Shown: positions 1 through 64,000 of the stretch, piece after piece
Layout of the letters: the number at the start of each line of letters is the position of its first letter
Position numbering within the stretch: position 1 is the first letter of the stretch
From: an uncultured Oscillospiraceae bacterium
GTDB taxonomy: Bacteria; Bacillota; Clostridia; Oscillospirales; Oscillospiraceae
Direction of reading: 5' to 3'
Assembly: GCA_944385795.1 (NCBI GenBank)
Contig: CALWYP010000038.1
Location: 5,774 to 69,773, forward strand
DNA: 64,000 nucleotides
Notes under the pieces: generated by a model
Told to the model about the DNA's origin: nothing
The model's input: only the letters and a program-made list of their open reading frames with translations
Databases searched by the model: none
Translations under genes and position numbers: made by a program

Positions 1-1135
1 GGGCGACGCTTGTATGGCTTATGTCGCAGAGGCTGCCCGCAAGGCCGTCAATGTCCCTATCCTCAACGCGGGGAACCACACTCCCGAGACTGCGGTGAAG
101 CTCATTGCCGGCGGCAGCGCTGACTTTGTCATGTTCGGCCGCGGCCTTATCGCCGACCCCGACCTCCCGCGCAAGCTGCGTGAGAACCGCCGCGAGGACG
201 TCAGGCCCTGCATACGTTGCAATGAAGACTGCATAGGCCGCACGGGCGCCGCAAAAATGGCCATGCTCAGCTGCGCCGTGAACACCGAGGCCTGCCAAGA
301 GCGCTGGATGAGCATACCGCGCAGCGAAACCCCGAAGAAGGTGTGCATAATCGGCGCCGGCCCCGCAGGCCTGGAGGCTGCACGCACCGCCGCTATCTCC
401 GGCCACAAAGTAACTGTCTTCGAGGCTGCGGACAAGGTTGGCGGCATGGTTACCGCGGCAGAGACCCCGTCCTTCAAGGGCCAGCTGCGCTCGCTCATAA
501 AGTACTACGAAGTGCAGATGGAAAAGCTAGGCGTCGACCTAAGGCTCAACACCTATGTCCCCGCGGACTCTGAGCTGCTCGACGGCTATGACAGGTATAT
601 CGTCGCCGTCGGCACTGAACCCGCCAAACCGCCGATCCCCGGCCTTGACCGCGGCAATGTCATCACGGTCCAGGACGCTCACAGGCATAAGGAGCTGATA
701 AAAGGCAAAAACATCGTCATTTGCGGCGGCGGCCAGTCAGGCTGCGACTGCGCGCTCGAGTTAGCCATTGACTTTGGCCTTACCCCGGTGATAGTCGAAA
801 TGGCCGACCGCCTCAGCCCTGACCTCAATATGATGAGCCGCGCGGGCATGATGAGCAAGATCAACGAATACAAGGTCCGCGTTTACACCAGCTGCAAGGT
901 CAAGAGCGTCGAAGAAGACGGCGTGCACGTTGTTGACGGCAACGGCGCCGAAAAGGTTATTCCGGCAGACACTGTTATAAACGCTTTCGGCCTCAAGAAA
1001 TTGACCGGCTATGCCGAAGCCGTCCGCGACCGCTTTGGCTGGCGCGCGCGCATCATCGGCGACTGCGACAAGGTCGGACGCATAGGCACTGCGGTACGGG
1101 GCGGCTACTTTGCCGGGACTACCGTTGACGACTGA
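1..1135 (+). CDS. C-terminal part of an Old-Yellow-Enzyme / 2,4-dienoyl-CoA reductase (enoate reductase) family flavoprotein; the 5' end lies outside the window
   Basis: The reading frame of ORF 14..1135 is open to the window edge. It has the inter-domain Cys motif RPCIRCNEDC and a dinucleotide fold VCIIGAGPAGLEAA. It is collinear with about residues 290-640 of the full-length paralog at 3376..5298. Confidence 0.8.
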   Translation, partial: GDACMAYVAEAARKAVNVPILNAGNHTPETAVKLIAGGSADFVMFGRGLIADPDLPRKLRENRREDVRPCIRCNEDCIGRTGAAKMAMLSCAVNTEACQERWMSIPRSETPKKVCIIGAGPAGLEAARTAAISGHKVTVFEAADKVGGMVTAAETPSFKGQLRSLIKYYEVQMEKLGVDLRLNTYVPADSELLDGYDRYIVAVGTEPAKPPIPGLDRGNVITVQDAHRHKELIKGKNIVICGGGQSGCDCALELAIDFGLTPVIVEMADRLSPDLNMMSRAGMMSKINEYKVRVYTSCKVKSVEEDGVHVVDGNGAEKVIPADTVINAFGLKKLTGYAEAVRDRFGWRARIIGDCDKVGRIGTAVRGGYFAGTTVDD

Positions 1136-1303
1136 GCGGGGGGCCCAAGTATTCGAGCTGAGCGCCGTGTGGCGCGGCTACCGGCGCGTCCTCCGGCCTT
1201 GACGCGCGGAGCCGCTTTAAGCCCGGCAGCCCTAAGGCAATATGTAATTTCAGGCGGCCGCACAGGTTCCCTGTAAAATAAAGCACAAAAAGGAGAAGAG
1301 GTC

Positions 1304-2554
1304 ATGCAAAATTCAGCGAAAGGTAAGCGGTTTGGCATCATCGCTTTTATAACCGTCTGCCTGATACAGTTCGTGTACACCGGCGTCGTGTACAACCCCC
1401 TGAGCGTTTACACTGGCACCATACTCGCGGAGTTCCCCGAGTTCACCCGTTCCCAGTACGCTCTTTGCTTTACGATGATGAGCTTTATCTGCGCCATCGC
1501 CAACCTGTTCCTCGGCAAGCTGGTCGCGCTCATAAAGAGCCGGGGCGTCGTTGTCCTGGGCGGCACCCTGCTTGTCATAAGCATGTTTATTTACGCGAAC
1601 GCCAAATCCCTCGCCATGTTCTACATTGCCGCCCTGATCGTCGGCATTGCCTTTGCCTTTGTAGCTTCCGCTATCGGCGCCACGATTATTAATAAGTGGT
1701 TCTTTAAGCACAGCGGAACCTTCGTCGGTATCTCGTTGCTTTTCTCCGGCGTCGGCGGGACCATATTCAGCCCTGTCATCGGTTCCTGGATTGAGAGCGT
1801 CGGCTGGCGCCAGTCCTTTGTCATAGTCGGTATAATCGCCGCCGTCTGCACCGCTCTCATAGGCATATTCTTCCGCTCTGACCCTGAGGCTCTCGGCGTG
1901 AAGCCCATGTTTTATGAGGAAACGGCAGAAGCCGGTAAGGAGGAAGACGCCGGCAAGAACGAAGCCATTGAGACTGGCATGACTATCAAAGAGGGCGTCC
2001 GCACTTTCCGCTTCTGGGCGGTTATACTGGTATACCTCATAGTAGCCATAATCGTGTACTCCATCATGAGCATTATTTCCGTGTATGTTCAGGACCTTGG
2101 CTACTCTGCCGCCGAGGCCGGCGCTGCGCTTGCTCCGATGAATATAGTCAACATGTTTATGCCGTTCGTGATCGGTTTCCTGGCCGACCACATGGACACC
2201 CGCTGGGTTGTCGTAGGCGGCACGGCGCTCTTCTCTGTGGCGCTGTTCATCCTGCTTACGGGCCCGTCGCTCGCGCTCGTCTACGTCGTCGCAGCGCTAA
2301 CCGGCATCGGGATGGCCACTGGCAGAAGCACGCTGCCCATGGTTACCCGCCAGCTCTTCGGTACGAAGGACTATGCGAGCTTCATAGGCGTCTTCGTCGG
2401 CGTGTTCTCCGGCGGTATTGCCATTGGCAGCTATGTTATAGCCGCCTTCTATGACGCGTTCGGCAACTATGCCAGCGCTATGTACGCGTATATACCCGCC
2501 GCGGTTGTGGCGATAGTCCTCACCATTATCGCCTTCAGAGGCAAACGGGCGTAA
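1304..2554 (+). CDS. MFS-type transporter (about 12 predicted TM helices)
   Basis: 416 aa, hydrophobic throughout with a central charged loop (EETAEAGKEEDAGKNE) dividing two halves. RBS AAAGGAG lies upstream of the ATG. Confidence 0.75.
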   Translation: MQNSAKGKRFGIIAFITVCLIQFVYTGVVYNPLSVYTGTILAEFPEFTRSQYALCFTMMSFICAIANLFLGKLVALIKSRGVVVLGGTLLVISMFIYANAKSLAMFYIAALIVGIAFAFVASAIGATIINKWFFKHSGTFVGISLLFSGVGGTIFSPVIGSWIESVGWRQSFVIVGIIAAVCTALIGIFFRSDPEALGVKPMFYEETAEAGKEEDAGKNEAIETGMTIKEGVRTFRFWAVILVYLIVAIIVYSIMSIISVYVQDLGYSAAEAGAALAPMNIVNMFMPFVIGFLADHMDTRWVVVGGTALFSVALFILLTGPSLALVYVVAALTGIGMATGRSTLPMVTRQLFGTKDYASFIGVFVGVFSGGIAIGSYVIAAFYDAFGNYASAMYAYIPAAVVAIVLTIIAFRGKRA

Positions 2555-2597
2555 GCCATAACCATAACAATATAGATTAAGAAAGGAAGCATACGCA

Positions 2598-3347
2598 ATG
2601 AAAAAACTTGAAGGTTTCGCTATCGTCACCGGTTCCTCCCGCGGCCTGGGCCGTGAGATGGTGCTTCGCTGCGCCGCGGACGGCCACGACGTGGTTGTAA
2701 ACTACACTTCTGATAAGAGCAAGGCCGCCGCCGAGGCCGTCGCCGCCGAGGCTCGTGAGAAGTACGGCCGCCGCGCCCTGGTTATAAAGGCCGACGTCAG
2801 CAATTATGACGAGTGCAAGGCCATGGTCGAAGAGGCCAGCAAGTATTTTAACGACAGGCTAGCTATCCTGGTCGCTAATGCCGGCATAAAGAACCTGCTC
2901 GACTTCGACGAGCTTACTCATGAGGATTATGAGCGCGTAATCAAGGTCAACCTCATGGGCGTCATGCACATGGTTCACTGCGCTATCCCCTATATGAAGG
3001 ACGGCAAGGGCGCGTCCATCATCATGCTCAGCTCCATCGCCGGCCAGATGGGCGCAGCTAAGCGCGTCGATTACTCCACCACTAAGAGCGCCATGTACGG
3101 GTTCATGAAGGCCCTCTGCAGGGAGCTCGGCGACTATCTCATTCGAATCAACTGCATCGCTCCGGGTATGATCATGACCGACATGCTGCGCAACAACGAC
3201 CCCGAGATCCTCAAGGCCAATACCGCTGCCCAGTGCCTGCACTTCATAGCCGAGCCGGTCGAGATCGCCGATGCCATGAGCTACCTGAACCACGCCCAGT
3301 ATGTAGACGGCCAGGTCCTGGCGGTCAACGGCGGCTGGTATATGTAA
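2598..3347 (+). CDS. Short-chain dehydrogenase/reductase (FabG/BaiA-like SDR)
   Basis: 249 aa. It has an N-terminal TGSSRGLG cofactor motif, an NAG motif, and an S...YxxxK catalytic pattern (SSIAG ... YSTTKSA). Confidence 0.85.
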   Translation: MKKLEGFAIVTGSSRGLGREMVLRCAADGHDVVVNYTSDKSKAAAEAVAAEAREKYGRRALVIKADVSNYDECKAMVEEASKYFNDRLAILVANAGIKNLLDFDELTHEDYERVIKVNLMGVMHMVHCAIPYMKDGKGASIIMLSSIAGQMGAAKRVDYSTTKSAMYGFMKALCRELGDYLIRINCIAPGMIMTDMLRNNDPEILKANTAAQCLHFIAEPVEIADAMSYLNHAQYVDGQVLAVNGGWYM

Positions 3348-3375
3348 GCTATAGAAGCATAATAGAGAGGCTGCT

Positions 3376-5298
3376 ATGAGAGAAAGCAAACCTATACTTT
3401 TCCAGAAAGGGCATATTGGCCGCATGGAGACGAAAAACCGCATAGTCATGGCGCCGATGGGCACCACGGCTGACGGCGACGGCGGCTACTCTGCCAGGAC
3501 GATACGTTATTTTGCAGAGCGCGCAAAGGGCGGCACCGGCCTTATAATAACCGGCCGCAACGCCTCCGTGCTTGAGTTTGAAGGTTACTCCTGCTCAGCT
3601 CTCAGCAATTACCATCATGTCAACCGCCTTGCGGCGCTGGCCGATACCGTACATGCTTACGGCTGCAAGCTGTGCGTCCAGATAGGCCCGGGCCTGGGCA
3701 GGATAATGTATACCTCTGCGACAACGCCTCCTTATTCCTGCAGCCCGATCCCGGCGTTCTGGTTCCCCAACATGACCTGCAAGGAGCTCAGCGTTGAAGA
3801 TATAGCTTTTATAACCGACAAGGTTGGCTATTCTGCGAAGCTGGCCAAAGACGCCGGCGCCGACGCCATAGAGATGCACGCCTACGGCAGCTACCTTGCC
3901 GACCAGTTCCTCACTGAAGCCTTTAACCATCGTACCGATAAGTACGGAGGAAGCCTTGAAAACCGCGTCCGCTTCCTTGGCGAGTGCATCCAAGCGGTCC
4001 AGCGCTACTGCGGGGAGGACTTCCCGCAGATAGTCAAGTTCACTCCAGTTCACTGCCTGGATATACCCGGCTATCGCAAGCTCGAAGAGGGCGTCGAAAT
4101 CGCCAAGCTGCTCGAGAAATGGGGCGCTCACGCTCTGCATGTAGATACCGGCTGCTATGAGGTCTGGTATCGCCAGATACCTACCGTCTATCAGGACGAA
4201 GGCTGCCAGCTCTTTGCCGCCGAGGCGGTTAAGAAGGCTGTCAGCATTCCGGTTATAACCCAGGGAAAGCTACACCGCCCTGCGTTAGCCGAAAAGGTCC
4301 TGGAGGAGGGGAAGGCCGACTTCATAGCTCTCGGACATCAGCATATTGCTGACCCGCACTATGCTGAAAAGGTCAAGGAACATCGTGAAGGCGATATCCG
4401 TCCCTGCATTGGCTGCAACGAATGCCTGAGGCTCGGGCACCTTGGCCGCAACTACTCCTGCTCCGTCAACCCCGTTGCTCACCACGAGGACGATTTTCCG
4501 CTTACCCCAGACACAAAGGGCCTCAGAGTGCTTATCATAGGCGGCGGCCCGGGCGGCATGGTGGCTGCTTTGACCGCAAACTCGCGCGGCATGAAGGCTG
4601 AGATATGGGAAAAAACCGGCGAACTCGGCGGCCAGCTGCTCGCCGCCGGCGCGCCGCCCTTCAAGCGCGATGTGCGCAATTACGTCGAATACCTCAAGCG
4701 TCAGCTCAAGAAAGCCGGTATTCCTGTCAGGTTCAACTGCGAGCCCACCGCTCAAGAGATCGCTTTCGCCGGCTTCGACAGGGTCATCCTTGCCACAGGA
4801 GCAGTCGCCAACACGCCGGCTATCGCCGGTTCTGAAAATGCGGTCGAGGCTATTCCCGTGCTTAGGCAGCAGTGTGATATTGGCGGCGAATGCGTCATTA
4901 TAGGCGGCGGCGTCGTGGGCGTCGAGACGGCGCTCTTCCTTGACTCGCTTGGCAAGAAGGTAACGCTTACCGTGCGCAGCAAGCTCAAGTATGCCGACGA
5001 ATCCGTGAACAACGTTCAGTGCATGAACGATATGTTGAAGGAGTCCAACGTCACTGTCATGGAAGGCGCGGCGCCGGTTGAGATTAAAGACGGCAGCGTG
5101 GTTTTTGACTGCGGCGGGAAACGGGTAGAGCTCAAAAGCGATACGACTGTGCTCGCTACCGGCTATCACCCCGAGCGCGCCCTCGAAGAAGAACTCGATG
5201 GGCTTGGGATCGAATACGACGTGGTTGGAAACGCCGTGAAGCCGCGTAAACTTATTAACGCCACCAATGAAGCCTATCTGGCCGTGTGGCGTATGTGA
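3376..5298 (+). CDS. NADH:flavin oxidoreductase of the enoate reductase / 2,4-dienoyl-CoA reductase family (OYE TIM barrel, 4Fe-4S linker and FAD/NAD(P) domain)
   Basis: 640 aa. N-terminal OYE-like sequence (RIVMAPMGT, HAYGSYLADQFL), Cys cluster RPCIGCNECL, and a Rossmann motif VLIIGGGPGGMVAA. It is a paralog of the truncated gene at 1..1135. Confidence 0.85.
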   Translation: MRESKPILFQKGHIGRMETKNRIVMAPMGTTADGDGGYSARTIRYFAERAKGGTGLIITGRNASVLEFEGYSCSALSNYHHVNRLAALADTVHAYGCKLCVQIGPGLGRIMYTSATTPPYSCSPIPAFWFPNMTCKELSVEDIAFITDKVGYSAKLAKDAGADAIEMHAYGSYLADQFLTEAFNHRTDKYGGSLENRVRFLGECIQAVQRYCGEDFPQIVKFTPVHCLDIPGYRKLEEGVEIAKLLEKWGAHALHVDTGCYEVWYRQIPTVYQDEGCQLFAAEAVKKAVSIPVITQGKLHRPALAEKVLEEGKADFIALGHQHIADPHYAEKVKEHREGDIRPCIGCNECLRLGHLGRNYSCSVNPVAHHEDDFPLTPDTKGLRVLIIGGGPGGMVAALTANSRGMKAEIWEKTGELGGQLLAAGAPPFKRDVRNYVEYLKRQLKKAGIPVRFNCEPTAQEIAFAGFDRVILATGAVANTPAIAGSENAVEAIPVLRQQCDIGGECVIIGGGVVGVETALFLDSLGKKVTLTVRSKLKYADESVNNVQCMNDMLKESNVTVMEGAAPVEIKDGSVVFDCGGKRVELKSDTTVLATGYHPERALEEELDGLGIEYDVVGNAVKPRKLINATNEAYLAVWRM

Positions 5299-5322
5299 AA
5301 CAGCGATACATTATGAAACGCA

Positions 5323-5356
5323 GGACAGCCGCCCAATTTTAATTGGGCGGCTGTCC
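5323..5356. terminator. Bidirectional hairpin terminator between convergent genes
   Basis: Perfect inverted repeat GGACAGCCGCCCAATT / AATTGGGCGGCTGTCC with a 2-nt centre. Confidence 0.7.
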
Positions 5357-5448
5357 GAATATGGAGGCAAAATGGTTGCGCACGACGCTTTTTCTTTTTA
5401 ACTTTTAATTATACTTAGCCTGCATCTGTTTAATCACCGCCCCGTCCG

Positions 5449-8364
5449 TCATTCCGCGCCGCGCCGCCGTGCCCCCGCTGCGGAGCTTGCGGTACTGTCC
5501 TCCGGATGGCGTTCGGCATACAGCCTCAGCAATTCCCGCTGGCGCTTTGCGGCGATGGCCGCGTTGTGCCATTTACCGTAGTTGTACTCCTCAAGGCAGG
5601 GCTCCGCCGCGGTTTCCTGTATTCTTCTGGATGCAATAACGTATTCAAGCCGCTTTTCATCCGCGTTGCCAAGCTCTTCTTCGCACGACAGATATAGCTC
5701 CAGCTGTTCGCTTACGTCATACTCGTAGGAGAAATCCCGGAGCCGGCGGAGCAGCATCGCGGCCGCCTTTTCCAGAGCCTCGCGCGACAATTCCGCGTCC
5801 GGGATATTCCGCGCCAGGGCGCGGTACAGCCTGGCTTTCGCGCAGATTTCGCTCTCGTCCAGCCAGGCGTAGGCGAGCGTGCGCTCGCTCTCATCACAGG
5901 CCGCCATATCCGCGCCCAGGCGTCCCAGGCACCAGTTTTTGAGCTCTTCGAGGTGTTCCCGTCCCTCTTCCGGCCCGTTCCGCAGGCGGAAGCTCAGGGA
6001 CGAGAGCATATAGGCGAGCTGCACGGCGCGCCGTCCGGGCTCGAGGGAGCCGAGCAGGCCGCGTATCCCGCCGTTATCCATGCGCCCGCCGGCGGCGAGG
6101 CTGAAGAGCCATCTCGAGCCGAGCAGCCGGACGAAGACGGACTCCGCGCGGGAGGCGGACGCATATAGCGCTTCGTCGAAATCCGAGAAAAGCATGGCCG
6201 CGGCGAGGATGTCGAACATGAGCGGGGAGCGGATTTCATCCAGCAATTTGACGAAGCCCTCGGGATCGAGCGAGAGCATCAGCCGGTAGCCGGAGCTCAA
6301 CCACGCGCCGCCGGGATAGCAGACGTGCCCGGCGTAGTCGTAAAGGAGACGGAAACCAATCACGGAGGGCTTGGCCTCGCCTTTGAGCAGCTTGCGAAGC
6401 TCGAACGTGTCTGAATTCAGCCCCCCGTCCGCGAAGCCTATGCCGGCCTCGCGCGCCCTGGCAATCTCAGCGAACCCGGCGGCGATTTCCCCTGCCGGCA
6501 CGAGGCCGTTTCCGCGGACCGCCTCTTCAAAAACGCCGTGAAGGGTGCAGATCATCTCCGAAGCGAACTCGGCCAGGGCGCGGCAGGCGGCGCCCTTGTC
6601 CCCGTCCCAGTGGCTCAGGATTATGGCGACGGCGCCCTCCAGCTCCGTTTCGCCGACGTCCAGCCGCCCGTTTTCACCGTAATAAGCGGAGAGCCAGCCG
6701 GATTCCCTCAATACGCCGCGCTCGGGCTCAGGGCGCGGCGCTTCCGCGGCGGAGTCGTACAGCACCTCGCAGGTGATCTGGCCGGGCTTTTTCGACCCTG
6801 GTTTAGCGCCGCCGCAGAGACCGCGCAGGTAATCCAATACCTCAAGGCAGACCTCGCGCCCGAGCGGGGCCATGGTGAATGGCTGCCTCGCGCCCATCGA
6901 ATTGAGGGAGTTGCTCATGAGGAAGCCGTCGGCGGAGCCGTCCTTGAAGCGGCGTATGAGGAAGCGGTCGTGAAAAACCTGCGCGTTCCCCCGCCTGAGG
7001 TCGCGTATCCTGAGGTTCTTATGAAGGATGGCGGCGTTGCCGGCGGTGAAACGCCTGACGCCCTCCCTTATCTTCTCGTATTCCACGCTGGAGCCGGTGT
7101 CCGGGTCCATGCCGCCGAGGCTGGAGAGTATCTCGAGCCGTATCTCCGGATGTTCTATGCGGCTGAGCAGCTTGATCGCGGACTCGGCGGAGAAGTACGG
7201 GTCGGCGATTATAACCTTGCTTACGGAGCCGAGGTCTATGTACTCCTTTACCTTCAGGAAGCTGTCGATCTCGCCTCCAACGCCGCCGCCGGGAACAAAA
7301 GCGCCGCGGCTTTCGCCGTCTCTATAGGGCCGCGTGAGCGCGTCTCCCGCGCGCATGGCCGCGTCTATTTCGCCCAGCGCGGGGCTTCTTATTTCGCTCC
7401 TGACGCCGCTGTGGGCGCGGCTCACGCTTTCGACGCTGCGCTTTATCTCGTCCGCCATGCCGGGGGCGGACTTGCGGAGCTTTTTAGTCCAGGGGTCGGA
7501 AAGCCCGAGGCCGGGCTCCATAAGGCTGCCGTTGAGGCTGATGGACATCACCATGGTCATATCGTATCTGTACACCAGCTCCGAGCTCTCCGCGTCCCAG
7601 ATTTGGACGGAAATGCGGCTCATTGGCTCCGCGGCGGTGAAGCGCGCCGACCCTTCCTCCGGCATGAGCAGCTTGCAGCGGTTTATTATAACGCGGCCGC
7701 AGTGCTCGGCGAGGCAGTTCACGATAAGCGGGCGCGGGCAGGGGGCGAGGCGCTTTACCTCGGCCGTTTTCAGCGGCCGCCGGTTGTCGACTTCAACGGC
7801 GAAGCCATCCGGCATCGCCAGCGGCTCAAAGCTCTCGAAGTTGCCCAGCCTGTGGCCGTCCTTGAGCAAATCGACGCCGCTCTCCTCTCTGACCCAGCCG
7901 AAGAGGGCGCGCGCGCCGCGGTACCTTGCGGCTTCGCCGCCGCAGTCCAGGCTGCTTAGGACCTCGTTGAAAAGGCTGTTCTTGTCCAGGCTCCAGAGCT
8001 CCCTGAGCCTTGAACAGCGTTCGAGCGGCCCGCTCTCGCCGGACAGGCTGCCGGCGGAGAAAACCTCCATGCGCGGCGTGAGGCGCGGCGAAGGCAGAGA
8101 GATTTTGCCGCAGCTTATGCGCCCCGGTTCGGTGAGGGCTTTCTCAAAAGCGCCGGCCTCGGCGGCGGACATGATCGCCCGGCATACCGCCCTTCCGTGG
8201 TCTGTGTCGCAGCGCCAGCGCATAGGTTCCCGCCCCGTCCGGGCGCTGAAGCCGTATATGAGCAGATATTCCGCGCCGGCCTTGTGCAGCAGCAGCTTTA
8301 TGAACCTGTTCGTTCCGTCCAAAAACATCCCCTCCAATTTGAGCGCTCGCTTTTTATACAGCAT
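5449..8364 (-). CDS. Large orphan protein (~970 aa) with a central PLD-like (HxR...SxN, MIT_C-like) motif and a helical C-terminal half; function unknown
   Basis: Long minus-strand ORF with normal amino-acid composition. The track start (8481) is probably too far upstream. Candidate starts are ATG 8364 and ATG 8328 (the latter directly preceded by GGAGGGG). Motifs: IIADPYF ... VFHDRFLIRRF(x9)LMSNSLNSMG, with the His codon at 6970..6972. Confidence 0.6.
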   Translation of the reverse strand: MLYKKRALKLEGMFLDGTNRFIKLLLHKAGAEYLLIYGFSARTGREPMRWRCDTDHGRAVCRAIMSAAEAGAFEKALTEPGRISCGKISLPSPRLTPRMEVFSAGSLSGESGPLERCSRLRELWSLDKNSLFNEVLSSLDCGGEAARYRGARALFGWVREESGVDLLKDGHRLGNFESFEPLAMPDGFAVEVDNRRPLKTAEVKRLAPCPRPLIVNCLAEHCGRVIINRCKLLMPEEGSARFTAAEPMSRISVQIWDAESSELVYRYDMTMVMSISLNGSLMEPGLGLSDPWTKKLRKSAPGMADEIKRSVESVSRAHSGVRSEIRSPALGEIDAAMRAGDALTRPYRDGESRGAFVPGGGVGGEIDSFLKVKEYIDLGSVSKVIIADPYFSAESAIKLLSRIEHPEIRLEILSSLGGMDPDTGSSVEYEKIREGVRRFTAGNAAILHKNLRIRDLRRGNAQVFHDRFLIRRFKDGSADGFLMSNSLNSMGARQPFTMAPLGREVCLEVLDYLRGLCGGAKPGSKKPGQITCEVLYDSAAEAPRPEPERGVLRESGWLSAYYGENGRLDVGETELEGAVAIILSHWDGDKGAACRALAEFASEMICTLHGVFEEAVRGNGLVPAGEIAAGFAEIARAREAGIGFADGGLNSDTFELRKLLKGEAKPSVIGFRLLYDYAGHVCYPGGAWLSSGYRLMLSLDPEGFVKLLDEIRSPLMFDILAAAMLFSDFDEALYASASRAESVFVRLLGSRWLFSLAAGGRMDNGGIRGLLGSLEPGRRAVQLAYMLSSLSFRLRNGPEEGREHLEELKNWCLGRLGADMAACDESERTLAYAWLDESEICAKARLYRALARNIPDAELSREALEKAAAMLLRRLRDFSYEYDVSEQLELYLSCEEELGNADEKRLEYVIASRRIQETAAEPCLEEYNYGKWHNAAIAAKRQRELLRLYAERHPEDSTASSAAGARRRGAE

Positions 8365-8796
8365 AGCAAAAAACCGCGGCCCGGGCAAGCGTGCCGCCGG
8401 GGCGCGGGGTATGTTCACGGCGGTTTGCCATGCCGGCGGCCTTTGGGTAAAATGACGGCAATACCCGCAAGGCATATGCATAAAACTTTGTTCGCGGAAT
8501 TAATATTATACAGCTTTAACGCGGGCGCGGGCCGCCGCGCCGGGGGAGCCAGGCCCGAATTTTCCGGGCGGCATGTGTGGGCGTGAAGCGGGACAGAAAA
8601 AACTTTTTCCGGCAGATTTCGCCTCATTTCCCTTTTCTTCGCCGCTTTTGTACATTTTAACGGATGAATTAGTTTTACATAACTGAACAGAAGCAACGTT
8701 ATGGGATTATTTAAGGCGTACATATTCCAGCAGAAAGAAATAATGGAATTAAAAAGCAATTCTTCTTCGTCAATACAATGAAATTTGTTTACCATG

Positions 8797-8836
8797 TGGT
8801 ATAATGTTGAAATTAATCCCCTTGTGATGATATAAT
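8797..8836 (+). promoter_or_regulatory. Two tandem extended -10 promoters upstream of the SLH protein gene
   Basis: TGgTATAAT at 8797..8805. TTGAAA (8807..8812), an 18-nt spacer counted to the TATAAT hexamer at 8831..8836, and the extended -10 TGaTATAAT (8828..8836). Both sit in a markedly AT-rich intergenic region. Confidence 0.5.
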
Positions 8837-8894
8837 TTGTACAAGTCCTCGTGATTTCGAGGGCTGAATTTATATTTACAGGGAGGAAGAGAGG

Positions 8895-10709
8895 ATGAAG
8901 AAAGCGGCTTTCACGGCGCTGGTTATTGTGATTATGGCGGCGCTTCTGGGCGCTGCCCCGGGTAAGTTTGCGGATATAATATGCGACCCACCCAAAGGGA
9001 CCAAGGCCGACATCAATTTTATATTTGTCGATGAAACAGGCAACGAAATCTATTCGGAGCTCAAGGAAGGCGTGGGCGCGTGGAACGCAAATATAAATAT
9101 TAAAGTGAACTCGGGCGAAATTGAAGACGTCGTCCCGACGGTCGGCCGCTTCAACAGCAGCAGCATCGACGGCGCGGAAGCCGTGCTCAGCTTCTCATGC
9201 CCGAACGGAAGCACGGAGACAATATGGATAACGGTCAGCGGGGCGGAGCTCGAAGAAGAGGGACTGCCGCTGGCCGTTTCTGTTTCAGAGGCCAGAAAGA
9301 TGCTGCAGGCCGCGGGCGTGGAGGCCGCGGACGCTCAGATAGAGTCCGTGAGCATGAGCTCCGGGCTGGGCGAAACGGAGTTCGTAAAGAGCGGGGAGAA
9401 TTTCATAGCCGAAATCGGCAAAGCCTTCAACGAGAGCACGACTTTTGAACTCAATATTGCCTATTCCTCGGCCGTAAGGGGGCAAATTACAATACCTTCG
9501 GGGAACGTGTCCGTCCTCACAGCGTTCAGCGGCTGGGAGCTGTTTTCCGCGAAAGAGGTATACGTCGTGAAGTTCGTGGACAGCGTGAGCGTGATCGAAA
9601 CCAGGTACGTCGAAGAGGGCAGCGTGCTCGGCCCGCTGCCGGAATATGAGGCCGAGGGCTTCTCCGGCTGGACCTGTTCGGGCGAGGCTGTGGGCTCCTG
9701 GACCGAGGTAGGCTCAAACATGACCATCGAGGCCGGCTTCAGCGAAGAGGCGGACTCGGAGCTCGTATACATCTCCAACGACGACGGGGAATTCGTCTCG
9801 ATGCTCGAGTCCGAGTTCGGCCCCATAGACGACTACAGCTTCCGGGCGCGCCTGGAGGGCCGCTTCGAACACGGCAACGAGAACTACTATAAGAACGGCT
9901 GGGAAGACGACGGAACGGTCTATATTGTCTATAATTGCGACGCAAACGAGGGCGACAGGGATAAGTACGAAAATAAGTATGTTTCGTATAGAGATTTTAC
10001 GGCTCTGAGAATATATGCAGAGGCAAACGGACAGGAAATAAGTAAAGTGTTGAGCGAAGACGAGCTCTATGTGGACTACAGCGGGGGCGTATGGCAGATC
10101 GCGCTCAAGCCGCGCGCCTTTACCCAGCTGGACACCAGCACGGGCTGGGCCTATATGGACGGGCGGGGCGAGCGGCTGTTCGCGCCCGAGGAGAATATAA
10201 CGAGGGGAGAGGCCTGCGCGATCTTCTTCCGCTGCCTGACGGCGGAGAGCCGCGCCGCGCTGACCCAGCGCGAGCAGTTCGGCGACGTGGACGTGAACGA
10301 CTGGTTCTACGACGCGGTCACCAAGCTCGCGGCTGCCGGCGCGATAGACGGCTGGAACGGCATGTTCGCGCCGGACACGGACATCACGCGCGCGGAGTTC
10401 ACCGCCCTCGCCGTGCGGACGGCCAACATCCAGCCGATCTCCGGGACATATTTCGCCGACGCGGCGGGGCATTGGGCCGAGGGCGAGATTAACGCGGCGG
10501 CGCGGCTGGGCATAATCGGCGGCTATCCCGACGGGAGCTTCCGCCCGGACGCCCGTATAACCCGCGCCGAGGCCGTCACCATCCTCAACGGCATACTCGG
10601 CCGCGAGGGCTCGGTGCCCGGCTGGGCGGCCGCGTGGGACGACGTGCTGCCCGGGGCCTGGTACTTCGCCGACGTGGCCCTCGCCACAACGGGGGAAATG
10701 CGCGAGTGA
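8895..10709 (+). CDS. Secreted cell-surface protein with C-terminal S-layer-homology (SLH) repeats
   Basis: N-terminal signal-like segment MKKAAFTALVIVIMAALLGAAPG. C-terminal SLH-like repeats (FGDVDVNDWFYDAVTKLAAAGAIDG; FADAAGHWAEGEINAAARLGIIGGYPDGSFRPDARITRAEAVTILN). RBS GGGAGGAAGAGAGG. Confidence 0.8.
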   Translation: MKKAAFTALVIVIMAALLGAAPGKFADIICDPPKGTKADINFIFVDETGNEIYSELKEGVGAWNANINIKVNSGEIEDVVPTVGRFNSSSIDGAEAVLSFSCPNGSTETIWITVSGAELEEEGLPLAVSVSEARKMLQAAGVEAADAQIESVSMSSGLGETEFVKSGENFIAEIGKAFNESTTFELNIAYSSAVRGQITIPSGNVSVLTAFSGWELFSAKEVYVVKFVDSVSVIETRYVEEGSVLGPLPEYEAEGFSGWTCSGEAVGSWTEVGSNMTIEAGFSEEADSELVYISNDDGEFVSMLESEFGPIDDYSFRARLEGRFEHGNENYYKNGWEDDGTVYIVYNCDANEGDRDKYENKYVSYRDFTALRIYAEANGQEISKVLSEDELYVDYSGGVWQIALKPRAFTQLDTSTGWAYMDGRGERLFAPEENITRGEACAIFFRCLTAESRAALTQREQFGDVDVNDWFYDAVTKLAAAGAIDGWNGMFAPDTDITRAEFTALAVRTANIQPISGTYFADAAGHWAEGEINAAARLGIIGGYPDGSFRPDARITRAEAVTILNGILGREGSVPGWAAAWDDVLPGAWYFADVALATTGEMRE

Positions 10710-10777
10710 GGCCCGGGTTTTGCCGCGCGGGAATAAATCCGCCCCGGGACGCGGCCTGCGTCCCGGGGCGGAGGTGT

Positions 10778-13135
10778 TTATCTAGGTTTCTTTGCCCGCG
10801 CCGGCGCGCCGGCGAGACGGGCGGCGGCGGCCAGCGGCCGGCCGTTGGCCAGCTCCGCGAGGGCGGCGAAAAGCCCGCCCCTTATGCCGCCGTTTATCTG
10901 CATGGTGCGCAGGGGCGCGCCGGCGGACGAGGCCAGCATCATACGGTAGCGCGGGTCGCCCCTGTCCCAGCCGAAGCCGCGGGCTATCCAGGCCTCTATG
11001 CCGAAATACGCGAGGCGCATGAGGGCCGAGGAGGCGCGCATCTCCATCACGGAGCTGTCCAGGGAGTACCCGCCCTTCGCCGGGGCGGGGGCGGTATGCG
11101 CGCGGCCCAGCATGGCCTCCCACTGGCCGCGCGGCGGCGCGCCCGCGGGCCGCTCGTACCAGCTCCCCGGCTGCCAGGCGGGGACGGGCAGCTCCTCGCC
11201 GGCGACGTCTATGCTCCCGCGCAGGCGCAGGTCGTCCGAGCCACCGCCTATGAGCACGGAGTAGGCCCCGGCGGGCACGCGCCAGCCGTCCTGCCAGACG
11301 GCGAAGCTCCGCGGCGTGAGCGTGAAGTTTATCTCCGCGCTCTCGCCGGGACGGAGGAAGACCTTCCTGAAGCCGCGCAGCTCCTTCGCCGGGCGGTGTA
11401 CGCCGCCATGTGGCGGGGCTATATAGAGCTGGACGGCCTCCGCGCCCGGGACCGCCCCCGTGTTCTTCAGGGAAAACGAGACGGACATGCCCTCTATCCT
11501 CAGGCCCGAGTACTCAAACCTGGTGTAGGACAGCCCGTGGCCGAAGGCCCAGCGGGGCCTGACACCGGCCTTGTCGTAGTACCTGTAGCCGACGTAGACG
11601 CCCTCGCGGTATTCGCAGTCGCGCCCGGAGGCGAAGCAAGCGCTGCTGGCGCAGTCTCCGTACCTGAAGGGCCAGCTCTCGGCGAGCTTGCCCGAGGGGT
11701 TGACGCGGCCGTAGAGCAGGTCGGCGGCCGCCGAGCCGCCCGCCTGGCCGGGCAGGCCCATATAGAGCACGGCGTTGACCCTGTCCGCCCAGGGGCACTC
11801 CACGGGCCCGCCGCAGCTCAGCACCACGACGGTGTTGGGATTCGCCGCCGCGGCGGCCTCTATGAGCCTGAGCTGGCCCTCGGGCATGGACATGCCGTCG
11901 CGGTCGAAGCCCTCGCTCTCGTACTTCGCGGGCAGCCCGGCGAACACCACGGCGGCGTCCGCGTCCCTCGCGGCGAAGACGGCCTCGTTCAGCATGGCCG
12001 GGGCCGTGGAGCCGTCGCCCGCGCAGCCCTGCGCGAAGGCCGCGCCCGGCATGGCGTCCAGCGCGCTGGTCAGGCGCGTGGGGTTTATGTGGCTGGAGCC
12101 GGAGCCCTGGTATCGCGGCTCCCTGGCCATGTCGCCGATGAGCGCCACCTTCCAGCCGGGGTCAAGGGGCAGGGCGCCTTTGTTTTGCAGCAGCACCGCG
12201 CCCTCCGCGGCGGCGCGGCGCGCGAGGGCGTCGTGCTTATCGAAGCCGGGCCCGCCCTCGGGCGCCCTGCGGGCCGCGCCTATGAACTCCAGCACGCGGC
12301 GGGCGCACTTGTCCAGCTCCCCGGCGTCCAGGGCGCCGGAGAGCGCCGCCCGCCTGACGTCCTTGAACATATAGCGGCTGCCCCCGGGCATATTGAGGTC
12401 GCAGCCGGCGCGGAAGCCCTCGACGCGGTCGTGCATCGCGCCCCAGTCGGTGACGACAAGGCCGCCGAAGCCCCACTCGTCCCGGAGTATGCCCGTGAGC
12501 AGGCGCTTGTTGTCGCTGCAATACACGCCGTTTAGCTTGTTGTAGGCGCACATGACGGCGGCCGGCGCCGCCTCTTTGACGGCGGCCTCGAAGCCGGCGA
12601 GGTAAATCTCGCGCAGGGTGCGCTCGTCCATGACGCTGTCGGAGCTGAAACGCGAGGCCTCGCGGTTGTTGGCGGCGAAGTGCTTTATGCACGCGCCCGT
12701 GCCGTTGGCCTGGAGCCCCTTTATGTGCGCGGCGGCGAGCCCTCCCGTGAGGAAGGGGTCCTCGGAGAAGTACTCGAAATTGCGCCCGCACAGGGGGTTG
12801 CGCTTTATGTTCGCGGCCGGGCCGAGGACGAGCGCCACGCCCAGGGCGCGGGCCTCCTCGCCTATGGCCGCGCCGACCTCGCGGACTAGGGCCTCGTCCC
12901 AGGAGCCGGCCAGCGTGACGGCGGCCGGGAAGCAGGTGGACGGGGCCGAGCGGTTGACGCCGAGCATGTCCATGTCCTCCGTATCCTGCTTCCGGAGCCC
13001 GTGCGGGCCGTCGCACATGAATACGGAGGGTATACCGTACCTGGCGAAGCCCCGCGTCTGCCAGAAGTCCGCGCCCTCGCAGAGCGCTATCTTGTCGTCC
13101 AGGGACATGGCCCTCAGCACGGCTCCGGCGTCCAT
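10778..13135 (-). CDS. Glycoside hydrolase family 3 beta-glucosidase-like enzyme
   Basis: GH3 hallmarks: CDGPHGLR, KHFAANN, and GFGGLVVTDWGAM (nucleophile Asp context). Start moved to ATG 13135, which follows GGAGGG. The track start 13174 lacks an RBS. Confidence 0.85.
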   Translation of the reverse strand: MDAGAVLRAMSLDDKIALCEGADFWQTRGFARYGIPSVFMCDGPHGLRKQDTEDMDMLGVNRSAPSTCFPAAVTLAGSWDEALVREVGAAIGEEARALGVALVLGPAANIKRNPLCGRNFEYFSEDPFLTGGLAAAHIKGLQANGTGACIKHFAANNREASRFSSDSVMDERTLREIYLAGFEAAVKEAAPAAVMCAYNKLNGVYCSDNKRLLTGILRDEWGFGGLVVTDWGAMHDRVEGFRAGCDLNMPGGSRYMFKDVRRAALSGALDAGELDKCARRVLEFIGAARRAPEGGPGFDKHDALARRAAAEGAVLLQNKGALPLDPGWKVALIGDMAREPRYQGSGSSHINPTRLTSALDAMPGAAFAQGCAGDGSTAPAMLNEAVFAARDADAAVVFAGLPAKYESEGFDRDGMSMPEGQLRLIEAAAAANPNTVVVLSCGGPVECPWADRVNAVLYMGLPGQAGGSAAADLLYGRVNPSGKLAESWPFRYGDCASSACFASGRDCEYREGVYVGYRYYDKAGVRPRWAFGHGLSYTRFEYSGLRIEGMSVSFSLKNTGAVPGAEAVQLYIAPPHGGVHRPAKELRGFRKVFLRPGESAEINFTLTPRSFAVWQDGWRVPAGAYSVLIGGGSDDLRLRGSIDVAGEELPVPAWQPGSWYERPAGAPPRGQWEAMLGRAHTAPAPAKGGYSLDSSVMEMRASSALMRLAYFGIEAWIARGFGWDRGDPRYRMMLASSAGAPLRTMQINGGIRGGLFAALAELANGRPLAAAARLAGAPARAKKPR

Positions 13136-13250
13136 TCCCGTCCCTCCTTCCTGATAAAAATAACGATGATACAAACGCTCCCGGGCCGCCGCGCGCCCGG
13201 ATAAAAGCCAAGGCCCGGGGCGCGCGCCGCCGGGCCTTCCCGTCCCCGGC

Positions 13251-14864
13251 TCAGCCCCAGAGGGCGGTGAGCATGGGGATTATCTGTTTCTTGCGGCTCA
13301 TGACGCCCTTCAGGAAGAGGTAGTGGTCCTTGGGCTCCTTGCTGAAGGCCTGGCGTATGGTGTCGTCGCTGCCGACGTAGAAGATGTGGGAGCCCTCCTG
13401 CAATACGTCTGTTATCATCAGCATGACGAGGTCGTATTCCTGCTTGTCCTTGAGCTTGTTCATAAGCGTGAGGAACTCGTCGCGCCGGCCGAGCAGGTGG
13501 TCTGCGTCCACGCAGGTGATCTGGCTCACGCCAATATTCTGCTCGGCGATGTGGAACTGCTTGTAGTCGGAGCGGAAGAGCTCCTCGGCGCTCTTGCCGT
13601 CCATGCTGCCGGCGGCGTAGAGCTCGCGGCCGATCTCGTCTATGGTCACCCCGGCTATGCGGGCCAGGCGCTCCGCCATGGCGACGTCGCGCTTCGTGCA
13701 GGTGGGCGACTTGAACATGACGGTGTCGGAGAGGATGGCCCCGGCCATGAGCCCGGCTATCTTGGGCGCGGGCATGATGCCGCGCTCCTGGTACATCGCC
13801 GTGAGGATGGTGTTCGTGCTGCCCACGGGCTCGTTGCGCACGCGGATAGGCGCCGTGGTCTGTATATCGGCCAGGCGGTGGTGGTCGATTATCTCGAGTA
13901 TTTCCACCTGGTCTAGGGCGGGGACGCTCTGGGCGGCCTCGTTGTGGTCTACCAGCACCACCTGCTTCCTGCGCGGGCGCAGCAGGTGGAAGCGGCTTAT
14001 CGTGCCTACGACCTTCCCGGCGGAGTTTAGCACGGGATAGGAGCGGTAGCGGCTCTTGAGCATGATCTCACGCACGTCGTCGATGTAGTCGGAGAGGTGG
14101 AAGGCCACTATGTCCTTCTTCATGACTATGCGCTCGACGGGCAGGGCCTGGTAGATTATGCGCGAGACGCGCCTCGCGGAGAGCGGGGTGGAGATGACGC
14201 AGATGCCGCTGCCGGCCTCGGCCCATTCCTTGCGCATGTTGGCGCGGCATATTATGAGGCAGCGCACGCCGCTGGCTATGGCCTTTTCGATTATCTCCGG
14301 CTGGTCGCCGCATATGAGGACGGTGTCGGGCCTGACCAGCGCCGGGTCCTCAAAGTTCTGGGGCAGGGCTATGTACAGCTCCCCGGAGATGTCCGTCGCC
14401 GCGCAGTTGAGCTCGTTGACAAGCGTGCCCTCCAGCACGCTGAGCAGGTTGAAGAGCGGGACGTTTTCAACGCGGTTCTGCATGATGGTCTGCATGTCGT
14501 AGCTGGCTATGTCCCCGGCTGAAAGCATACCGAAAAGCGTGCCGTCGTCGTTGACGATGGGCACGACGCTGACCTCGTTGTCGCGCATGGTGCGCCAGGC
14601 GAGGTCGAGCGGGACCGTGCGGTCCAGCGCCGGGGTGTGGTCGTAGTCGAGGTCGGCCACCTGCGTGCGCAGGTTCTTGACCAGCGGCGGGGCGTCCGCG
14701 CCGAAGCGCTTTAGGAGCCTCGCCGTCTCGTCGTTGACCGAGCCGAGCCTTATCGCCTTGTATGAACGGTCGCCCATCGCGTTTTGCAGGTTGGCGTAAG
14801 CGATGGCGGCGACTATGGAGTCCGTATCCGGGTTGCGGTGTCCGGTGACGTAGATGTCGCCCAT
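13251..14864 (-). CDS. Family II (DHH) inorganic pyrophosphatase with inserted CBS/DRTGG regulatory domains
   Basis: GHRNPDTDS, VLVDHNE and IDHHR DHH/DHHA2 motifs, with a CBS-like insertion between them. ATG 14864 is preceded by AAGAGGTG. The track start 14873 is a GTG three codons upstream. Confidence 0.8.
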   Translation of the reverse strand: MGDIYVTGHRNPDTDSIVAAIAYANLQNAMGDRSYKAIRLGSVNDETARLLKRFGADAPPLVKNLRTQVADLDYDHTPALDRTVPLDLAWRTMRDNEVSVVPIVNDDGTLFGMLSAGDIASYDMQTIMQNRVENVPLFNLLSVLEGTLVNELNCAATDISGELYIALPQNFEDPALVRPDTVLICGDQPEIIEKAIASGVRCLIICRANMRKEWAEAGSGICVISTPLSARRVSRIIYQALPVERIVMKKDIVAFHLSDYIDDVREIMLKSRYRSYPVLNSAGKVVGTISRFHLLRPRRKQVVLVDHNEAAQSVPALDQVEILEIIDHHRLADIQTTAPIRVRNEPVGSTNTILTAMYQERGIMPAPKIAGLMAGAILSDTVMFKSPTCTKRDVAMAERLARIAGVTIDEIGRELYAAGSMDGKSAEELFRSDYKQFHIAEQNIGVSQITCVDADHLLGRRDEFLTLMNKLKDKQEYDLVMLMITDVLQEGSHIFYVGSDDTIRQAFSKEPKDHYLFLKGVMSRKKQIIPMLTALWG

Positions 14865-15054
14865 ATGTTGCACCTCTTTGTGGATATAAGTTACGCGCGC
14901 CGCGCGGAGCGCCCGCGGCCGGCGCGCAGCCCTGAGGCCACTTAATTATAACAGCCCGATGCGGATTTGTATAGTGAAAAAACATCCTATTTTGGCCTGG
15001 AAATCGTTAAATTTCGCACTAACTTTGCGCAATTAACCCTTAACCGGACGGCAA

Positions 15055-15080
15055 GGGCCCGCGGCATCGGCCGCGGGCCC
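15055..15080 (-). terminator. GC-rich hairpin downstream of the lyase gene
   Basis: GGGCCCGCGG-CCGATG-CCGCGGGCCC on the minus strand just after the stop codon. The U-tract is weak. Confidence 0.45.
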
Positions 15081-15108
15081 CGGGGTTGGCGTATCCTGTA
15101 GGCGCCTT

Positions 15109-16557
15109 TTACAGGCTGTCGCCGAAATCGGCGCGGAACTTGGCGGCGAGCTTTTCCTCCCAATCGCTGGTGGGCTCGAGCCGGCCGAAGAAGAAGCGCA
15201 GGCTGCTCGGCTCCTCGACCCAGCGCAGGCCGCCGACGAGCTCGCGGTTCTCGAACAGCCAGCTTATGCGGTCTACCGCGTAGAGCACCTGGCTCATTGT
15301 GAAGACGCGCCTGGGCATGGCGAGGCGCAGGAGCTCCACGTCGGCGATGGGCTCCGTGCCGTCGGGCTCGCGCTGCTCGCTGAGCGTGCCGCGCTCCATG
15401 CCGCGGATGCCGCCGGCGATGTACACGGCCGCGGCCAGGGCGCCGGCGGGGTACTCGTGGTCGTCGATATGCGGCAGGAACTCGCGCGCGTTGAGGTGGC
15501 AGCCCAGGCCGCCGGCGGGCGTCACGACCGGCACGCCGTGTTTTTGCGGCTCGCGGGTCATGAAGTCGATGAAGATCGGGCCCTGGCTTATGACGTCCTC
15601 GTCCATGGTCTCGTCGAGGCCGACGGTGATGGCCTCCATCTCGCGCACGCTCATGCCGCCGTAGGTGAGGAAGCCCTCGTACATGGGCACCAGCTCGCGC
15701 ATGGCCTCGAAGTGCTTTTTGTCGTGTATCGCGATGCAGCCGCCGCGGGCGAAGCCGAACTTGCGCGCGGAGAAGTAGATGATGTCGAACTCGTCGGCCA
15801 CGGCGCGGGTTATCTCGCGTATGCTCATGCCCTTGCAGGCTTCCTCGCGGGTCTTTATGAAGTAGAGGTTGTCCTGCAGCAGGCTCGCGTCGAGGACGGT
15901 CATGATACCGTTCTCGCGGCAGATCCCGCAGACGTCGCGCATGTTCTGAAGGCTGAGCGGCTGGCCGCCAATGAGGTTCGTGCCGGCCTCGATACGGAGG
16001 AAGGGTATGTGCTCCACGCCGGTGTCGGCGATGAATTTCCTGAGCTTGCCGAGGTCTATGTCGCCCTTGAAGGGGTCGTCGCTCGTGGTCTTTATGCCCT
16101 CGTCCTTGACGAGCTCGGCCACGCTGGCGCCGAGGCGGGTGATATGCGCCTTGGTCGTGGTGAAGTGGAAGTTCATAGGCACCACGTCGCCGGGCTTCAC
16201 AAAGGCGACGGCCAGGATGTTCTCGCAGGCGCGGCCCTGGTGGGCGGGGAGGAGGAAGTCGGTGCCGAAGAGCTCGTGCACCTTCGCCTCGAGCCGGTCG
16301 AAGCTGGCGCTGCCGGCGTAGCTGTCGTCGCATATCAGCATGGCGGCGGTTTGTCGGTCGCTCATGCCGTTTACGCCGGAATCGGTGAGCATGTCGAGGA
16401 AGATGTCCTTGTTCTTGAGCAGGAAGGTGTTGTTCCCAGCCTCCGTGATGGCCTCGAGGCGGCGCTCGACGCTCTGTAGGTTGAGCTTCTGGACCATGCG
16501 CACCTTGTGCAGCTCGAGGGGGATGTCCATACCCGTGAAGAACTTGATGTTTGCCAT
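15109..16557 (-). CDS. tpl: PLP-dependent beta-eliminating lyase, tyrosine phenol-lyase-like (tryptophanase/TPL family)
   Basis: Family-typical blocks FLDMLTDSGVNGMSD, PAHQGRACEN, GGQPLSL and SARK (PLP Lys context). It has FTTT and LRFF where, as I recall them, tryptophanases have FDTT and LRHF. This favours TPL over tryptophanase. Confidence 0.7.
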   Translation of the reverse strand: MANIKFFTGMDIPLELHKVRMVQKLNLQSVERRLEAITEAGNNTFLLKNKDIFLDMLTDSGVNGMSDRQTAAMLICDDSYAGSASFDRLEAKVHELFGTDFLLPAHQGRACENILAVAFVKPGDVVPMNFHFTTTKAHITRLGASVAELVKDEGIKTTSDDPFKGDIDLGKLRKFIADTGVEHIPFLRIEAGTNLIGGQPLSLQNMRDVCGICRENGIMTVLDASLLQDNLYFIKTREEACKGMSIREITRAVADEFDIIYFSARKFGFARGGCIAIHDKKHFEAMRELVPMYEGFLTYGGMSVREMEAITVGLDETMDEDVISQGPIFIDFMTREPQKHGVPVVTPAGGLGCHLNAREFLPHIDDHEYPAGALAAAVYIAGGIRGMERGTLSEQREPDGTEPIADVELLRLAMPRRVFTMSQVLYAVDRISWLFENRELVGGLRWVEEPSSLRFFFGRLEPTSDWEEKLAAKFRADFGDSL

Positions 16558-16619
16558 GATTTTTAGCTCCTTCTTTTTTAGTCTTGGAGGAGCCGTTTGG
16601 CGGCGGTCCCACCGGGTTT

Positions 16620-16925
16620 TGAGGAAAAGAAAAACGCCCTTCCTCTCAATAGAGGACGAGCGCCAAATCCCGTGTTACCACCTCAGTTCGCCGTCACCTC
16701 ACGATAACGGCCTTTTCGAGTGCGTCGGCAAAAGCCGAGATACTCTATCTCTGTAACGGGAGAAGCCCGGCCCGGCCTACCGGCGCTGACGCGCTTTCGT
16801 GGAGCGGCTCGTGCGTGTATTCCCGGGGCGGTCCTGATGCCTCGCAGCAACCGGCACTTCTCTGAAGGTCCCGTTACCCGGTACTATTCCGCAGTCACAG
16901 CCGTTGGCCTGTGTGAACTTGCTTT
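16620..16925 (-). promoter_or_regulatory. T-box riboswitch leader, probable Tyr (UAC) specifier
   Basis: Minus strand features: AG-bulge/distal-loop block AGAGAAGUGCCGGUUGCUGCGAGGCA. Specifier-type internal loop with AGUA opposite GAA-UAC-A (UAC at 16819..16817). T-box sequence GAGGUGGUAACACGG (16671..16686). Terminator UCCUCU-AUUG-AGAGGA plus a U-run (about 16625..16664). Confidence 0.75.
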
Positions 16926-16927
16926 GA

Positions 16928-16956
16928 ATTATAATCTCGCCGCTTTAAATTGTCAA
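16928..16956 (-). promoter_or_regulatory. Consensus sigma-A promoter driving the T-box leader
   Basis: TTGACA (16956..16951), a 17-nt spacer, then TATAAT (16933..16928) on the minus strand. Confidence 0.75.
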
Positions 16957-17008
16957 CTGGGAAAATAGTGAATTGTGGGCAGAGAAAGGGAGGGAGATTT
17001 GTGGATTG

Positions 17009-17473
17009 TCACAGCCCGCCCTCCGTCAGCTCGGCCAGCAGGCCGGCGAGGCCCTCGCTCAAATCGTCCCAGGTGGCGCGGAAATCCCCCGTGTACCAGG
17101 GGTCGGCCACCTGCTGCCCGGAGCGGCCGCAGTGGTCGAGCAGTAGGGAGATCTTCCCCTCCGGGTCCCCGCCGGAGAGGCGGCGCAGGTTGCGCAGGTT
17201 CTCGTTGTCCATGCAGATTATAAGGTCATATTGGTCATACTCCGCGCGCGCCATGCGGTGCGCCGCGTGCCCCGCGCAGCCTATCCCGTGCGCGGCGAGC
17301 TCCCGCCGGGCGGGCGGGTAGACGGGGTTGCCGAGCTCCTCCGAGCTGGTGGCCGCCGAGCGTATGTAGAACCTCCCGCCGGCGCCGGCCTTTTTGACCA
17401 TGTCCTTGAACATAAATTCCGCCATAGGCGAGCGGCAGATGTTGCCGTGGCAGACGAATAAAACTTTTATCAT
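17009..17473 (-). CDS. Low-molecular-weight protein-tyrosine phosphatase
   Basis: N-terminal P-loop VCHGNICRSPMAE (CX5R-S) and a C-terminal DPWY-type Asp loop (VADPWYTGD). Confidence 0.85.
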   Translation of the reverse strand: MIKVLFVCHGNICRSPMAEFMFKDMVKKAGAGGRFYIRSAATSSEELGNPVYPPARRELAAHGIGCAGHAAHRMARAEYDQYDLIICMDNENLRNLRRLSGGDPEGKISLLLDHCGRSGQQVADPWYTGDFRATWDDLSEGLAGLLAELTEGGL

Positions 17474-17629
17474 CTGTTTAGCTCTCCTGACTCTGCTGAA
17501 TTATACTTAAATATGCCGTGTTTTGCTCAATAGGCGAAGGCAGGGCTGGCGCTGTGCCGTGTCCATAGACGGACGCTCCGCCGCGGCCAAGTTCCGCGGC
17601 GCCGATAACAGGCCCCGGGGCGGAGGCCT

Positions 17630-18214
17630 TTACTTTTTGGGGTAGTGTATCACCATCACGGCGCGAGTTAGGGCGTCGGAGGCGCTGCGGTATGTATGCG
17701 GCTGATCCCCGCGGTAGTGTATGGCCGAGCCTCGAGGAACCGTATAGCGTTCGCGCCCCGCGCTCCCGAGGGTTATCTCTAGCGCGCCCTGATACACAAG
17801 CACGAACTCCTCCGTGCCATCGGCGTGGGCGCTGCTGTCCGAAACCGAGCCGGGGTCGAGCTCAAGATCGAGCATCTCAAAGTCCCGCCCGGGCCGAACC
17901 TTAAATATGGGATAGAGCCTGAAATGCCCCCTGTCGTTGAGCAGCGGGGTCATATCTGCCTCATTTACTATAGTGATGCCCTGCTCGCTGCGCTCCATGA
18001 GCGATGTAAAGGACACGTTGAGCCCGGTTGCGATTTTCCAGAGCGTTGAAATGGTTGGGCTGGATTCCCCGCGCTCTATCTGCCCGAGCATGCTTTTGCT
18101 TACCCCGGTGCGCTCGGAAACCTCGCCAAGGCTCAGCTGCGCCTGCGCGCGCAGGGCGCGAAGGTTTTCGGCAATAACGCGGTTCATATCCGTGGCTTCT
18201 TCTATATTGGGCAT
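17630..18214 (-). CDS. XRE-family HTH transcriptional regulator with a C-terminal cupin sensor domain
   Basis: HTH segment LSLGEVSERTGVSKSMLGQIERGESSPTISTLWKIA, followed by a cupin-like beta region (EEFVLVYQGALEI ... IHYRGDQPHTY). RBS GGAGGG lies 9 nt upstream. Confidence 0.8.
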   Translation of the reverse strand: MPNIEEATDMNRVIAENLRALRAQAQLSLGEVSERTGVSKSMLGQIERGESSPTISTLWKIATGLNVSFTSLMERSEQGITIVNEADMTPLLNDRGHFRLYPIFKVRPGRDFEMLDLELDPGSVSDSSAHADGTEEFVLVYQGALEITLGSAGRERYTVPRGSAIHYRGDQPHTYRSASDALTRAVMVIHYPKK

Positions 18215-18327
18215 GCGATGACTCCCTCCTCGACGTACGCTATAGCGTCTGATACATTTATACCACCCGCCGCTGGAAAGTACAACAAAATTTTTTGCTC
18301 ATGCGCTAAAAATGTGCCTGTCATCTG

Positions 18328-18384
18328 TTGACAATGAAAATGAAATGTGTTATCTTTAACGCACAGATGAGTGCGTTATAACGC
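18328..18384 (+). promoter_or_regulatory. Promoter with an overlapping operator-like repeat upstream of the glycyl radical enzyme gene
   Basis: TTGACA (18328..18333), a 17-nt spacer, then TATCTT (18351..18356). Immediately after comes the perfect inverted repeat TAACGCAC-AGATGA-GTGCGTTA (18357..18378) and a third half-site TAACGCA (18378..18384). Confidence 0.5.
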
Positions 18385-18431
18385 ATTACAAGCGCAGGAT
18401 TACATTCAGCTTTAAAGAAAGGATGACAGGC

Positions 18432-20801
18432 ATGATCACTGAGCGTATCGAGAAGATCCGTCAGAACTATGTTAACGCGAAGCCGCAGATATCCTATGAG
18501 CGCGCGCTTATATGGACCGAGTCCTATAAGAGCACCGAGGGCAAGCCGGCTTGTATACGCGCCGCCAAGGCCTTCTATGACTGCTGCGACCGCCTGGGAG
18601 TGCACATTTTCGAGGGCGAGCTGGTTGTCGGCGCAATCGGCGAATTCCGCAAATGCGGCATACTTACGCCTGAGTTCTCCTGGATGTGGGTTGACCGCGA
18701 GATGGACAATTTTGCGACCAGGCCGCAGGATCCGTACGTCATGACGGATGAGCAGCGTGCCTTCGTCCGCGAAAACATTTTCCCCTACTGGAAGGGCAAG
18801 AGCCTTGAGGAGGCCTTCCTCGCCCGCCTGCCCGAGGATACGCGGCGCGTCGGAGTCGACACCGGCGTCATAGACAGCGACTCCAAGTGGAGGCAGGCCG
18901 TGGGCGAAATAACGCCTGACTACCAGGACGTCCTCTTCAAGAAGGGCTTCGGCGGGATTATGCGCGAGGCCGAGGAGCACATCGCCGCCCTCGACATTTC
19001 CAAGCCCGAGGACGAGGATAAGCGCGACTTCTACGAATCCGTGATCTGGGCCTGCCGCGGTATCATCCGTATTGCCGGGCGCTATGCCGACGAGGCCGAG
19101 CGCCTGGCCTCCGAAGAGGCCGACGCTGTGCGCGCCGGCGAGCTGCGCACCATAGCCGCGGTCTGCCGCGCCGTGCCGGCCAACCCGCCGCGCAGCTTCC
19201 GCGAAGCCATCCAGTTCGTGTGGTTCACCCAGCTCGGCGGCATACTGTCCGAGAACCCGCTCGCGCTTAACCCCGGCCGCTTTGACCAGTATATGGACCC
19301 CTACTACGAGGCGGACCTTGCCGCCGGCAGCATCACCGCCGACGAGGCCCAGGAGCTTATCGACGCCCTCTGGCTCAAGTACTCCGAATGGGTCTGGACC
19401 ATTTCCGCCAACACCGCCGACTATTTCGCGGGCTACAACCAGTTCCAGAACCTGACCGTCGGCGGCAAGACGCGCGACGGCAAGGACGGAACCAACGCCG
19501 TCACCTATATGGCCCTCAAGGCGACCGAGGAGGTCAAAACTCATCAGCCGGGCCTTTCCGTGCGCGTCCACGCCGACTGCCCGAGGGATTTCCTCGACGC
19601 CGTTACTCATCTTGTCAGCAAGGGCACCGGCTTCCCGGCCATCCACAGCGACAGCGTCGGCTACCAGATGCTGCTCAACCTCGGATATTCCCCCGACGAC
19701 GCCCGCGACTGGAGCAACTGCGGCTGCGTGGTGCCCCACTCGCGCAAGACCGGCGAGTGGACCAGCGCCGCCAATCTCAATTTCGGCTCCGCGCTGGAGT
19801 ACGCCCTCAACGAGGGCCGCTCGCTCATGACCGGCGAGCTGATGGGCCTTGAGACGCCTCCCGCCGCCGAATACGCCGGCTTTGAGGCCGTCAAGCAGGC
19901 TTTCTACAGCCAGTTTGACAACCTCTGCCGCCACGCGGTCATCTCCCTCGTGACCGCCCAGAGGGTCCACCGCGAGATGGTCCCCCGCCCCTTCCTCTCC
20001 GCCTGCAACGAGCACTGCATGGAGAGCGGCACCGACCTGAGCCACGGCGGCGCCAAGTATAACATCGGGCCCGTCATCACCGGCATCGGCCTGGCTGTTG
20101 TCGCCAATTCCCTCGCCGCCATAAAGAAGCTGGTCTTCGAGGACAAGGCTTGCAGCATGGCGGAGCTCGTCGCCGCCCTGCGCGCCAACTGGGAGGGCTA
20201 TGACGAGCTGCGCGCTCTGGCGCAGGCCTGCCCGAAGTACGGCAACGACGACGACTACGTCGACTCCATAGCGCAGGAGGTCTCCAACCACTATTACCAT
20301 GAGGTGCACCAGTACAAGGACATCTTTGGCAACCCCTTCACCACCGCCTTCATGGGTATCTCCAACTACATCCCCATGGGCCGCGTGCTCGGCGCCACTC
20401 CCGACGGGCGCAAGAACGGCGAGCCCTCCAGCGAGGGCGTGAGCCCCTTCGTCGGCACGGATAAGTCCACCCCGCTCGCCGCCATGCGCTCCACCGCCAA
20501 GATGAACCAGGAAATCCACTCCGGCGGCACGCTGCTGAATCTCAGGCTTAACCCAGAGCTCGTGGCCACCAAGCGCGGCCAATCCAACCTCGGCGCGATG
20601 ATTCAGACGCTCTTCTCCCTCGGCGGCTTCCATGTGCAGTTCAACTGCATTTCCTCCGACATACTGCGCGACGCGCAGAAGCACCCCGAGAACTATCGGG
20701 ACCTCCTCGTGCGCGTGGCCGGCTATTCGACCCAGTTCGTAAACCTGTCCAGGTCCATGCAGGACGCCATCATCGCGCGTACCGAGCACAGCGGCTTCTG
20801 A
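18432..20801 (+). CDS. Glycyl radical enzyme of the PFL2 (dehydratase/lyase) type, substrate unknown
   Basis: C-terminal glycyl radical motif RVAGYSTQF (Gly codon 20721..20723). Cys loop WSNCGCVVPH (Cys 19725..19727). Size (~790 aa) and N-terminus are typical of PFL2-type GREs. The second ATG (18432) has better RBS spacing than 18423. Confidence 0.85.
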   Translation: MITERIEKIRQNYVNAKPQISYERALIWTESYKSTEGKPACIRAAKAFYDCCDRLGVHIFEGELVVGAIGEFRKCGILTPEFSWMWVDREMDNFATRPQDPYVMTDEQRAFVRENIFPYWKGKSLEEAFLARLPEDTRRVGVDTGVIDSDSKWRQAVGEITPDYQDVLFKKGFGGIMREAEEHIAALDISKPEDEDKRDFYESVIWACRGIIRIAGRYADEAERLASEEADAVRAGELRTIAAVCRAVPANPPRSFREAIQFVWFTQLGGILSENPLALNPGRFDQYMDPYYEADLAAGSITADEAQELIDALWLKYSEWVWTISANTADYFAGYNQFQNLTVGGKTRDGKDGTNAVTYMALKATEEVKTHQPGLSVRVHADCPRDFLDAVTHLVSKGTGFPAIHSDSVGYQMLLNLGYSPDDARDWSNCGCVVPHSRKTGEWTSAANLNFGSALEYALNEGRSLMTGELMGLETPPAAEYAGFEAVKQAFYSQFDNLCRHAVISLVTAQRVHREMVPRPFLSACNEHCMESGTDLSHGGAKYNIGPVITGIGLAVVANSLAAIKKLVFEDKACSMAELVAALRANWEGYDELRALAQACPKYGNDDDYVDSIAQEVSNHYYHEVHQYKDIFGNPFTTAFMGISNYIPMGRVLGATPDGRKNGEPSSEGVSPFVGTDKSTPLAAMRSTAKMNQEIHSGGTLLNLRLNPELVATKRGQSNLGAMIQTLFSLGGFHVQFNCISSDILRDAQKHPENYRDLLVRVAGYSTQFVNLSRSMQDAIIARTEHSGF

Positions 20802-20868
20802 TAAACTAAAACGCGGGCGGCCGCAGGCTTTTGCGGCCGCCTTTAATTAAAATTTGGAGGAAAGAGCT

Positions 20869-21609
20869 ATGGGCGGATATATTATGCAGCTTCAGGACTT
20901 TTCGGTCAACGACGGCGAGGGCATACGCACGATCGTCTTTATGGCCGGCTGCCCCCTGCGCTGCGCGTGGTGCTCCAACCCCGAAGGCCAGACCCTGCGC
21001 AATCCCATGACACGATGGGCAGAGGCCGGGGAGATAATCGGACACATAAGGCACCAGGAGATATTTTACCGCAGTTCCGGCGGCGGGGTGACATTCTCCG
21101 GCGGCGAAGCCACGGCCCAGCCGGACTTCCTCGCGGAGCTTGTGAACGAGCTCTACGACGAGGGCTTCAACCTCGCCATTGAGACCTGCGGCTTTTTCGA
21201 CTTTGAAAGGATCAGGCCCTTGCTGATGAAGATGGAGCGTATCTTCATGGACCTCAAGTGCCTGGACGCCGGACGCCACCGCGCCTTCACCGGCGCGGAT
21301 AACGGCCTTATACTCGAGAACCTGTCCAGGACAGCCGCGCTCGGCGTGCCTATGACCATACGGATCCCCACCATCCTCGGAGTTAACGCCGCGGACGACG
21401 ACATGGCTGCGGCCTTCGACTTCATTGCCGGCTCCTGCCGCGGCGCCAGCCTCGAGCTGCTGCCTTATCACAGGTACGGCGAGGCAAAATACGCCCAGCT
21501 CGGCCTCGAAGCCCCCGGCAGCGAGTTCGGCACCCCGGCTCCCGAGCAGATCGAGCGCTGGCTTGGCATGGCCCGTGAACGGGGGATTGAGACCGTGTCC
21601 TTCAAATGA
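20869..21609 (+). CDS. Glycyl-radical-enzyme activating enzyme (radical SAM), short PflA-like form
   Basis: CX3CX2C motif GCPLRCAWCSNPE and GGE motif TFSGGEAT. There are no additional ferredoxin-type Cys clusters. ATG 20869 follows GGAGG by 8 nt. The track start 20854 is a TTG. Confidence 0.85.
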   Translation: MGGYIMQLQDFSVNDGEGIRTIVFMAGCPLRCAWCSNPEGQTLRNPMTRWAEAGEIIGHIRHQEIFYRSSGGGVTFSGGEATAQPDFLAELVNELYDEGFNLAIETCGFFDFERIRPLLMKMERIFMDLKCLDAGRHRAFTGADNGLILENLSRTAALGVPMTIRIPTILGVNAADDDMAAAFDFIAGSCRGASLELLPYHRYGEAKYAQLGLEAPGSEFGTPAPEQIERWLGMARERGIETVSFK

Positions 21610-22964
21610 ATATGGATACCAGCAACACGAGGAGTGGCTTTATGCGGATGGCCGTCGTCCTGCCTAAGACGCAGGTGGAAATTTATTACCAGAGGTTTAC
21701 CGCCGTATTTGAAAATGAATTCAGTGAAATAGAAGTTGAATACATATTTTACAAGGATTATAAGGAGGCCCCGGGCCTGATAAAAGACAGGCAGCGGGAC
21801 TTTGACGCGATTATTTTCGCGGGGTCGGCGTCGTATTTCTACACCGAGAGCCAGCTCAAGCAGGAGACAATCTGGCTGTATCTCCCGCGCGAGGGCAGCG
21901 CCATCTATCGCGCGCTGCTGCTCGCCTACCGGCGGGGCTGGGACATAACCAGGCTGAGCTTTGACACCTATGAGCCTGACATGCTCAGGGAGGCTTATGA
22001 GGAGCTGGGTTACGACGCGGCGAGCTTAAATATACACCTGTGCAAGGGAAACCTGCGCAGCCCCGATTATAACCGCTTCGTGCTGGACTTCCACCAGGGC
22101 CTGCTGTCCAGCGGCCGCGTCAGCGGCTGCATAACGCGGCTGACCACCGTGGCCAATATGATGGAGACTCAGGGGATACCCTATATCTTCGCGCATCCCA
22201 CCATCGACACCGTGCGCGAGCAGGTTTCCTTCGCCCAGAAGCTGGCCGTGGCAAGGCGCGACTGCTGGGGGCAAATTGCCGTGCTGCTGGTGAACGTAGC
22301 TATGCCCCTCGACTACTCCGTGCTTGTCTCGGCGGACTACTCCATTGAAATGGACCGCCTGCGCATGGCGAACCATGTACACCGTTTTGCAAACCTTATC
22401 CGCGGCATGGCGATGGAACAGGGCACGAGCGCGTACGTCATAGTGTCCACGATGGACCTGCTTGAGGCGCAGACAGAGGTTTACAGGAGCCTGCCGCTTA
22501 TAGACTGGCTGGAAAAGGAGTGCCCCTACACCATTTCCGTAGGGATAGGCTGCGGCGAGTCGGTGTACGAAGCGCACCGCATGGCGGCGCTGGCCCTGCG
22601 CAAGTGCACGCAGAGGAAAAGGAGCTCCGCTTATGTCCAATTCCCGGACGGCACGGGGCTCTTCATACGCCGCGGCGGATCGGTCACCGCGGAACGCAGC
22701 GCCATGGACGAATGGCAGGAAACCGCGGTCGCCAGCGGTCTGAGCGTCAGTACAATCTACCGTCTTGCGGAACTAATAAACAGAAAACAGACCGATACCA
22801 TGACCGCGCAGGAGATAGCCGACGGCCTGCACATCAACCGCCGCAGCGCCGACCGCCTGATAGAAAAGCTGGAGTCGGCCGGCCGGGCGTCCGTCACCGG
22901 ACGCGAGCTCTCCGGGAAGAAGGGCCGGCCGGCGCGTATAGTCCAACTGTTCCTAAAGCTCTGA
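21606..22964 (+). CDS. Putative transcriptional regulator of unknown family (large N-terminal sensor-like region, C-terminal HTH)
   Basis: The start overlaps the activase stop (ATGA). The C-terminal HTH-like segments are LSVSTIYRLAELI and MTAQEIADGLHINRRSADRLIEKLE. I recognise no enzymatic motif. Confidence 0.5.
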   Translation: MNMDTSNTRSGFMRMAVVLPKTQVEIYYQRFTAVFENEFSEIEVEYIFYKDYKEAPGLIKDRQRDFDAIIFAGSASYFYTESQLKQETIWLYLPREGSAIYRALLLAYRRGWDITRLSFDTYEPDMLREAYEELGYDAASLNIHLCKGNLRSPDYNRFVLDFHQGLLSSGRVSGCITRLTTVANMMETQGIPYIFAHPTIDTVREQVSFAQKLAVARRDCWGQIAVLLVNVAMPLDYSVLVSADYSIEMDRLRMANHVHRFANLIRGMAMEQGTSAYVIVSTMDLLEAQTEVYRSLPLIDWLEKECPYTISVGIGCGESVYEAHRMAALALRKCTQRKRSSAYVQFPDGTGLFIRRGGSVTAERSAMDEWQETAVASGLSVSTIYRLAELINRKQTDTMTAQEIADGLHINRRSADRLIEKLESAGRASVTGRELSGKKGRPARIVQLFLKL

Positions 22965-22976
22965 ATACCTTCCAAC

Positions 22977-23013
22977 AAATCCCGCCGGGGCACACGCGCC
23001 GGCGGGATTTTTT
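22977..23013 (+). terminator. Rho-independent terminator ending the GRE-activase-regulator unit
   Basis: AAATCCCGCCGG ... CCGGCGGGATTT hairpin followed by additional T residues. Confidence 0.75.
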
Positions 23014-23199
23014 CGTCGTATTAAACAAGAACCATGTGGATGAATTGACAAAATTCCCAAATAATTTTTGGACTAATTATGGGCCTATTTCGGCATCGGC
23101 CCGTGCGTTATTTTGTTCTCAAAGAAGAGCGCCGTTTGCACAAAGCCGGCTGCGTTCTCAGGCGGGCGATAGTGCGCCAAGCTCAAAGGGGGAGCCAAA

Positions 23200-23907
23200 A
23201 TGTCACAAGATCAGTTCCAGACTGTAATAAACAGCCCGTGGATGTGGCTGGCCTGCGGCGTAATGGTGCTTATAGTCATAGCGCAGTCGGTCGTATATCT
23301 AAGAGGGGCGCTGAGGGAAGCGGACCGCCTTGGCATAGAAGCCAAAAGGCGGCATGGCGCAATACGCTCCGCCTGCATAAGCGCGGTGGGCCCGTCGCTT
23401 TCCCCGGTCATAATCGCGCTGAGCATGATTACGATAATCGGCGCGCCGAACACCTGGCTGTATCTCAACAACGTTGGCGCGGCCCGCACGGAGCTCGCAA
23501 CGGTGGCCATAGGGGCGGAATTTGCCGGCGTGTTTGAGCTTGGCGACAACATCGGCATGAGCGCGCTCAGCTGCGCCATGTGGGCCTGCGCGCTAAACGG
23601 CGTGGGCTGGATGATAGTGGTATTCTTCCTCAACCACCGTATGCAGCGGATTTCCGACGCGCTGTACGCAAAATTCGACCGGGCGCTAGTGAGCGCGCTC
23701 ATGGGCGCGGCGGTTACCAGCCTCTTCTGTTATCTGCTGGGCAACCAGCTCGTAAGCGGGAACTGGAGGCACTATCTTGCGGCGGCGATATCCGGCGGCT
23801 GTATGCTGCTGCTTGGATACATATGCAAAGGGCACGGCGTGCTGCAGGAAATTTCACTTGGCGTCTCAATGCTGGCAGGTATGCTGCTCACGCAGCTTGT
23901 GGCGTAA
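23200..23907 (+). CDS. Integral membrane protein, paralog A of a tandem pair (possibly DUF5058-like; family assignment uncertain)
   Basis: 235 aa, multi-TM. Clearly homologous to the next gene (shared blocks INSP..W, LRG.L.EA..LGI.A.RR...IRSACI...GPSL.PV, GAARTEL, FFL.HRM, AAAISG). RBS GGGGGAG. Confidence 0.6.
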   Translation: MSQDQFQTVINSPWMWLACGVMVLIVIAQSVVYLRGALREADRLGIEAKRRHGAIRSACISAVGPSLSPVIIALSMITIIGAPNTWLYLNNVGAARTELATVAIGAEFAGVFELGDNIGMSALSCAMWACALNGVGWMIVVFFLNHRMQRISDALYAKFDRALVSALMGAAVTSLFCYLLGNQLVSGNWRHYLAAAISGGCMLLLGYICKGHGVLQEISLGVSMLAGMLLTQLVA

Positions 23908-23942
23908 GCCAATATTAAGCCTGAAAAAGAGGAGGAGAAAAA

Positions 23943-24644
23943 ATGGACTTCCAAGAAATCATCAACAGTCCGATATTGTGGGTCCTGTCAGGCCTTATGG
24001 TAGTGGCCAGCGTGGTGCAGGCAATAGTGTTCCTGCGCGGGTCGCTCAAAGAGGCCAACAAGCTCGGAATCGACGCGTCGCGCCGCAAGGCGAGCATACG
24101 AAGCGCGTGCATAACCTCGCTGGGCCCCTCCCTGGCGCCGGTAGTCAGCGTGCTCGCGCTCATGGCCGTTATCGGCGGGCCGACCACCTGGATGCGCCTG
24201 TGCGACGTCGGCGCCGCGCGTACCGAGCTCGGCGTCGTCTCGCTCATGGCTAACCTCACGGGGGCCGAGGTCGGCGGCGAGAGCTTCGGCATCCAGAGCT
24301 TCGCCTACTCGCTCTGGGGCATGGCGCTCAACAACTTCGGCTGGCTGGCCATAGTGTTCTTCCTCGTCCACCGCATGGACAAGGTCGTCGTCTGGATGGA
24401 CAAGAAGTACGACCCCAAGTGGATAAAGGTTCTTATGGGCGCGGCCACCATGAGCATGTTCGCCTACCTGCTGAGCAATCAGCTCTACAAGTTTAACTGG
24501 AACAACTGGGCCGCGGCGGCCATCAGCGGCGCTTCAATGCTGATCATAGGCTCCGCGTTCAAAAAGCACCAGAGGCTGCAGGAGCTGGCACTCGGCCTCT
24601 CGCTAATCATCGGTATGCTGGCCACCCAGGCCATATTTGGCTGA
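23943..24644 (+). CDS. Integral membrane protein, paralog B of the tandem pair
   Basis: 233 aa, collinear with 23200..23907 over its full length. RBS GAGGAGGAG. Confidence 0.6.
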   Translation: MDFQEIINSPILWVLSGLMVVASVVQAIVFLRGSLKEANKLGIDASRRKASIRSACITSLGPSLAPVVSVLALMAVIGGPTTWMRLCDVGAARTELGVVSLMANLTGAEVGGESFGIQSFAYSLWGMALNNFGWLAIVFFLVHRMDKVVVWMDKKYDPKWIKVLMGAATMSMFAYLLSNQLYKFNWNNWAAAAISGASMLIIGSAFKKHQRLQELALGLSLIIGMLATQAIFG

Positions 24645-24668
24645 ACGCCCGGATAAGGAGGCAGTAAA

Positions 24669-25331
24669 ATGTCATACAATTCTTCCGTCATCCGCAACGG
24701 CCGCATAACCATGGGCCTTGCGATTATAGCGAACTTCATCCCCGCCATCTATGTCGGCTTCGCCTACGACGTTATGCCGCCCATCGGCGTGCTGTTCCAG
24801 ATTTGGGGCGTCGTCGCGGCGAGCTACGGCATCACCTGGATAATCCAGCCCATAGCCTATTATCCCACGATGGGCACCGCCGGCTCCTATATCGGCTGGC
24901 TGGCCGGCAGCTGCGGCGACATACGCATGCCCGCCGCCGCAATGGCCCAGAAGGTGGCCCGCGTTGAGGCCGGCACGCACGAGGGCGACGTTATAGGCAC
25001 TATCGGCGTGGCCTGCTCCGTGCTCGTATCCGCATCTATGGTCACCCTCTTCGTACTTATCGGCACCCAGGTCATCCCCCTGCTGCCCGAGTTCATCACC
25101 GAGTCCTTCAGCTACATACTGCCCGCGCTCTTCGGCGCCATCTTTGTCGACAACGCCCGCAAGAACCTCAAGGCCGGTATACTCACCCTGGTCTGCGGCA
25201 TGCTTATCCTCCACTTCGGCACCATGATAGGCATCAACAGCGGAATCCTGACCCTGCTCATCGTCGTGCTGGGCATACTCATCACCCGCGTCTTCTTCGT
25301 CGCCGACAAGAAAAAGGCCGCCAAGGAATAA
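24669..25331 (+). CDS. Integral membrane protein of unknown function (third component of the putative transporter)
   Basis: 220 aa, hydrophobic, with a conserved-looking loop GSCGDIRMPAAAMAQKV. RBS AAGGAGG. Only a 24-nt gap separates it from the previous gene. Confidence 0.55.
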   Translation: MSYNSSVIRNGRITMGLAIIANFIPAIYVGFAYDVMPPIGVLFQIWGVVAASYGITWIIQPIAYYPTMGTAGSYIGWLAGSCGDIRMPAAAMAQKVARVEAGTHEGDVIGTIGVACSVLVSASMVTLFVLIGTQVIPLLPEFITESFSYILPALFGAIFVDNARKNLKAGILTLVCGMLILHFGTMIGINSGILTLLIVVLGILITRVFFVADKKKAAKE

Positions 25332-25346
25332 GGAGGACATGGATAT

Positions 25347-26528
25347 ATGGAAGCTATACTCAAAAAACAGCTGGAAGACTACATAGATTCCCACCGCCAG
25401 GAAATGCTCGACCTCTGGCGCGACGTAGTCAACCTCGAGGGAAACAGCGACGATCTGGCCGGCCTGCGGCTGGTCGTCGACAGGTTCAAGGCCGAATTTG
25501 AGGCCGCCGGAATGACCTGCCAGCTCCTACCCATGGGCGATAAGACCCAGGATTACCTTGTTGGCACGCTTGGCAGCGACAGGCCCGGCAAGGCCGTGCT
25601 CTTCAGCGGGCACTACGACACTATTCTCCCGCGCGGCAAATACGGGCCCTCCCCCTTCAGGATCGAAAATGGCCACGCCCGCGGCCCGGGCGTGCTGGAC
25701 ATGAAGGGCGGCATAGTGATAGCCCTCTACGTCATCCGCGCCCTTAACGCCATTGGCTGGGCCGAGCGTCCGCTCAAGATATGCTTTGTCTCCGACGAGG
25801 AGAGCTGCCACGAGCACAACGACAAGGCCGGGGAAACCCTCATGCGCGAGGCGGAGGGCTGCCTTTGCGCCTTCAACATGGAGACCGGCCGCATAAACAA
25901 CGACATCTGCATCGGCCGCAGCGCGCGCGTAGGCTTTGACGTCGCTATCGACGGCGTCGCCGCACACGCCGGCAACGACTTCGCCTCCGGCCGCAGCGCC
26001 ATCGCCGAAATGTGCCGCAAGGTGCTCGAGCTTGAGGCCCTTACCAACCTCGAAAAGGGCAGCACGGTAAACTGCGGCGTCATCCGCGGCGGCACGGTGG
26101 CCAACGCTATCCCCGGCCACTGCGAACTGAACGTGGACATGCGCTTCCTCAGCCAGGCCGAGCTCACCAAGACCGTCGAGGCCGCGAAAGCCATCTGCGA
26201 GAAAACCTGGATAGACGGCACGCACACCACCTATTCTTACCGCGTGGCCATGCCCGCCTTCGAAACCATCCCCGGCGTCATGGAACTGTACGAGCTCACC
26301 CGCAGCGCCAGCGAAGCCTACGGTTACGGCAGCCCCGGCAAGATAGTGCTCGGCGGCGTGTCCGACGCCAGCTACCTCACCATGGCCGGCGTTCCCACGC
26401 TCTGCTCCTGCGGCGTGCGCGGCGAAAATAACCACACCGACGAAGAGTACGGCCTTGTGGAATCCCTCTACGAGCGCGCCAAGCTGCTCACCGCCGTCGT
26501 GCTCCATCTTGACGAGTTCAAGTATTGA
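25347..26528 (+). CDS. M20-family metallopeptidase / amidohydrolase (carboxypeptidase G2-like)
   Basis: M20 signatures: LFSGHYDT, GPGVLDMKGG, VSDEE and a C-terminal GG.SDAS block. Confidence 0.8.
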   Translation: MEAILKKQLEDYIDSHRQEMLDLWRDVVNLEGNSDDLAGLRLVVDRFKAEFEAAGMTCQLLPMGDKTQDYLVGTLGSDRPGKAVLFSGHYDTILPRGKYGPSPFRIENGHARGPGVLDMKGGIVIALYVIRALNAIGWAERPLKICFVSDEESCHEHNDKAGETLMREAEGCLCAFNMETGRINNDICIGRSARVGFDVAIDGVAAHAGNDFASGRSAIAEMCRKVLELEALTNLEKGSTVNCGVIRGGTVANAIPGHCELNVDMRFLSQAELTKTVEAAKAICEKTWIDGTHTTYSYRVAMPAFETIPGVMELYELTRSASEAYGYGSPGKIVLGGVSDASYLTMAGVPTLCSCGVRGENNHTDEEYGLVESLYERAKLLTAVVLHLDEFKY

Positions 26529-26545
26529 TTATTAAGGAGAAATCA

Positions 26546-26917
26546 ATGAAAGTAACCCACACCACCCACGCGCCGGCGGCCATAGGGCCATATTCGCAGG
26601 CCGTTTCCGCCAACGGTTTTCTCTTCACCTCCGGCCAGATCGGCCTTATCCCCGAAAGCGGCAAGCCCGCCGGGACGACCGTTGCAATCCAGGCCGACCA
26701 GTGCTGCCAGAACATAAAGGCTATACTCGAGGCCAACGGCCTCGACTTCAACAGGGTAGTAAAAACGACCTGTTTCCTCGCCGATATAGCCGATTTCGCG
26801 GCCTTTAACGAGGTGTACGCGAGGTACTTCACCGGCAAGCCCGCGCGCAGCTGCTTTGCCGTGAAGGATTTGCCCGGCAGCATGCTCTGCGAGATAGAAG
26901 TCATAGCCGCGCTGTAA
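26546..26917 (+). CDS. ridA: RidA/YjgF-family reactive enamine/imine deaminase
   Basis: AIGPYSQA, FTSGQIG and CFLADIADFAAFNEVY blocks. ATG 26546 follows AAGGAG. The track start 26525 overlaps the previous gene without an RBS. Confidence 0.85.
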   Translation: MKVTHTTHAPAAIGPYSQAVSANGFLFTSGQIGLIPESGKPAGTTVAIQADQCCQNIKAILEANGLDFNRVVKTTCFLADIADFAAFNEVYARYFTGKPARSCFAVKDLPGSMLCEIEVIAAL

Positions 26918-26931
26918 ACTGGGGGAGCGAT

Positions 26932-27510
26932 ATGGATAATATTGTAGAAATCCGCTGGCACGGCCGCGGCGGGCAGGGCGCGAAAACCGCCGCCCTGCTG
27001 CTCGCCGACGCCGCCTTCAACACCGGCAAGTATGTCCAGGGCTTCCCTGAGTACGGCCCCGAGCGCATGGGCGCGCCCATAACGGCGTATAACCGTATAA
27101 GCTCCGAGCGCAGCACCGTACACTCGAACATCTACTGCCCGGACTACGTCGTCGTCGTCGACGAGACGCTCATCAGCTCCGTAGACGTGACCGCCGGCCT
27201 CAAGCCTGAGGGCGCGATAGTCATAAACTCCGGCAAAGCGCCCGAAGAGCTGCGCCCAATGCTCAAGGGCTATACCGGCAAGGTCTGCACGATCGACGCC
27301 GGCAGGATCTCCGAGGAGGAACTTGGCAGGAACTTCCCCAACACGCCCATGCTCGCCGCCATAGTCAATGTGACCGGGATTATAGACGAGGACGAGTTCG
27401 TGAAGGATATGGAGGGCTCGTTCAGGCACAAGTTTGCAAGCAAGCCCCAGGTCATAGAGGGCAACATGCGCGCGCTCAAGCGCGCGCTCAAGGAGGTGCG
27501 CATAGGATGA
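26932..27510 (+). CDS. 2-oxoacid:ferredoxin oxidoreductase, gamma subunit
   Basis: IRWHGRGGQGAKTAALLLA motif typical of PorG/VorG. First of four tightly spaced or overlapping genes. Confidence 0.85.
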   Translation: MDNIVEIRWHGRGGQGAKTAALLLADAAFNTGKYVQGFPEYGPERMGAPITAYNRISSERSTVHSNIYCPDYVVVVDETLISSVDVTAGLKPEGAIVINSGKAPEELRPMLKGYTGKVCTIDAGRISEEELGRNFPNTPMLAAIVNVTGIIDEDEFVKDMEGSFRHKFASKPQVIEGNMRALKRALKEVRIG

Positions 27511-27815
27511 GCCATCTGGCCAAAGACATGACCGATAAGGTCACATGGAAGGAAATAACCCCGGGCTGCAACATTTACGAGGGAGGCACCTCCGCCGTCG
27601 TAGAGACCGGCGACTGGCGCACCATGCGCCCCGTAATAGACTGGGACAAGTGCAAGCAGTGCCTGCTGTGCGTTCCGGTGTGCCCGGATATGTCCATACC
27701 GGTTGATGGCGACGGGAAGCGCGGGGATTTTAACCTCTTCTTCTGCAAGGGCTGCGGCATCTGCGCGAACGCCTGCCCGTTCGGCGCTATCAGCATGGTC
27801 AAAGAGCAAAAGTGA
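27507..27815 (+). CDS. 2-oxoacid:ferredoxin oxidoreductase, delta (2x[4Fe-4S] ferredoxin) subunit
   Basis: CKQCLLCVPVCP and CKGCGICANACP motifs. The start overlaps the gamma subunit stop (ATGA). Confidence 0.85.
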   Translation: MSHLAKDMTDKVTWKEITPGCNIYEGGTSAVVETGDWRTMRPVIDWDKCKQCLLCVPVCPDMSIPVDGDGKRGDFNLFFCKGCGICANACPFGAISMVKEQK

Positions 27816-27827
27816 GGGGGTGGAGAA

Positions 27828-29006
27828 ATGAGCATTCGTGAGAGACTTTCCGGCAACGAGGCAGTTGCCTACGCAATGAAGCAGATAAACCCCGACGTCA
27901 TGGGCGCGTACCCCATAACGCCGAGCACGGAGATACCTCAGTATTTCTCCGCCTATGTGGATAACGGCGAAGTGGACACCGAGTTCATCGCCGTCGAGAG
28001 CGAGCACAGCGCCATGTCCACCTGCATCGGCGCCGAGGCCGCCGGCTGCCGCGCCATAAGCGCCACCAGCTCCTGCGGGCTTTGCTACATGACCGAGATG
28101 CTGTACGTCGCGGCGAGCGACCGCCTGCCCATCACCCTCGCGGTGAGCTGCCGCGCGCTCAGCGGCCCCATCAACATCAACAACGACCACTCCGACGCCA
28201 TGGGCGTGCGCGACACCGGCTGGCTCATGCTCTTTGCCGAGACCAACCAGGAGGCCTACGACAACTACCTCCAGGCCATGCGCATAGCGGAGGCCGTGAG
28301 CCTGCCCATAATGATCTGCCAGGACGGCTTTATCACCTCCCACGCCATCGAGAACATCGAGCTCGTCGAGACGGACAAGGTCAGGGCCTTCGTCGGCGAG
28401 TACAAGCCCGCCCACTACCTGCTCAACAAGGACGAGCCCATGGCCGTCGGCGCTTACGCCACCCCGGTGTACTACATGGAGGCCAAGCGCCAGCAGGCCC
28501 AGGCCATGATGGACGCCAAGGACGTCATCCGCAAGGTCGGCGCCGAGTTCGCCGAGATGACCGGGCGCAGCTACGGCCTCATAGAGAAATACATGATGGA
28601 CGACGCAGAAATCGCCATCGTCATCATGGGCTCCTCCGCCGGCACCGCCAAGGAGGCCATAAAGCAGCTTCGTGCCAGGGGAGTGAAGGCCGGCCTCGTC
28701 AAGGTCAGATCCTTCCGTCCCTTCCCGAGCGAGGACATAGCCGAGGCGCTCTCCGGCGTCAAGGCCTTCGCCGTCATGGACAAGGACGACAGCTTCAACG
28801 CCCACTGCGGCCCCATGTACGCGGAGGTTACCTCGTCGCTCTACGCCGCCGGCGTCAGCGGCCCGAAGGGCGTCAGCTACATATACGGCCTCGGCGGCCG
28901 CGACGTGCGCGTCGAGAGCATTGAGCGCGTTTTCAACGAGCTGGAGGATATCGCCGCGACGGGCAATGCGGGCGAGACCTACCGCTACCTCGAAGTGCGC
29001 GAATAA
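27828..29006 (+). CDS. 2-oxoacid:ferredoxin oxidoreductase, alpha subunit
   Basis: 392 aa. N-terminus GNEAVAYAMKQINPDVMGAYPITPSTEI is typical of PorA/VorA. Confidence 0.85.
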   Translation: MSIRERLSGNEAVAYAMKQINPDVMGAYPITPSTEIPQYFSAYVDNGEVDTEFIAVESEHSAMSTCIGAEAAGCRAISATSSCGLCYMTEMLYVAASDRLPITLAVSCRALSGPININNDHSDAMGVRDTGWLMLFAETNQEAYDNYLQAMRIAEAVSLPIMICQDGFITSHAIENIELVETDKVRAFVGEYKPAHYLLNKDEPMAVGAYATPVYYMEAKRQQAQAMMDAKDVIRKVGAEFAEMTGRSYGLIEKYMMDDAEIAIVIMGSSAGTAKEAIKQLRARGVKAGLVKVRSFRPFPSEDIAEALSGVKAFAVMDKDDSFNAHCGPMYAEVTSSLYAAGVSGPKGVSYIYGLGGRDVRVESIERVFNELEDIAATGNAGETYRYLEVRE

Positions 29007-29020
29007 GGAGGCCGAGAACT

Positions 29021-29953
29021 ATGGCTTACAATCTGAAAGAGAACGTTATGCGCGAAGACCGCCTCTCCGGCGGGCACAGGATGTGCGCCGGCTGCGGCTC
29101 GCCCATCGCCGTGCGCACCGTGCTGCGAGCCCTCGACCCCGGCGACAAGGCCGTAGTCTGCTCGGCCACGAGCTGCCTCGAGGTTTCCACCTTCATGTAC
29201 CCCTACACCGCGTGGAAGGACAGCTTCATCCACAACGCCTTTGAGAACGCGGGCGCGACCATGTCCGGCGTCGAGACCGCTTACCGCGCGATGAAAAAGC
29301 GCGGCAAGATAGACGAGACATGGAAGTTCATCGCCTTCGGCGGCGACGGCGGCACCTACGACATCGGTTTCCAGAGCCTCTCAGGCGCAATGGAGCGCGG
29401 CCACGACATGGTCTACGTCTGCTACGATAACGAGGCGTACATGAACACCGGCATACAGCGCTCTTCCTCCACGCCGCATTTCGCCGATACAACCACGACC
29501 CCCGTCGGCAAGGTGATCCCCGGCAAAATGCAGCAGAAGAAGAACCTCACGAAGATAATGGTCGCCCACAACATCCCCTACGTCGCTCAGACGACCTTCA
29601 TAGGTAACTTCAAGGACATCTCGGAAAAGGCGCACAAAGCCATCTACACCCCGGGCGCGGCGTTCCTGAACGTCATGGCCCCCTGCCCTCGCGGCTGGCG
29701 ATACGCCACCGAGAAGCTCATGGAGATAACCAAGCTCGCCGTCGAGACCTGCGTCTGGCCGCTCTACGAGGTTGTTGGGGGTAAATACGTCCTCAATTAC
29801 GAGCCCAAGAACAAGCTGCCCGTCGAGGCCTACCTCAAGCCGCAGGGCCGCTTCGCGCATATGTTCAAGCCCGGAAACGAGTGGATGATTGAGGAAATGC
29901 AGAAGGAAGTCGACCGCAACTGGGAAGAGCTCCTCAGGCTGTGCAGCATGTAA
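29021..29953 (+). CDS. 2-oxoacid:ferredoxin oxidoreductase, beta (TPP-binding) subunit
   Basis: CAGCG near the N-terminus and the TPP motif GGDGGTYDIG...YDNEAYMNTG. Confidence 0.85.
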   Translation: MAYNLKENVMREDRLSGGHRMCAGCGSPIAVRTVLRALDPGDKAVVCSATSCLEVSTFMYPYTAWKDSFIHNAFENAGATMSGVETAYRAMKKRGKIDETWKFIAFGGDGGTYDIGFQSLSGAMERGHDMVYVCYDNEAYMNTGIQRSSSTPHFADTTTTPVGKVIPGKMQQKKNLTKIMVAHNIPYVAQTTFIGNFKDISEKAHKAIYTPGAAFLNVMAPCPRGWRYATEKLMEITKLAVETCVWPLYEVVGGKYVLNYEPKNKLPVEAYLKPQGRFAHMFKPGNEWMIEEMQKEVDRNWEELLRLCSM

Positions 29954-30064
29954 GCTCAAAGCCGCGCTTATCCGCCCTGCCGGCAAACAACAGGCAGCCT
30001 GAAGCGGCTTAGAAGAGCTAAACAAAACCATATAATATTGAAGTTGAAATTATTCAATCAGCCG

Positions 30065-30105
30065 AAAGGGCTTGCCGCCTGTCATTCACAGGCGGCAAGC
30101 CCTTT
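30065..30105. terminator. Bidirectional terminator between the oxidoreductase operon and the convergent GH2 gene
   Basis: AAAGGGCTTGCCGCCTGT-CATTC-ACAGGCGGCAAGCCCTTT perfect hairpin. Confidence 0.8.
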
Positions 30106-30176
30106 GGCTTTGCCCTGACTATGCGGATATTGCGGCGAAGTCAGCTCGCAGCGCCGGGTGGCGCCGCGGGCGCGCG

Positions 30177-31889
30177 TTATTTCACTTCCGGCATTTTTAT
30201 AATCCGCTTCACGTCGCCGGGGGCGAGCTTTATTACGCGGCGGTCGTAGGTTATAAGGCCGTTGAGCTCGGTTTCGACGTCCGTGAGCTGGGTGTAGACG
30301 GCGGCGGCGAGGCCCTTCATGCACGCGGGGCGGATCTGCCCGTCGTAGAGCAGGGTGAGGGCGCGGCGGAACTTGTCCTGGCTCTGGAATTTCTTATAGC
30401 CGAAGGGCTTGTCCGTGACGCTGTGCCCGGCTATGGGCAGGGCGTAGCCGCCGAACTCGCTGAGCGCGACGCAGCGGCCGGCCTTGTCGGGCCTGTATTT
30501 ATAGTCGTCAAAATAGAGGTGTATGCTCCTGAGCTCGCCCGTGCCCTGGTCGTGCCAGCCGCTGGCCCTGTCTATGATCCGCGTGGGGTCGATTTCCGCC
30601 ACGGCCCCGGCCAGGGCGTCGGAATCGAACTGCCCCCAGCCCTCGTTGAAGAGCACCCACATGACTATGCAGGGGGAGTTGTAGAGGCAGGAGACCATGT
30701 CGAGCAGCTCCTCGCGGAACTCGTCCCGGCCGGCCCCGTCGCGCCGCGCGAACTTGGCGTAATTGCCGTCCCGGCTGTGCGCGCCGGTGAGCAGGGGGGC
30801 GCTTACGGTGAGGGCGGAGTAGTTCCCGCCGCCGTTGGGCATGTCCTGCCAGACCAGCATGCCCAGCCTGTCGCAGTGGTAGTACCAGCGGGCGCTCTCC
30901 ACCTTGACGTGCTTGCGCAGGGTGTTGAAGCCCATGGCCTTTGCCGCGGCGATGTCGAAGGCCAGGGCCTCGTCGCTGGGCGCGGTGTACAGCCCGTCGG
31001 GCCACCAGCCTTGGTCCAGCAGCCCGTTCATGAAATAGGGCTTGCCGTTGAGCAGCAGGCGCTTAACCCCGGAGCGGTCCTCGCCCACGCCCACGCTGCG
31101 CAGGGCGAAGTAGCTCTCCACCCGGTCGGCGCCGAGCGCGAGCTCCAGCTTGTACAGGTAGGGGTCCTCGGGCGTCCAGGGATGCGCTTCCTCGAGCTTC
31201 AGCACGGCCGCCTCCCCGGCGCTGAAGTCGTAGGCCGCGCCGCCGTTTATCACCGCGCGCACACGGCCCTCGCCGCCGCAGGTGAGCTCCACGGAGCCGT
31301 CTTCAAGGCGCGGCGTTATGAACAGCGAATCAATGTAATTCTCCGGCACGCTCTCAAGCCATACGGTCTGCCATATGCCGCTCACGGGCCCGTACCATAT
31401 CCCGCCGGGCTTGAGCTTCTGCTTGCCCCGGGTGTGGTAGGTCCTGTCCGTCCCGTCCGTCACGCGCACCACGAGCTCGTTCACGCCCTCGCCCAGCAGC
31501 TCCGTCACGTCCGCGGAGAAGGGGAGATAGCCGCCCGTGTGTACGCAGACGTCCTCGCCGTTGAGCCAGACGCGCGCGCACTGGTCCACCGCGCCGAAAT
31601 GCAGCAGCACCCGGCCTATGTTGAAGCCCTCGGGCAGTTCAAAGCCGCGCCTGTACCAGAGGTATTCTCCGGGCAGCAGCGCCCGGCCCACGCCCGAAAG
31701 GGCGCTCTCAGGCGGGAAGGGCACGCAGATCTCGCCGCCGTATTCCGCCGGGGCGGAATTCGACGCGGTAAAGGCGCAGTCCCACAGCCCGTTGAGGCTC
31801 ATCCAGCGCTCGCGCCGGAGCTGGGGGCGTGGATATTCGGGCAGCGGGTTCTCGCGCTCAAGCGCTTCGCCCCATTTGGTCAGCAGCAT
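30177..31889 (-). CDS. Glycoside hydrolase family 2 enzyme (beta-galactosidase/glucuronidase-like, short form)
   Basis: N-terminus ENPLPEYPRPQLRRERWMSLNGLW and acid/base region PCIVMWVLFNEGWGQ. RBS AAGGAGG. Confidence 0.75.
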   Translation of the reverse strand: MLLTKWGEALERENPLPEYPRPQLRRERWMSLNGLWDCAFTASNSAPAEYGGEICVPFPPESALSGVGRALLPGEYLWYRRGFELPEGFNIGRVLLHFGAVDQCARVWLNGEDVCVHTGGYLPFSADVTELLGEGVNELVVRVTDGTDRTYHTRGKQKLKPGGIWYGPVSGIWQTVWLESVPENYIDSLFITPRLEDGSVELTCGGEGRVRAVINGGAAYDFSAGEAAVLKLEEAHPWTPEDPYLYKLELALGADRVESYFALRSVGVGEDRSGVKRLLLNGKPYFMNGLLDQGWWPDGLYTAPSDEALAFDIAAAKAMGFNTLRKHVKVESARWYYHCDRLGMLVWQDMPNGGGNYSALTVSAPLLTGAHSRDGNYAKFARRDGAGRDEFREELLDMVSCLYNSPCIVMWVLFNEGWGQFDSDALAGAVAEIDPTRIIDRASGWHDQGTGELRSIHLYFDDYKYRPDKAGRCVALSEFGGYALPIAGHSVTDKPFGYKKFQSQDKFRRALTLLYDGQIRPACMKGLAAAVYTQLTDVETELNGLITYDRRVIKLAPGDVKRIIKMPEVK

Positions 31890-32077
31890 ACCGGCGCCTC
31901 CTTAACTTCAGTCTTCTATATATTCTACACTAACTTCGCCCTCTTGCAAAGACGGAAATGCCGCCTCGTCACTATGCACAATGCGATAGTTAATTAACAA
32001 GCAGCTTTCGACGCGAAAACTGTAAAATTGTTAACACAATGACAGATAAATAGCATAGATTAACATTTATTATGCAC

Positions 32078-32095
32078 TTGTCAATCATTTCGCAA
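32078..32095 (+). promoter_or_regulatory. Candidate Rex (redox repressor) operator upstream of rnfC
   Basis: TTGTCAATCATTTCGCAA versus the generic Rex consensus TTGTGAA-N4-TTCACAA (two mismatches). A weaker copy, TTGTTAACACAATGACAG, is at 32028..32045. Confidence 0.3.
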
Positions 32096-32199
32096 TATTG
32101 TCAAGAAATAATCTTGGAAAAATGGTGTATTTGCTTCATAATGTCTGGACACAAAATGACAAACGTGATACTATATTATGGCTGTAAGATCTATGAGAG

Positions 32200-33600
32200 G
32201 TGATGCTCATGCCCTATAAGTACTATGGCGGTGTTCACCCGGACTACGCTAAGACCGCTGCGAAGACACCCGTGCGGCCTATAGCCCCGCCGAAGCAGGT
32301 CGTCATACCGATGGTACAGCACATCGGCGCGCCTGACCATCCCACAGTTAAGGTGGGGGATACCGTGACAGTGGGACAGGTGATCGGCACGAACGACGCC
32401 CCGGTTTCCGCCCCGATACACGCGACGGTCTCCGGCACGGTCGTGGCTGTCGAGCCCAGGCGGCACATGCTGGGCGACATGGTTATGTCCGTCGTGATCG
32501 ACAACGACTTCAAGGACACGCCCTGCGAAGATATGAAGCCCCTCACAGGGGACGAGCTCGAGGATCCCGAGGCCATAATCAGGCGCATCCGTGAGGCCGG
32601 CGTCGTCGGCATGGGCGGGGCGATGTTCCCGACCGCGTTCAAAATCCAGGGCGCCGCCGGCAAGGTGGACACGCTTATCATCAACGGCGCCGAGTGCGAG
32701 CCCTATCTCTGCGGCGACCACCGCACTATGCTCGAGCACCCCGAGGAGCTGCTCAAGGGCATAGAGCTTGTGCGCATAGCCCACGGGCTGGACAAGTGCT
32801 ACTACGGCATCGAGAAGAACAAGCAGGACGCCATAGACCTGCTCACGGGCCTCGACCCGGCCAAGTACGGCGTGGAGATAGTCCCCGAGGCGGTCAAGTA
32901 CCCCCAGGGCGCCGAGAAAATGCAGGTCAAGGCCAACACCAACCGCGAGGTCAAGCCCGGCGGGCTGCCGAGCGGCGTCGGCGCGAACGTCGTCTCCACC
33001 TACACGGCCTACACGGTTTACCGCGCCTGCTACGAGGGCGTCCCCTCCATTGAGCGCGTGGTCACCGTCGCGGGCGACTGCGTCAGCGAGGCGCAGAACC
33101 TGCTCGTGCGCTTCGGCACCCCGCTGGAGCACATCTTCGCCGAGGCGGGCGCGGATATGGACCGCGTCGAGCGCATCTGCATGGGCGGACCCATGATGGG
33201 CATCTGCGTGGCCGACCCCTCCGCCGGCTCCGTCAAGGGCGCGAGCGGCCTGCTGCTCTTCAGCCGCGACATGAACCGGGAGAGCGAGACGCCGACCTGC
33301 ATCCGCTGCGGCAACTGCGTCGCGCACTGCCCCATGAAGCTCGAACCCATTTACATGTATATGTATGTGAACCAGGGCGACATAAGGAAGATGGAGGAGT
33401 ACCACGTCATGGACTGCTTTGAATGTGGCTCCTGCTCCTACGGCTGCCCCGGCCGCCTGTCCCTGACGCACACCTTCAAGGTCGGCCAGGCCATGATAAC
33501 CGCCCACCGCGCCGAGGAGCGCGCCAAGGCGGAGGCCGCGAAGATCAACGCCGCCGCTGCCGCCAAGGCGCAGGACGGCGGAAAGGAGGCCCGCGCGTAA
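32200..33600 (+). CDS. rnfC: Rnf electron-transport complex subunit C
   Basis: Two ferredoxin motifs, CIRCGNCVAHCP and CFECGSCSYGCP. GMGGAMFPT nucleotide/FMN region. First gene of the rnfCDGEAB order. ATG 32209 is an alternative start. Confidence 0.9.
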   Translation: MMLMPYKYYGGVHPDYAKTAAKTPVRPIAPPKQVVIPMVQHIGAPDHPTVKVGDTVTVGQVIGTNDAPVSAPIHATVSGTVVAVEPRRHMLGDMVMSVVIDNDFKDTPCEDMKPLTGDELEDPEAIIRRIREAGVVGMGGAMFPTAFKIQGAAGKVDTLIINGAECEPYLCGDHRTMLEHPEELLKGIELVRIAHGLDKCYYGIEKNKQDAIDLLTGLDPAKYGVEIVPEAVKYPQGAEKMQVKANTNREVKPGGLPSGVGANVVSTYTAYTVYRACYEGVPSIERVVTVAGDCVSEAQNLLVRFGTPLEHIFAEAGADMDRVERICMGGPMMGICVADPSAGSVKGASGLLLFSRDMNRESETPTCIRCGNCVAHCPMKLEPIYMYMYVNQGDIRKMEEYHVMDCFECGSCSYGCPGRLSLTHTFKVGQAMITAHRAEERAKAEAAKINAAAAAKAQDGGKEARA

Positions 33601-34634
33601 TGGAAGAGAAGAGGCTCTTTAAAGTTACATCCAACCCCATACTCAGGACGCCGCGTGACACCTCCAGGATAATGCTCGACGTCATTATCGGCCTTGTCCC
33701 CGCCCTGGCCGTGGGCATCTGGCAGTTCGGCGTGAACGCCGCCGTGCTGCTCGCCGTCAACATAGCCGCCTGCGTGTTCTTCGAGTGGATATACCGCAAG
33801 CTCATGAAGAAGAACTGCGCCGTGGGCGACCTCTCCGCCGTCGTCACCGGCATACTGCTCACCTGCGTCATGCCGTCCAACGCCCCCTGGTGGGTCGGCC
33901 TCATAGGCTGCTTCTTCGGGATAGTGGTAGTCAAGCAGCTCTACGGCGGCATAGGCAAGAACTTCCTGAACCCCGCCCTGGCGGCCCGCGCCTTCCTCTC
34001 GGCCGCCTACGCCGTGTTCATGACGAGCTGGGCCGTCCCCGCCGCGATGAGCGGCTTTGTGGACGCCGCCACCATGGCCACCCCGCTCTCCTACCTGCAC
34101 AACGGCGACGCCCTGCCCGAGTACTTCACCTACGCCAACATGTTCCTCGGCGGCATCCCGGGCAGCATAGGCGAGACGAGCGCCCTCGCCATCCTCATCG
34201 GCGGCGCGTGGCTGCTCCTCCGCAAAGTCATAAACTGGCGCATCCCCGTGAGCTTCATCGGCTCCGTCGCCGTTCTGACCCTTATCTTCGGCTGCGAGGG
34301 CTACGGCAATGTTGAGTGGATGCTCTACAACGTCCTCTCCGGCGGCCTCATGCTCGGCGCCTTCTTCATGGCGACCGACTACTCCACCAGCCCCGTCAAC
34401 CTCAAGGGCCAGCTGCTCTACGGCGTGGGCTGCGGCGCGATAACCGTGCTGATACGCTACTTCGGCTCCTATCCCGAGGGCGTCAGCTACGCCATCCTCA
34501 TCATGAACTGCTGCACCTGGGCCATAGACCGCGCGCTCAGGCCGCGCCAGTTCGGCGTCACCGCCGAGGATGTCAAGGCCAGGAAGGCCGCGGCCAAGGA
34601 GGCCAAGAAAAATGCGAAGGAGGGCGCTGCGTAA
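33600..34634 (+). CDS. rnfD: Rnf complex subunit D
   Basis: Polytopic membrane protein. The start overlaps the rnfC stop (TAATG). The track ORF 33423 carries an Arg/Pro/Gly-rich, non-protein-like N-terminal extension. FMN attachment region LMLGAFFMATDYSTSP. Confidence 0.9.
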   Translation: MEEKRLFKVTSNPILRTPRDTSRIMLDVIIGLVPALAVGIWQFGVNAAVLLAVNIAACVFFEWIYRKLMKKNCAVGDLSAVVTGILLTCVMPSNAPWWVGLIGCFFGIVVVKQLYGGIGKNFLNPALAARAFLSAAYAVFMTSWAVPAAMSGFVDAATMATPLSYLHNGDALPEYFTYANMFLGGIPGSIGETSALAILIGGAWLLLRKVINWRIPVSFIGSVAVLTLIFGCEGYGNVEWMLYNVLSGGLMLGAFFMATDYSTSPVNLKGQLLYGVGCGAITVLIRYFGSYPEGVSYAILIMNCCTWAIDRALRPRQFGVTAEDVKARKAAAKEAKKNAKEGAA

Positions 34635-35191
34635 TGACCGAAACCGCTAAGAAGCGCGGCATGAACCCCATCGTCCGTCTCGCGCTGATACTTTTCGCCG
34701 TGTCCGCCATAACGAGCGGCGTGCTCGGCGTCGTAAACGGCTTTACCGCCGACAGGATAGCCGAGCAGCAAAGGCTCAAGACCGAAGCCGCCTATAACGC
34801 CGTGCTGCCCAGCGAGAGCGGCTATACCGAGGCCGCCTTCGACGCCGAGGCCTTCCCGACCGTCAACACCGTTTCCGCCGCCGGCAACGCCGGCTGGGTC
34901 GTCGAGCTCACCTTCTCCGGCGCCCAGAGCTCCATAACCGCCGCCTTCGGCGTGAGCGCAGAGGACTACACGATAACCGGCGCGAGCGTGATCGACCACG
35001 CCGAGACGAGCGGGCTTGGCGCCAAGATAACCGAGCCCGATTTCCTCGGCTCTTTCACCGGCCAGTCCGAGGGCATGGCCGTCACCAAGGACGGCGGCAC
35101 GGTGGACTCCATCACCGCCGCGACCATATCCTCCAGGGCCATGGCCAACGCGGCCAACACCGCCATCGCCGTCTGCGAGTCGCTGGGTTAA
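34634..35191 (+). CDS. rnfG: Rnf complex subunit G
   Basis: Single N-terminal TM segment and an FMN-binding motif near the C-terminus (DSITAATISSRA). TAATG overlap with rnfD. Confidence 0.85.
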   Translation: MTETAKKRGMNPIVRLALILFAVSAITSGVLGVVNGFTADRIAEQQRLKTEAAYNAVLPSESGYTEAAFDAEAFPTVNTVSAAGNAGWVVELTFSGAQSSITAAFGVSAEDYTITGASVIDHAETSGLGAKITEPDFLGSFTGQSEGMAVTKDGGTVDSITAATISSRAMANAANTAIAVCESLG

Positions 35192-35205
35192 AGGAGGGGC
35201 GCTAA

Positions 35206-35931
35206 ATGAGTATAAAGCAACAGTTCAAGGAAGGCCTCATCACCAGTAACCCCGTCCTGGTGCAGCGTATCGGCATGTGCTCCACAATGGCCATCACGAC
35301 CACGCTGTTCAACGGCATAGGCATGGGCCTGTCCGTCCTCATCATCCTCACCTGCTGCAACGTGGCCATCTCCGCGCTGCGCAAGGCCATCCCGAACGAC
35401 ATCCGCCTGGCCATCTTCGTCGTGGTCATCGCCGGCTTCGTCACCATAGTCGACCTGCTGCTGCAGGCCTTCATACCCGCGCTGAGCGCCTCGCTCGGCG
35501 TCTTCATCCCGCTTATCGTCGTCAACTGCATCATCATCGGCCGCGCGGAGGCCTTCTGCCAGCACGAGCCCGTCGGCCCCAGCTTCTGGGACGGTATCTT
35601 CCAGGGCTTCGGCTACACCGTCGTCCTCGTTTGCATGTGCCTCATCCGCGAGCTGCTCGGCTCCGGCACCTTCGGCACGGGCATTTTCGAGATAGTCAAC
35701 GGAGCGCTTAGCGTCTCCTTCGACGGCTCCGCCGCCGGCATCCGCATCTTCCCCGAACAGTTCGGCGCTACGATACTTATCATGCCCTTCGGCGGCTTCC
35801 TCACGCTCGCCTCCCTGCTCGCGCTCATGCAGTACGCCCTGCGCAAGAGCGCCGAGAAGAAGGAGAAGGCCGCGCGCGCCGCGAAGGTAGAAATCCCGGC
35901 TCCCGCCGAAGCAAAGGAGGCTGCTGAGTAA
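35206..35931 (+). CDS. rnfE: Rnf complex subunit E
   Basis: Membrane protein homologous in layout to the following RnfA. N-terminal NPVLVQRIGMCSTMA block. Confidence 0.85.
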   Translation: MSIKQQFKEGLITSNPVLVQRIGMCSTMAITTTLFNGIGMGLSVLIILTCCNVAISALRKAIPNDIRLAIFVVVIAGFVTIVDLLLQAFIPALSASLGVFIPLIVVNCIIIGRAEAFCQHEPVGPSFWDGIFQGFGYTVVLVCMCLIRELLGSGTFGTGIFEIVNGALSVSFDGSAAGIRIFPEQFGATILIMPFGGFLTLASLLALMQYALRKSAEKKEKAARAAKVEIPAPAEAKEAAE

Positions 35932-36512
35932 TGGGTATGAACATCCTTACAATCTCGCTCGGCGCGATTTTGATGAACAACTTCATCTTCTCGCAGTTCC
36001 TGGGCTGCTGCCCCTTCCTCGGCTGCTCCACGAAGGTGGACACCGCCGTCGGCATGGGCATCGCCGTCACCTTCGTCATGGGGCTCTCGAGCGCGATATG
36101 CTACGCGGTAAACCAGCTGCTCGTAATGCTCGGCCTGGGCTATATGAGCACCCTCGCGTTCATCCTCGTCATCGCCGTGCTGGTGCAGTTCGTCGAGATG
36201 TTCCTCAAGAAGAGCATCCCCAGCCTCTACACCGCGCTCGGCATCTACCTGCCGCTCATCACCACCAACTGCGCCGTCCTCGGCGTCGTGCTGCTGAACG
36301 TGCAGAACAACTACAACTTCATTGAGAGCGTCGTATACGGCGTCACCGGCGGCCTGGGCTTCATGCTCGCCATAGTCCTGTTCGCCACCGTCCGCGACCG
36401 CCTCCAGTTTGCCGACTATCCCGAGAGCTTCGAGGGCTTCCCCATAGCGCTGACCACGGCCGGCCTGCTGGCCCTGGCCTTCATGGGCTTCTCCGGCATG
36501 AGCATAGCGTAA
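35931..36512 (+). CDS. rnfA: Rnf complex subunit A
   Basis: 193-aa membrane protein with NNFIFSQFLGCCPFLG and PLITTNCAVLG blocks. The start overlaps the rnfE stop. Confidence 0.85.
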   Translation: MGMNILTISLGAILMNNFIFSQFLGCCPFLGCSTKVDTAVGMGIAVTFVMGLSSAICYAVNQLLVMLGLGYMSTLAFILVIAVLVQFVEMFLKKSIPSLYTALGIYLPLITTNCAVLGVVLLNVQNNYNFIESVVYGVTGGLGFMLAIVLFATVRDRLQFADYPESFEGFPIALTTAGLLALAFMGFSGMSIA

Positions 36513-36525
36513 GGAGGCCTGAGCC

Positions 36526-37344
36526 ATGGATATTATGAACATAGTTTACGCCATACTCGTGCTCGGCGTCATGGGCGCCATCTTCGGCGGCCTGCTCGCC
36601 TTTGCGGCGAAGATATTCTACGTCGAGCAGGATGAGCGCATCACCCAGGTGCGCGAGTGCCTGGCCGGCGCGAACTGCGGCGGCTGCGGCTTCGCCGGCT
36701 GCGACGCCTACGCCGCGGCGGTGGTCGCGGGCGAAGCGCCCCCCAACAAGTGCGGCCCCGGCGGCAAGAAGGCCGCGGAAGCCGTCGCGGCCATCATGGG
36801 CCTCGACGCCGGCGCGGAGGTCAAGTATGTCGCCTACGTCCCCTGCTCCGGCAGCTGCGGCACGGCCAAGGACTTCTTCGAGTACGAGGGCCCGGCCGAC
36901 TGCGTCGCCGCGATGCGCTTCGGCAACAGGGGCCCCAAGGCCTGCCAGTTTTCCTGCATCGGCCTCGGCACCTGCGTAAAGGCCTGCCAGTTCGGCGCGA
37001 TGCGCATTGAAAACGGCGTGGCCGTCGTGGACCGCGAGAAATGCACCTCCTGCATGGCCTGCGCCAGCGCCTGCCCCAAGGGCATCATCCAGAAGGTCCC
37101 CTACGAGCAGCGCGTGCTTGTCGGCTGCCGCTCCAACGACAAGGGCGCCCAGACGCGCAAGCTCTGCGACGCCGGCTGCATCGGCTGCATGAAGTGCCAG
37201 CGCGAGTGCCCGCACGAGGCGATAAAGGTCGTCAACAACCTCGCCGAGATCGACTACGCCAAGTGCGTAGGCTGCGGCCGCTGCGCCGAGGTCTGCCCGA
37301 GGCATATAATCCACCCGCAGAAGGTCTACGTCCAGGATAATTGA
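36526..37344 (+). CDS. rnfB: Rnf complex subunit B (polyferredoxin)
   Basis: N-terminal TM segment, then CGGCGFAGC and several CxxCxxCxxxCP motifs. Confidence 0.9.
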   Translation: MDIMNIVYAILVLGVMGAIFGGLLAFAAKIFYVEQDERITQVRECLAGANCGGCGFAGCDAYAAAVVAGEAPPNKCGPGGKKAAEAVAAIMGLDAGAEVKYVAYVPCSGSCGTAKDFFEYEGPADCVAAMRFGNRGPKACQFSCIGLGTCVKACQFGAMRIENGVAVVDREKCTSCMACASACPKGIIQKVPYEQRVLVGCRSNDKGAQTRKLCDAGCIGCMKCQRECPHEAIKVVNNLAEIDYAKCVGCGRCAEVCPRHIIHPQKVYVQDN

Positions 37345-37379
37345 CCTGCGCCAAGCATTGCGGCGCATTAAGCGCGCTG

Positions 37380-37409
37380 CCCCCGCCGGCCCGGCCGGCG
37401 GGGGCTTTT
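37380..37409 (+). terminator. Rho-independent terminator of the rnf operon
   Basis: CCCCCGCCGG-CCCGG-CCGGCGGGGG followed by CTTTT. Confidence 0.8.
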
Positions 37410-37481
37410 GCGTCAGGCGGGAAATATGCGAAGAATTGGCCGTAAAGGGCGGATTAGAGAAAAATATTCATTGAAACACCC

Positions 37482-37509
37482 TTGCAATCGCGGCCATATG
37501 GGATATAAT
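37482..37509 (+). promoter_or_regulatory. Sigma-A promoter for the ECF S-component/coaX pair
   Basis: TTGCAA, a 16-nt spacer, then TATAAT. Confidence 0.6.
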
Positions 37510-37563
37510 ATACCTGCGCTATATCCGGGCCGGACCTGGAACAGCAGCAGGAGGTAAATTAAT

Positions 37564-38166
37564 ATGGTAAGTTCAAGCACTGAAAAGACCAGGCGCATGG
37601 TGGTCCTGTCCATCCTCACCGCCCTGGTCGTCGTTTTGCAGCTCGTAGCGTCGAACATCCTGATCGGCTCCTTCCCGCTGACGCTGACGCTGGTGCCCGT
37701 GGTCATCGGCTCGGCGCTCTACGGGCCGAAGGCCGGGGCCTGGCTCGGCGGCGTTTTCGGCGCCGTGGTGCTCGTCATGTGCGTCATCGGCGTGGACAAG
37801 GGCGGCGTAATACTATGGAACGCCAATCCCTTCCTCACCGCCCTCATCTGCGTCGGCAAGGGCGTGCTCGCGGGCTTCTGCGCCGGCCTCGCCTATAAGG
37901 CCGTGGCCAGGGCGAACTCCCTCGGCGGCGTTATCACCGCGGCGGTCGTGAGCCCCGTCGTAAACACCGGGACCTTCATCCTCGGCCTCACCGTCCTGTT
38001 CAACCCGGTCCTTGTCAGCTGGGCGGGCGCGGACGGCAGCAGCGTCATAACCTACGTCCTCGTGGTCCTCGTCGGCGTGAACTTCTTCATCGAGCTCACG
38101 CTCAACCTCGCGCTCTCCGTCGTGATCGACCGCATCATCAACTACCGGGTGAGGAGGCTCGCCTGA
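37564..38166 (+). CDS. ECF-transporter substrate-capture (S) component, plausibly pantothenate-specific given the coaX linkage
   Basis: 200-aa protein with about 6 TM helices and an N-terminus typical of S components (RRMVVLSILTALVVVLQL). Its stop overlaps the coaX start (TGATG). Confidence 0.6.
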   Translation: MVSSSTEKTRRMVVLSILTALVVVLQLVASNILIGSFPLTLTLVPVVIGSALYGPKAGAWLGGVFGAVVLVMCVIGVDKGGVILWNANPFLTALICVGKGVLAGFCAGLAYKAVARANSLGGVITAAVVSPVVNTGTFILGLTVLFNPVLVSWAGADGSSVITYVLVVLVGVNFFIELTLNLALSVVIDRIINYRVRRLA

Positions 38167-38939
38167 TGCTCCTGGCCCTGGACGCCGGCAACACCACCAT
38201 AACCGCCGGCTGCATGGAAGACGGGCGGCTTGTGGGCCGGGCGGTTTTCGCCACGGCCCGGCGCACCGCCGACGAGTACGCGGCCCTGTTCGCCCAGGCC
38301 CTGCACATGCGCGGCGTGGAGCCGGACGGCTTTGAGGGCGCGGCCATAGCCTGCGTCGTGCCGCCGCTGACCGAGGTGCTGCGCGAGGCCGTGCATATAC
38401 TGACTGGCCGCTCCGCGCTGATTGTCGGCGCGGGGGTGAAGACGGGGCTGAACATCGGCATAGACGACCCCTCCCAGCTCGGGGCGGGCCTCGCGGCCAT
38501 AGCCGTGGGCGCCCTGGCCGGGCACGAGCCGCCGCTGATAGTCGCGGACCTCGGGACCGCCACCACGATATGCGTGATAGACGAGCGCGGCCGCCTGCGC
38601 GGCGGGGCCATCCTGCCCGGCGCGGCCGTCTCGCTGGAGGCGCTCGCGGGCTCGGCGGCCCTGCTCCCGGGCATCCCGCTCGAGGCCCCCAGGCAGTGCA
38701 TAGGCACGAACACCAACGACTGTATGAAGTCGGGAGCCGTCTTCGGCACCGCCGCCGCGATTGACGGCATGGTGGGCCGCATGGAGCGCGAGCTGGGCGG
38801 CGGGGCCTTCCTGCTGGCCACCGGCGCCCTCGCCGGGCAGATCGTGCCCTACTGCGAGCGCGGCTTTGTGATCGACGACGACCTCGCCATGAAGGGCCTC
38901 TACCGCATCTGGACTAAGAACCAGCGGGCAAGGAAATAA
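38166..38939 (+). CDS. coaX: Type III pantothenate kinase
   Basis: N-terminal LLALDAGNTTI motif and a central DLGTATT phosphate-binding motif. 257 aa. Confidence 0.9.
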   Translation: MLLALDAGNTTITAGCMEDGRLVGRAVFATARRTADEYAALFAQALHMRGVEPDGFEGAAIACVVPPLTEVLREAVHILTGRSALIVGAGVKTGLNIGIDDPSQLGAGLAAIAVGALAGHEPPLIVADLGTATTICVIDERGRLRGGAILPGAAVSLEALAGSAALLPGIPLEAPRQCIGTNTNDCMKSGAVFGTAAAIDGMVGRMERELGGGAFLLATGALAGQIVPYCERGFVIDDDLAMKGLYRIWTKNQRARK

Positions 38940-38945
38940 GAAGGC

Positions 38946-38982
38946 AAAAGCCTCCGTATGCGCGCATACGGAGGCTCTTTTT
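38946..38982. terminator. Bidirectional terminator between coaX and the convergent FMN enzyme gene
   Basis: Perfect palindrome GCCTCCGTATGCG/CGCATACGGAGGC flanked by an A-run and a T-run. Confidence 0.8.
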
Positions 38983-38999
38983 CTTTCTGCCAGCGCCGC

Positions 39000-40037
39000 T
39001 TATACCACGGCGACCCTGGCCGCGGTTATATCGCCGACAGTGCGGCAGCCGGTCAGGACCATGAGGTTTTCAAGCTCGGCGCGCTTGGCGGAGGCGTACA
39101 TGGCGACGCCCTCCGCGCCGCCTTCAAGGGCGCTCCCGCCCGTGGCCGCCACGACGAAGGGGCGGCCGATCATGGCCGCGTCCGCGCCGAGGGCCAGGAC
39201 CTTGAAGATGTCCGCCCCGGTGCGTATGCCACCGTCGACGATGATGGTGAGCGCGTCCCCTACGGCGCGGCGTATCTCCGGCAGCACCTGGGCCGTGGCC
39301 TGGGCGGAGGGGAGCACGCGCCCGCCGTGAGTGGAGACTACTATGCCGCCGCAGCCAGCCTCGGCGCACTTCACCGCGCCCTCGGCGGTCATCACGCCCT
39401 TGGCGATGAAGGGTATGGGCAGGGCGGAGCAGATTTCGCGCAGGTCGGCGGCGGATTTCGGGGCCAGGAGGCTCACGGAATCGCCCATATTGGCGAAGGC
39501 CGCCGCGTCTATGTCGCAGGCGAGGGCGGGGGCCCCGGCCGCGGCGCACTCGAGGCCGCGGGAGATTATCTTGCCGTTGTCGCGCCAGGGCTTGAGCGTG
39601 CAGACGTTTATGCCGCCGTTGGCCTTCGCGGCCTTCAGCCCGAGCTCGTACTGGTCGCTGAGGGCGTTGTCGCCCGTGAAGGGCAGCACGCCGGCCATGC
39701 GGGAACCGGCCACGGCCGCGTCGGACCAGTACCCGTCGCTGATGGCGCCGTTATAGTTGTAGTTCATGCCGCCTATGGGCGCGAGGCAGAGCGGCAGGGA
39801 GAGCCTGACGCCGAAGAGCTCCGTGGAGGCGTCGGGCTGCCAGGGCTCGTGCACGGTGTCCATGCGTATCTTGACGCGGCTGAGGAATTCGGTGCAGGCT
39901 GTCCAGCTCGAGCCGTCCCCCGCGGCGCCCACGCCGGGCATTTCGCCCCGGCAGGCGCGGCCGTTGCACTCCGGGCAAGCGCGGCAGTTCGGGGCCATGA
40001 GCTCCCGGGCCTTTTCCCATATCTCGTTCAAATTCAT
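39000..40037 (-). CDS. FMN-dependent alpha-hydroxy-acid-oxidising family enzyme (TIM barrel) with an N-terminal four-Cys motif
   Basis: IVVSTHGGR and DGGIRTGADIFKVLALGADAAMIGRP blocks typical of the family. N-terminal CRACPECNGRAC. Confidence 0.7.
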   Translation of the reverse strand: MNLNEIWEKARELMAPNCRACPECNGRACRGEMPGVGAAGDGSSWTACTEFLSRVKIRMDTVHEPWQPDASTELFGVRLSLPLCLAPIGGMNYNYNGAISDGYWSDAAVAGSRMAGVLPFTGDNALSDQYELGLKAAKANGGINVCTLKPWRDNGKIISRGLECAAAGAPALACDIDAAAFANMGDSVSLLAPKSAADLREICSALPIPFIAKGVMTAEGAVKCAEAGCGGIVVSTHGGRVLPSAQATAQVLPEIRRAVGDALTIIVDGGIRTGADIFKVLALGADAAMIGRPFVVAATGGSALEGGAEGVAMYASAKRAELENLMVLTGCRTVGDITAARVAVV

Positions 40038-40122
40038 AGCAACCTCCCGCCGTTTGCGCGGCTTTTCGTAAAATATAGTCTGATTTTACTACATTAATCC
40101 ACAGGTGGCAAGGGTTTTCAGA

Positions 40123-40163
40123 GAAAAAAGTGAAGCGCCGAGGCGGGAGGGCCCGCCTCGGCG
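40123..40163 (-). terminator. Rho-independent terminator after the vWA gene
   Basis: Minus strand GCGCCGAGGCGGG-CCCT-CCCGCCTCGGCGC followed by TTCACTTTTTT. Confidence 0.75.
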
Positions 40164-40192
40164 TTGGGTATATACGCGCTGCCCGGGCGCGC

Positions 40193-41914
40193 TCACATCG
40201 AGCCTATGAGCTCGACTATAACCTTGCCGACGGCGTCGGCGAACTGGCTTATGGAGCGGATGCGGACGAGCTCCCGGCCGTAGATGCGCCTCGCGTTGGG
40301 CAGGTCGGCCTCCTCGCCGGTGAAGACGCACATGACGCTCACGCCCATGCGGCGCAGGCGCTCGACCTCGGCGGAGGAGTCCGCCACGCCGAGCTCGCTC
40401 TGGTAGCCCTTCATATGCCCGTCGGCGTCCGGTATGCGCTTGACGTCGTTCGGGCTGCAGTCCGAGAGGGTTATGAGCAGACGGCGCTCGTAGTGCGTGC
40501 CGCTCAGCAGGTAGTTGGCCGCGCGCAGGGCCAGGCCGTCGCGGTTGAAGCCGGCGGCGGAGTAGCTGAAGACCGCGGCGTTCCTGTCCGTCTCCTCATA
40601 GTCGCGGTAGACGCGCAGCACGGTGCAGTTGCCCAGCGAGCAGAAGCTGGATACGCGCACGGGCACGCCGCAGCGCGTCAGGCTCTCGGCCAGTATAAAG
40701 GCCTGCGCCGCCACCTTCTCCTGGCGCTGGAGCTGGCTGGCCGAGCCGTCCAGCAGCACGTCGACGGAGAGCTCCGTGTCCGTGGTACGCTCGTGCTTTA
40801 CGAAGACGCGCCCGTCGTTCAGGTAGACCCCGCGCCAGAGGGCGGGGACGTTGAGCTGGCCGGCGCGGGACTTTATCATGGAGTCGTCCAGATGTACGAG
40901 GATACAGTTCTTGACCTTCTCGGTCAGGCGGATTATGGCCAGCTTGTGCGCGATTATGCCGTCCTCGTAATACTTGAGGTTCGCGCCGCGCTGCTCGCCC
41001 GCCGCCTTGCGGTGGATCAGCACCTCGCCGTCGCGCACTTCGCCGGGGGGCAGGTCGCCGCGCGTGAAGTGCAGCATACAGCCGGCGTGCTTATCGCGGC
41101 AGAGCCTCTGCTCGATGTCGCCCGTCTCGCGCGGGGAGAACATGCTCTCGCCAAAGCAGTCGGCGACGTAGCGGCGCAGCTCCTGCGGCGACTTCGCGCC
41201 GGTTATGCGGTCCATAGCGCCGGCCTTCGCCTTCTTGCGCTTGACCTCCTTGGAGCTGACGCGCGCGCCGAGGTTGTAGCGGCGGCGGCCCAGGCCGCCC
41301 ATGAACTGCGGCAGCTTGGCCAGGCTCTCGCGCCGGAGCATACCGCCGGTGACGCCGAAATAGTCCTTGAGTATATCCTTCATGCGCTCGACAAGCTGCT
41401 CGCTCGTGAGCTCGGGCGGGAACTCCAGGGCGGAGAGTATCTTCTCCTCACGCGGCGGGAGGGAATGCCTGTCGCCCAGCGCGCGGCGGTAGTGCTCGAG
41501 CTTGATCCTGTCGTATATGGGCAGGTCCAGGTCGTTCCAGCCCTCAGCCTGCGCCTCGACGGAGCGGGCGTAGCCGCGCCTGAGCAGCCGCAGCGCCGGG
41601 CGGTCGGCCACGGCGCGCAGGTAAGCGCAGTTCTCCAGGCCCGTCCAGAACAGGTCCTGATAGGCCTCGCCGTTCGGCGCGTTTTCCATCGCGTCGAGCA
41701 GGCGCTTTATGACGTCGTAGTCGTAATACTTGTACACGGCGCCCACGATGCTGTTCATATACACGTCGGCGTAGCCGGCCGCGTCGTAGGCGCGGGAGGT
41801 CGGGCGCAGGCCGTAGTCGCCGGCGGCGTTCCAGATCAGGTTCGTCGCGCGCCGCTCCTGCTGCTCCTGCTCGCGCTCGCTGAGCTCCTCGGGGGCCTTC
41901 CTCAGCGCGCACAT
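40193..41914 (-). CDS. von Willebrand factor A (vWA) domain protein, NorD/CbbO/CobT-like partner of a MoxR ATPase
   Basis: C-terminal vWA domain with MIDAS motif VLLDGSASQ. The long N-terminal region has no recognised motifs. The start lies 2 nt after the ATPase stop. Confidence 0.75.
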   Translation of the reverse strand: MCALRKAPEELSEREQEQQERRATNLIWNAAGDYGLRPTSRAYDAAGYADVYMNSIVGAVYKYYDYDVIKRLLDAMENAPNGEAYQDLFWTGLENCAYLRAVADRPALRLLRRGYARSVEAQAEGWNDLDLPIYDRIKLEHYRRALGDRHSLPPREEKILSALEFPPELTSEQLVERMKDILKDYFGVTGGMLRRESLAKLPQFMGGLGRRRYNLGARVSSKEVKRKKAKAGAMDRITGAKSPQELRRYVADCFGESMFSPRETGDIEQRLCRDKHAGCMLHFTRGDLPPGEVRDGEVLIHRKAAGEQRGANLKYYEDGIIAHKLAIIRLTEKVKNCILVHLDDSMIKSRAGQLNVPALWRGVYLNDGRVFVKHERTTDTELSVDVLLDGSASQLQRQEKVAAQAFILAESLTRCGVPVRVSSFCSLGNCTVLRVYRDYEETDRNAAVFSYSAAGFNRDGLALRAANYLLSGTHYERRLLITLSDCSPNDVKRIPDADGHMKGYQSELGVADSSAEVERLRRMGVSVMCVFTGEEADLPNARRIYGRELVRIRSISQFADAVGKVIVELIGSM

Positions 41915-41915
41915 A

Positions 41916-42830
41916 TCAATCGAAGAGCCCGCCGCGCCCGAGGTCGGCAGGTATGCGCGAGGTGACGACGTCCTCGACGAGCTTGCGCTCGAAGGGGTCG
42001 AAGGCCTTGTTTATGATGCCCATGCGCAGCGCCTCCACGGCGTTCAGGCCGCGGGCCATGAGGTCGACGGCCGCCATCAGGCCGCGCAGGTCCAGGGCCT
42101 TCGTGGAGATCTCCGCGCTGTCCACCTTGCGGCGCAGGTCGCTGTAGAGGCCAGTGAACTGGTCGGCCCACTCGTCCTTGAGCTCCGGATGCTCGCGCTT
42201 GAGGAGCTTTTTGAGGTTTTCCGCCGTGATCGGCGGCATCTCTATCACGACGAAGCGGCTCACCAGGGCCTCGTTCAGCTCGCGGGTGCCGGCGTAGCCG
42301 TAGTTCATGGTGCCTATAAAGCGCGCCGCGCCGTCCATCTGTATGCGGTCGTAGCCGGGCACGTCTATTACGCGGCGGAAGTCCAGCGTGGCGTGCAGCA
42401 CGGCCAGGGATTCGTTCTTGGCCATGTTTATCTCGTCGAGGATACCGAAGCCGCCCAGCGTGGCGCACTGGGTTATCGGGCCCGGGCGGAAGCTCACCTC
42501 GCCGTCCTTGAACGTGTCCGTGCCTATGAGCGAGGCCGCGCCGGTGTTGATGTAGAAGCTCACGTCCCAGCTCGGCCGGCCGAAGGCGGCCGCGAGGTTC
42601 TCCGCAAGCACGTTCTTACCCGTGGCCTTGGGGCCGACGAGCAGCAGGTTCTCGCCGCAGAGCAGGGCGGTCGCCGCGGCCTCCCATATCTCCTTGCCGT
42701 AATAGTCGAAGCGCGGCTTGTCCAGAAGCCTGCGCCCCGCCTCGGCGGAGACGGGATGCGCCGCGCGGAACTCCTCTATGGCCGAAATTATACCCGGATC
42801 TATGCCTTCCTGTCGCAGAAAGTCAAGCAT
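41916..42830 (-). CDS. MoxR-class AAA+ ATPase (CbbQ/NorQ/NirQ-like)
   Basis: Walker A LLLVGPKATGKN, Walker B GILDEINMA, and a sensor region. ATG 42830 follows GGAGG by 7 nt. The track start 42917 lacks an RBS. Confidence 0.8.
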   Translation of the reverse strand: MLDFLRQEGIDPGIISAIEEFRAAHPVSAEAGRRLLDKPRFDYYGKEIWEAAATALLCGENLLLVGPKATGKNVLAENLAAAFGRPSWDVSFYINTGAASLIGTDTFKDGEVSFRPGPITQCATLGGFGILDEINMAKNESLAVLHATLDFRRVIDVPGYDRIQMDGAARFIGTMNYGYAGTRELNEALVSRFVVIEMPPITAENLKKLLKREHPELKDEWADQFTGLYSDLRRKVDSAEISTKALDLRGLMAAVDLMARGLNAVEALRMGIINKAFDPFERKLVEDVVTSRIPADLGRGGLFD

Positions 42831-42953
42831 GCTGCTGCCTCCATTTGTCAGTCTTACGACGTTACGATTAAACGTTCGTTTATAAGACGATTCTATCACA
42901 TTTTTCCGATATGTCAAAAGTTTTCGCTGAGGGGCCGAAGCGCCGCAATTTGT

Positions 42954-43000
42954 TTGACTATACGGAAGTTATATGTTAAACTGTGAACGATGAATTCACA
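42954..43000 (+). promoter_or_regulatory. Promoter with an inverted repeat at the predicted transcription start, upstream of the Fe-S flavoprotein gene
   Basis: TTGACT (42954..42959), a 17-nt spacer, then TAAACT (42977..42982). Inverted repeat TGTGAA-N7-TTCACA at 42982..43000. Confidence 0.45.
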
Positions 43001-43137
43001 ATTTTCTACAAGCCCGGCCCGTGATTTGACCACGGAATTTGTAGAAAATGCGTTACCCGGCCCCTCCGGGCCGGAAGCGGAAGAGGGAAGATACGTCGAA
43101 AATTAATAAAATTCAAAGCGAAGGGGGAAAAGCCTAG

Positions 43138-45825
43138 ATGAGAAGCTCTATACTCAAGCTGGCCACTAAGATCAGCCTGGAGTGCGGCACCTACACCGGC
43201 GTCACGCCCAACGACCCCGAGTACAAGATACTCGACCCGGTTATAACCGACGAGATGGCGGAGATCGCCATGGGCCTCAAGGTGCGCAAGTACGTCAGCG
43301 CGGAACAGGTGGCGAAGAAGGTCAAGAAGCCTCTCGAGCGCTGCAAGGAAGTGCTCTACGAGCTGGCGGACATCGGACTGTGCCGCGTGAACCTCAAGGA
43401 CGGGGAGGACAAGTTTTTCCTGCCCATATGGGTGCCGGGCATCATGGAGATGATGGTCGGCAACAAGGAGCTGTGCGAGCGCTACCCCGTAATCGCGGAG
43501 TGCTTTGAGGAATACACGCGCCGGCGCATCGCGCCCCTCGCGCCCTTTATCCCCGTGGGGCAGGGCATGATGCGCGTCATCCCGGTGGAGATGGCGATAA
43601 AGAACGACACGCACAAGGGAAGCTACGAGGAGATACACGAGATTGTGGAGAACTCCTGGGCCATCGCCGTCACGGACTGCTCCTGCCGGCGCACGCGCCG
43701 CCTGATGGGCGAGGGCTGCGGCCACCTGGAGAAGGACGTCTGCATTTTCTTCAACGAGGGCGCGGAATACCATATCCGCACGGGCCACGGCCGCGAGATA
43801 GACAAGGCGGAGTGCTATGAGATACTCAAGCGCTGCGAGGAAAACGGCCTTGTCCACGAGATATCGAACCTCGACCCGCCCAACGGCGCGGCGGCCATAT
43901 GCAACTGCTGCGGCTGCTCTTGCTTCTCCCTGCGCATAGCCGAGTACCTGAAGACCCCGGACGTCATCCGCTCCAACTACGTCGCCGAGGTCGACCCGGC
44001 CAAGTGCGTCGCCTGCGGGCTGTGCGTGGAGAACTGCAACCTCGGCGCGCTCAAGCTCGGCCAGAAGCTCTGCGGCACGCCGACGCAGCCGCCCGAGCAC
44101 GCCACGCCTCACGACAAGCTGCTCTGGTTCGGCGAGGACAACTACGACAAGTATTACCGCACCAACCGCGGCTACACCGCCGAGGGCGGCACCGCCCCGT
44201 GCAAGACGCGCTGCCCGGCGCATATCCCCGTGCAGGGCTACATAAAGCTCGCCAGCCAGGGCAAGTTTGACGAGGCCCTGGAGCTGATACGCAAGGAGAA
44301 CCCCTTCCCGGCGGTCTGCGGCCGCGTCTGCCCGCGCTTCTGCGAGGAGGCCTGCTCCCGCGGCGGGGTCGACGCGCCCGTGGCCATAGACGAGGTCAAG
44401 AAGTTCCTCGCCCAGCGCGAGCTCTCGCCGGAGACGCGGCGCGTGCCCAAGATGCTGAATATGACAGGCAAGCCCTTCACGAACAAGATCGCCGTCGTGG
44501 GCTCCGGCCCGGCCGGCATGAGCTGCGCGTATTACCTCGCGCTCAAGGGTTACCCCGTCACCGTGTTTGAGAAGCAGAAGAGCGTGGGCGGCATGCTGAT
44601 GAACGGCATACCCAGCTTCCGCCTGGAGAAGGACGTCGTCGCCGCCGAGATAGACATACTCCGCGAGCTCGGCGTGGAGTTCAAGACCGGCGTGGAGGTC
44701 GGCAAGGACGTCACGCTCGCCGGGCTCAGGAGCCAGGGCTACGAGGCCTTCTTCCTCGCCATAGGCGCGTCCAAGGCGGCCGCGCTGAACATCCCCGGTG
44801 AGAAATACCGCGGCGTCATAAGCGGGCTCGACCTGCTCCGCCGCGCGGAGGGCCCCCGCCCGCCCGTCATGAACGGGCACACCGTGGTAATAGGCGGCGG
44901 CAACGTGGCCATCGACGCGGCGCGCACGGCGCTGCGCCTGGGCGCCCAGGACGTCACCGTGGTCTACCGCCGCGGCCGCGAGGACATGCCCGCCGACAGC
45001 GAGGAGGTCGCCGAGGCCGAGGCCGAGGGCGTCAGGTTCAGGTTCCTGGCCAGCCCCCTGCGCATAAAGGGCAGCGACGGCAAGGCCGTGGAGCTGGAGG
45101 TCCAGCTCATGGCCCAGGGCGAGGCCGACGGCGCGGGCAGACACAAGTGCGTGCCCATAGAGGGGGCCACGGAGCTCATCCCCGCCGGGACGGTCATAGC
45201 CGCCATAGGCCAGAAAATCGACTGGGGCGGGCTGCTCGAGGGCAGCCGCGTCCAGCTGCGCCGCTCCGGCGCGGCGGAGGCCGACCGCGTCACGCTCCAG
45301 ACCATGGAGAGCGACGTCTTCGTGGGCGGCGACGCGCGCACGGGCCCGAGCTTCGTCATCGACGCCATCGCCGAGGGCAAGGAGGCCGCCGAGAGCATAC
45401 ACCGCTTCGTGCAGCCCGGCCAGAGCCTGACGATAGGCCGCCGCGTGAAGGATTACGCCGAGCTCGACAGGTCCGAGGCGGACCTCTCCGGCTACGACCG
45501 CGCCCCGAGGGAGCACGCCGCCGCAGCGGACCCGGAAAAGGCGCGCGGGACCTTCCGCGACCTGCGCGGGACCTTCACCGCCGAACAGGTGCTGCGCGAG
45601 ACGGAGCGCTGCCTCGGCTGCGGCGCGACGGTCGTCGACCAGAGCGCCTGCGTCGGCTGCGGCGTCTGCACCACCAAGTGCCAATTCGACGCCATACGCC
45701 TCGTGCGCGTCACGGACAACTCCGGCAAGGTCTACGAAAAGCTCATGCCCGAGAGCGGCAAAAACGTCGTGCGCCGCGTAAAGGAGATAGCCGTCAAGCG
45801 CGTCTCCCGCCCGCGCGGGAAGTGA
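43138..45825 (+). CDS. Multidomain Fe-S flavoprotein: Cys-rich N-terminal domain, ferredoxin domain, GltD-like NAD(P)H/FAD oxidoreductase and C-terminal ferredoxin
   Basis: Cys motifs CSCRRTRRLMGEGCG ... CNCCGCSC. CVACGLCVENC. GltD-type CKTRCPAHIPVQGYI ... CGRVCPRFCEEAC. Rossmann motifs KIAVVGSGPAGMSCAYYL and VVIGGGNVAIDAA. C-terminal CLGCG ... CVGCGVCTTKC. Confidence 0.75.
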   Translation: MRSSILKLATKISLECGTYTGVTPNDPEYKILDPVITDEMAEIAMGLKVRKYVSAEQVAKKVKKPLERCKEVLYELADIGLCRVNLKDGEDKFFLPIWVPGIMEMMVGNKELCERYPVIAECFEEYTRRRIAPLAPFIPVGQGMMRVIPVEMAIKNDTHKGSYEEIHEIVENSWAIAVTDCSCRRTRRLMGEGCGHLEKDVCIFFNEGAEYHIRTGHGREIDKAECYEILKRCEENGLVHEISNLDPPNGAAAICNCCGCSCFSLRIAEYLKTPDVIRSNYVAEVDPAKCVACGLCVENCNLGALKLGQKLCGTPTQPPEHATPHDKLLWFGEDNYDKYYRTNRGYTAEGGTAPCKTRCPAHIPVQGYIKLASQGKFDEALELIRKENPFPAVCGRVCPRFCEEACSRGGVDAPVAIDEVKKFLAQRELSPETRRVPKMLNMTGKPFTNKIAVVGSGPAGMSCAYYLALKGYPVTVFEKQKSVGGMLMNGIPSFRLEKDVVAAEIDILRELGVEFKTGVEVGKDVTLAGLRSQGYEAFFLAIGASKAAALNIPGEKYRGVISGLDLLRRAEGPRPPVMNGHTVVIGGGNVAIDAARTALRLGAQDVTVVYRRGREDMPADSEEVAEAEAEGVRFRFLASPLRIKGSDGKAVELEVQLMAQGEADGAGRHKCVPIEGATELIPAGTVIAAIGQKIDWGGLLEGSRVQLRRSGAAEADRVTLQTMESDVFVGGDARTGPSFVIDAIAEGKEAAESIHRFVQPGQSLTIGRRVKDYAELDRSEADLSGYDRAPREHAAAADPEKARGTFRDLRGTFTAEQVLRETERCLGCGATVVDQSACVGCGVCTTKCQFDAIRLVRVTDNSGKVYEKLMPESGKNVVRRVKEIAVKRVSRPRGK

Positions 45826-45826
45826 T

Positions 45827-46171
45827 ATGCACGAGATGAGCCTGGCCATTCAGGCCATTCGCAGCGTGCTCAGCTTCGCCGAGGAGAACGGCATAGGCGA
45901 GATTGACACAGTGGTGCTCGAGATAGGCGAGCTCAGCCTGGTCGTGCCCGAGTATATGGAGGAGGCCTGGAAGGCCGCCTGTATGCGCACGCCCCTCGCG
46001 CGCGCGAAGCTGCAAATTGACATATGCCCCGGCAACGGCGTCTGCCAGGACTGCGGCAAGGTCTACAACATTGTCGCAAACAAGGGCGTCTGCCCCGCCT
46101 GCGGCAGCCGGGACAAGGAGATACTCTCGGGACGGGAGTTCAATATCAAGGAACTGCTCGTCCCGGAGTAA
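45827..46171 (+). CDS. hypA: HypA-type nickel metallochaperone
   Basis: N-terminal MHE Ni-binding motif and a zinc site CQDCG ... CPACG. 114 aa. The start lies 1 nt after the upstream stop (TGAtATG). Confidence 0.85.
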   Translation: MHEMSLAIQAIRSVLSFAEENGIGEIDTVVLEIGELSLVVPEYMEEAWKAACMRTPLARAKLQIDICPGNGVCQDCGKVYNIVANKGVCPACGSRDKEILSGREFNIKELLVPE

Positions 46172-46286
46172 ACGGAAGCGGCGGGCCCGGAAAACCGGGC
46201 CCGCCAAAAAAATTCGGGAATAGGGAAAATAACTCTTGCAATCCATTGAAACATGTGCTAGTATATAAAGGCTCGATACGAGACAT

Positions 46287-46363
46287 GCGCCTTTAGCTCA
46301 GCTGGATAGAGCGTCTGGCTACGGACCAGAAGGTCAGGGGTTCGAATCCCTTAAGGCGTGCCA
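46287..46363 (+). tRNA. tRNA-Arg (anticodon ACG), CCA encoded
   Basis: Cloverleaf read by eye. Acceptor GCGCCTT/AAGGCGT; D-arm TAGCTCAGCTGGATAGAGC; anticodon stem-loop TCTGG-CTACGGA-CCAGA; T-arm AGGGGTTCGAATCCCTT; terminal GCCA. Confidence 0.9.
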
Positions 46364-46394
46364 GCGTCGGAGCAAACTGCGCTTCACTGCGTAG

Positions 46395-46426
46395 ACAGGC
46401 ACAGCCGCAAGGCTGTGCCTGTTTAC
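46395..46426 (+). terminator. Hairpin downstream of tRNA-Arg
   Basis: ACAGGCACAGCC-GCAA-GGCTGTGCCTGT followed by TTTAC. Confidence 0.6.
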
Positions 46427-46455
46427 ATCCGCCCGCTCCCTTGCTCCCCCTTTCA

Positions 46456-46498
46456 AAACCGCAACCGCTTCGCTGGGTTGCGATTTTGTTTTTTTTGC
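46456..46498 (+). terminator. Second hairpin with a long T-run
   Basis: AAAACCGCAACC ... GGTTGCGATTTTGTTTTTTTT. Confidence 0.6.
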
Positions 46499-46504
46499 GC
46501 GCGC

Positions 46505-46532
46505 AAAAAGCCGGACGCTGCTGCGTCCGGCT
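46505..46532 (-). terminator. Terminator of the VanZ-like gene
   Basis: Minus strand AGCCGGACGC-AGCA-GCGTCCGGCT followed by TTTTT. Confidence 0.7.
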
Positions 46533-46545
46533 TGATTTATTTTAC

Positions 46546-47073
46546 CTAGCCCGGCAGGCCCTCGTCGAGCTGGCGCAGCTTGGGCCTGGCCAGCAGGAAG
46601 AGCAGAAAGCCGCCCACGCCCCCGGCGGTGTTCATGATGAGGTCGGTCACGTCGAATATGCGGCGGTTCGAGACCCCGCCCCAGCAGTAGAGCAGCTGCA
46701 CGCCCTCTATGCAGAGGCTGGCGAGGAAGGCGGCGAGGGCGACCCTGACGGGCCCGCGCTTTTTAAGCGCCGGCAGCAGGAAGCCCAGCGGGACGAACAT
46801 CAGGAAATTGAGGATTATGCCGGTCCGCGCGCCCAGATAGCCGCGCTTCAGGTCGCGGAACGGCTCCAGGTTGGCCTCCTCAAGGAAATTGGGGTTGGCG
46901 CCCGGCACGGCGATCTGGAAGGGCATGAGCGTTACGCAGGCCACCATACAGGCGTAGATATAGAGGAGGGTGAACCAGACCAGGTAGCGCGCGCCGCGCT
47001 TTTTGAGGCGCAGGAAGTAGATCGCGGCGTAGAGCGCCGCGAGCAGGGCGAAATCGAAAAATATTTCCAGCAT
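46546..47073 (-). CDS. VanZ-family membrane protein
   Basis: 175 aa with 4-5 TM segments. Blocks NFLMFVPLGFLLP and DVTDLIMNTAGGVGGF are typical of VanZ-like proteins. Confidence 0.7.
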   Translation of the reverse strand: MLEIFFDFALLAALYAAIYFLRLKKRGARYLVWFTLLYIYACMVACVTLMPFQIAVPGANPNFLEEANLEPFRDLKRGYLGARTGIILNFLMFVPLGFLLPALKKRGPVRVALAAFLASLCIEGVQLLYCWGGVSNRRIFDVTDLIMNTAGGVGGFLLFLLARPKLRQLDEGLPG

Positions 47074-47136
47074 TGCTAGTCCTTTCGCGCGGGGATTAAT
47101 ACATTATAGCCTCAGCCGCGCGAAAATCCGGGCGCT

Positions 47137-47784
47137 TCAGGTCGTCACCCGGCGCACGTCGTCCATGCTGCCCAGGACGAGGATGTGCTCGGCCTCGTTG
47201 AACTTATAGGCGGGGTCGACGACGGGGCGCATCTTCTCGTCGTCCGTGCGCGCGGCCACGAGGTTGAGGTTGTAGCGGCTGCGCAGGCCCACCTCGGCCA
47301 CGGAGCGGCCCATCCACTCCTTCGGGGGCTCGATCTCGCATATTGCGCAGCCCTCGGCGAGGGCGATGAAGTCGAAGATATGCTCGCTCGACTCGCGCAC
47401 GGCTATGCGCTCGGCGGCGTCGCGCTCGGGGTAAATTATGTAGTCGGCCCCGCAGCGGCGCAGGAACTTGGCCTCGAGGTCGCGGTCGGCCTTGGAATAG
47501 ACGCGCTTTGCGCCCAGCTCCTTGAGCTGGTCGGTTATCTCAAGGCAGGCCTGGAAGGCCTGGTTGACGCAGACGAAGCAGGCGTCGAAGCTCCCGACGT
47601 CGAAGCTCTTGAGCACCTCGATGTTCGTGCAGTCCGCGACCTTGGCCTCGGTGACGTAGGGCAGCATGTCCTCCACGGCCTCGGAGTTCTGGTCGACTAT
47701 CATTATCTCGCACCTGTTGCGGCACAGCGCCTCGCAGAGGTGATGGCCGAAGGTGCCCATGCCGATGATGAGGAAGGACTTCAT
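47137..47784 (-). CDS. trkA: K+ uptake system NAD-binding regulatory subunit (TrkA/KtrA type)
   Basis: N-terminal Rossmann motif FLIIGMGTFGHHL and a C-terminal TrkA-C-like domain. Adjacent to a TrkH/KtrB gene. Confidence 0.85.
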   Translation of the reverse strand: MKSFLIIGMGTFGHHLCEALCRNRCEIMIVDQNSEAVEDMLPYVTEAKVADCTNIEVLKSFDVGSFDACFVCVNQAFQACLEITDQLKELGAKRVYSKADRDLEAKFLRRCGADYIIYPERDAAERIAVRESSEHIFDFIALAEGCAICEIEPPKEWMGRSVAEVGLRSRYNLNLVAARTDDEKMRPVVDPAYKFNEAEHILVLGSMDDVRRVTT

Positions 47785-47847
47785 ACAGGATTGACCTCCA
47801 GATATATATTATTTTATTCCGTGTTACCGGCGTTCGCGCCGCCGGGC

Positions 47848-49092
47848 TCAGCCTATGGTGACGGCCTCTTCGGGGCACCTCACGGGGGCCTGCGCCCTGC
47901 GCTCGAGCAGGGCCATGGCGAAGGACAGGCTGCCCACGCGGCCCAGGTACATGAGGATTACGATTACGACCGCGGAAAAATCGCACAGGCCGCGCGTTAT
48001 GCCCGTGGTCATGCCCACGGTGCCCATGGCGGAGAAGACCTCGAAGAGCACGTCGGTCATCTCAAAGTCCTGCGCGAGGCAGATGAGCAGCGCGCCTATG
48101 AGCGCGAGGGAGAGGTTCATGAAGACCATGACGCCGGCGCGGCGGGCGTCGTCGTTGGATATGCGCCGGCCGAAAATCTCCGGGTCGCGCTTGCCCACCA
48201 CGCCGGAGGCGAGGCAGACGGCGAGGACGGCTATGGTAGAGGTCTTGACGCCGCCGGCCGTGGAGCCGGAGGAGCCGCCTATGAACATGAGTATTATTGT
48301 GAGCAGCTTGCTGCCGGGGCAGAGCGCCGCCGTGTCCACGCTGTTGTAGCCAGCGGTGCGCGGCGTGACGGAGGAGAAGAGGCTCACGAGGATTTGCTCG
48401 GAGAGCGGCATATCCGCGTTCATGCGGTTGCGCTCGAGGAAGAAGAAGAGCGCCGCGCCGCCGAAGGTGAGTATGGCGCTCGTGACTATCACGAGCTTGG
48501 TCTGGAGCTCCCAGCGGCGGAAATTGAGGCGGTTGCGCTTTATGTCGTCCCAGACGAGGAAGCCTATGCCGCCGATCGTGATAAGCGCCATGATGGTGCC
48601 GCAGACGAGCCAGTCGCCGGAGTAGGCGGTGAGGGAGGCGTAATCGCCGATTATGTCGAAGCCCGCGTTGCAGAAGGCCGTGACCGAGTGGAAGACGCCG
48701 AACCAGAGCCCGTCCCAGAAGCCGCGCTCCGGGATGAAGCGTATGCAGAGCAGCAGCGCGCCAGCGCCCTCGAAGAGCAGGGTGCCCCAGCCTATCGTGC
48801 TGGTTATCTCGGTGATGCGCCCGAAGCCGTTCGAGCTTATGGACGCGGCCATGACCCCGCGCTCGTGTATGCTCATGCGGTGCTTGACCAGCTTGGCGAA
48901 GAGCGTGGCTATGGTCATGAAGCCCAGGCCGCCTATCTGTATCAGGACCAGCACCACGACCTGGCCGAAGAAGGACCAGTGCGTGCCCGTATCCACCATG
49001 ACGAGGCCGGTGACGCAGCTCGCGCTCGTCGCCGTGAAGAGCGAGGGGATGAAGCCCGTGGCGCTCCCGTCAGCCGAGGATATGGGCAGCAT
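47848..49092 (-). CDS. trkH: K+ transporter membrane subunit (TrkH/KtrB family); the true start is probably upstream of the listed ATG
   Basis: Repeated pore-loop-like GxG motifs (TATSASCVTGL, NAGFD, TPRTAGY, MGTVGMTTG). The in-frame upstream sequence (to the stop at 49204..49206) encodes IKRQLTYVQTIALGFFLVILCGTLLL, a typical TrkH N-terminus, but has no ATG/GTG/TTG. Confidence 0.8.
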   Translation of the reverse strand: MLPISSADGSATGFIPSLFTATSASCVTGLVMVDTGTHWSFFGQVVVLVLIQIGGLGFMTIATLFAKLVKHRMSIHERGVMAASISSNGFGRITEITSTIGWGTLLFEGAGALLLCIRFIPERGFWDGLWFGVFHSVTAFCNAGFDIIGDYASLTAYSGDWLVCGTIMALITIGGIGFLVWDDIKRNRLNFRRWELQTKLVIVTSAILTFGGAALFFFLERNRMNADMPLSEQILVSLFSSVTPRTAGYNSVDTAALCPGSKLLTIILMFIGGSSGSTAGGVKTSTIAVLAVCLASGVVGKRDPEIFGRRISNDDARRAGVMVFMNLSLALIGALLICLAQDFEMTDVLFEVFSAMGTVGMTTGITRGLCDFSAVVIVILMYLGRVGSLSFAMALLERRAQAPVRCPEEAVTIG

Positions 49093-49361
49093 CAGGAGCA
49101 GCGTGCCGCAGAGGATGACGAGGAAAAAGCCGAGGGCTATGGTCTGTACATATGTAAGCTGTCGTTTGATAGTACCACCCGGGCCGGGGCGGCCCGAATC
49201 CTTTCATTGTTGCGGCCATTATAGCACATGCCTGGCTTTATTCAAGCGGCATCATGTACTATTTTGACGCTGTTTTTTGAAAAATAGCGCGCATTTCATA
49301 CAATTATCCGTGGAAACGCCAGGCCGCAATGCGGCCCGGCCTGGGCCGGGCCGCGCCGCGT

Positions 49362-49529
49362 TCACCGGAGCGCGTCGGCGATGTTGTCGGCGAGCTCGCC
49401 GGCGGCCTTGAGGGCCTTGCCGATAACGTTGTCGCCCTTTTTCCTCGGGGCCATGAGCATACCCATGGAAGCGCCTATGGCCATGCCCATACCCACGCCT
49501 TTCAGAAAGCTCCTGCTGTCCAGGTTCAT
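49362..49529 (-). CDS. Small YtxH-like membrane-associated protein
   Basis: 55 aa, MNLDSRSFLKGVGMGMAIGASMGMLMAPRKKGD. ATG 49529 follows GGAGG by 8 nt. Confidence 0.5.
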   Translation of the reverse strand: MNLDSRSFLKGVGMGMAIGASMGMLMAPRKKGDNVIGKALKAAGELADNIADALR

Positions 49530-49663
49530 ACGCACACCTCCATAAATGTTTGCACAATAAGTTTGCACCCGGGCGCGGATATTATGATTTGCTTTACGCA
49601 GGTAATATGTGCTATACTATAAAAATCAAAAATAACTTTGCAGTATTGCGAAAGGACAACGCG

Positions 49664-50437
49664 ATGGCATATAAGGTTTTAGCGGTGGGCGACACTGTGG
49701 GCTCGCCGGGGCTCGAGTATATACAGCGCCGCCTGCGGGCCATACGCCGCGAGCTGGGCGTGGACTTCGTGTGCGTCAACGGCGAGAACGCGAACGTCGT
49801 CGGCTGCACGCCGAAGCAGCTCGACGCCATACTCAACGCCGGGGCGGACTGCGTCACGCTGGGCAACCACACCTGGACGCGCTGGGAGCTCCAGCCCTAC
49901 CTGGACGAGGAGCCGCGCGTCATACGCCCGGCGAATTTCGCGCCCCAGTGCCCGGGCCGCGGCGCGGCGGGCTTCGACACGCCCGCCGGGATAGTCACGG
50001 TCATAAACCTCCAGGGCCGCTTTACCCTGGATTCCAACACGGACAACCCCTTCCTCACCGTGGACGCCGTGCTGGAGGAGGCGAAGGGGAAGATAATCCT
50101 CGTGGATTTCCACGCCGAGGCCACCAGCGAGAAGACGGCCATGGGCTATTACCTCGACGGGCGCGTGAGCGCCGTCTGGGGCACGCACACGCATGTGCAG
50201 ACCTCCGACGCGCGCGTCCTGCCTCAGGGCACGGGCTACATCACCGACCTCGGCATGACCGGCCCGGCCGAGAGCTGCATAGGCATAAAGCCGGAGCAGA
50301 GCATAGGCAAGTTCCTGGGCGACGTGCCCCGCCGCTACGAGTGCGCCCCCGGCCCGGCGAAGCTCGAAGGGGCGCTTTTCACCATCGACGAGGCGACGGG
50401 AAGCTGCCTTGAAGCGCGGGCGGTGAGGTACCAATGA
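49664..50437 (+). CDS. ymdB: YmdB-family metallophosphoesterase (2',3'-cyclic-nucleotide phosphodiesterase-like)
   Basis: N-terminal KVLAVGDTVGSPG, GENA, GNHTW, DFHAEATSEK and GTHTHVQT blocks. ATG 49664 has RBS AAAGGA. The track start 49550 lies in an AT-rich leader. Confidence 0.85.
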   Translation: MAYKVLAVGDTVGSPGLEYIQRRLRAIRRELGVDFVCVNGENANVVGCTPKQLDAILNAGADCVTLGNHTWTRWELQPYLDEEPRVIRPANFAPQCPGRGAAGFDTPAGIVTVINLQGRFTLDSNTDNPFLTVDAVLEEAKGKIILVDFHAEATSEKTAMGYYLDGRVSAVWGTHTHVQTSDARVLPQGTGYITDLGMTGPAESCIGIKPEQSIGKFLGDVPRRYECAPGPAKLEGALFTIDEATGSCLEARAVRYQ

Positions 50438-51522
50438 TACGCCTGCTGCACACGGCGGATCTCCACCTCGATTCGCCCTTCGACGCCCTCAGCGAGGAGA
50501 AGGCCGCGCTGCGCCGCCGGGAACAGCGCGAGCTGCTGCGCTCGCTGGCCCGGATATGCGCCGAGCAGCGCGTGGACATCGCCCTGCTCGCCGGCGACCT
50601 CTTCGACTCCGACGCCGCCTGGGCTGAGACGGAGGAGCTGCTGCGCCTCACGCTTTCGGAGATGGCCGTGCCGGTCTTTATCTCCCCGGGAAACCACGAC
50701 TACTACCGCGCCGGCGGCCGCTGGGCGCGTATGGCCCTGCCCGGGAACGTCCACGTCTTCAGCTCGCCGGATTTCGAGGCGGTCACGCTTGACGCGCTGG
50801 GCGCGAGGGTCTGGGGCGCGGCCTTTACCGACAACTACCGCGAGGGCTCGCTGGCCGAGCTGCGCATACCGCGCCAGAGCGAATTTACGGATATAGTCTG
50901 CCTCCACGGCGAGGTGGGCGCGCCCGGCTCGCGCTACAACCCCATGACCGAGCGGGAGATAGCCGCCACGGGCGCGGATTACGTCGCCCTGGGCCATAAC
51001 CACAGCTTTTCCGGGCTCAGGAAGGCCGGGGGCTCGTACTACGCCTGGCCCGGCTGCCCCGAGGGCCGCGGCTTTGACGAGTGCGGCGAAAAGGGCGTCA
51101 TAATTGCCGACGTGGGCCAGGGCGAGGCCAGGATAAAGTTCCTGCCCACGTCCGCGCGCCGCTATGAGCGGCTGGAGGTGCCCGCGGAGGAAGCCGGGAG
51201 CTTCGCGCTGCCCGCCGGCTCGGAGAGAAACATATACGAGCTCACCGTGACGGGGGAGACGGAGCGCGAGCCCGACCTCGCCGCGCTGTACAGGCGCCTG
51301 GAGAGGAGCTGCTTCGCCCTGCGCGTCAAGGACGCCACGCGCATACGCCGCGACGTCTGGGAGCGCGCGGGAGAGGATTCGCTGCGCGGCGAGTTCCTGC
51401 GTATGCTGCGCGCAAAGTATGACTCCGCGCGCACGGGGGACGAACGCGAGCAGATAACCCGCGCCGCCCGCTGGGGCCTCGCGGCGCTCGACGGCAGGGA
51501 GGAGGCGGAGCCGCTTTGGTAA
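50434..51522 (+). CDS. SbcD/YhaO-like DNA repair exonuclease (metallophosphoesterase)
   Basis: LLHTADLHLDSPF, AGDLFD, GNHD and LGHNH motifs. The start overlaps the ymdB stop. Confidence 0.8.
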   Translation: MIRLLHTADLHLDSPFDALSEEKAALRRREQRELLRSLARICAEQRVDIALLAGDLFDSDAAWAETEELLRLTLSEMAVPVFISPGNHDYYRAGGRWARMALPGNVHVFSSPDFEAVTLDALGARVWGAAFTDNYREGSLAELRIPRQSEFTDIVCLHGEVGAPGSRYNPMTEREIAATGADYVALGHNHSFSGLRKAGGSYYAWPGCPEGRGFDECGEKGVIIADVGQGEARIKFLPTSARRYERLEVPAEEAGSFALPAGSERNIYELTVTGETEREPDLAALYRRLERSCFALRVKDATRIRRDVWERAGEDSLRGEFLRMLRAKYDSARTGDEREQITRAARWGLAALDGREEAEPLW

Positions 51523-53399
51523 TACGCAAGCTGACGGCCCGCTTCGGCTGCCTGGAGGGTGACACGCTGGAGCTGCACGAGGGCCTAAACATAATAAACG
51601 CGCCGAACGAGAGCGGCAAGAGCACCTGGTGTGCCTTTATCCGCGCCATGCTCTACGGCATTGACAGCGCCGAGCGCGCCAAAAAGGGCTCGCTGCCCGA
51701 CAAAACCCGCTTCGCGCCCTGGACCGGCTCGCCCATGTCCGGCACAATGGAAATAACCCACGGCGGCAGGGAGATCACCCTGAGCCGGGCCACAAGGGCC
51801 GCCAACGCGCCCATGCGCGCCTTCTCCGCCACCTACACCGGCACCGCGGACCCCGTGCCGGGCATCGACGGCTCCAACGCGGGCGAATACCTCACCGGCG
51901 CGGGCCGCGCCGTCTTCTGCTCCAGCGCCTTCATCGGCCAGGGCGCGGCGGCTGTCGTGGGCTCGGCCGAGCTCGAGCGGCGCATAGCCAGCGTCGTCTC
52001 CTCCGGCGAGGAGGAGGTCTCCGCCGGGGAGGCCGCCGACCGGCTGCGCGCCTGGATGCGGAAGCGGCGCTATAACCGCCGCGGGGCCATACCCGAGCTG
52101 GAGGCCGGAATAGCCTCCGGCGAGGAGACGCTGCGCCGCGTGGCGGGCTCCGTGGCCGAGAGGGAGCGCGTGCGCGCCGAGCTCGAGCGCTGCTCGGAGA
52201 GCGCCCGCGGCCTCTCCGAACGGCTCAAGGCCGCGCAGGAGGACGAGCGCGCCCAGGCGAAGCAGAGCTTTGAGCGCTCCGGCGAGCGCGTGGGCGAGCT
52301 GGAGCGGGAATACTCCAGGGCCGTAAAGGAAGCGGCCGCGCGAGAGGCCGAGGCCAGGGGCGGCGTATTCGACGGCATGGGCGCCGCCGAGGCGGCGCAG
52401 CTTGCCGAGAGCGAGTGCGAGCGCGCCGTGAAGCTCAAAAGCGCCGGCGAGCTCAAGCCCAGACCGCTCTGGCCGGGCGTCTGCGCCGCGCTTGCGGCGC
52501 TCTTCGCCGTGCTCGCCATAGCCGTGAGCCCGTTTGAGCTCATCGGCACGGCCGTGTTTGCGGCCCTCGCCGCCTGGCAGTACGGCAAATACTCCGGCGC
52601 GAAAAAGGCCGCCTCAGCCGCAATGGAAGAGTACAGGAAGCTCCTTTCAGGCTACGGCGCCGCTTCCCCCGATGAACTGCGCGAGCTGGCCGCCGGCTAC
52701 GCCCGGCGCCGCGCCGCCGCGGACGAGGCCGCCGCCGCCCTCGAACGGGCCCGGCGCGAGCTGGAAGCGGCCCGCAGCGCCCGCCGCGCCGACGAGGGCC
52801 GCCTCACCGGCGCACAGGAGAGCGACGGCCTGCGGAAGCTAGAGTGGGAGCTTGCCAGCATGAACGCCCGGCGCGAGAGCCTGGCGGCGCGCGCGGCGGA
52901 GCTCTCGGGCGCGATAAGCGCCATGGGCGACCCGGTCGCCGTCGGGAGCGGCATACGCGAACGCCAGGAGCGCCTGGAGGAGCTCACAAAGCAGTACGAC
53001 GCCATAGAGCTCGCCGCGGACACGCTGGAGCGGGCCGGGGCCGAGCTGCAAAGCCGCTTCTCGCCCGCCCTGGGCCGCCGAGCCGCGGAAATATTCTCCC
53101 GCCTCACGGGCGGGCGCTACGACGGGCTGAACGTCTCGCGCGACTTCTCCGTGCAGGTCCACCGCAGCGGCGACAGCGTGCAGCGCGGCAGCCTCTACCT
53201 GAGCGCCGGCGCGGCCGACCTCATGTATCTCGCCGTCCGCCTGGCCATCGCCGAGCTGGCCCTGCCCGCCGGCGAGCCCTGCCCCATAATCCTCGACGAC
53301 GCCCTGGCCTACCTCGACCCCGCTAGGCGTGAGCGGGTGCTCGAGCTGCTGGAGGAGATAGGCAAGACCCGCCAGGTCATACTCTTCACCTGCGCTTAA
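51516..53399 (+). CDS. SbcC/YhaN-like AAA/SMC-type ATPase
   Basis: N-terminal Walker A NAPNESGKST, a long Ala/Glu/Arg-rich coiled-coil middle, and a C-terminal signature/Walker B region LSAGAADLMYLAVRLA ... IILDDAL. TTG start overlapping the sbcD-like stop. Confidence 0.75.
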   Translation: MVIRKLTARFGCLEGDTLELHEGLNIINAPNESGKSTWCAFIRAMLYGIDSAERAKKGSLPDKTRFAPWTGSPMSGTMEITHGGREITLSRATRAANAPMRAFSATYTGTADPVPGIDGSNAGEYLTGAGRAVFCSSAFIGQGAAAVVGSAELERRIASVVSSGEEEVSAGEAADRLRAWMRKRRYNRRGAIPELEAGIASGEETLRRVAGSVAERERVRAELERCSESARGLSERLKAAQEDERAQAKQSFERSGERVGELEREYSRAVKEAAAREAEARGGVFDGMGAAEAAQLAESECERAVKLKSAGELKPRPLWPGVCAALAALFAVLAIAVSPFELIGTAVFAALAAWQYGKYSGAKKAASAAMEEYRKLLSGYGAASPDELRELAAGYARRRAAADEAAAALERARRELEAARSARRADEGRLTGAQESDGLRKLEWELASMNARRESLAARAAELSGAISAMGDPVAVGSGIRERQERLEELTKQYDAIELAADTLERAGAELQSRFSPALGRRAAEIFSRLTGGRYDGLNVSRDFSVQVHRSGDSVQRGSLYLSAGAADLMYLAVRLAIAELALPAGEPCPIILDDALAYLDPARRERVLELLEEIGKTRQVILFTCA

Positions 53400-53484
53400 A
53401 CGCGCCCATCCGGGCGGGAAACCGCCCGGGCAAAGGCGCTATGTTTATCAATTTAAATCATAATCAACCAAGGAGCGATACGAC

Positions 53485-54192
53485 ATGAGATTTGAAGTTT
53501 CCCCGGACGTATTCGAGCTGCTGCCCGACGCCTGCTTCGGCGTCGTCGCCGTGCGCGGCGTGGACAATTCCAAGGCCTATCCCCAGGTTTCCGGGCTGCT
53601 GCACAGCGCCATAGCCGAGTGCGAGGCCGCGCTCGCCGGGGTGAAGGTCAAGGAGTCCCCGGAGATAATACCCTACCGCGACGCCTTCCGCGCGCTCGGG
53701 ATAAACCCCAACAAGTTCATGTGCTCCATCGAGGCGCTGCTCACCCGCATCGCAAAGGGCAAGGGCTTCCCGGAGATAAGCCCGATAGTCGACCTCGGCA
53801 ACGCCGTCAGCCTGCGCACGCGCCTGCCCATAGGCGCGCACGACATGGGCACGGTGGCGCGCGCCCTCGAGGTGCGCCACGCGCGGCCGGGCGACACCTT
53901 CATCCCCTTCGGCGGCGGCGAGGCCGAGGCGCCGGACGAAAACGAGGTCGTCTACGTCTCCGACGGCCAGGTGCGCACCCGCCGCTGGACCTGGCGCCAG
54001 AGCGAGATAGGCAAGATTACCGAGGCCACAACCGACCTGCTCTTCCCCATAGACGGCTTCAGGAGCATAAACCTCGACCGCGTGCTCGAGGCGAGGAGCG
54101 AGCTGAGCTCCCTCATAGAGGACGTCTTCGGCGCCAGGACCGCCGTGGGCATGGTGGACAGGGGCAGCCCCGTCTTCGAGTGCGAGCTTTAA
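53485..54192 (+). CDS. B3/B4 (PheT-related tRNA-binding) domain protein
   Basis: 235 aa. The N-terminal pattern FEVSPDVFELLPDACFGVVAVRGVDNS and the overall size match stand-alone B3/4-domain proteins as I recall them. Confidence 0.55.
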   Translation: MRFEVSPDVFELLPDACFGVVAVRGVDNSKAYPQVSGLLHSAIAECEAALAGVKVKESPEIIPYRDAFRALGINPNKFMCSIEALLTRIAKGKGFPEISPIVDLGNAVSLRTRLPIGAHDMGTVARALEVRHARPGDTFIPFGGGEAEAPDENEVVYVSDGQVRTRRWTWRQSEIGKITEATTDLLFPIDGFRSINLDRVLEARSELSSLIEDVFGARTAVGMVDRGSPVFECEL

Positions 54193-54210
54193 GCTGAAAG
54201 GAGGCGCGTC

Positions 54211-54819
54211 ATGCGCGTAGTGCTGCTCCCATGCGCACCGTATGAGCTCAACTATATCGAGCGCTGGGCGAACGAGCTGGCAAAAACCGGCTGGAGGCTC
54301 AGGAGCATACCCCTGCTGCTGCCCTTCCTAGCCGTGCTGGAGGAGGCGGAGCCGGCGCGCTACCGCCTCGACTATGAGCGGCGCGACTACCACGGCTACT
54401 ACTGCCGCGTCCCCTTCGTGAGGATGCTCCTAATCGAGGGCGAGCCTACGGGCTACTCGCCGCAGGAGATGCGCTCCATAGGCTATTTCAACGTCGTCTG
54501 CCAGCCCATATTCGAGCCCGTCATCACGCTGATGGTATTCAAGGACATTTTCACCCTGCCTATGCTGAGCCTCGTCAAAAACCCCGCCCTCTTCGGCGAT
54601 TACCCGCTCTTCGGCTTCATGACGGCGCTCATGGCGCTTATCATCCTCACGGGCTTTATAGCGGCGCTGGTTTTCCTGATAGCCTTCACCTGGCGGCGCT
54701 CGCGCCGCGTGGAACTGATATGCTACCGCGTAACGGGCCTCACGAATTTCCTGTGCCTGGCCTGGGCCCTGCTCTCGCTGCTGCTGCTTGCGACCGTCGG
54801 GATGTACTACCCCATATGA
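54211..54819 (+). CDS. DUF2812-like membrane protein
   Basis: N-terminal ERWANELAKTGWRL block followed by C-terminal TM helices. Confidence 0.45.
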   Translation: MRVVLLPCAPYELNYIERWANELAKTGWRLRSIPLLLPFLAVLEEAEPARYRLDYERRDYHGYYCRVPFVRMLLIEGEPTGYSPQEMRSIGYFNVVCQPIFEPVITLMVFKDIFTLPMLSLVKNPALFGDYPLFGFMTALMALIILTGFIAALVFLIAFTWRRSRRVELICYRVTGLTNFLCLAWALLSLLLLATVGMYYPI

Positions 54820-54946
54820 AACCGAATTCCCCCACGCAGCCTCGCGCTGTCCGGGGGAATTCTCATTGCCGGCGTTGATTTGTTCACAAATTGGGGGTAT
54901 AATTTCGCCTTGGCAATCACAAAACGAGCTTGAAAGGGAGATTCCG

Positions 54947-57898
54947 GTGCTCACACTCAAGGACATACGCAAGGACTATGTTCTAGGCGACATGACGGTG
55001 CACGCCCTGCGCGGCGTCAGCATAAGTTTCCGCGAAAACGAGTTTGTCTCTATCCTGGGCCAGTCCGGCTGCGGCAAGACGACGCTCCTGAACATAATAG
55101 GCGGCCTGGACCAGTATACGGAGGGCGACCTGGTCATAAACGGGCGCTCGACCAGGGAATATAAGGACAAGGACTGGGACACCTACCGCAACCACACCAT
55201 AGGCTTCGTCTTCCAGACCTACAACCTCATACCGCATCAGACGGTGCTCGCCAATGTGGAGCTCGCCCTGACCATTTCCGGCGTGGACAGGGCGGAGCGG
55301 CGCGAGAGGGCCGTAAAAATGCTCGAGAAGGTCGGCCTCGGCGACCAGCTCCACAAGAAGCCGAACCAGATGTCCGGCGGGCAGATGCAGCGCGTGGCGA
55401 TCGCCCGCGCGCTTATAAACGACCCGGACATACTCCTGGCCGACGAGCCCACCGGCGCGCTGGACAGCGAGACGAGCGTGCAGATAATGGAGCTGCTCAA
55501 GGAGATCGCCCGCGACAAGCTCGTGATTATGGTCACGCATAACCCGGAGCTCGCCGAGCGCTATTCGACGCGCATAGTCCGCCTGCTCGACGGCGAGATA
55601 ACCGGCGACAGCGACCCGTACAGCCCCGGGGCCGAGACGGAAAAGGGCGACAGCGGCAAGAATAAGCCGAGCATGTCCTTCGCCACGGCGCTCAGCCTCT
55701 CCTTCAACAACCTCAAGACGAAGAAGGGCCGCACCATACTCACGGCCTTCGCGGGGAGCATAGGCATTATCGGCATCGCGCTTATCCTTGCCCTCTCGCA
55801 CGGCATACAGGCCTACATCGACCAGGTGCAGGAGGACACGCTGAGCACCTATCCCCTGACCATAGAGGCCGAGGCCGCCGACCTTTCGAGCATGGTGGAG
55901 GCCATGGCCGGGGCGGCGGACGAGACGGAGGAGCACGGGCTCGACAAGGTCTACTCCAACGTCATAATGTACGACCTGATGGATAACCTCACCAACATGG
56001 ACACGGAGACCAACGACCTCGAGAGCTTCAAGGCCTTCCTGGACAAAAACGGCGGGGGCATCGGCGAATATACCAGCGCGATACAGTATATATACAACTC
56101 CAACTTCGACATATATACCCGCGACACGGACAACAGGGTGGTCGAGAGCGACGTCACCTCGCTTTTGAACGAGATTATGAGCGGGATCTACGGCGGGGAC
56201 TTCACAAGCTACTTTGAGTCCGACATGGGGAGCTTCTTCACGGGCTTCGAGACCTGGACGGAGATGCTGCCCGGCAGCGGCGGCGAGCTCATAAACGACA
56301 CGATAAAGAGCCAGTACGAGGTCGTCTACGGCTCCTGGCCGGAGAATTACGACGAGGTCGTGCTGATAGTCGACCAGAACAACGAGGTCAGCGACCTCGT
56401 GCTCTACACCCTGGGGCTCAGGAGCGAGGAGGAGCTCACCGACTCCCTGTCCGGCTACCTGGACGGCGAGGCGGCGGACATGTCCGTGCAGAGCTGGAGC
56501 TATGAGGACATCTGCTCGCGCACGTTCAAGCTCGTCGGCTATTACGACAAATACGTCTACGACGCCGAGACGGGCGGCTACACCGACGTCTCCGGCAGCA
56601 AGGCCGGGCTCGACTACCTCTATGAGAACGAGGACATAGGCGTCACGCTTAAAATAAGCGGCATAGTGCGCCAGGACCCGGACGCCGTGGCGGGCATGAT
56701 GCAGTCCGGCGCCATAGGCTACACCGCCGCGCTCACCGACTACGTCATAGAGGACGCCGCGGACAGCGACGTTATCGTCGACCAGATGGCCAACCCCGAC
56801 GTCGACGTGCTCACGGGCCTGCCCTTCCTCACCGGCGACGAGCCCGAGCCCGGCTACGGCGAGATGAAGGCCGAGGCGGAGGACTATATCGCCTCGCTCA
56901 ACACGGCGGACTCCGCGGAGCTCTACCGCGAGCTGCTCTCCACGCCGGGGGACGAATACCTCGACGCCGCGGCGGACGCGGCCGTCTCCGGCCTCACGCG
57001 GGAGGACATAGAGGAGATGATGGCCGAGGGCTACAGCGACGAGATGGGCGTGGACGCCGGCTCCATTAGCGGCTATATAGACGGCATGGACGACGAGACG
57101 CTCATGGGCTACGTCCGCGACATGATACGCGAGACGATAGCCGAGCAGTACGCCGAGGCCGTGGGCGAGCGGCTTGAGAGCCTCAGCGACGGCCAGCTCG
57201 CCATGGCCCTGGAGATGACGGAGCTCGAGGACTGGCAGTACGAGTACGTCTATAACGAGCTCATGCCGCCGCGCTATTCCGAGGGCAGCTATGAGGAGAA
57301 CCTCGACGCGCTGGGCTACGTCGACCTGGAGAGCCCGGACGCCATCAACCTCTACGCCGTCAGCTTTGAGGACAAGGACGAGATAGCGCGGATAATAGAC
57401 GAGTATAACGCCGCCGCCGGGGAGGAGCAGCAGATAAGCTACACCGACTATGTGGCCATACTCATGAGCAGCGTCTCTACCATCATTAACGCCATAAGCT
57501 ATGTGCTCATAGCCTTCGTGGCCATATCCCTCGTGGTCTCCAGCATCATGATAGGCATAATCACCTATATAAGCGTCCTCGAGCGCACGAAGGAGATAGG
57601 CATACTCCGCTCCATAGGCGCGAGCAAGCGGGACGTCTCCAACGTCTTCAACGCGGAGACGCTTATAGAGGGCCTCGCGGCGGGCGCGATGGGCATAATC
57701 GTGTCGCTTATATTAATAGTGCCGATAAACGCCATAGTCCAGCACTTCACGGGCATAGAAAGCCTGCGGGCCGTGCTGCCCTTCAGCGGGGCGGCCGCGC
57801 TGATATTGATAAGTATGCTGCTGACCTTTGTGGCGGGCCTCATCCCCTCCCGTTTCGCGGCGAACCGCGACCCGGTCGAGGCGCTGAGGACGGAATAA
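54947..57898 (+). CDS. Fused ABC transporter ATPase and FtsX/MacB-type permease with a very large acidic extracytoplasmic domain
   Basis: Walker [10 protein letters not shown], signature MSGGQMQR and Walker [15 protein letters not shown] segment, an acidic region of about 560 aa, and a C-terminal FtsX-like 3-TM block. GTG 54947 follows AGGGAG. The track start 54788 overlaps the previous gene. Confidence 0.8.
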
Positions 57899-57923
57899 GG
57901 GCCGCGGGCGGCGCGGTCCGCAA

Positions 57924-57951
57924 AAGCCCCGGGAACACGTTCCCGGGGCTT
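57924..57951. terminator. Bidirectional terminator between convergent ABC genes
   Basis: AAGCCCCGGGAA-CACG-TTCCCGGGGCTT. Confidence 0.8.
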
Positions 57952-57956
57952 TACGT

Positions 57957-58559
57957 TTAAAATTCCTTGCGGTCGTAGATCCTCACGCTGATGCGGGCGC
58001 TCAGGGCGAGGGCGGCGACGCTCAAGAGAGGCAGGAGGAAGAACGCTCCGCTCAGATCGTCGGGCTCGATGCCGAAATGGGCCGCTATGAAGCCGACGGC
58101 GAGGAAGGCGACCATGTACACGGCGATGCAGATGACTCTCGCCTTGTCGGTGCCGAACTTGTACACAATCGGCAGCGTCAGGCCCAGGAGCAGCAGGGCG
58201 ATGCAGAAGCAGGCGGCGGACGCGCCTATGGCCTCCTCGAGGCTGTCGCCTATCACGAGGCACGCGCCTATGCCGAGCGCGCCCAGCGCCAGGAGGCCGA
58301 GCACGCCCAGGACATAGCGGCTGAGGGCGAGCTCCGCGCGGGTGACGGGCATGCTCATCATGTACCGCTCCACGCGGCTCTTTTCGTCAATGGAGAGCGT
58401 GGTCAGCGGCAGGAGCATGCCGTATATGACGCTGAGCGCCGTGAAGAAGAGGCCGCTTCCGTTTATAAAGCTGATCACGAACCAGACCGCAAGCACCAGC
58501 AGGAGGCTTTTCGCCTGGCCCTTGAGGCTGAGCAGGTCTTTTATGAGCAGGGCCTTCAT
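57957..58559 (-). CDS. ABC-2-type transporter permease
   Basis: 200-aa protein with 6 TM helices, translationally coupled to the ATPase upstream. Confidence 0.7.
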   Translation of the reverse strand: MKALLIKDLLSLKGQAKSLLLVLAVWFVISFINGSGLFFTALSVIYGMLLPLTTLSIDEKSRVERYMMSMPVTRAELALSRYVLGVLGLLALGALGIGACLVIGDSLEEAIGASAACFCIALLLLGLTLPIVYKFGTDKARVICIAVYMVAFLAVGFIAAHFGIEPDDLSGAFFLLPLLSVAALALSARISVRIYDRKEF

Positions 58560-59404
58560 TTTGCGTCCCCCTTGATATAGTATAGCATTATGTCCTCGAT
58601 CCCCGCGCGCTCGGTCGTGAGGGCGCCGGCCGCGCCGCGCTCCACAAGCGCCTCGCAGCCGAACTGCCCGTGCCGCACGCCGACGACGCGCCCGGCGTCA
58701 AGGGCGGCGATCTCCCTCTCCCCGCCCTTGGCGATGACGTATTTCTCAAGCAGGGCGTCCTTTTCCTCCGAAAAGATTACCCGGCCCCCGTGCAGGAAGG
58801 TGATGTAGTCGCAGGCCTTCTCCAGGTCGGAGAGTATGTGCGAGGATATCAGCACGCTGTGGCCCTCGTCCTGGATGAAGCCGAGCAGGATGTCAAGGAG
58901 CTCGTCGCGCGCCACGGGGTCGAGCCCGCTCGTGGGCTCGTCGAGCAGCAGCAGCCGCGCGCCGTGGTTGAGCGCCGCGGCGATCGAGAGCTTCATCTTC
59001 ATGCCGCGCGAGTAGTCCTTCACGCGCTGCCCGCCGTCCAGGCCGAAGCCTTCGCACATTTTGGCGAAGCCCTCCGGCTCGAAGCTCCGGTATCCGGCGG
59101 CGAGGACGCGCCCCACGTCCCGGCAGGTGAAGCTGTCGGGGAAGGGGCACTCGTCCATGACGGCGCCCAGTTCCTCGCGGAATTCCGGCTCCGCCGTCTC
59201 GGGGTCTGCGCCGAGGACGCGGAGCTCGCCGCCGGAGCGCTTCGCAAGGCCGAGCAGCAGGCGTATCGTCGTGCTCTTGCCCGCGCCGTTTTCGCCTATC
59301 AGCCCCATTATGCAGCCGGAGGGCAGCGTGAAGCTCACGTCCCTGAGCGCAAAGCGCCCGAAATCCTTCGTGAGCCCGCGCGCTTCTATAGCGTTAGTCG
59401 TCAT
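58556..59404 (-). CDS. ABC transporter ATP-binding protein
   Basis: Walker A GENGAGKST, signature YSRGMKMKL and Walker B LLLLDEPTSGLD. ATG 59404 follows GAAGGAG. The track start 59419 is a TTG inside the GntR gene. Confidence 0.85.
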   Translation of the reverse strand: MTTNAIEARGLTKDFGRFALRDVSFTLPSGCIMGLIGENGAGKSTTIRLLLGLAKRSGGELRVLGADPETAEPEFREELGAVMDECPFPDSFTCRDVGRVLAAGYRSFEPEGFAKMCEGFGLDGGQRVKDYSRGMKMKLSIAAALNHGARLLLLDEPTSGLDPVARDELLDILLGFIQDEGHSVLISSHILSDLEKACDYITFLHGGRVIFSEEKDALLEKYVIAKGGEREIAALDAGRVVGVRHGQFGCEALVERGAAGALTTERAGIEDIMLYYIKGDAK

Positions 59405-59405
59405 A

Positions 59406-59780
59406 TCAATCTCCTTCAATAATCAGCCGGAGCATTTCCATGAGCTCCGCGTCCGTCAGCCCGCACTGGGCGGCCAGGCCGCGCGCCTCGCCCAGCAGGC
59501 CCTCAATTTGCCTCAGGCGCTCCTCGCGTATGAGCTCCAGGTCCTTCCCAGCGACAAAGCTCCCCTTGCCGGGGACCGTCACGATAAAGCCCTCGCGCTC
59601 CAGTTCCTCATATGCCCGCTTGGTCGTGATGACGCTTATGCGCAGCTCCTTGGCCAGAAGCCGTATCGACGGAAGGGCGTCCCCCTCCGACAGCTCGCCT
59701 GACATTATCTTCGACTTGAGCTGCGAGCATATCTGCTCGTATATGGGCGCGCCGGCGCTGTTGCTTATGATTATTTCCAT
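59406..59780 (-). CDS. GntR-family (YtrA-subfamily, short) transcriptional regulator
   Basis: Winged-helix block PIYEQICSQLKSKIMSGELSEGDALPSIRLLAKELRISVITTKRAYEELEREGFI and a short C-terminal tail. First gene of the GntR-ABC-ABC2 operon. Confidence 0.85.
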   Translation of the reverse strand: MEIIISNSAGAPIYEQICSQLKSKIMSGELSEGDALPSIRLLAKELRISVITTKRAYEELEREGFIVTVPGKGSFVAGKDLELIREERLRQIEGLLGEARGLAAQCGLTDAELMEMLRLIIEGD

Positions 59781-59798
59781 GGATACCACCCTATATAG

Positions 59799-59819
59799 TG
59801 TGTATATCCATTATACACA
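59799..59819. promoter_or_regulatory. Candidate YtrA-type operator
   Basis: Perfect inverted repeat TGTGTATA-TCCAT-TATACACA, 19 nt upstream of the GntR start codon. Confidence 0.55.
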
Positions 59820-59883
59820 GTATGCACGGTTTGTCAAGTGGCTTGCGCAAAAAATCCCCGCCCGGCGGGCGCGAAATCCGTCC

Positions 59884-59912
59884 TTGACAAGCCCGCGGCG
59901 CTCTGATATAAT
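59884..59912 (+). promoter_or_regulatory. Consensus sigma-A promoter of the pyrC-carAB unit
   Basis: TTGACA, a 17-nt spacer, then TATAAT. Confidence 0.7.
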
Positions 59913-59970
59913 ACCACGAAATGCGGCCCGCTTCGGTGGGCTTTTAATACGCCCGAAGGGAGGCACAGGA

Positions 59971-61239
59971 ATGGAAAAGTTCGTTATAAAGGGCTGCAAC
60001 GCTTTCCTCGACGGGCGTTTTGTTCCCTCCGACGTCGAGGTTGCGGGGGATATTGTTTCCCGAGTCGAGCCCGGTATCGTTCCCGACGGCGGCGAGACTG
60101 TTTTTTATTTCAATAATTGCTTTATTGTTCCCGGCCTTGTTGATGTGCACGTCCATCTGCGAGAGCCGGGCTTTTCTTATAAAGAGACGATAGCCAGCGG
60201 CACGGCCGCCGCCGCGCGCGGGGGCTACACCGCCGTCTGCGCCATGCCGAACCTCGACCCGGTGCCGGACAGCGCGGAGCATCTGGCGGAGGAGCTGGAG
60301 GCGATAGGGCGCGGCGCGCTCATAGAGGTCTACCCCTACGGGGCGCTGACCGTGGGCGAGAAGGGCGGCGAAATGGCGGACATAGAGGGTATGCACGGCC
60401 TTGCCGTAGCCTTTTCCGACGACGGGCGCGGGGTGCAGTCGGAGGACATGATGCGCCGCTGCATGGAAGCGTGCGCCGGGACGGGCAATATCCTCGCCGC
60501 GCACTGCGAGGTGGACTCGCTTCTAAACGGCGGGTACATCCACGACGGCGCGTACGCCAGGGCGCACGGGCACCGCGGCATAAGCTCCGAGAGCGAGTGG
60601 CGGGAGGTCGAGCGCGACCTGCGCCTCGCGGAGGAGACGGGCTGCGCGCTCCATATCTGCCACGTCTCGACGAAGGAGTCCGTACAGCTCATACGCGAGG
60701 CCAAGGGGCGCGGCGTGGACGTGAGCTGCGAGACGGCGCCGCACTACCTGCTGCTCACGGAGGACGGCCTGCAGGAGGACGGGCGTTTCAAGATGAACCC
60801 GCCGCTGCGCGAAGAGGCCGACCGCGCGGCGCTTATAGAGGGCGTACTGGACGGGACGGTGGACATGATAGCCACCGACCACGCGCCGCACTCGGCGGAG
60901 GAGAAGTCGCGCGGGCTCGAGAAGTCCGCCATGGGCGTCGTGGGCCTCGAATGTGCCTTCCCGGCGCTCTATACCGGCCTGGTAGAGCCGGGGATAATAA
61001 CGCTCGAGAAGCTGATAGGGCTCATGAGCGTGAACCCGGCCCGGCGCTTCTACATCCCGGGCGGGGAGATAAAGGCTGGCGGGACGGCGAACCTGGCCGT
61101 TTTCGATACGGACGGGGAATTTGCCATCGACCCGGCGGAGTTCGCCTCCAAGGGCCGGGCGACGCCCTTCGAGGGCATGAGGGTAAAGGGCAAATGCTTA
61201 ATGACAGTTTGTGCAGGGAGGACAGTATGGAAAGCGTAA
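59971..61239 (+). CDS. pyrC: Dihydroorotase
   Basis: GLVDVHVHLREPG metal-binding motif, then later HCE, HICHVST and ATDHAPH blocks. ATG 59971 follows GGGAGG. The track ORF start 59440 is antisense to the GntR gene. Confidence 0.9.
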   Translation: MEKFVIKGCNAFLDGRFVPSDVEVAGDIVSRVEPGIVPDGGETVFYFNNCFIVPGLVDVHVHLREPGFSYKETIASGTAAAARGGYTAVCAMPNLDPVPDSAEHLAEELEAIGRGALIEVYPYGALTVGEKGGEMADIEGMHGLAVAFSDDGRGVQSEDMMRRCMEACAGTGNILAAHCEVDSLLNGGYIHDGAYARAHGHRGISSESEWREVERDLRLAEETGCALHICHVSTKESVQLIREAKGRGVDVSCETAPHYLLLTEDGLQEDGRFKMNPPLREEADRAALIEGVLDGTVDMIATDHAPHSAEEKSRGLEKSAMGVVGLECAFPALYTGLVEPGIITLEKLIGLMSVNPARRFYIPGGEIKAGGTANLAVFDTDGEFAIDPAEFASKGRATPFEGMRVKGKCLMTVCAGRTVWKA

Positions 61240-62321
61240 AGGCAAGGAAGCTCGTACTTGCGAGCGGCAGCGAATTCTACGGCGAGGGCTTCGGCGCGGA
61301 CAGGATAAGCGTCTGCGAGGTGGTGTTCAACACCTCCATGGCGGGCTATCAGGAGATCGTCTCCGACCCGTCCTACACCGACCAGGCCGTGTGCATGACC
61401 TATCCCATCATAGGCAACTACGGCATCACCGACGAGGATTACGAGACGAAGACCCCGACCATAGGCGGGCTCATCGTGCGCGACTACAACGATAACCCCT
61501 CCAACTTCCGCTATACGAAGACGCTCGGCGAGCTCATGCAGGAGTACTCCATCCCCGGCCTGGCGGGCGTGGACACCCGCCGCCTGACGCGGGAGATACG
61601 CTCCGAGGGCAGCCAGAAGGGCCTCATCTGCCCGGCGGACATGCCGAAGGCGGAGGCGATGGGCATACTGGGCGCCACGGAGCTCAGGCACGACCAGGTG
61701 AGCCGCGTGAGCTGCCATAAGCGCTGGTACTCGCGCACCAGCAACCACCGCTTCACCGTCGTCGCGCTGGACTGCGGCATAAAGCTCGGCATGGTCAAGG
61801 CGCTCAACGCCCGGGGCTGCAACGTCACGGTAGTGCCCTGGAATACGACGACGGAGGAGATCGACTTCATGAGGCCCGACGGCGTGCTGCTCTCCAACGG
61901 GCCCGGGGACCCGACGGACGTGCCGGAGGTCGTGGAGACCGTGCGCGCCCTCAAGGGCCGTTACCCCATCATGGGCATCTGCCTGGGCCACCAGATAATC
62001 GCCCTGGCCCACGGCGCGAAGACCTACAAGCTCAAGTTCGGCCACCGCGGCGGCAACCACCCCGTGCGCGAGCTCGCCACCGGGCATATAGAGATGACCA
62101 GCCAGAACCACAGCTACGCCGTCGACCCCGGCTCCCTCGCGGGCACGGGGCTCGAGATAACGCATATAAACCTGCTGGACGACACCGTAGAGGGCATGAG
62201 GAGCGCGGACGGCACGCTGTTTTCCGTCCAGTACCACCCGGAGAGCAAGCCCGGCCCGCAGGACAGCGCGCAGCTCTTCGACCGCTTCGTGAACATGCTC
62301 GCCATGAGGGAGGCCAACTGA
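61227..62321 (+). CDS. carA: Carbamoyl-phosphate synthase small (glutaminase) subunit
   Basis: [32 protein letters not shown] (catalytic Cys) and QYHPES blocks. The start overlaps the pyrC end. Confidence 0.9.
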
Positions 62322-62322
62322 A

Positions 62323-64000
62323 ATGCCTAAGAGGACAGATATACACAAGATACTCGTCATAGGCTCCGGCCCGATCATAATAGGCCAGGCCGCGGAATTC
62401 GACTACGCCGGCACCCAGGCCTGCCTCGCGCTGCGCGAGGAGGGCTATGAGGTCGTGCTGGCCAATTCCAACCCCGCCACGATTATGACGGACACCTCCG
62501 TCGCCGACAAGGTATATATGGAGCCGCTGACCGCGGAGTACGTCGCGCGCATAATCCGCTACGAGCGGCCGGACGCGATCGTGCCCGGCATAGGCGGCCA
62601 GACCGGGCTCAACCTCGCCGTGGAGCTCCAGCGCGCCGGCGTGCTCGCCGAGTGCCGCGTCGAGGTGCTGGGTACGAAGGTCGAGAGCATAGAGCTCGCC
62701 GAGGACCGCGAGAAGTTCAAGGAGCTCTGCGAGCGCCTGGGCGAGCCCGTGCTGCCCAGCGAGACCGCCGAGACGGTCGAGGGCTGCCTCAAGGCCGCCG
62801 CGGACATAGGCTACCCTGTGGTGCTGCGCCCGGCCTTCACCCTCGGCGGCACCGGCGGCGGCTTCGCCGACGACGAGGCGGAGCTGCGCGAGCTCGCCAA
62901 GCACGCCCTCGCCGTCTCGCCCGTCCACCAGGTGCTGGTCGAGAAGAGCATCCGCGGCTACAAGGAGATAGAGTACGAGGTCATGCGCGACGCGGCCGAC
63001 ACCGCCATCGCCGTCTGCAATATGGAGAACATCGACCCCGTCGGCATCCACACGGGCGACTCCATCGTCGTCGCGCCCAGCCAGACCCTCACGAACCGGG
63101 AGTACCAGATGCTGCGCGACAGCGCGCTGAAGATAATCCGCGCCCTCGGCGTGGAGGGCGGCTGCAACGTGCAGTTCGCGCTCGACCCGGAGAGCTTCAA
63201 CTACTTCCTGATAGAGGTCAACCCCCGCGTGAGCCGCTCGTCCGCCCTCGCCAGCAAGGCCACGGGCTACCCCATAGCGCGCGTGTCCGCAAAGATAGCC
63301 GCCGGGCTGCGCCTCGACGAGATACAGCTCGCCAACACCCCCGCGAGCTTCGAGCCGACGCTCGACTACGTCGTAACCAAGATGCCGCGCTTCGCCTTCG
63401 ACAAGTTCGCCGGCGCGAGCAACAAGCTCGGCACCCAGATGAAGGCCACCGGCGAGGTCATGGCCGTGGGCCGCACGATAGAGGAGAGCCTCCTGAAGGC
63501 CGTGCGCTCGCTCGAGATAGGCGCGCGCCACCTCTACCTGCCCAAATTCCACCACATGCCGATAGACGGGCTGCTCGACTACATCAAGGACGGCACGGAC
63601 GACCGCATCTTCGCAATCGCCCAGCTCATGTGGCTCGGGGTCGACTATAACCGCATCTCCAACCTCACCGGCATCGACCTGCTCTTCCTCGACAAGATAC
63701 ACAACATCGTCGAGCTCGAGCGCGAGATAAAGGACGAGCCCGTCACGGCGGAAAACCTGCGCCGCGCCAAGCGCATGGGCTTTTCCGACGCCCACCTCGC
63801 CCACCTGTGGAAATGCACGGAGCGCGAGGTATTTGAAAAGCGCCGCGAGTACGGCATCTTCCCCGTCTACAAGATGATAGACACCTGCGCGAGCGAGTTC
63901 GAGAGCTACGTCCCCTACTTCTACTCCACCTATGAAGAGGAGAACGAGTCCGTCGTCTCCGATAAGCCCAAGGTGGTCGTCCTCGGCGCCGGGCCCATAC
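62323..64000 (+). CDS. carB: Carbamoyl-phosphate synthase large subunit, N-terminal part (continues beyond the window); not in the ORF track
   Basis: My own translation from ATG 62323 gives [57 protein letters not shown]. The frame stays open to position 64000. The long minus-strand ORF 62032..63804 is its antisense shadow. Confidence 0.9.

Follow-up and report, generated by a model that had tools for sequence, protein, structure and literature searches.

A predicted Juno (VPA1262) family member from gut Clostridia with a PLD-fold domain and an invariant His-Asp-Arg motif

The VPA1262 family was renamed "Juno" in an August 2026 preprint that reports single-gene protection for members from P. 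agglomerans and V. parahaemolyticus; each of these two Gram-negative proteins, on its own, gave E. coli over 100-fold protection from T4, lambda-vir, and two BASEL phages (bioRxiv 10.64898/2026.08.01.741415). The preprint proposes no mechanism and mentions neither a PLD-like nor a nuclease domain for Juno, and the evidence for a role of Juno in defense is this one preprint, obtained by plasmid expression in a surrogate host (bioRxiv 10.64898/2026.08.01.741415). Here, we analyzed a stretch of 64,000 nucleotides (the window) from an uncultured Oscillospiraceae bacterium (GenBank assembly GCA_944385795.1, contig CALWYP010000038.1, positions 5,774 to 69,773). Judged by its sequence, one gene in the window is a member of the Bacillota/Clostridia clade of the VPA1262 (Juno) family. 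The encoded protein passes the N-terminal domain model, is about 1,000 aa long with the same domain order, shares the DP[FY]F and FHDR motifs with annotated members (e.g., an Anabaena plasmid protein), and has a homologous C-terminal domain; as elsewhere in the family, where the gene often lies in defense islands, it is encoded by a stand-alone gene. The differences are that the members in the preprint belong to Gram-negative genera, whereas the window protein is of the Bacillota/Clostridia clade, that its C-terminal half is too diverged for the full-length cutoff, and that it is not located in a defense island.

Several other groups of proteins bear comparison with the window protein. Single-lobe HKD nucleases (Nuc, 1BYR; NucT, 6EHI; Zucchini/PLD6, 4GEL; and BfiI) also carry a single His motif in each chain, which precedes a beta-hairpin and then S-x-N, and resemble it in fold (Foldseek probability 1.0, target-normalized TM 0.45 to 0.63). 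In contrast to these enzymes, the window protein has an invariant Arg for Lys, an invariant Asp between the His and the Arg, and no Asp at +7, and its PLD-like domain is one part of a 957-aa multidomain protein and has no Pfam PLD match at threshold. The strand-PYF-helix motif N-terminal to HDR is typical of PLDc_2 domains. The type IV restriction enzymes that combine PLD, helicase, and DUF3427, as well as Mokosh MkoB/MkoC, similarly join a presumed PLD-type effector to large noncatalytic or sensor regions, and PLD-type restriction enzymes co-occur with Juno-family homologs in the same islands. However, these PLD-type neighbors keep the canonical HxK...GSSN, whereas the Juno family has HDR, and, in contrast to the helicase-containing enzymes and MkoB/MkoC, neither a helicase nor an ATPase domain was found in the window protein with Pfam or in the model. 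The C-terminal domain of MITD1 (MIT_C, PF16565) is likewise a PLD-superfamily fold that lacks the canonical HKD signature, but the window protein has beta-strands in place of a MIT domain in its N-terminal 110 residues, and its His and Arg are invariant. MITD1 itself is said to have been described as noncatalytic by Hadders et al. in 2012. An earlier note on this DNA had called the motif "MIT_C-like"; no Pfam MIT_C match was obtained at E values up to 10 in 42 members, the 50 fold matches listed do not include MITD1, and the N terminus is beta-rich, and MIT_C was rejected as a specific relative on these grounds.

The gene occupies one long minus-strand open reading frame, which extends over 5449..8481 when counted from the first ATG in the ORF list and translation; it is intact and single, with the stop codon at 5449-5451. 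Further possible starts lie upstream of the one given in Table 1 (ATG 8328, ATG 8364, and ATG 8481). We prefer TTG 8322 as the most likely real start, because the GGAGG is spaced 8 nt from it (versus just 2 nt from ATG 8328), because 957 aa is the length assigned by the gene caller on 5 of the 8 related contigs among those listed, and because this start reproduces the N-terminal consensus MxxxNYFIKLL of the family in the homolog alignment. The single large gene of the earlier note is therefore real as a reading frame, with its start corrected to this TTG. Residues are numbered throughout from ATG 8328 (959 aa). The motif coordinates in that note proved accurate, as nt 6892..7221 encode KVIIADPYFS...SMG and codon 6970..6972 encodes the His. 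Its observation of no compositional sign of recent acquisition also agrees with the GC contents of the gene (0.642) and the window (0.629), which reveal no anomaly.

Table 1 Features of the Juno-family locus (positions in the window; residues numbered from ATG 8328)
Feature	Position	Strand	Basis or remark
Inverted repeat, possible shared terminator	5323..5356	.	Perfect 16-nt arms, 5323-5338/5341-5356; inverted-repeat search
VPA1262/Juno-family CDS	5449..8322	-	957 aa from TTG 8322; ORF, translation, NF040700, homologs
C-terminal all-alpha repeat domain (residues 540-959)	5452..6711	-	About 22 helices in model; hhalign homology
PLD-superfamily-like alpha/beta domain (residues 340-530), putative catalytic core	6739..7311	-	Domain model, Foldseek
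HKD-like motif HDRFLIRRFKDGSADGFLMSNSLN (H453, R455, S474, N476; Lys to Arg)	6901..6972	-	Translation, invariance
First PLD-type motif IIADPYFS..K.L.R (strand, PYF loop, helix)	7159..7212	-	Invariance
Beta-rich domain (residues 160-335), RLGNFE, EP.S, and DPW motifs	7324..7851	-	Part of VPA1262 N-terminal domain
N-terminal beta-strand region, small beta-sheet/sandwich modules (residues 1-110)	7999..8328	-	AF2 model
Ribosome-binding site GGAGG	8331..8335	-	Read directly from sequence; 8 nt upstream of TTG 8322
AT-rich divergent intergenic region	8323..8894	.	Between Juno-family gene and SLH-domain gene

Profile searches placed the window protein in the VPA1262 family with a score of 202.8 bits (E = 8.7e-60) against NF040700 (VPA1262_N_dom), for which the curated cutoff is 80; the match covers residues 118-504 and profile positions 89-475 of 478. 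Against the full-length VPA1262 profile (NF040699), the protein scored 235.2 bits (E = 1.2e-69), below the curated cutoff of 325, with the match limited to profile positions 16-580 of 1026. A full-length Flavonifractor plautii homolog with 40% identity (P0016), which NCBI names VPA1262 family protein, matches NF040699 at 504 bits over positions 9-1025. In addition, the C-terminal helical half of the window protein is homologous to that of the long-form members (hhalign probability 99.3%, E = 2e-20; 98.9% with a stricter template set). Because of the score of the F. plautii protein and the C-terminal hhalign match, we regard the window protein as a diverged full-length member by transitive homology. 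The family comprises 642 representative clusters at 50% identity, and this, together with its NCBIfam name, contradicts the description of the protein as an orphan in the earlier note. Identity between the window protein and non-Clostridial members is approximately 20% or less, and family members of about 520 aa consist of the beta-rich and PLD-like core alone. Pfam (E up to 1) and PADLOC searches of the window protein returned no matches, and searches of PDB sequences with the single sequence and with a 42-sequence profile gave nothing meaningful. Homolog searches with the wider profiles A3 and A5 retrieved Clostridial, cyanobacterial, or other relatives only, and the tested Vibrio/Pantoea proteins were absent from their results. 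On plasmids, tblastn found family members in Anabaena, Nostoc, Agrobacterium, and Shewanella only. One match was found in a phage collection, an UNVERIFIED 8-kb fecal scaffold with two ORFs that each hold part of the homolog, which is no evidence of phage carriage.

From the N terminus onward, the protein is composed of five parts: beta modules, a helical linker, a beta-rich domain, the PLD-fold domain, and, at the C terminus, a helical repeat. Residues 1-110 were modeled by AF2 with block pLDDT values of 64 to 96 (mostly >90), and the whole-model fold search gave weak FN3/Ig-like and GH2 beta-sandwich matches for this region. Residues 160-335 of the AF2 model form nine consecutive strands followed by helices, with G162, N163, E234, W244, and W280 as invariant residues; a second PLD lobe in this region was rejected in view of the nine consecutive strands. 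Conservation is highest in the PLD-fold domain (mean pairwise identity, 51%, versus 29 to 37% in other parts of the protein) and lowest in the C-terminal helical domain (29%), which evolves fastest and is a candidate sensor or regulatory module. The termini had been described as carrying no recognizable motif, which holds for Pfam; both, however, are conserved within the family. The translated sequence contains neither a membrane segment nor a signal peptide, and no other enzymatic domain was found by Pfam, PADLOC, NCBIfam, or the whole-model fold search.

The homolog search recovered 76 homologs of the window protein. In 42 homologs down to 20% identity, residues D376, P377, F379, S380, K386, L388, and R390 of the first motif region, as well as H453, R455, G468, S474, and N476, are invariant. 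A wider set of 36 sequences with 18% mean column identity, including the PGAP-annotated Anabaena protein, retains D376, P377, H453, D454, R455, and S474 without exception, and FHDR is found in 207 of 212 family sequences of at least 400 aa. N476 is invariant in the Clostridial clade only and is replaced by Q, H, or S in other clades. The PLD-fold domain thereby carries the strictly conserved motif set DP[FY]F...FHDR...NS.x. In these alignments, conservation of the motif is far beyond chance, and the KVIIADPYFS and FHDRF...SNSLN motifs pointed out earlier are both present where they had been placed. The canonical signature HxK(x)4D(x)6G[ST]xN is not matched: the window protein reads H453-D-R455...S474-L-N476, with Arg for Lys, no Asp at +7, and a longer hairpin, while the H, S, and N of the signature are kept in the Clostridial clade.

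Structural comparison supports a PLD fold for this domain. A Foldseek search of the PDB with the whole model yielded mostly weak beta-sandwich and helical-repeat matches, among which PPK1 (probability 1.0) was the sole informative one, and the domain was therefore modeled separately; the whole model gave nothing at E values up to 0.001 against viral structures (BFVD). The AlphaFold model of residues 335-535 has a pLDDT of 89.6 and a pTM of 0.87, and the top 47 of the 50 PDB matches listed for it are all PLD-fold proteins, with E values down to 1.1e-4 and a probability of 1.0 for almost all of them. These matches include PPK1 C domains, Tdp1, TrmB, NucT, Zucchini, Streptomyces PLD, FAM83, F13, and Nuc; the single best structural match among those listed is to PPK1 C-terminal domains (E = 1.1e-4), and the target-normalized TM to NucT and Nuc is 0.63. 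In the domain model, the His is located just before a beta-hairpin and the SxN in the loop after it, which is the placement of the HKD motif; the equivalence of H, R, S, and N with the HKD residues rests on topology, not on alignment. With this placement and the uniform set of top matches, the PLD-superfamily assignment first suggested in the earlier note is borne out. The sequence and the model contain one PLD-like motif and one lobe per chain. At the level of sequence profiles, Pfam PLDc_2 weakly matched 4 of 42 members (best E = 0.0093, below the gathering score), and hhalign of the domain profile with the PLD domains of neighboring type IV restriction enzymes gave a probability of 0.2%, with a template of two sequences only.

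The window copy is located among metabolic and cell envelope genes, including a flavin oxidoreductase/SDR/MFS operon, an SLH protein, a GH3 enzyme, and a pyrophosphatase, and the remainder of the window encodes core metabolism. No defense or mobile-element genes were found flanking it, and the 12 related contigs found all carry the gene at one same housekeeping locus. The hairpin downstream stands between the convergent oxidoreductase gene and the Juno-family gene and could be a terminator shared by both. It had been described as a perfect terminator; the inverted repeat is indeed perfect, but it has no T-run and was not called by the terminator scan. The AT-rich character noted for the upstream region is evident in a GC content of 0.448 at 8501-9000, versus 0.629 in the window. 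This intergenic region presumably holds the promoters of both divergent genes; promoter-like sites were detected on the plus strand only (8807-8836 and 8778-8805), and no gene is called in the equivalent region on related contigs. Contigs labeled "METAGENOMIC RNA-Seq" cover the gene patchily, at most a weak hint of transcription.

Many homolog loci, in contrast to the window locus, have a defense island or mobile-element setting. Their neighbors include Hma, an SLFN/AlbA-like gene, a ParE/Phd pair, type IV and type I restriction enzymes, an MkoC/PDC-S37-like helicase, an Avs4-like protein, and several PDC candidates; an OLD/GajA-like nuclease adjoins one homolog, and Tn916-like mobile-element genes adjoin the F. 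plautii copy. In the two other lineages nearest to it (79% and 53% identity), the gene lies at different loci, next to defense genes. A divergent NUDIX gene is found upstream of these two relatives only and is absent from the window and other loci, and it was discarded as a conserved partner. The guess of a stand-alone defense effector in the earlier note thus accords with the single-gene anti-phage activity of the Juno family and with these islands, and the homologs are not consistently found in housekeeping surroundings, although the window copy itself is.

We favor, with moderate confidence, the reading that the gene encodes a stand-alone, single-protein anti-phage defense of the Juno family, with a PLD-like effector and a C-terminal sensor. 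The HxR-variant PLD core is probably catalytic, and would act as a phosphodiesterase with a His nucleophile (most likely a nuclease); Arg455 would there bind phosphate in place of the lysine of the canonical HKD motif. Since each chain has one motif, the active site would need to be formed by homodimerization, as in Nuc, NucT, Zucchini, and BfiI. Sensing of a phage component, or keeping the enzyme inactive until infection, may fall to the C-terminal helical domain, which evolves fast, possibly along with the beta domains at the N terminus.

The replacement of the HKD lysine, the missing +7 Asp, and sequence profiles below Pfam PLD thresholds would also fit a noncatalytic domain that binds a nucleic acid, nucleotide, sugar-phosphate, or membrane ligand in the manner of TrmB, FAM83, or MITD1, with the effector elsewhere or defense by sequestration or assembly; TrmB/TrmBL2 and FAM83 are indeed among the best fold matches. 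We consider this unlikely, however, as conservation of the H, R, S, and neighboring Asn is complete or almost complete even between very distant members, a usual trait of catalytic sites, an Arg in place of Lys is a conservative change where phosphate is bound, and the protein has no other enzymatic domain that could be found. A phosphotransferase, acting through a PPK1-like phospho-His on nucleotides or polyphosphate or in a PLD-like manner on lipids, and defending by depletion or modification of a metabolite or the membrane, is improbable: the PPK1 ATP-binding and head domains are absent from the model, the translated sequence has neither a membrane segment nor a signal peptide, and nuclease-type PLDs have the highest target-normalized TM (0.63). 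PPK1 C-terminal domains do give the best structural match and reach a probability of 1.0 in the whole-model search as well, but the E values of Tdp1, NucT, Zucchini, and Nuc lie no more than one or two orders of magnitude away.

The genomic setting bears on a different explanation, namely that the gene has a housekeeping or other nondefense role in this organism or is a domesticated relic. Such a role would account for the metabolic and cell envelope neighbors, the core metabolism in the rest of the window, the same locus in 12 of 12 contigs, and the normal GC content. Nevertheless, the protein is intact and keeps all family-invariant residues, and single defense genes outside islands are common. 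Moreover, the different loci beside defense genes in the 79% and 53% lineages argue for horizontal movement of a defense gene and not for vertical housekeeping inheritance, and we regard this explanation as the least probable of those considered here.

The gene itself is an ordinary member of a known defense family and no new kind of system. It extends the Juno family into gut Clostridia from chicken and human gut metagenomes. Our analysis adds that a PLD-fold domain forms the conserved core of the family, that the His-Asp-Arg motif in this domain is unusual and strictly invariant, and that the C-terminal helical domain evolves fastest. A bolder and rather improbable proposal is that this H-D-R variant serves as effector throughout the Juno family without being a conventional nuclease and applies phospho-His chemistry, like PPK1 or Tdp1, to a non-DNA substrate (e.g., a nucleotide, polyphosphate, lipid, or covalent protein-nucleic acid adduct), with the hypervariable C-terminal domain as the phage sensor that turns it on; if true, it would represent a mechanistically new form of single-protein immunity shared by bacteria from Vibrio to gut Clostridia. 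The favored reading, in which a phosphodiesterase of the PLD type is the effector and is coupled to a variable sensor, provides a concrete hypothesis for how Juno proteins may act, which is testable by point mutants.

The minus-strand protein is, judged by profile comparisons, a diverged yet full-length member of the VPA1262 family, and the earlier note was mistaken in calling it an orphan. Searches of the protein against Pfam and PADLOC gave no match. The NCBIfam N-terminal-domain model (NF040700) scored 202.8 bits (cutoff, 80), and the full-length model (NF040699) scored 235 bits (cutoff, 325), matching only the N-terminal half. Full-length membership is supported by these scores together with a Flavonifractor plautii homolog (40% identity, 98% of the query covered; "VPA1262 family protein" at NCBI) that scored 504 bits across the entire NF040699 profile, and by hhalign homology of the C-terminal region between the Clostridial clade and the long forms (probability 99.3%, E value 2e-20; 98.9% with a stricter template set). 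A homolog search recovered 76 proteins, nearly all from Clostridia-type gut metagenomes, and an exhaustive profile search (E value up to 0.001) yielded 642 representative clusters at 50% identity, in which three architectures were found: about 960 aa (the clade of this protein), 1000 to 1300 aa, and about 520 aa. Both NCBIfam models were matched by 36 of 36 sampled members. Many members of about 500 to 530 aa (e.g., profile-search hits P0154, P0157, P0164, and P0170) consist only of the beta-rich and PLD-like domains (profile positions about 135 to 505), so that some members can do without the C-terminal helical domain and the N-terminal modules.

VPA1262-family proteins, whose function was previously unknown, were renamed "Juno" in a bioRxiv preprint of August 2026, in which the Pantoea agglomerans and Vibrio parahaemolyticus genes were each cloned alone in E. 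coli (10.64898/2026.08.01.741415). The preprint describes a Gram-negative distribution, offers no mechanism, and makes no mention of a PLD-like or nuclease domain for Juno (10.64898/2026.08.01.741415).

The gene is a single long minus-strand ORF (5449..8481, counted from the first ATG). Its true start is probably TTG 8322 (957 aa). A GGAGG at 8331-8335 precedes this codon by 8 nt and ATG 8328 by just 2 nt; gene callers chose 957 aa on 5 of the 8 contigs listed, and the TTG start gives the family N-terminal consensus MxxxNYFIKLL. Residue numbers here count from ATG 8328 (959 aa). Of the perfect terminator proposed earlier at 5323-5356, the perfect 16-nt hairpin is real, but it carries no T-tract and was passed over by the terminator scan. 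Upstream, the divergent intergenic region is AT-rich (GC 0.448), as had been described, and the GC of the gene (0.642) is in line with that of the window (0.629). Chicken-gut "METAGENOMIC RNA-Seq" contigs (runs X15, X18, and X20) give patchy coverage of the defence gene and the neighboring SLH gene (5400..10700), a weak hint of in vivo transcription of the defence gene; in the X18 contigs the upstream oxidoreductase operon is wholly uncovered.

The full-length AlphaFold2 model, built with 42 homologs, is confident (pLDDT 87.6, pTM 0.72). A structure search with the whole model gave weak matches, yet with polyphosphate kinase 1 (PPK1) at probability 1.0. Residues 335-535 modelled separately (pLDDT 89.6, pTM 0.87) had as their best 47 PDB matches PLD-superfamily folds without exception, and Pfam PLDc_2 was weakly matched by 4 of the 42 members. 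The PLD-like assignment of the earlier note thus stands for the predicted domain, and its MIT_C refinement falls, as MITD1 is absent from the 50 PDB matches listed and Pfam MIT_C was matched by none of the 42 members.

Domain boundaries in the full-length AlphaFold2 model
Feature	Residues
Beta modules	1-110
Helical linker	116-150
Beta-rich domain	160-335
Alpha/beta domain	340-530
All-alpha repeat	540-959

The motif was read exactly in the earlier note: nt 6892..7221 (minus strand) encode KVIIADPYFS ... FHDRFLIRRFKDGSADGFLMSNSLNSMG, with the His codon at 6970-6972. IIADPYFS corresponds to the strand-loop-helix with which PLDc_2 domains typically begin. Twelve residues (D376, P377, F379, S380, K386, L388, R390, H453, R455, G468, S474, and N476) are invariant in the 42 homologs, down to 20% identity. 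Across the whole family (mean column identity, 18%), D376, P377, H453, D454, R455, and S474 are invariant and N473 almost so, while other clades carry Q, H, or S in place of N476; of the 212 sequences with 400 aa or more, 207 contain FHDR. The protein departs from the strict HxK(x)4D(x)6GSxN signature in having Arg for Lys and no Asp at +7. In the model, the His directly precedes a beta-hairpin and S-x-N lies in the loop after it, a predicted placement that is the topology of HKD motifs. Conservation is highest in the PLD-like domain (mean pairwise identity of 51% versus 29-37% elsewhere) and lowest in the C-terminal helical domain (29%).

The best-supported reading is that of a stand-alone Juno-type defence protein, in which the PLD-like domain would be the effector, a His-nucleophile phosphodiesterase and most likely a nuclease, with Arg455 in place of the HKD lysine. 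The active site would form by homodimerisation, and the fast-evolving C-terminal helical domain may serve as sensor or auto-inhibitor. Matches of the 335-535 model to NucT and Nuc (target-normalised TM of 0.63 each), yeast Tdp1, Zucchini, Streptomyces PLD, and vaccinia F13 sit beside matches that touch on two rival readings. PPK1 C domains (E value 1.1e-4) bring in PPK1-like phosphotransfer, and TrmB/TrmBL2 and FAM83 a PLD module that is a non-catalytic binder, as in TrmB or FAM83; set against the latter is the family-wide invariance of the His, Arg, and Ser.

A non-defence role in the source organism is a further rival, and the surroundings of the gene could accommodate it. The gene is flanked by a flavin-oxidoreductase/MFS/SDR operon and an SLH-protein gene, followed by GH3 and DHH-CBS pyrophosphatase genes, and the rest of the window is core metabolism. 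Among twelve chicken-gut contigs with the identical neighboring oxidoreductase, the full-length gene occupies this locus in seven of the eight places listed, the eighth being a 2.6-kb contig that ends within a minus-strand gene at the same position. Outside this locus, however, the family occurs in defence or mobile contexts. A 79% relative adjoins Hma (SNF2 helicase and DUF1156 methylase), an SLFN/AlbA-like gene, and a ParE/Phd pair. A 53% relative has a type IV restriction enzyme and a DUF2971 gene in its vicinity. In F. plautii, Tn916-like, relaxase, and resolvase genes directly adjoin the family gene. Other loci hold type IV or type I restriction enzymes, an MkoC/PDC-S37-like helicase, an Avs4-like protein, the candidates PDC-S34, S07, S01, and S11, DrmD, and mad3. 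Across these loci there is no conserved partner gene, consistent with the single-gene activity in the preprint.

Several side observations concern these loci. A divergent NUDIX gene (NUDIX_4, about 145 aa; L012:5342-5776 and L008/L016:9348-9788), overlapping a second small gene, lies directly upstream of the 79% and 53% relatives, the two closest other lineages, and is absent from the window and the more distant family loci. An UNVERIFIED "Bacteriophage sp." faecal scaffold (MT836961.1, 2286-6976) has a homolog (32% identity) that is frameshifted into two ORFs and adjoins an OLD/GajA-like ATP-dependent nuclease gene; the scaffold has the look of a bacterial defence islet, not of a phage.

The oxidoreductase operon (14..5298, plus strand; related contig L001:13184-20657) encodes two NADH:flavin oxidoreductase and pyridine-nucleotide-disulphide-oxidoreductase fusions of about 640-650 aa, an MFS transporter (416 aa), and an SDR (249 aa), and farther along a protein of about 435-450 aa without a Pfam match, a PucR-like regulator, and a Zn-ADH; its make-up presumably resembles bile-acid-inducible (bai) clusters (BaiCD/BaiH, BaiG, and BaiA). 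The GH3 beta-glucosidase-like gene (10778..13174, minus strand) lies within a stretch of GC 0.69-0.74, well over the window mean of 0.63; several related long-read contigs have it as two or three separate ORFs, probably owing to assembly indels. A 541-aa ORF (14987..16612, minus strand) has no Pfam or PADLOC match, and smaller genes are called in its region on related contigs (301 and 169 aa on L001). When the other window ORFs (16000..64000) were pooled and scanned with PADLOC, isolated component matches came up: mad3 in three ORFs (best E value 1.6e-32), PD-T4-2_B (2.9e-33), and AriA/LmuB/RmrA/GajA-like ATPases, probably generic-domain matches (ABC ATPases and phosphoesterases).

Collectively, the PLD-fold matches, the Juno family, and the homologs in defence contexts bear out the main thrust of the earlier note, a PLD-like, stand-alone defence effector. 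The gene is not a new kind of system; it adds a new Gram-positive-clade member to a known, recently validated defence family, and its PLD-like H-D-R core offers a useful lead on mechanism, open to point-mutant testing.

Follow-up and report, generated by a model that had tools for sequence, protein, structure and literature searches.

The locus described here raises the question of why a gene resembling those for tyrosine-degrading enzymes should lie behind a leader of the type that switches genes on when tyrosine is scarce. The gene is located on the minus strand of the window, which is the whole stretch of 64,000 nucleotides that was analysed, and encodes a 482-residue protein for which an exact look-up returned no record. 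No report pairing a T-box with a tryptophanase or a tyrosine phenol-lyase (TPL) was found in the literature searched, a scope outside which the comprehensive reviews PMC2271356 and PMC2650889 lie. The reading favoured here, with a probability of about 0.55, is that a tyrosine-specific T-box controls a stand-alone TPL-like enzyme whose likeliest role is the formation of tyrosine from environmental phenol. The locus comprises the following features.

16956-16951 and 16933-16928, minus strand: sigma-70-type promoter, TTGACA and TATAAT with a 17-nt spacer, 12/12 match to the consensus
16649..16907, minus strand: full-length T-box leader with Stem I, Stem II, IIA/B, Stem III and antiterminator (RF00230)
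16807..16901, minus strand: Stem I including the K-turn region, specifier loop, AG bulge and distal loop (CM alignment, RNAalifold)
16863-16859, minus strand: AG bulge AGAGA in Stem I (direct sequence reading)
16852-16841, minus strand: distal loop GGUUGCUGCGAG in Stem I (direct sequence reading)
16817..16819, minus strand: specifier codon UAC (Tyr), in the loop G-A-A-UAC-A opposite AGUA (CM alignment)
16652..16684, minus strand: antiterminator helix bearing the T-box sequence (CM alignment; fold of 16690-16645)
16682-16670, minus strand: T-box core GGUGGUAACACGG, inside the antiterminator
16680-16677, minus strand: UGGU bulge, the predicted partner of the 3'-ACCA end of uncharged tRNA (discriminator A73)
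16625..16664, minus strand: intrinsic terminator, hairpin 16664-16633 followed by the U-run UUUUUCUUUU (folding)
16567..16570, minus strand: ribosome-binding site GGAG, 9 nt 5' of the ATG (direct reading)
15109..16557, minus strand: monocistronic gene for a 482-aa PLP-dependent beta-eliminating lyase (Pfam PF01212, NCBIfam, PDB matches, tree)
15055..15080, minus strand: perfect 11-bp GC-rich hairpin GGGCCCGCGGC-CGAU-GCCGCGGGCCC, 29 nt past the stop codon (direct reading)
14973-14945: separate promoter of the next gene (promoter scan)

All elements listed in the original prediction were recovered at their places on the minus strand, the promoter by its consensus match, the Stem I motifs and the T-box core by reading and the terminator by folding. 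The region holds three promoter-like sites against 0.6 expected (promoter scan). The claim that the leader is complete was borne out by the covariance model (CM) RF00230, which aligned to 16907-16649 over model positions 1-219 of 219 with 86.7 bits (E = 1.8e-19 in a 551-nt search, E = 2.1e-17 over both strands of the 64-kb window). This match is significant, though it lies about 6 bits under the Rfam gathering score of 93 bits. Because of this shortfall a default Rfam scan is blind to the T-box: run at gathering scores it returned only a tRNA, and the T-box emerged in E-value mode. Stem I contains the AGUA/GAA S-turn, the codon, the purine following it, the AG bulge and the distal loop. The T-box sequence with its UGGN bulge is located in an antiterminator, with which an intrinsic terminator (-18.4 kcal/mol, z = -3.0) competes. 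The 5' arm of this terminator, CGCUCGUCCUC, doubles as the antiterminator's 3' half, and the two structures are therefore mutually exclusive. A simple terminator scanner missed the hairpin since its stem carries one mismatch, and folding revealed it. Tyrosine specificity is indicated twice, by UAC in the slot where UAC or UAU specifies tyrosine and by a bulge base complementary to A73, the discriminator of bacterial tRNA-Tyr. No tRNA-Tyr gene is present within the window. Judged by its sequence, the leader is almost certainly a canonical class-I transcriptional T-box for tRNA-Tyr(GUA) acting as an ON-switch. The founding tyrosine T-box, that of Bacillus subtilis tyrS (RF00230), has the same architecture with a UAC specifier and a competing terminator and, as the leader in the window would, turns its gene on with uncharged tRNA-Tyr. 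In contrast to the tyrS leader, which controls tyrosyl-tRNA synthetase, the leader in the window precedes an enzyme of a lyase family.

The pairing of leader and gene is not restricted to this contig. Among 80 genome loci encoding a protein of the same type, a T-box core was found 97-227 nt upstream of the gene in 43, all of them labelled as Firmicutes. The leader is thus present at 43 of the 46 assessable Firmicutes-labelled loci, and the search for further T-box and lyase pairs suggested with the original prediction was answered across Clostridia and Bacilli. It also precedes the gene in a low-GC Firmicute and in a member of the Bacilli, and the proteins of T-box-bearing relatives from Clostridia and Bacilli are 62-66% identical to that of the window. 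The gene with its tyrosine T-box occurs in dozens of gut and digester Firmicutes, and the pairing recurs in more than 45 other lineages with compensatory base changes. Far from being a one-off, the gene belongs to the regulon in Clostridia and Bacilli alike, and this membership is conserved. A T-box was absent at three Firmicutes-labelled loci (two Pseudoflavonifractor, one Bacillota) and at all non-Firmicutes loci examined, so that the T-box is informative for some members of the family only. A metagenome scan with P0128, the deepest member of the clade, was directed at whether the T-box link predates the core family; no leaders were seen on this branch, which is archaeal (Desulfurococcales/Acidilobaceae). 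The same scan gave two informative Firmicute contigs, L127 and L128.

The motifs that carry the specificity are conserved throughout these leaders. Both (G/A)AAUAC and the UGGU bulge occur in 43 of 43 genome leaders, and the UAC specifier is found in L127 and L153 as well. For three leaders, that of the window, L127 (139.7 bits) and L153 (112.3 bits), the CM alignment assigns UAC to the codon slot, as expected from the predicted Tyr specifier. In an alignment of 36 homologous leaders, AAUAC, AGAGA and the G/U positions of the distal loop are invariant. RNAalifold recovered the Stem I helices from the same 36 leaders, with 94.9% of the cells paired versus 27-48% in slid controls. Compensatory changes were observed at 14 of 17 Stem I pairs in the helices flanking the specifier loop, and the observed values were reached in none of 500 shuffles. 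A terminator and U-run equivalent to those of the window follow in 41 of 43 homologous leaders. All 13 diverse leaders tested with RF00230 were full-length T-boxes, seven of them above the gathering score; homologous leaders of the same gene scored 93.2-139.7 bits and other, GC-rich ones 51.8-87 bits. In total, 7 of 16 scored leaders of this gene fall under the gathering score, the leader of the window among them. Unlike the tyrS leader of B. subtilis, the GC-rich lyase leaders carry insertions that push them below this score, and it is these insertions, not absent parts, that account for the low values. Standard pipelines therefore miss the association of T-box and lyase.

The enzyme matches PF01212 (E = 3e-42, 145.4 bits, cut-off 27) and the NCBIfam subfamily NF009709 'tryptophanase' (556.7 bits, cut-off 285). 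Neither the TPL equivalog TIGR02618 (414.1 bits versus a cut-off of 720.7) nor the TnaA equivalogs TIGR02617 (305.8 versus 825.8) and NF053783 (375.9 versus 750) are reached. Its best PDB matches are TPLs, and its identity is 39-40% to the TPL of Citrobacter freundii and 33% to TnaA of Escherichia coli. In a phylogenetic tree, the enzyme and its relatives form a monophyletic clade that is sister to canonical TPL and apart from the TnaA radiation, with members from Firmicutes, Spirochaetes, Bacteroidales and archaea of the Desulfurococcales. Most of them are named tryptophanase in the databases and a few tyrosine phenol-lyase; no characterised member was found, and none of the canonical TPL representatives bears a Firmicute label. 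By these comparisons the protein of 482 aa can be called neither a tryptophanase nor a canonical TPL; it belongs to a sister clade of TPL. The archaeal protein P0160 (Asp124 + Leu217 + Arg256) was considered as a Trp-type counterpart and rejected, as the tree does not group it with the clade.

The active site was mapped by alignment to solved TPLs (about 40% identity). The TPLs of C. freundii and Erwinia herbicola (EC 4.1.99.2; TIGR02618; PDB 2EZ1, 1TPL) share the PF01212 fold with the clade, and both have the PLP lysine (Lys257, present in the window protein), Tyr71, Arg100, Phe123, Thr124, Asn185, Asp214, Met379, Arg381, Arg404, Phe448 and Phe449; those other than Arg100, Phe123 and Met379 make up the set of substrate and catalytic residues, which is kept in the window protein and its clade relatives. 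The contacts to the ring and the para-hydroxyl group, Thr124, Arg381, Phe448, Phe449, Phe36, Phe123 and Met379, are identical to those of TPL. E. coli TnaA (EC 4.1.99.1) belongs to the same superfamily and has the same overall active-site scaffold; at its positions Asp137, Ile396 and His463 the window protein has Thr, Arg and Phe, corresponding to Thr124, Arg381 and Phe448 of TPL. The motifs FTTT and LRFF had been proposed from the sequence to be of the TPL and not of the tryptophanase type, and the alignment with both reference enzymes agrees. The name tyrosine phenol-lyase given in the original prediction holds for the substrate pocket only: the protein is not a canonical TPL (414 versus 720.7 bits, sister clade). 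The clade differs from canonical TPL in clade-wide changes at the PLP site (Arg217->Leu, Lys256->Arg, Asp258->Leu/Phe and His343->Leu), in Met288->Phe, in about nine extra N-terminal residues and in a C-terminal tail, about 22 aa long and conserved. The residues Arg217, Lys256, Asp258 and His343, common to canonical TPL and TnaA, are not kept. These substitutions could mean a different reaction or substrate. The pocket makes TPL-type chemistry on tyrosine or phenol likely for the clade.

How leader and enzyme might act together can be outlined as follows. Transcription would start at the consensus promoter and, when tyrosine is sufficient, the leader would fold into the terminator and transcription would stop short of the gene. 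Under tyrosine shortage, Stem I would bind uncharged tRNA-Tyr, whose anticodon would pair with UAC in the specifier loop and whose elbow would dock on the platform of AG bulge and distal loop, while its free 3'-ACCA end would pair with the UGGU bulge. As this pairing would stabilise the antiterminator, RNA polymerase would read through and the enzyme would be made. Tyrosine-controlled expression of this kind, i.e. tRNA-dependent antitermination, is what we infer from the leader. The clade keeps all of the TPL machinery by which the bond from C-beta of the alanyl moiety to the phenol ring is formed or cleaved, and the enzyme may convert phenol to tyrosine by reverse elimination with pyruvate and ammonium or by beta-replacement with serine. 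Canonical TPL also catalyses the reverse reaction and the formation of tyrosine from serine and phenol (PMC10170061). It is regulated in the opposite sense: L-tyrosine induces canonical TPL via TyrR (PMC10170061), whereas the gene in the window would be induced by tyrosine starvation, and it is this opposition to the catabolic enzyme that makes a tyrosine-forming role most likely. The tnaA gene has no T-box control and responds to free tryptophan, which is sensed by the leader peptide TnaC.

Precedents point in the same direction. Published tyrosine T-box regulons contain only tyrS/tyrZ, transporters, tyrA/aro genes and phhA (Phe -> Tyr), all of which supply tyrosine; the original prediction had likewise noted regulons free of tyrosine-degrading lyases. 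Clostridial tryptophan T-boxes control stand-alone trpB2, which is a precedent for arene salvage, and the formation of tryptophan from indole and serine under such a T-box follows the same regulatory logic as that proposed for phenol and tyrosine. The phenylalanine 4-hydroxylase gene phhA, under a tyrosine T-box in the Bacillus cereus group, fits this logic too; both genes encode enzymes that in one step turn a ready-made aromatic precursor into the cognate amino acid. The products of trpB2 and phhA belong to enzyme families unrelated to the lyase clade, for which the salvage reaction is a proposal. The tyrosine-forming direction, one of two options named in the original prediction, is the best fit to the regulatory logic and these precedents, and for the enzyme itself a role in phenol salvage is given even odds. 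The reported Km values of canonical TPL for the reverse reaction are high (12 mM for pyruvate, 20 mM for NH3 and 1.1 mM for phenol; PMC10170061), so that salvage at environmental phenol concentrations would need a better-adapted enzyme. Somewhat short of even is the prospect that the clade represents a dedicated natural 'tyrosine synthase', derived from TPL with a remodelled cofactor site (Leu217, Arg256, Leu343), that forms tyrosine from exogenous phenol with serine or with pyruvate and ammonium.

Other readings of the locus have to be weighed against tyrosine formation. The enzyme might be a catabolic, phenol-producing TPL under a T-box of unconventional logic, for instance because the leader is a relic duplicated from tyrS or because tyrosine from peptides serves as a source of pyruvate and ammonia during general amino-acid starvation. 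The TPL-like active site, the catabolic function in vivo of every characterised TPL (PMC10170061) and the occurrence of the family without T-boxes in many lineages would all agree with this. Yet the induction of a tyrosine-destroying enzyme while tRNA-Tyr is uncharged would be self-defeating, degradative enzymes are absent from the published T-box regulons examined, and known gut phenol producers possess TPLs that are 70-99% identical to the C. freundii enzyme and not members of the lyase clade. Moreover, the pairing, the invariant UAC and the covariation are kept at 62-66% protein identity, which argues for selection and thus against a catabolic role, here regarded as unlikely. A little less unlikely is an enzyme whose substrate is an analogue of tyrosine or another phenolic amino acid (m-tyrosine, L-DOPA and halogenated tyrosines are examples), or one catalysing another beta-substitution in the phenol pocket. 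It might remove competitors of tyrosyl-tRNA synthetase that cause uncharged tRNA-Tyr to build up, given that a T-box senses the charging ratio and not tyrosine itself. TPLs do accept many substituted phenols (PMC10170061), and Leu217, Arg256, Leu343 and Phe288 near the cofactor set the clade apart from every characterised TPL, but the residues contacting the ring and the para-hydroxyl group are identical to TPL, and the T-box regulon tables examined show no precedent for detoxification; the idea is speculative.

Two further readings question the assignments themselves. That the database name is correct and the enzyme an indole-producing tryptophanase is very improbable: the score of 557 bits with NF009709 and most source names speak for it, whereas both TnaA equivalog cut-offs are missed, Thr, Arg and Phe stand in place of Asp137, Ile396 and His463, the tree places the protein with TPL, and the leader senses tRNA-Tyr and not tRNA-Trp. 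Still less credible is a decayed leader, a chance resemblance or a specifier read in another register of AAUAC, whose overlapping codons include AUA (Ile) and AAU (Asn). The score of the window leader lies below the gathering score, but the full model is matched at E = 2e-17, homologous leaders reach 139.7 bits, and the helices covary. UAC occupies the codon slot in three independent alignments, the UGGU bulge implies A73 as in tRNA-Tyr, which argues against tRNA-Asn with G73, and the tyrosine/phenol pocket of the regulated enzyme points to tyrosine independently.

T-box specifiers are reliable predictors of function since all T-box-controlled genes supply the cognate amino acid. A conserved tyrosine T-box before a gene of the TPL-like type therefore speaks strongly, and independently of any assay, for a role of the whole widespread clade in tyrosine supply, and what TrpB2 does for tryptophan by indole salvage the clade would do for tyrosine. 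Were the clade such a synthase, phenol in guts and anaerobic digesters would be a cross-fed nutrient as well as a waste product or toxin. The name 'tryptophanase', given to thousands of genes in Clostridia, Spirochaetes, Bacteroidales and archaea of the Desulfurococcales, would then predict neither indole nor phenol production. Microbiome studies that infer indole or phenol, the precursor of the uremic toxin phenyl sulfate, from homologues would miscount the genes of this clade, possibly even with the wrong sign for phenol, as its members may be consumers and not producers. An enzyme evolved for synthesis would also be of interest in biocatalysis for tyrosine, L-DOPA and non-canonical amino acids, a field that now relies on catabolic TPLs and engineered TrpB; the clade has a distinctive cofactor environment of Leu217, Arg256 and Leu343, and some of its archaeal members are hyperthermophilic.

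The surroundings of the gene add little to this assignment. Neither conserved neighbourhoods nor linked aromatic-pathway genes were found in the contexts inspected in Firmicutes, Spirochaetes and Archaea, and by annotation the rest of the window contains no tyrA, aro or tyrS gene. A functional link to a nearby glycyl-radical enzyme of unassigned specificity was discarded, this enzyme scoring under all equivalog cut-offs, including that of HPA decarboxylase, and so was a link to the adjoining LMW phosphotyrosine phosphatase, which is absent from the other contexts examined. Downstream of the stop codon, the GC-rich hairpin at 15055..15080 probably marks the 3' end of the transcript and would act as a terminator with a weak U-run.

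The transcription unit of the lyase lies on the minus strand and comprises the following elements.

16956-16928 (-): sigma-70 promoter, TTGACA (16956-16951), 17-nt spacer and TATAAT (16933-16928), 12/12 consensus match
between promoter and lyase ORF (-): leader of about 370 nt, from sequence reading
Stem I of the leader (-): K-turn region, specifier loop with AGUA opposite GAA-UAC-A, AG bulge AGAGA and distal loop GGUUGCUGCGAG, from the RF00230 alignment
16819-16817 (-): specifier codon UAC, in the codon slot of the covariance model
further leader modules (-): Stem II with S-turn, IIA/B element ending CCGUUA, and Stem III, from the RF00230 alignment
within the antiterminator (-): T-box sequence GGUGGUAACACGG, from the RF00230 alignment
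16664-16633 (-): terminator hairpin, -18.4 kcal/mol, z = -3.0, followed by UUUUUCUUUU, from folding
9 nt upstream of the ATG at 16557 (-): ribosome-binding site GGAG, from sequence reading
16557-15109 (-): lyase ORF, 482 codons
15080-15055 (-): perfect 11-bp GC hairpin downstream of the lyase ORF

The promoter had been proposed in the original prediction and matches the consensus at every position; three promoter-like sites were found in the region, compared with 0.6 expected in shuffles. A promoter scan assigned the next gene after the lyase its own separate promoter, and the lyase transcription unit is monocistronic. Directly upstream of the T-box promoter, a gene for a low-molecular-weight phosphotyrosine phosphatase is located on the same strand (17009-17473, -). 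This placement is probably coincidental, since none of the other contexts examined shows the phosphatase beside the lyase.

The Rfam T-box model RF00230 aligned with 16907-16649 (-) over its entire length (model positions 1-219) at 86.7 bits, with E-values of 1.8e-19 in a local search and 2.1e-17 for both strands of the whole 64-kb window, and all T-box modules were present. This score falls below the Rfam gathering score of 93, and a scan of the window at default gathering scores reported tRNA only; detection of the T-box needed E-value reporting. The 5' arm of the terminator, CGCUCGUCCUC, was found by folding to be the 3' strand of the antiterminator as well, and because both structures require it they are mutually exclusive. 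The antiterminator bulge reads UGGU, with 3'-ACCA as its predicted partner, i.e. an A73 discriminator. Bacterial tRNA-Tyr carries the A73 discriminator; no tRNA-Tyr gene was found within the 64-kb window. The original prediction of a complete leader with UGGU bulge and U-run terminator agrees with these results, as does its Tyr specifier, for which it had suggested a covariance-model alignment. Judged from its sequence, the leader is a real T-box of standard transcription-attenuation design, predicted to be switched ON by uncharged tRNA alone, through stabilisation of the antiterminator.

The RNA is an ordinary Tyr T-box of a kind already known and requires no new mechanism. The anticodon of uncharged tRNA-Tyr(GUA) would read UAC in the specifier loop, the tRNA would dock on the Stem I platform, and its ACCA end would pair with UGGU, so that the antiterminator would prevail and the lyase gene would be transcribed. 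With charged tRNA-Tyr, the final ACCA-UGGU contact would be blocked and the terminator would form.

The lyase family is tight, with 482 amino acid residues and 70-75% identity even across phyla; the 80 best genome loci encoding it (L001-L080) come from gut and digester habitats and represent Firmicutes, Spirochaetes, Bacteroidales, Opitutales and further phyla. Identity of this order between phyla would imply horizontal transfer on a large scale, a very strong constraint or a combination of the two. The closest relatives of the window protein (up to 94% identity) affiliate with Oscillospiraceae/'Ca. Scatomorpha'. Among these 80 loci, two of which had no upstream sequence and were left unassessed, the T-box accompanies the lyase in Firmicutes only. 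The core motif GGUGGUA-N-C-N-CG was located 97-227 nt upstream of the start codon at 43 loci, labelled as Oscillospiraceae/'Ca. Scatomorpha', Christensenellaceae, Miniphocaeibacter, Clostridia or Bacillota. It was absent at three Firmicutes-labelled loci (two Pseudoflavonifractor isolates and one Bacillota) and at every Spirochaete, Bacteroidales, Opitutales or other non-Firmicute locus of this set.

In all 43 leaders the specifier position reads (G/A)AAUAC and the bulge UGGU; 41 of them have a terminator hairpin with U-run overlapping the antiterminator. When 36 non-identical Stem I regions were aligned with MAFFT, the AAUAC, AGAGA and distal-loop positions were invariant, while the flanking helices varied in sequence. 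RNAalifold, run without prior structure, made G-AAUAC-R the 3' strand of an internal loop that separates two helices, with compensatory changes in 14 of the 17 predicted pairs. Paired cells amounted to 94.9% on this structure versus 27-48% when partners were slid by 1-3 columns, and none of 500 shuffles reached the observed values. By comparative analysis, the pairing of leader and lyase is conserved and under selection.

Rfam identified all 13 diverse lyase leaders tested as full-length T-boxes, seven above the gathering score (93.2-124.8 bits) and six GC-rich ones under it (51.8-87 bits, E 1e-8 to 1e-17). GC-rich, sub-threshold leaders with insertions and full-length RF00230 matches are those of the window (16649-16907) and of the loci L014, L015, L033, L037, L052 and L077. 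Default Rfam-based annotation overlooks such leaders, the window's included, because their scores of 52-87 bits lie below 93. More distant proteins share the arrangement: the leader of a fermentation-metagenome Firmicute of low GC content (protein 66% identical) scored 139.7 bits and that of a Bacilli-type member (62%) 112.3 bits, both with UAC in the slot.

The window protein belongs to Pfam Beta_elim_lyase and to the broad NCBIfam 'tryptophanase' subfamily (557 bits). It missed the NCBIfam equivalog cut-offs for TPL (414 vs 720.7 bits) and for TnaA (306 vs 826 and 376 vs 750 bits); its best solved-structure matches are TPLs. Alignment with C. freundii TPL and E. coli TnaA showed that the family shares Thr124, Arg381 and Phe448 with TPL, where TnaA has Asp137, Ile396 and His463, as the original prediction had stated for the Thr/Phe and Asp/His positions. 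Also conserved are Tyr71, Arg100, Phe36, Phe123, Asn185, Asp214, Lys257, Met379, Arg404 and Phe449. In contrast to both TPL and TnaA, the family has Arg217 replaced by Leu, Lys256 by Arg, Asp258 by Leu/Phe, His343 by Leu and Met288 by Phe, about nine additional N-terminal residues and, at the C-terminus, a conserved tail of about 22 residues.

Searching 1.84 billion representatives exhaustively yielded 459 superfamily members at E <= 1e-30, and full-length members entered a residue table and a neighbour-joining tree. The window protein formed a monophyletic clade with the representatives P0033, P0083, P0121 (Bacilli, 62%) and P0128 (47%); canonical TPL (C. freundii, Vibrio, Gaiellaceae, CPR) was its sister group, and the TnaA radiation was well apart. 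The TPL identity originally predicted holds for the pocket residues, but the missed equivalog cut-off and the separate sister clade set the protein apart from canonical TPL. As P0128 originates from Desulfurococcales/Acidilobaceae archaea, the clade spans both prokaryotic domains. A separate archaeal lineage (P0160 and P0302, Thermoprotei archaeon) combines tryptophanase-type Asp124 with the cofactor-site signature Leu217/Arg256 of the T-box-linked clade, which suggests that this signature has multiple origins or is ancestral in archaea. Many further representatives of about 850-930 aa (P0122-P0127, P0129, P0131-P0132, P0134-P0136, P0140), 31-37% identical to the query, have two tandem beta-eliminating-lyase matches and are apparently fused double lyases.

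A literature search found no characterised member of the T-box-linked clade, and the TPLs of known gut phenol producers (PMC6424909), with 70-99% identity to that of C. freundii, fall outside it. Canonical TPL is catabolic and induced by L-tyrosine through TyrR (PMC10170061), whereas for the T-box-linked lyase gene induction is predicted under tyrosine shortage. Published T-box regulons consist of tRNA synthetases, biosynthetic genes and transporters, those of Tyr T-boxes comprising tyrS/tyrZ, NhaC/tyrT transporters, tyrA/aro genes and phhA, the phenylalanine hydroxylase converting Phe to Tyr (PMC2494555; PMC3766115). In Clostridia, stand-alone trpB2, whose product condenses indole with serine, is often under a Trp T-box (PMC3766115). 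TPL chemistry is reversible and includes beta-replacement (Ser + phenol to Tyr); the reverse reaction of the canonical enzyme has millimolar Km values (phenol 1.1 mM, NH3 20 mM, pyruvate 12 mM) (PMC10170061). The predicted regulation of opposite sign to TPL, the tyrosine-supplying Tyr T-box regulons, the trpB2 case and the reversibility of TPL hence argue for a role in tyrosine supply. The most economical reading, with a probability of about 0.5, is that the clade represents a phenol-salvage 'tyrosine synthase' forming tyrosine from environmental phenol and a C3 unit. It draws on the regulatory logic and the active-site match, and the remodelled cofactor environment may adapt the lyase to the synthetic direction. 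The gene neighbourhoods examined around the lyase lent this reading no support.

The substitutions relative to TPL would also accommodate activity on tyrosine analogues, or another type of substitution reaction within the phenol pocket; with Thr124, Arg381 and Phe448 retained, this is rather unlikely. A catabolic TPL under paradoxical regulation would fit the TPL-like active site, conflicts with the predicted response to tyrosine shortage, and is to be considered unlikely. The subfamily assignment would favour a true tryptophanase, which the TPL-type pocket and the distance from the TnaA radiation make very improbable. The sub-threshold score would suit a decayed or non-Tyr T-box, an explanation that is very improbable for a full-model match with UAC in the slot. 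Beyond the tyrosine-synthase reading, the gene class under Tyr T-box control is new, as is the recognition of a distinct, widespread TPL-sister clade mostly labelled 'tryptophanase' in databases; a reversal of the physiological role of TPL is implied. Full-text literature searches returned nothing relevant on a T-box paired with a tryptophanase or TPL, and such a lyase gene is absent from the regulon tables examined (PMC2494555, PMC3766115), a comparison that does not cover two major T-box reviews.

In L084, a spirochaete-type contig without T-box (3291-9673), the lyase is flanked by a divergent ABC transporter whose binding protein belongs to PF04392 (TrpX-type), and an M20 peptidase follows downstream; this context, not conserved elsewhere, might point to scavenging of aromatic amino acids or peptides. 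About 500 nt downstream of its T-box-controlled lyase gene, the Miniphocaeibacter MAG L027 has, on the opposite strand, a yjdF-type azaaromatic riboswitch (6941-7035, -; RF01764, 67.3 bits), so that a second aromatic-compound-sensing RNA adjoins the lyase in this lineage.

Elsewhere in the window, an HTH-cupin regulator (17630-18214, -) and a PFL-like glycyl-radical enzyme (18423-20801, +) are arranged divergently, the latter together with its activase (20854-21609, +). The glycyl-radical enzyme scored under all NCBIfam equivalog cut-offs for CutC, HypD, sulfopropanediol dehydratase, and HPA and indoleacetate decarboxylases. The cluster at 21606-26528 is composed of a 452-aa protein matching HTH_11 weakly at its C-terminus, a tandem pair of DUF5058 proteins (23200-23907 and 23943-24644), a 220-aa ORF without Pfam match and an M20 peptidase (25347-26528). 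Two long ORFs without Pfam match in GC-rich sequence (5449-8481, -, 1010 aa; 30072-31997, +, 641 aa) may be either genuine orphan genes or shadow ORFs. Two 2-oxoacid:ferredoxin oxidoreductase subunits and then a complete Rnf operon (rnfCDGEAB-like) at 27828-29953 and 32200-37344 are consistent with ferredoxin-based fermentative energy metabolism in a 'Ca. Scatomorpha'-like Oscillospiraceae host.

Follow-up and report, generated by a model that had tools for sequence, protein, structure and literature searches.

The region between positions 17630 and 30105 of the window (the whole 64-kb stretch of DNA from an uncultured Oscillospiraceae bacterium that we analyzed) is best interpreted as a composite of three modules, in which a glycyl radical enzyme (GRE) unit, an amide cassette and a RidA-oxidoreductase block are separable from one another and a single dedicated pathway is not favored. 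We assign a probability of roughly 0.55 to this reading, according to which the GRE would be coupled to M20 amidohydrolases and would perform a chemistry other than that of the choline trimethylamine-lyase CutC.

Overall organization of the region

All 13 genes were recovered with Pfam and NCBIfam at the coordinates given in an earlier note on this DNA, as were the close packing of the genes in the nine-gene unit (intergenic gaps of −4 to 35 nt), both terminators and the division into two transcription units; the gene identities proposed there were upheld. The genes flanking the island are unrelated to it (GH2, GH3, SLH protein, and pyrophosphatase), a gene for a β-eliminating lyase is located 2 kb upstream, and RnfC starts at 32200. 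A long open reading frame on the minus strand (18321–20789) is a high-GC antisense artefact. The comparison set consists of 80 related GRE loci, making 81 GRE loci with the window, and of nine loci reached from the DUF5058 side (individual loci are designated by L numbers). Only the XRE-cupin regulator, the GRE and the activase are conserved among the 80 GRE loci.

The GRE unit and its operator

The first module (17630–21609) is self-contained and spread over amino-acid-fermenting Clostridia: a GRE with its activase, preceded by a palindromic operator and a probable XRE-cupin repressor gene. Its features are the following:

17630–18214, minus strand: XRE (HTH_3) and cupin regulator (Pfam HTH_3 and Cupin_2), divergent from the GRE
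18328–18356, plus strand: sigma-70-like promoter of the GRE operon (TTGACA, 17 nt, TG-n-TATCTT; 10/12 matches, extended −10)
18371–18386, no strand: 16-bp palindromic operator GTGCGTTATAACGCAT, 15 nt downstream of the −10 element of the GRE promoter
18432–20801, plus strand: GRE of a CutC-like clade, 789 aa (PF02901 PFL-like, 734 bits; PF01228 Gly_radical, 113 bits)
20854–21609, plus strand: radical SAM GRE activase (TIGR02494, 232 bits, cut-off 174)

The start of the GRE is at 18432 and not at 18423, as testified by a 100% match to the database protein P0001; an exact database look-up of the window's own GRE returned no record. The activase is of the short form, without the two-cluster ferredoxin insert, and its gene comes after that of the GRE in 77/80 related loci, the remaining three ending or breaking just past the GRE.

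An XRE-cupin homologue adjoins the GRE in 50/80 related loci and is probably the repressor of the GRE promoter, whose −35 and extended −10 elements have aligned counterparts in the L001, L004, and L021 upstream regions. The operator GTGCGTTATAACGCAT is the sole site with at most three mismatches in the 64-kb window. Of its 12-mer RYGTTATAACRY, 26 copies are present in 1.5 Mb (window and loci together), all of them upstream of a GRE or of an XRE-cupin-GRE operon. Sites matching at 12 or more of the 16 positions were detected in 25/75 GRE upstream regions versus 6/379 control windows. Operator-like sites are also present upstream of the M20D genes of L001, L004, L005, and L007.

The active site of the GRE departs from that of known eliminases

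Membership in the GRE superfamily is indicated by the RVxG glycyl radical motif, present as RVAGYS and aligned to the glycyl site of CutC. The catalytic Cys is equally clear: C432, aligned to CutC Cys489, is present in 79/79 family sequences and in 137/137 relatives. The Cys loop reads N-C430-G-C432-V-V434-P-H, with no catalytic Glu and with a second Cys two residues upstream. The motif D-W-[SN]-N-C-G-C-V-V-P-H-x-R-K is invariant among the 79 family sequences, C-V-V replacing C-x-E in every one of them. These sequences, from C. difficile, Anaerotignum, and Oscillospiraceae, are 63 to 100% identical to the window GRE, and no full-length relative outside the clade exceeds 41% identity. When sequences are clustered at 90%, more than 120 clusters are over 81% identical to the window GRE. 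The clade is represented by a core gene in C. difficile and is found widely among gut Oscillospiraceae, Anaerotignum, and other fermenters of amino acids. Our literature search found no paper characterizing it, in line with the earlier note, where the island is called uncharacterized.

All characterized GRE eliminases and isomerases keep C-x-E, with the Glu hydrogen-bonded to a hydroxyl group of the substrate, and two Cys residues on the Cys loop are found only in PFL and TdcE among the GREs other than ribonucleotide reductases (2026 review, PMC13450708). The reaction of the window GRE would thus not be a CutC-type, Glu-assisted 1,2-elimination, which counts against the elimination step that had been proposed for it. 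In the pocket, a single acidic residue is kept, a Glu at the position of CutC Asp216, in a site that is otherwise hydrophobic; this Glu could hold an ammonium group.

CutC, a C–N 1,2-eliminase with the activase CutD, is the nearest solved and curated relative of the window GRE (about 40% identity end to end) and resembles it in the glycyl radical domain, the catalytic Cys, the Phe389/Phe395 and Thr502 positions and the adjacent radical SAM activase. An orthology to CutC could be advanced on the grounds that the top hits in the PDB and in NCBIfam are to CutC, at about 600 to 700 bits, but it was rejected and is extremely improbable: the score against the CutC equivalog TIGR04394 (706.5 bits) is well below the cut-off of 1050, and CutC has C-V-E where the window GRE has C-V-V (Glu491 to Val) and the additional Cys at i-2. 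The pocket also differs (Asp216 to Glu, Tyr208 to Ser, Tyr506 to Asn, and Thr334 to Leu); of the CutC residue set, only Phe395 and Thr502 are kept, and the substitutions at Glu491, Asp216, Tyr208, and Tyr506 are invariant in the family. Unlike the CutC/CutD system, the activase lacks a ferredoxin insert, and no microcompartment or cut genes were seen around the window GRE.

A second comparison is provided by the trans-4-hydroxy-L-proline dehydratase HypD and the N-methyl-hydroxyproline dehydratases HpyG and HpzG, GREs of gut Clostridia (C. difficile among them) whose substrates are free amino acids. Their sequence distance from the window GRE is comparable (8ID1, 575 bits; 6VXC, 483 bits), but all three keep C-x-E and most such relatives carry His where the window GRE has Glu; HypD is linked to a P5C reductase, none of which was seen at the window GRE. 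Sulfonate binding of the IslA type (taurine or isethionate) was judged unlikely: the positions that we take to be those of IslA Arg678/Val680, mapped through the CutC alignment, are Met/Ile in the window GRE.

A portable DUF5058 cassette with a probable regulator of its own

The second module (21606–26528) would be a portable cassette for the uptake and hydrolysis of amides, with its own regulator and leader element:

21606–22964, plus strand: 452-aa candidate cassette regulator (N-terminal sensor region, GGDEF-like region, and C-terminal winged HTH; weak HTH_11 match)
22977–23013, plus strand: intrinsic terminator closing the GRE-activase-regulator transcript (hairpin 22977–23010, ΔG −28.3 kcal/mol, z −4.97, then a T-run)
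23064–23095, plus strand: cassette leader element ATTTTTGGACTAATTATGGGCCTATTTCGGCA, conserved in the window, L035, L001, L009, and the GRE-less L092
23200–23907, plus strand: DUF5058 membrane protein a (PF16481, 162.6 bits, gathering cut-off 28.2)
23943–24644, plus strand: DUF5058 membrane protein b (PF16481, 174.6 bits, gathering cut-off 28.2)
24669–25331, plus strand: third membrane protein, 220 aa, about six predicted transmembrane segments, no Pfam family, constant partner of DUF5058
25347–26528, plus strand: M20 metallo-amidohydrolase, carboxypeptidase-G2-like, cytoplasmic (Pfam M20 and M20_dimer, no signal peptide)

The start of the 452-aa protein overlaps the stop of the activase by 4 nt, and a profile search against the PDB gave weak matches to winged HTH proteins and to GTP cyclohydrolase III. 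It is 27 to 49% identical to proteins of 438 to 443 aa from GRE-less DUF5058 cassettes and is probably the regulator of the cassette. Of the first transcription unit as described earlier, the GRE and the activase stand together, but the 452-aa protein belongs functionally to the membrane/M20 cassette. The claim of two dedicated regulators was borne out, each having its own conserved cis-element: the leader element ATTTTTGGACTAATTATGGGCCTATTTCGGCA, from its conservation, is probably the promoter or operator for the 452-aa regulator. It is located within the 186-nt leader upstream of the first DUF5058 gene, in which no riboswitch or other known RNA was found in Rfam at gathering thresholds. Joint control of the two units is not supported, as the GRE operator is absent from the second unit and the DUF5058 cassette with the 452-aa regulator constitutes an independent unit. 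A 9-nt half-site alone (23103–23111) was considered for control of the second unit by the XRE-cupin protein and treated as a chance occurrence; it is present in the window and L035 only and absent from the leaders of L001, L009, and L092.

The independence of the cassette is apparent from the DUF5058-side contexts. All nine comprise one or two copies of DUF5058, the membrane protein of about 220 aa and an amidohydrolase (M20 or Amidohydro_3), and none of the nine contains a GRE. A homologue of the regulator, of about 440 aa, is present in five of them (L085, L086, L090, L092, and L096) and was not found in L087, L088, L094, and L095. L092 and L093 carry the five-gene cassette of the window without GRE, RidA, or oxidoreductase, with identities of 49 to 79% in a comparison of the regulator, the third membrane protein, and M20 (78% between the M20 of L092 and that of the window).

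The two DUF5058 paralogues of the window are 47% identical. The AF2 model of protein b is all-helical (pLDDT 74.5), and neither Foldseek, with no match below E 0.2, nor a sequence profile search identified a relative in the PDB; our literature search for DUF5058 found no paper. The third membrane protein is 30 to 79% identical to the gene product of about 220 aa that follows DUF5058 in every cassette seen. Together, the two DUF5058 proteins and the third membrane protein would form an importer. The cytoplasmic M20 enzyme would then cleave an N-acyl-amino-acid or peptide-like amide, and the cassette would deliver an amino acid or its acyl partner. The M20 enzyme scores 185 bits against PRK06133 (cut-off 349), the model used for the carboxypeptidase G2/glutamate carboxypeptidase subfamily, and its best PDB match, CPG2, reaches only 99 bits. 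In many DUF5058 cassettes, unlike that of the window, M20 is replaced by a YtcJ-like Amidohydro_3 protein (PF07969), a family that includes D-aminoacylases, UacY of the anaerobic urate pathway and the metallo-bile-salt hydrolases of Bilophila. Those Amidohydro_3 enzymes that have been characterized hydrolyze amides of the N-acyl or conjugate type (PMC12507026, PMC13081902).

The GRE recurrently adjoins M20 amidohydrolases

An M20 gene lies within 10 kb of the GRE in 17/81 loci, across GRE identities of 63 to 100%. These M20 proteins belong to two subfamilies and come with four transporter types in several independent arrangements, from which a link between the GRE and the amidohydrolases is likely. 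Same-strand runs are M20D-GRE-activase in L001, L004, L005, and L007 (M20D called by tblastn and NCBIfam), GRE-activase-DUF5058-membrane protein-M20D in L036 and L037, two Gate genes-two M20 genes-GRE-activase in L032 and DcuC-two NSAR genes-M20-CoA-transferase-GRE-activase in L077. The recurrence of such runs with differing M20 subfamilies and transporters upholds, for some lineages, the earlier proposal that GRE, M20, and importer belong together. No M20 is present within 10 kb in the other 64/81 loci, many of which have the GRE and activase alone (e.g., L081 to L084), and any coupling is therefore facultative. We estimate the enrichment of M20 near the GRE at roughly fivefold, an approximate value given how common M20 proteins are among amino-acid fermenters and given the phylogenetic relatedness of many loci.

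The families of these M20 partners are those of the N-succinyl/N-acyl amino acid racemase and M20 pathways, B. subtilis YxeP, plant ILR1-type M20D and carboxypeptidase G2. The two OSBS/NSAR-family genes beside M20 and GRE in L077 recall the racemase-aminoacylase pathways, although none of the known racemase/M20 aminoacylase systems includes a GRE and the identities are moderate, below equivalog cut-offs. The GRE would perform a radical conversion of an amino-acid-type compound, supplied in many lineages by an M20 aminoacylase.

These observations bear on whether the GRE unit, the DUF5058 cassette and the RidA-oxidoreductase block are functionally unrelated, brought together merely by the accumulation of amino-acid catabolic genes in variable regions. 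In most genomes the cassette is found without the GRE and vice versa, their regulators and cis-elements are separate, and the genes around the island (GH2, GH3, SLH protein, and pyrophosphatase) are unrelated. We nevertheless consider pure juxtaposition improbable, given the independent same-strand joinings of GRE and M20 with four transporter types at 63 to 84% GRE identity, the operator-like sites preceding M20D in L001, L004, L005, and L007 and the fact that DUF5058, a rare family, adjoins the GRE in three different arrangements (window, L001, and L035; L009; L036 and L037).

RidA and the 2-oxoacid:ferredoxin oxidoreductase

The third module (26525–29953) would convert a 2-imino or 2-oxo acid to an acyl-CoA and reduced ferredoxin, usable by Rnf:

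26525–26917, plus strand: RidA enamine/imine deaminase (TIGR00004, 153.6 bits, cut-off 106.25), its start overlapping the M20 stop
26932–29953, plus strand: four-subunit 2-oxoacid:ferredoxin oxidoreductase (OFOR; gamma, delta, alpha, and beta), PorG/D/A/B-type, pyruvate/2-ketoisovalerate family
30060–30109, no strand: strong bidirectional terminator (ΔG −42.8 kcal/mol, z −8.1)

The domains of all OFOR subunits are encoded in one operon (POR in gamma, 2x4Fe-4S in delta, POR_N and PFOR_II in alpha, TPP_enzyme_C in beta). The scores exceed the cut-offs of TIGR02175 (214 versus 81 bits) and TIGR02179 (93.5 versus 60) and fall below those of the pyruvate-specific models PorA_Arch (464 versus 550) and PorB (363 versus 405), the Vor models scoring only slightly lower.

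According to the earlier note, the region would encode a linear pathway comprising import of an N-acyl or peptide-like compound, cleavage by M20, elimination by the GRE to an enamine or imine, hydrolysis by RidA to a 2-oxoacid and oxidation by OFOR to an acyl-CoA with reduced ferredoxin. The parts are indeed all adjacent on the same strand, the M20 stop overlaps the RidA start, and the GRE-M20 linkage is recurrent; moreover, the cassettes with RidA in L087 (Acetonema) and in L094 carry PLP deaminases (D-Ser-dehydratase-like and PALP) in the slot of the GRE, with an XRE-cupin regulator again divergent. The neighborhoods of the 81 GRE loci, which reproduce the linkage to M20 and importers in some lineages, do not extend it to the rest of the chain: RidA is near the GRE in only 4/81 loci and OFOR in 6/81. 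In L004 and L007, where the OFOR is 84 to 88% identical to that of the window, the order is GRE-activase, IlvA (487 bits, cut-off 379), SDF transporter, RidA and PorGDAB; threonine ammonia-lyase, transporter and RidA-PorGDAB already form a complete pathway without the GRE, and the presence of RidA-OFOR can thus be explained without it. The two units are further parted by a strong terminator and distinct cis-elements, and the GRE is devoid of the Glu on which every known GRE eliminase relies. The linear pathway is accordingly unlikely as a whole, and a chain from GRE through RidA to OFOR is weakly supported.

In the three-module reading, RidA and OFOR would be a general amino-acid-to-acyl-CoA tail, inherited beside the GRE in this Oscillospiraceae lineage. 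RidA could also be part of the DUF5058 cassette's own pathway, fed by a deaminase encoded elsewhere, considering the M20/RidA start-stop overlap and the RidA-DUF5058 clusters of Acetonema and L094.

The E. coli tdc operon encodes the dehydratase TdcB, the transporter TdcC, the GRE TdcE and the RidA protein TdcF, and the sister loci L004 and L007 share with tdc-type operons a dehydratase, a transporter, a GRE, and a RidA homologue. The window differs from this arrangement by having no PALP dehydratase or SDF/TdcC transporter within 17630–30105 and by the additional OFOR. The GRE might on this model be a convergent 2-oxoacid formate-lyase, analogous to TdcE or PFL, in which the two loop Cys residues would serve thiyl addition and an acyl-enzyme intermediate and the substrate would be the 2-oxoacid of the adjacent OFOR. 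Two invariant loop Cys without Glu have so far been a PFL/TdcE trait among non-RNR GREs, the GRE and activase cluster with IlvA, transporter, RidA, and OFOR in L004 and L007, and other neighbors are linked to 2-oxoacids (the β-eliminating lyase of the window, an aminotransferase in L061, and an acetolactate synthase in L034). Formation of the product without dedicated downstream genes would also match the many stand-alone GRE-activase loci. The cysteines, however, are arranged as C-G-C and not as the adjacent C418-C419 pair of PFL/TdcE, the scores are far below the cut-offs of the formate-lyase models (TIGR01255, 155 versus 994 bits; PRK09983, 516 versus 1109), and the nearest relatives are eliminases. 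The pocket contains a Glu, no Arg pair for a carboxylate, such as Arg176/Arg435 of the formate-lyases, is evident in our tentative mapping on the CutC alignment, and no recurrent formate channel or dehydrogenase was found among the neighbors. We regard this activity as improbable.

Implications

GREs drive major anaerobic reactions of the gut, leading to trimethylamine, p-cresol, skatole, and precursors of hydrogen sulfide, as well as the use of hydroxyproline. The present clade departs from the sole motif common to all characterized eliminases and isomerases and has a second loop Cys otherwise known from the formate-lyases alone. We tentatively suggest an undescribed GRE chemistry, either a C–C or C–N lyase step or a radical epimerization at an unactivated carbon, acting on the amino acid or acyl partner that M20 aminoacylases would release from N-acyl amino acids. 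If so, the clade would represent a further mechanistic class of GREs, and DUF5058 with its partner protein a new family of importers for N-acyl amides. DUF5058, for which no literature or structural relatives were found, is now placed in a defined portable unit of a regulator, two or three membrane proteins and an amidohydrolase. The conserved repressor and operator offer a direct handle on the inducer of the GRE, and the recurrent aminoacylase link suggests that the route is entered through N-acylated or conjugated amino acids, which are abundant in the gut.

Gene content of the region

The genes named in the earlier note were all confirmed by ORF listing and profile searches, and the region around the glycyl radical enzyme (GRE) is organized as follows:

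17630-18214, minus strand: XRE-cupin regulator (ORF listing and profile search)
18432-20801, plus strand: GRE, 789 aa, product identical to database protein P0001
20854-21609, plus strand: radical-SAM activase (ORF listing and profile search)
21606-22964, plus strand: 452-aa protein whose C-terminus shows a weak HTH; at its start it overlaps the end of the activase gene
23200-23907 and 23943-24644, plus strand: two DUF5058 paralogues, 47% identical to each other
24669-25331, plus strand: 220-aa membrane protein without family, about six hydrophobic segments
25347-26528, plus strand: M20 amidohydrolase (ORF listing and profile search)
26525-26917, plus strand: RidA, its start overlapped by the M20 stop
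26932-29953, plus strand: PorG, PorD, PorA and PorB of a 2-oxoacid:ferredoxin oxidoreductase (OFOR) (ORF listing and profile search)

The GRE, activase and 452-aa genes form unit 1, and the nine genes from 23200 to 29953 form unit 2, which is as tight as had been described, with intergenic spacings of -4 to 35 nt. Compared with shuffled sequence, the two terminators form much more stable folds (-28.3 kcal/mol, z -5.0; -42.8 kcal/mol, z -8.1), and Rnf indeed lies downstream of the island, RnfC starting at 32200. The flanks carry unrelated genes, namely GH2, GH3, an SLH protein, a CBS-DHH phosphatase and a beta-eliminating lyase. The latter, of the tryptophanase/tyrosine phenol-lyase family (15109-16557, minus strand), is encoded 2 kb ahead of the island; it makes aminoacrylate and pyruvate and is thus a possible supplier of the RidA and OFOR substrates, and was not found conserved near the GRE in the neighbour comparison of GRE loci.

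Long antisense ORFs at 18321-20789 (minus), 27270-28805 (minus), 24672-25394 (minus) and 30072-31997 (plus), opposite the GRE, PorA, the third membrane protein and GH2, are typical high-GC artefacts. Four large ORFs of 379-1010 aa (5449-8481, minus; 38958-41965, plus; 43006-45849, minus; 47185-49224, plus) gave no Pfam match at E <= 1e-5. At gathering thresholds, Rfam matches the window only once, at a tRNA gene (46287-46360, plus).

The GRE belongs to a distinct clade

The best solved and curated relatives of the GRE are CutC proteins (about 600-700 bits, about 40% identity), and it stays under all the NCBIfam equivalog cut-offs: 706 versus 1050 for CutC, 572 versus 1100 for HypD and 155 versus 994 for PFL. 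A scan of 1.84 billion representatives isolates the family: identity is at least about 55-63% among its members and at most 41% to the next full-length relatives. It is common, with more than 120 clusters at 90% identity that are each more than 81% identical to the query, and it is core in C. difficile. Its database names are generic only, and our literature search found no paper characterizing it. Judged from sequence, the GRE thus represents a distinct, uncharacterized clade, which is the most interesting element of the finding.

Residue-level alignment with D. alaskensis CutC, from which the numbering is read off, reveals the substitutions Glu491 to Val, Asp216 to Glu, Tyr208 to Ser, Tyr506 to Asn and Thr334 to Leu, with Phe389, Phe395 and Thr502 retained. 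The Cys loop, D-W-[SN]-N-C-G-C-V-V-P-H-x-R-K, is invariant across 79 family sequences of 63-100% identity. The C-x-E motif is kept by every characterized GRE eliminase and isomerase (June 2026 review, PMC13450708). Among the 137 nearest full-length representatives, C-x-E is present in 104 and absent in 33, a Cys at i-2 occurs in one, and the position of CutC Asp216 holds His in 102 and Glu in two. The 33 clusters without the Glu (within P0282-P0418, the database handles of these representatives, 33-41% identity) carry T, S, Q, H, D, R or A instead, so that a sizeable share of the "eliminase-like" GRE space departs from the motif common to characterized members.

According to the CutC alignment, the pocket would comprise one Glu, a Ser, a Thr, an Asn and a hydrophobic wall, with the loop Glu absent and an additional Cys. 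This combination argues against a hydroxyl-assisted elimination, and the pocket Glu could bind an ammonium group. Three chemistries are possible: an amino acid may undergo a novel lyase or isomerase reaction, a 2-oxoacid may be cleaved in the manner of a formate-lyase, or the two cysteines may relay hydrogen.

The GRE travels with its activase, its regulator and a putative operator

Scanning one genome per species yielded 80 GRE loci, from C. difficile, Anaerotignum propionicum, A. neopropionicum, A. lactatifermentans, Evtepia gabavorous, Fusibacter, Dethiosulfatibacter aminovorans and many MAGs of Oscillospiraceae, Peptococcaceae and Lachnospiraceae. When the window proteins were run by tblastn and the neighbouring ORFs were clustered all against all, only the activase (77/80 loci) and the XRE-cupin regulator (50/80) proved conserved with the GRE; by the same two approaches, no other neighbour family occurs in more than nine of the 80. 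In many loci the GRE and activase form an isolated pair, sometimes joined by a LytTR two-component system. Among the genes nearby are aminoacylases, N-acyl-amino-acid racemase-like genes, a CoA-transferase, SDF transporters, Fe-S aldo-keto reductases and, in L018 and L030 (L numbers denote loci from other genomes), what we take to be a Liv-type ABC amino-acid transporter from our own reading of the cluster sequences. Such neighbours fit an amino-acid or carboxylate substrate for the GRE.

Another recurrent GRE neighbour (L027, L028, L031, L049, L075, L077) is an aldo-keto reductase with a fused 4Fe-4S ferredoxin domain, which lies directly upstream of the GRE in L027, L028 and L031 and is also found near a GRE-less DUF5058 cassette (L090/L091). 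The activases, compared between the window, L004 and L020 on one side and L036, L071 and L060 on the other, differ by an insert of about 50 residues with two CxxCxxCxxxC motifs. It is present in the activases of about 300 aa from C. difficile, A. propionicum and L036, partly deleted in L077, and absent from the short activases (246-251 aa) of the Oscillospiraceae/Anaerovoracaceae branch (window 20854-21609; L004:12514-13254; L020:12384-13124). Since insert-less activases serve the same GRE family, the auxiliary clusters appear dispensable for GRE activation.

A conserved palindrome, the putative operator, defines the GRE unit. In the window it reads GTGCGTTATAACGCAT (18371-18386) and lies 15 nt downstream of the -10 of a promoter-like site (18328-18356); it is the sole site at <=3 mismatches in the 64 kb. 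The 12-mer RYGTTATAACRY occurs 26 times in 1.5 Mb (window and loci), each time ahead of the GRE or an XRE-cupin-GRE operon, in genomes ranging from C. difficile (GTATGTTATAACATAC) to Oscillospiraceae. At least 12 of 16 positions match in 25/75 GRE upstream regions versus 6/379 control windows. The leader of unit 2 contains a perfect left half-site of 9 nt (GTGCGTTAT, 23103-23111), which the window shares with its 94%-identical relative L035 alone; L001, L009 and L092 lack it, and it is probably due to chance.

The DUF5058 genes form a portable cassette

Searching from the DUF5058 side reached nine contexts, none of which contains a GRE. All nine share a core of one or two DUF5058 copies, a membrane protein of about 220 aa (30-79% identical to that of the window) and an amidohydrolase, either M20 or an Amidohydro_3 protein of about 545 aa. 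A 438-443-aa homologue of the 452-aa protein accompanies five of them (27-49% identity) and was not seen in L087, L088, L094 and L095. In L092/L093 the same five genes recur; the M20 there is 78% identical to that of the window, and GRE, RidA and OFOR are absent. The cassette leaders, L092 included, share a conserved element (window 23064-23095). The profile of the 452-aa family gives weak matches to winged-HTH proteins and to a GGDEF-like fold, as a regulator might. The membrane module, M20 and 452-aa protein thus appear to constitute a portable cassette.

No signal peptide is predicted in the window M20, so its substrate must be imported; it is only for this reason that DUF5058 and its partner are called an importer. 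For DUF5058, the literature search found no paper, there is no sequence relative in the PDB, and a moderately confident model gave no Foldseek match.

Amidohydrolases recur near the GRE

In 17/81 loci, scattered over the family diversity, the GRE has an M20 gene within 10 kb, in several arrangements. An M20D aminoacylase (YxeP/ILR1-like) directly precedes the GRE on the same strand in L001, L004, L005 and L007, with operator-like sites before the M20D; these M20D genes are likewise masked by high-GC antisense ORFs and were recovered by tblastn. The order is GRE-activase-DUF5058-membrane protein-M20D in L036/L037, and two Gate-domain membrane proteins, two M20 and GRE-activase in L032. In D. 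aminovorans (L077, 2299-13152), a DcuC-type carrier, two OSBS/NSAR-family genes, M20, a family III CoA-transferase, GRE and activase follow one another, the end of the CoA-transferase gene overlapping the start of the GRE gene, with a divergent gene for a homologue of the 452-aa regulator; among the loci seen, this operon couples the GRE most tightly to other enzymes. DUF5058 adjoins the GRE in three arrangements: the window, L001 and L035; L009, with cassette and GRE divergent; and L036/L037.

An unclassified membrane protein of 397-422 aa and an M20 lie within 5 kb of the GRE in C. difficile and Fusibacter (L061 for the latter). The C. difficile loci (L071/L072/L074, 3341-13853) carry, upstream of a GRE-activase-XRE-cupin operon, a LytTR response regulator and histidine kinase, a ZIP transporter, M20D and the 422-aa membrane protein, which has no Pfam match.

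By a rough estimate, M20 density is about one per 70 kb of GRE flanks, against an assumed background of one per several hundred kb in such genomes. We read the functional link between GRE and M20 as real but facultative, and on these gene-order comparisons it appears to be the only inter-module link with comparative support.

RidA and OFOR, and the case for a linear chain

The earlier note had proposed a single uncharacterized pathway running from M20 through the GRE and RidA to OFOR, which is partly right. Besides the M20/RidA overlap in the window, its best argument, by analogy only, comes from Acetonema longum (L087, 7727-13237) and L094 (5191-12280), where XRE-cupin is divergent from a PALP enzyme, RidA, DUF5058, a membrane protein of about 227 aa, Amidohydro_3 and a D-Ser-dehydratase-like gene, followed by a chemoreceptor. 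PLP deaminases there take the slot held by the GRE in the window. The cassette product would evidently be deaminated via an enamine or imine, a step for which the GRE would be the sole in-cluster candidate in the window; these clusters also hint at a beta-substituted amino acid, possibly of the D-form, as the compound supplied by the cassette.

Against the chain, RidA is near the GRE in only 4/81 loci and PorA in 6/81. Moreover, in L004/L007 (GRE 82-84% and PorA 87-88% identical to the window) the order is M20D-GRE-activase, threonine ammonia-lyase (TIGR01127, 487 bits versus a cut-off of 379), SDF-family transporter, RidA and PorGDAB, so that RidA-PorGDAB is already completed by the ammonia-lyase and transporter into what appears to be a full threonine/serine-to-acyl-CoA route. 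The window keeps the GRE and RidA-PorGDAB, with the cassette in the slot that the dehydratase and transporter have in L004; common descent of a variable region is thus the best explanation for GRE and OFOR being neighbours here. L034 (GRE-activase, then PorGDAB after a gap) and L020 (OFOR 7 kb from the GRE) add little.

A three-module reading

Of the single pathway, the association of GRE and amidohydrolase (17/81 loci) stands; each of the two units has its own regulation, and two of the three modules also exist on their own. The most likely reading is one of three modules: XRE-cupin, operator, GRE and activase (A); the 452-aa regulator, DUF5058 pair, membrane protein and M20 (B); RidA and PorGDAB (C). 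In module A, a radical enzyme under repressor control would act on a compound of the amino-acid type. Module B would import and hydrolyse an amide, in the window's lineage probably feeding module A, and module C would oxidize a resulting 2-oxoacid to an acyl-CoA, passing ferredoxin to Rnf.
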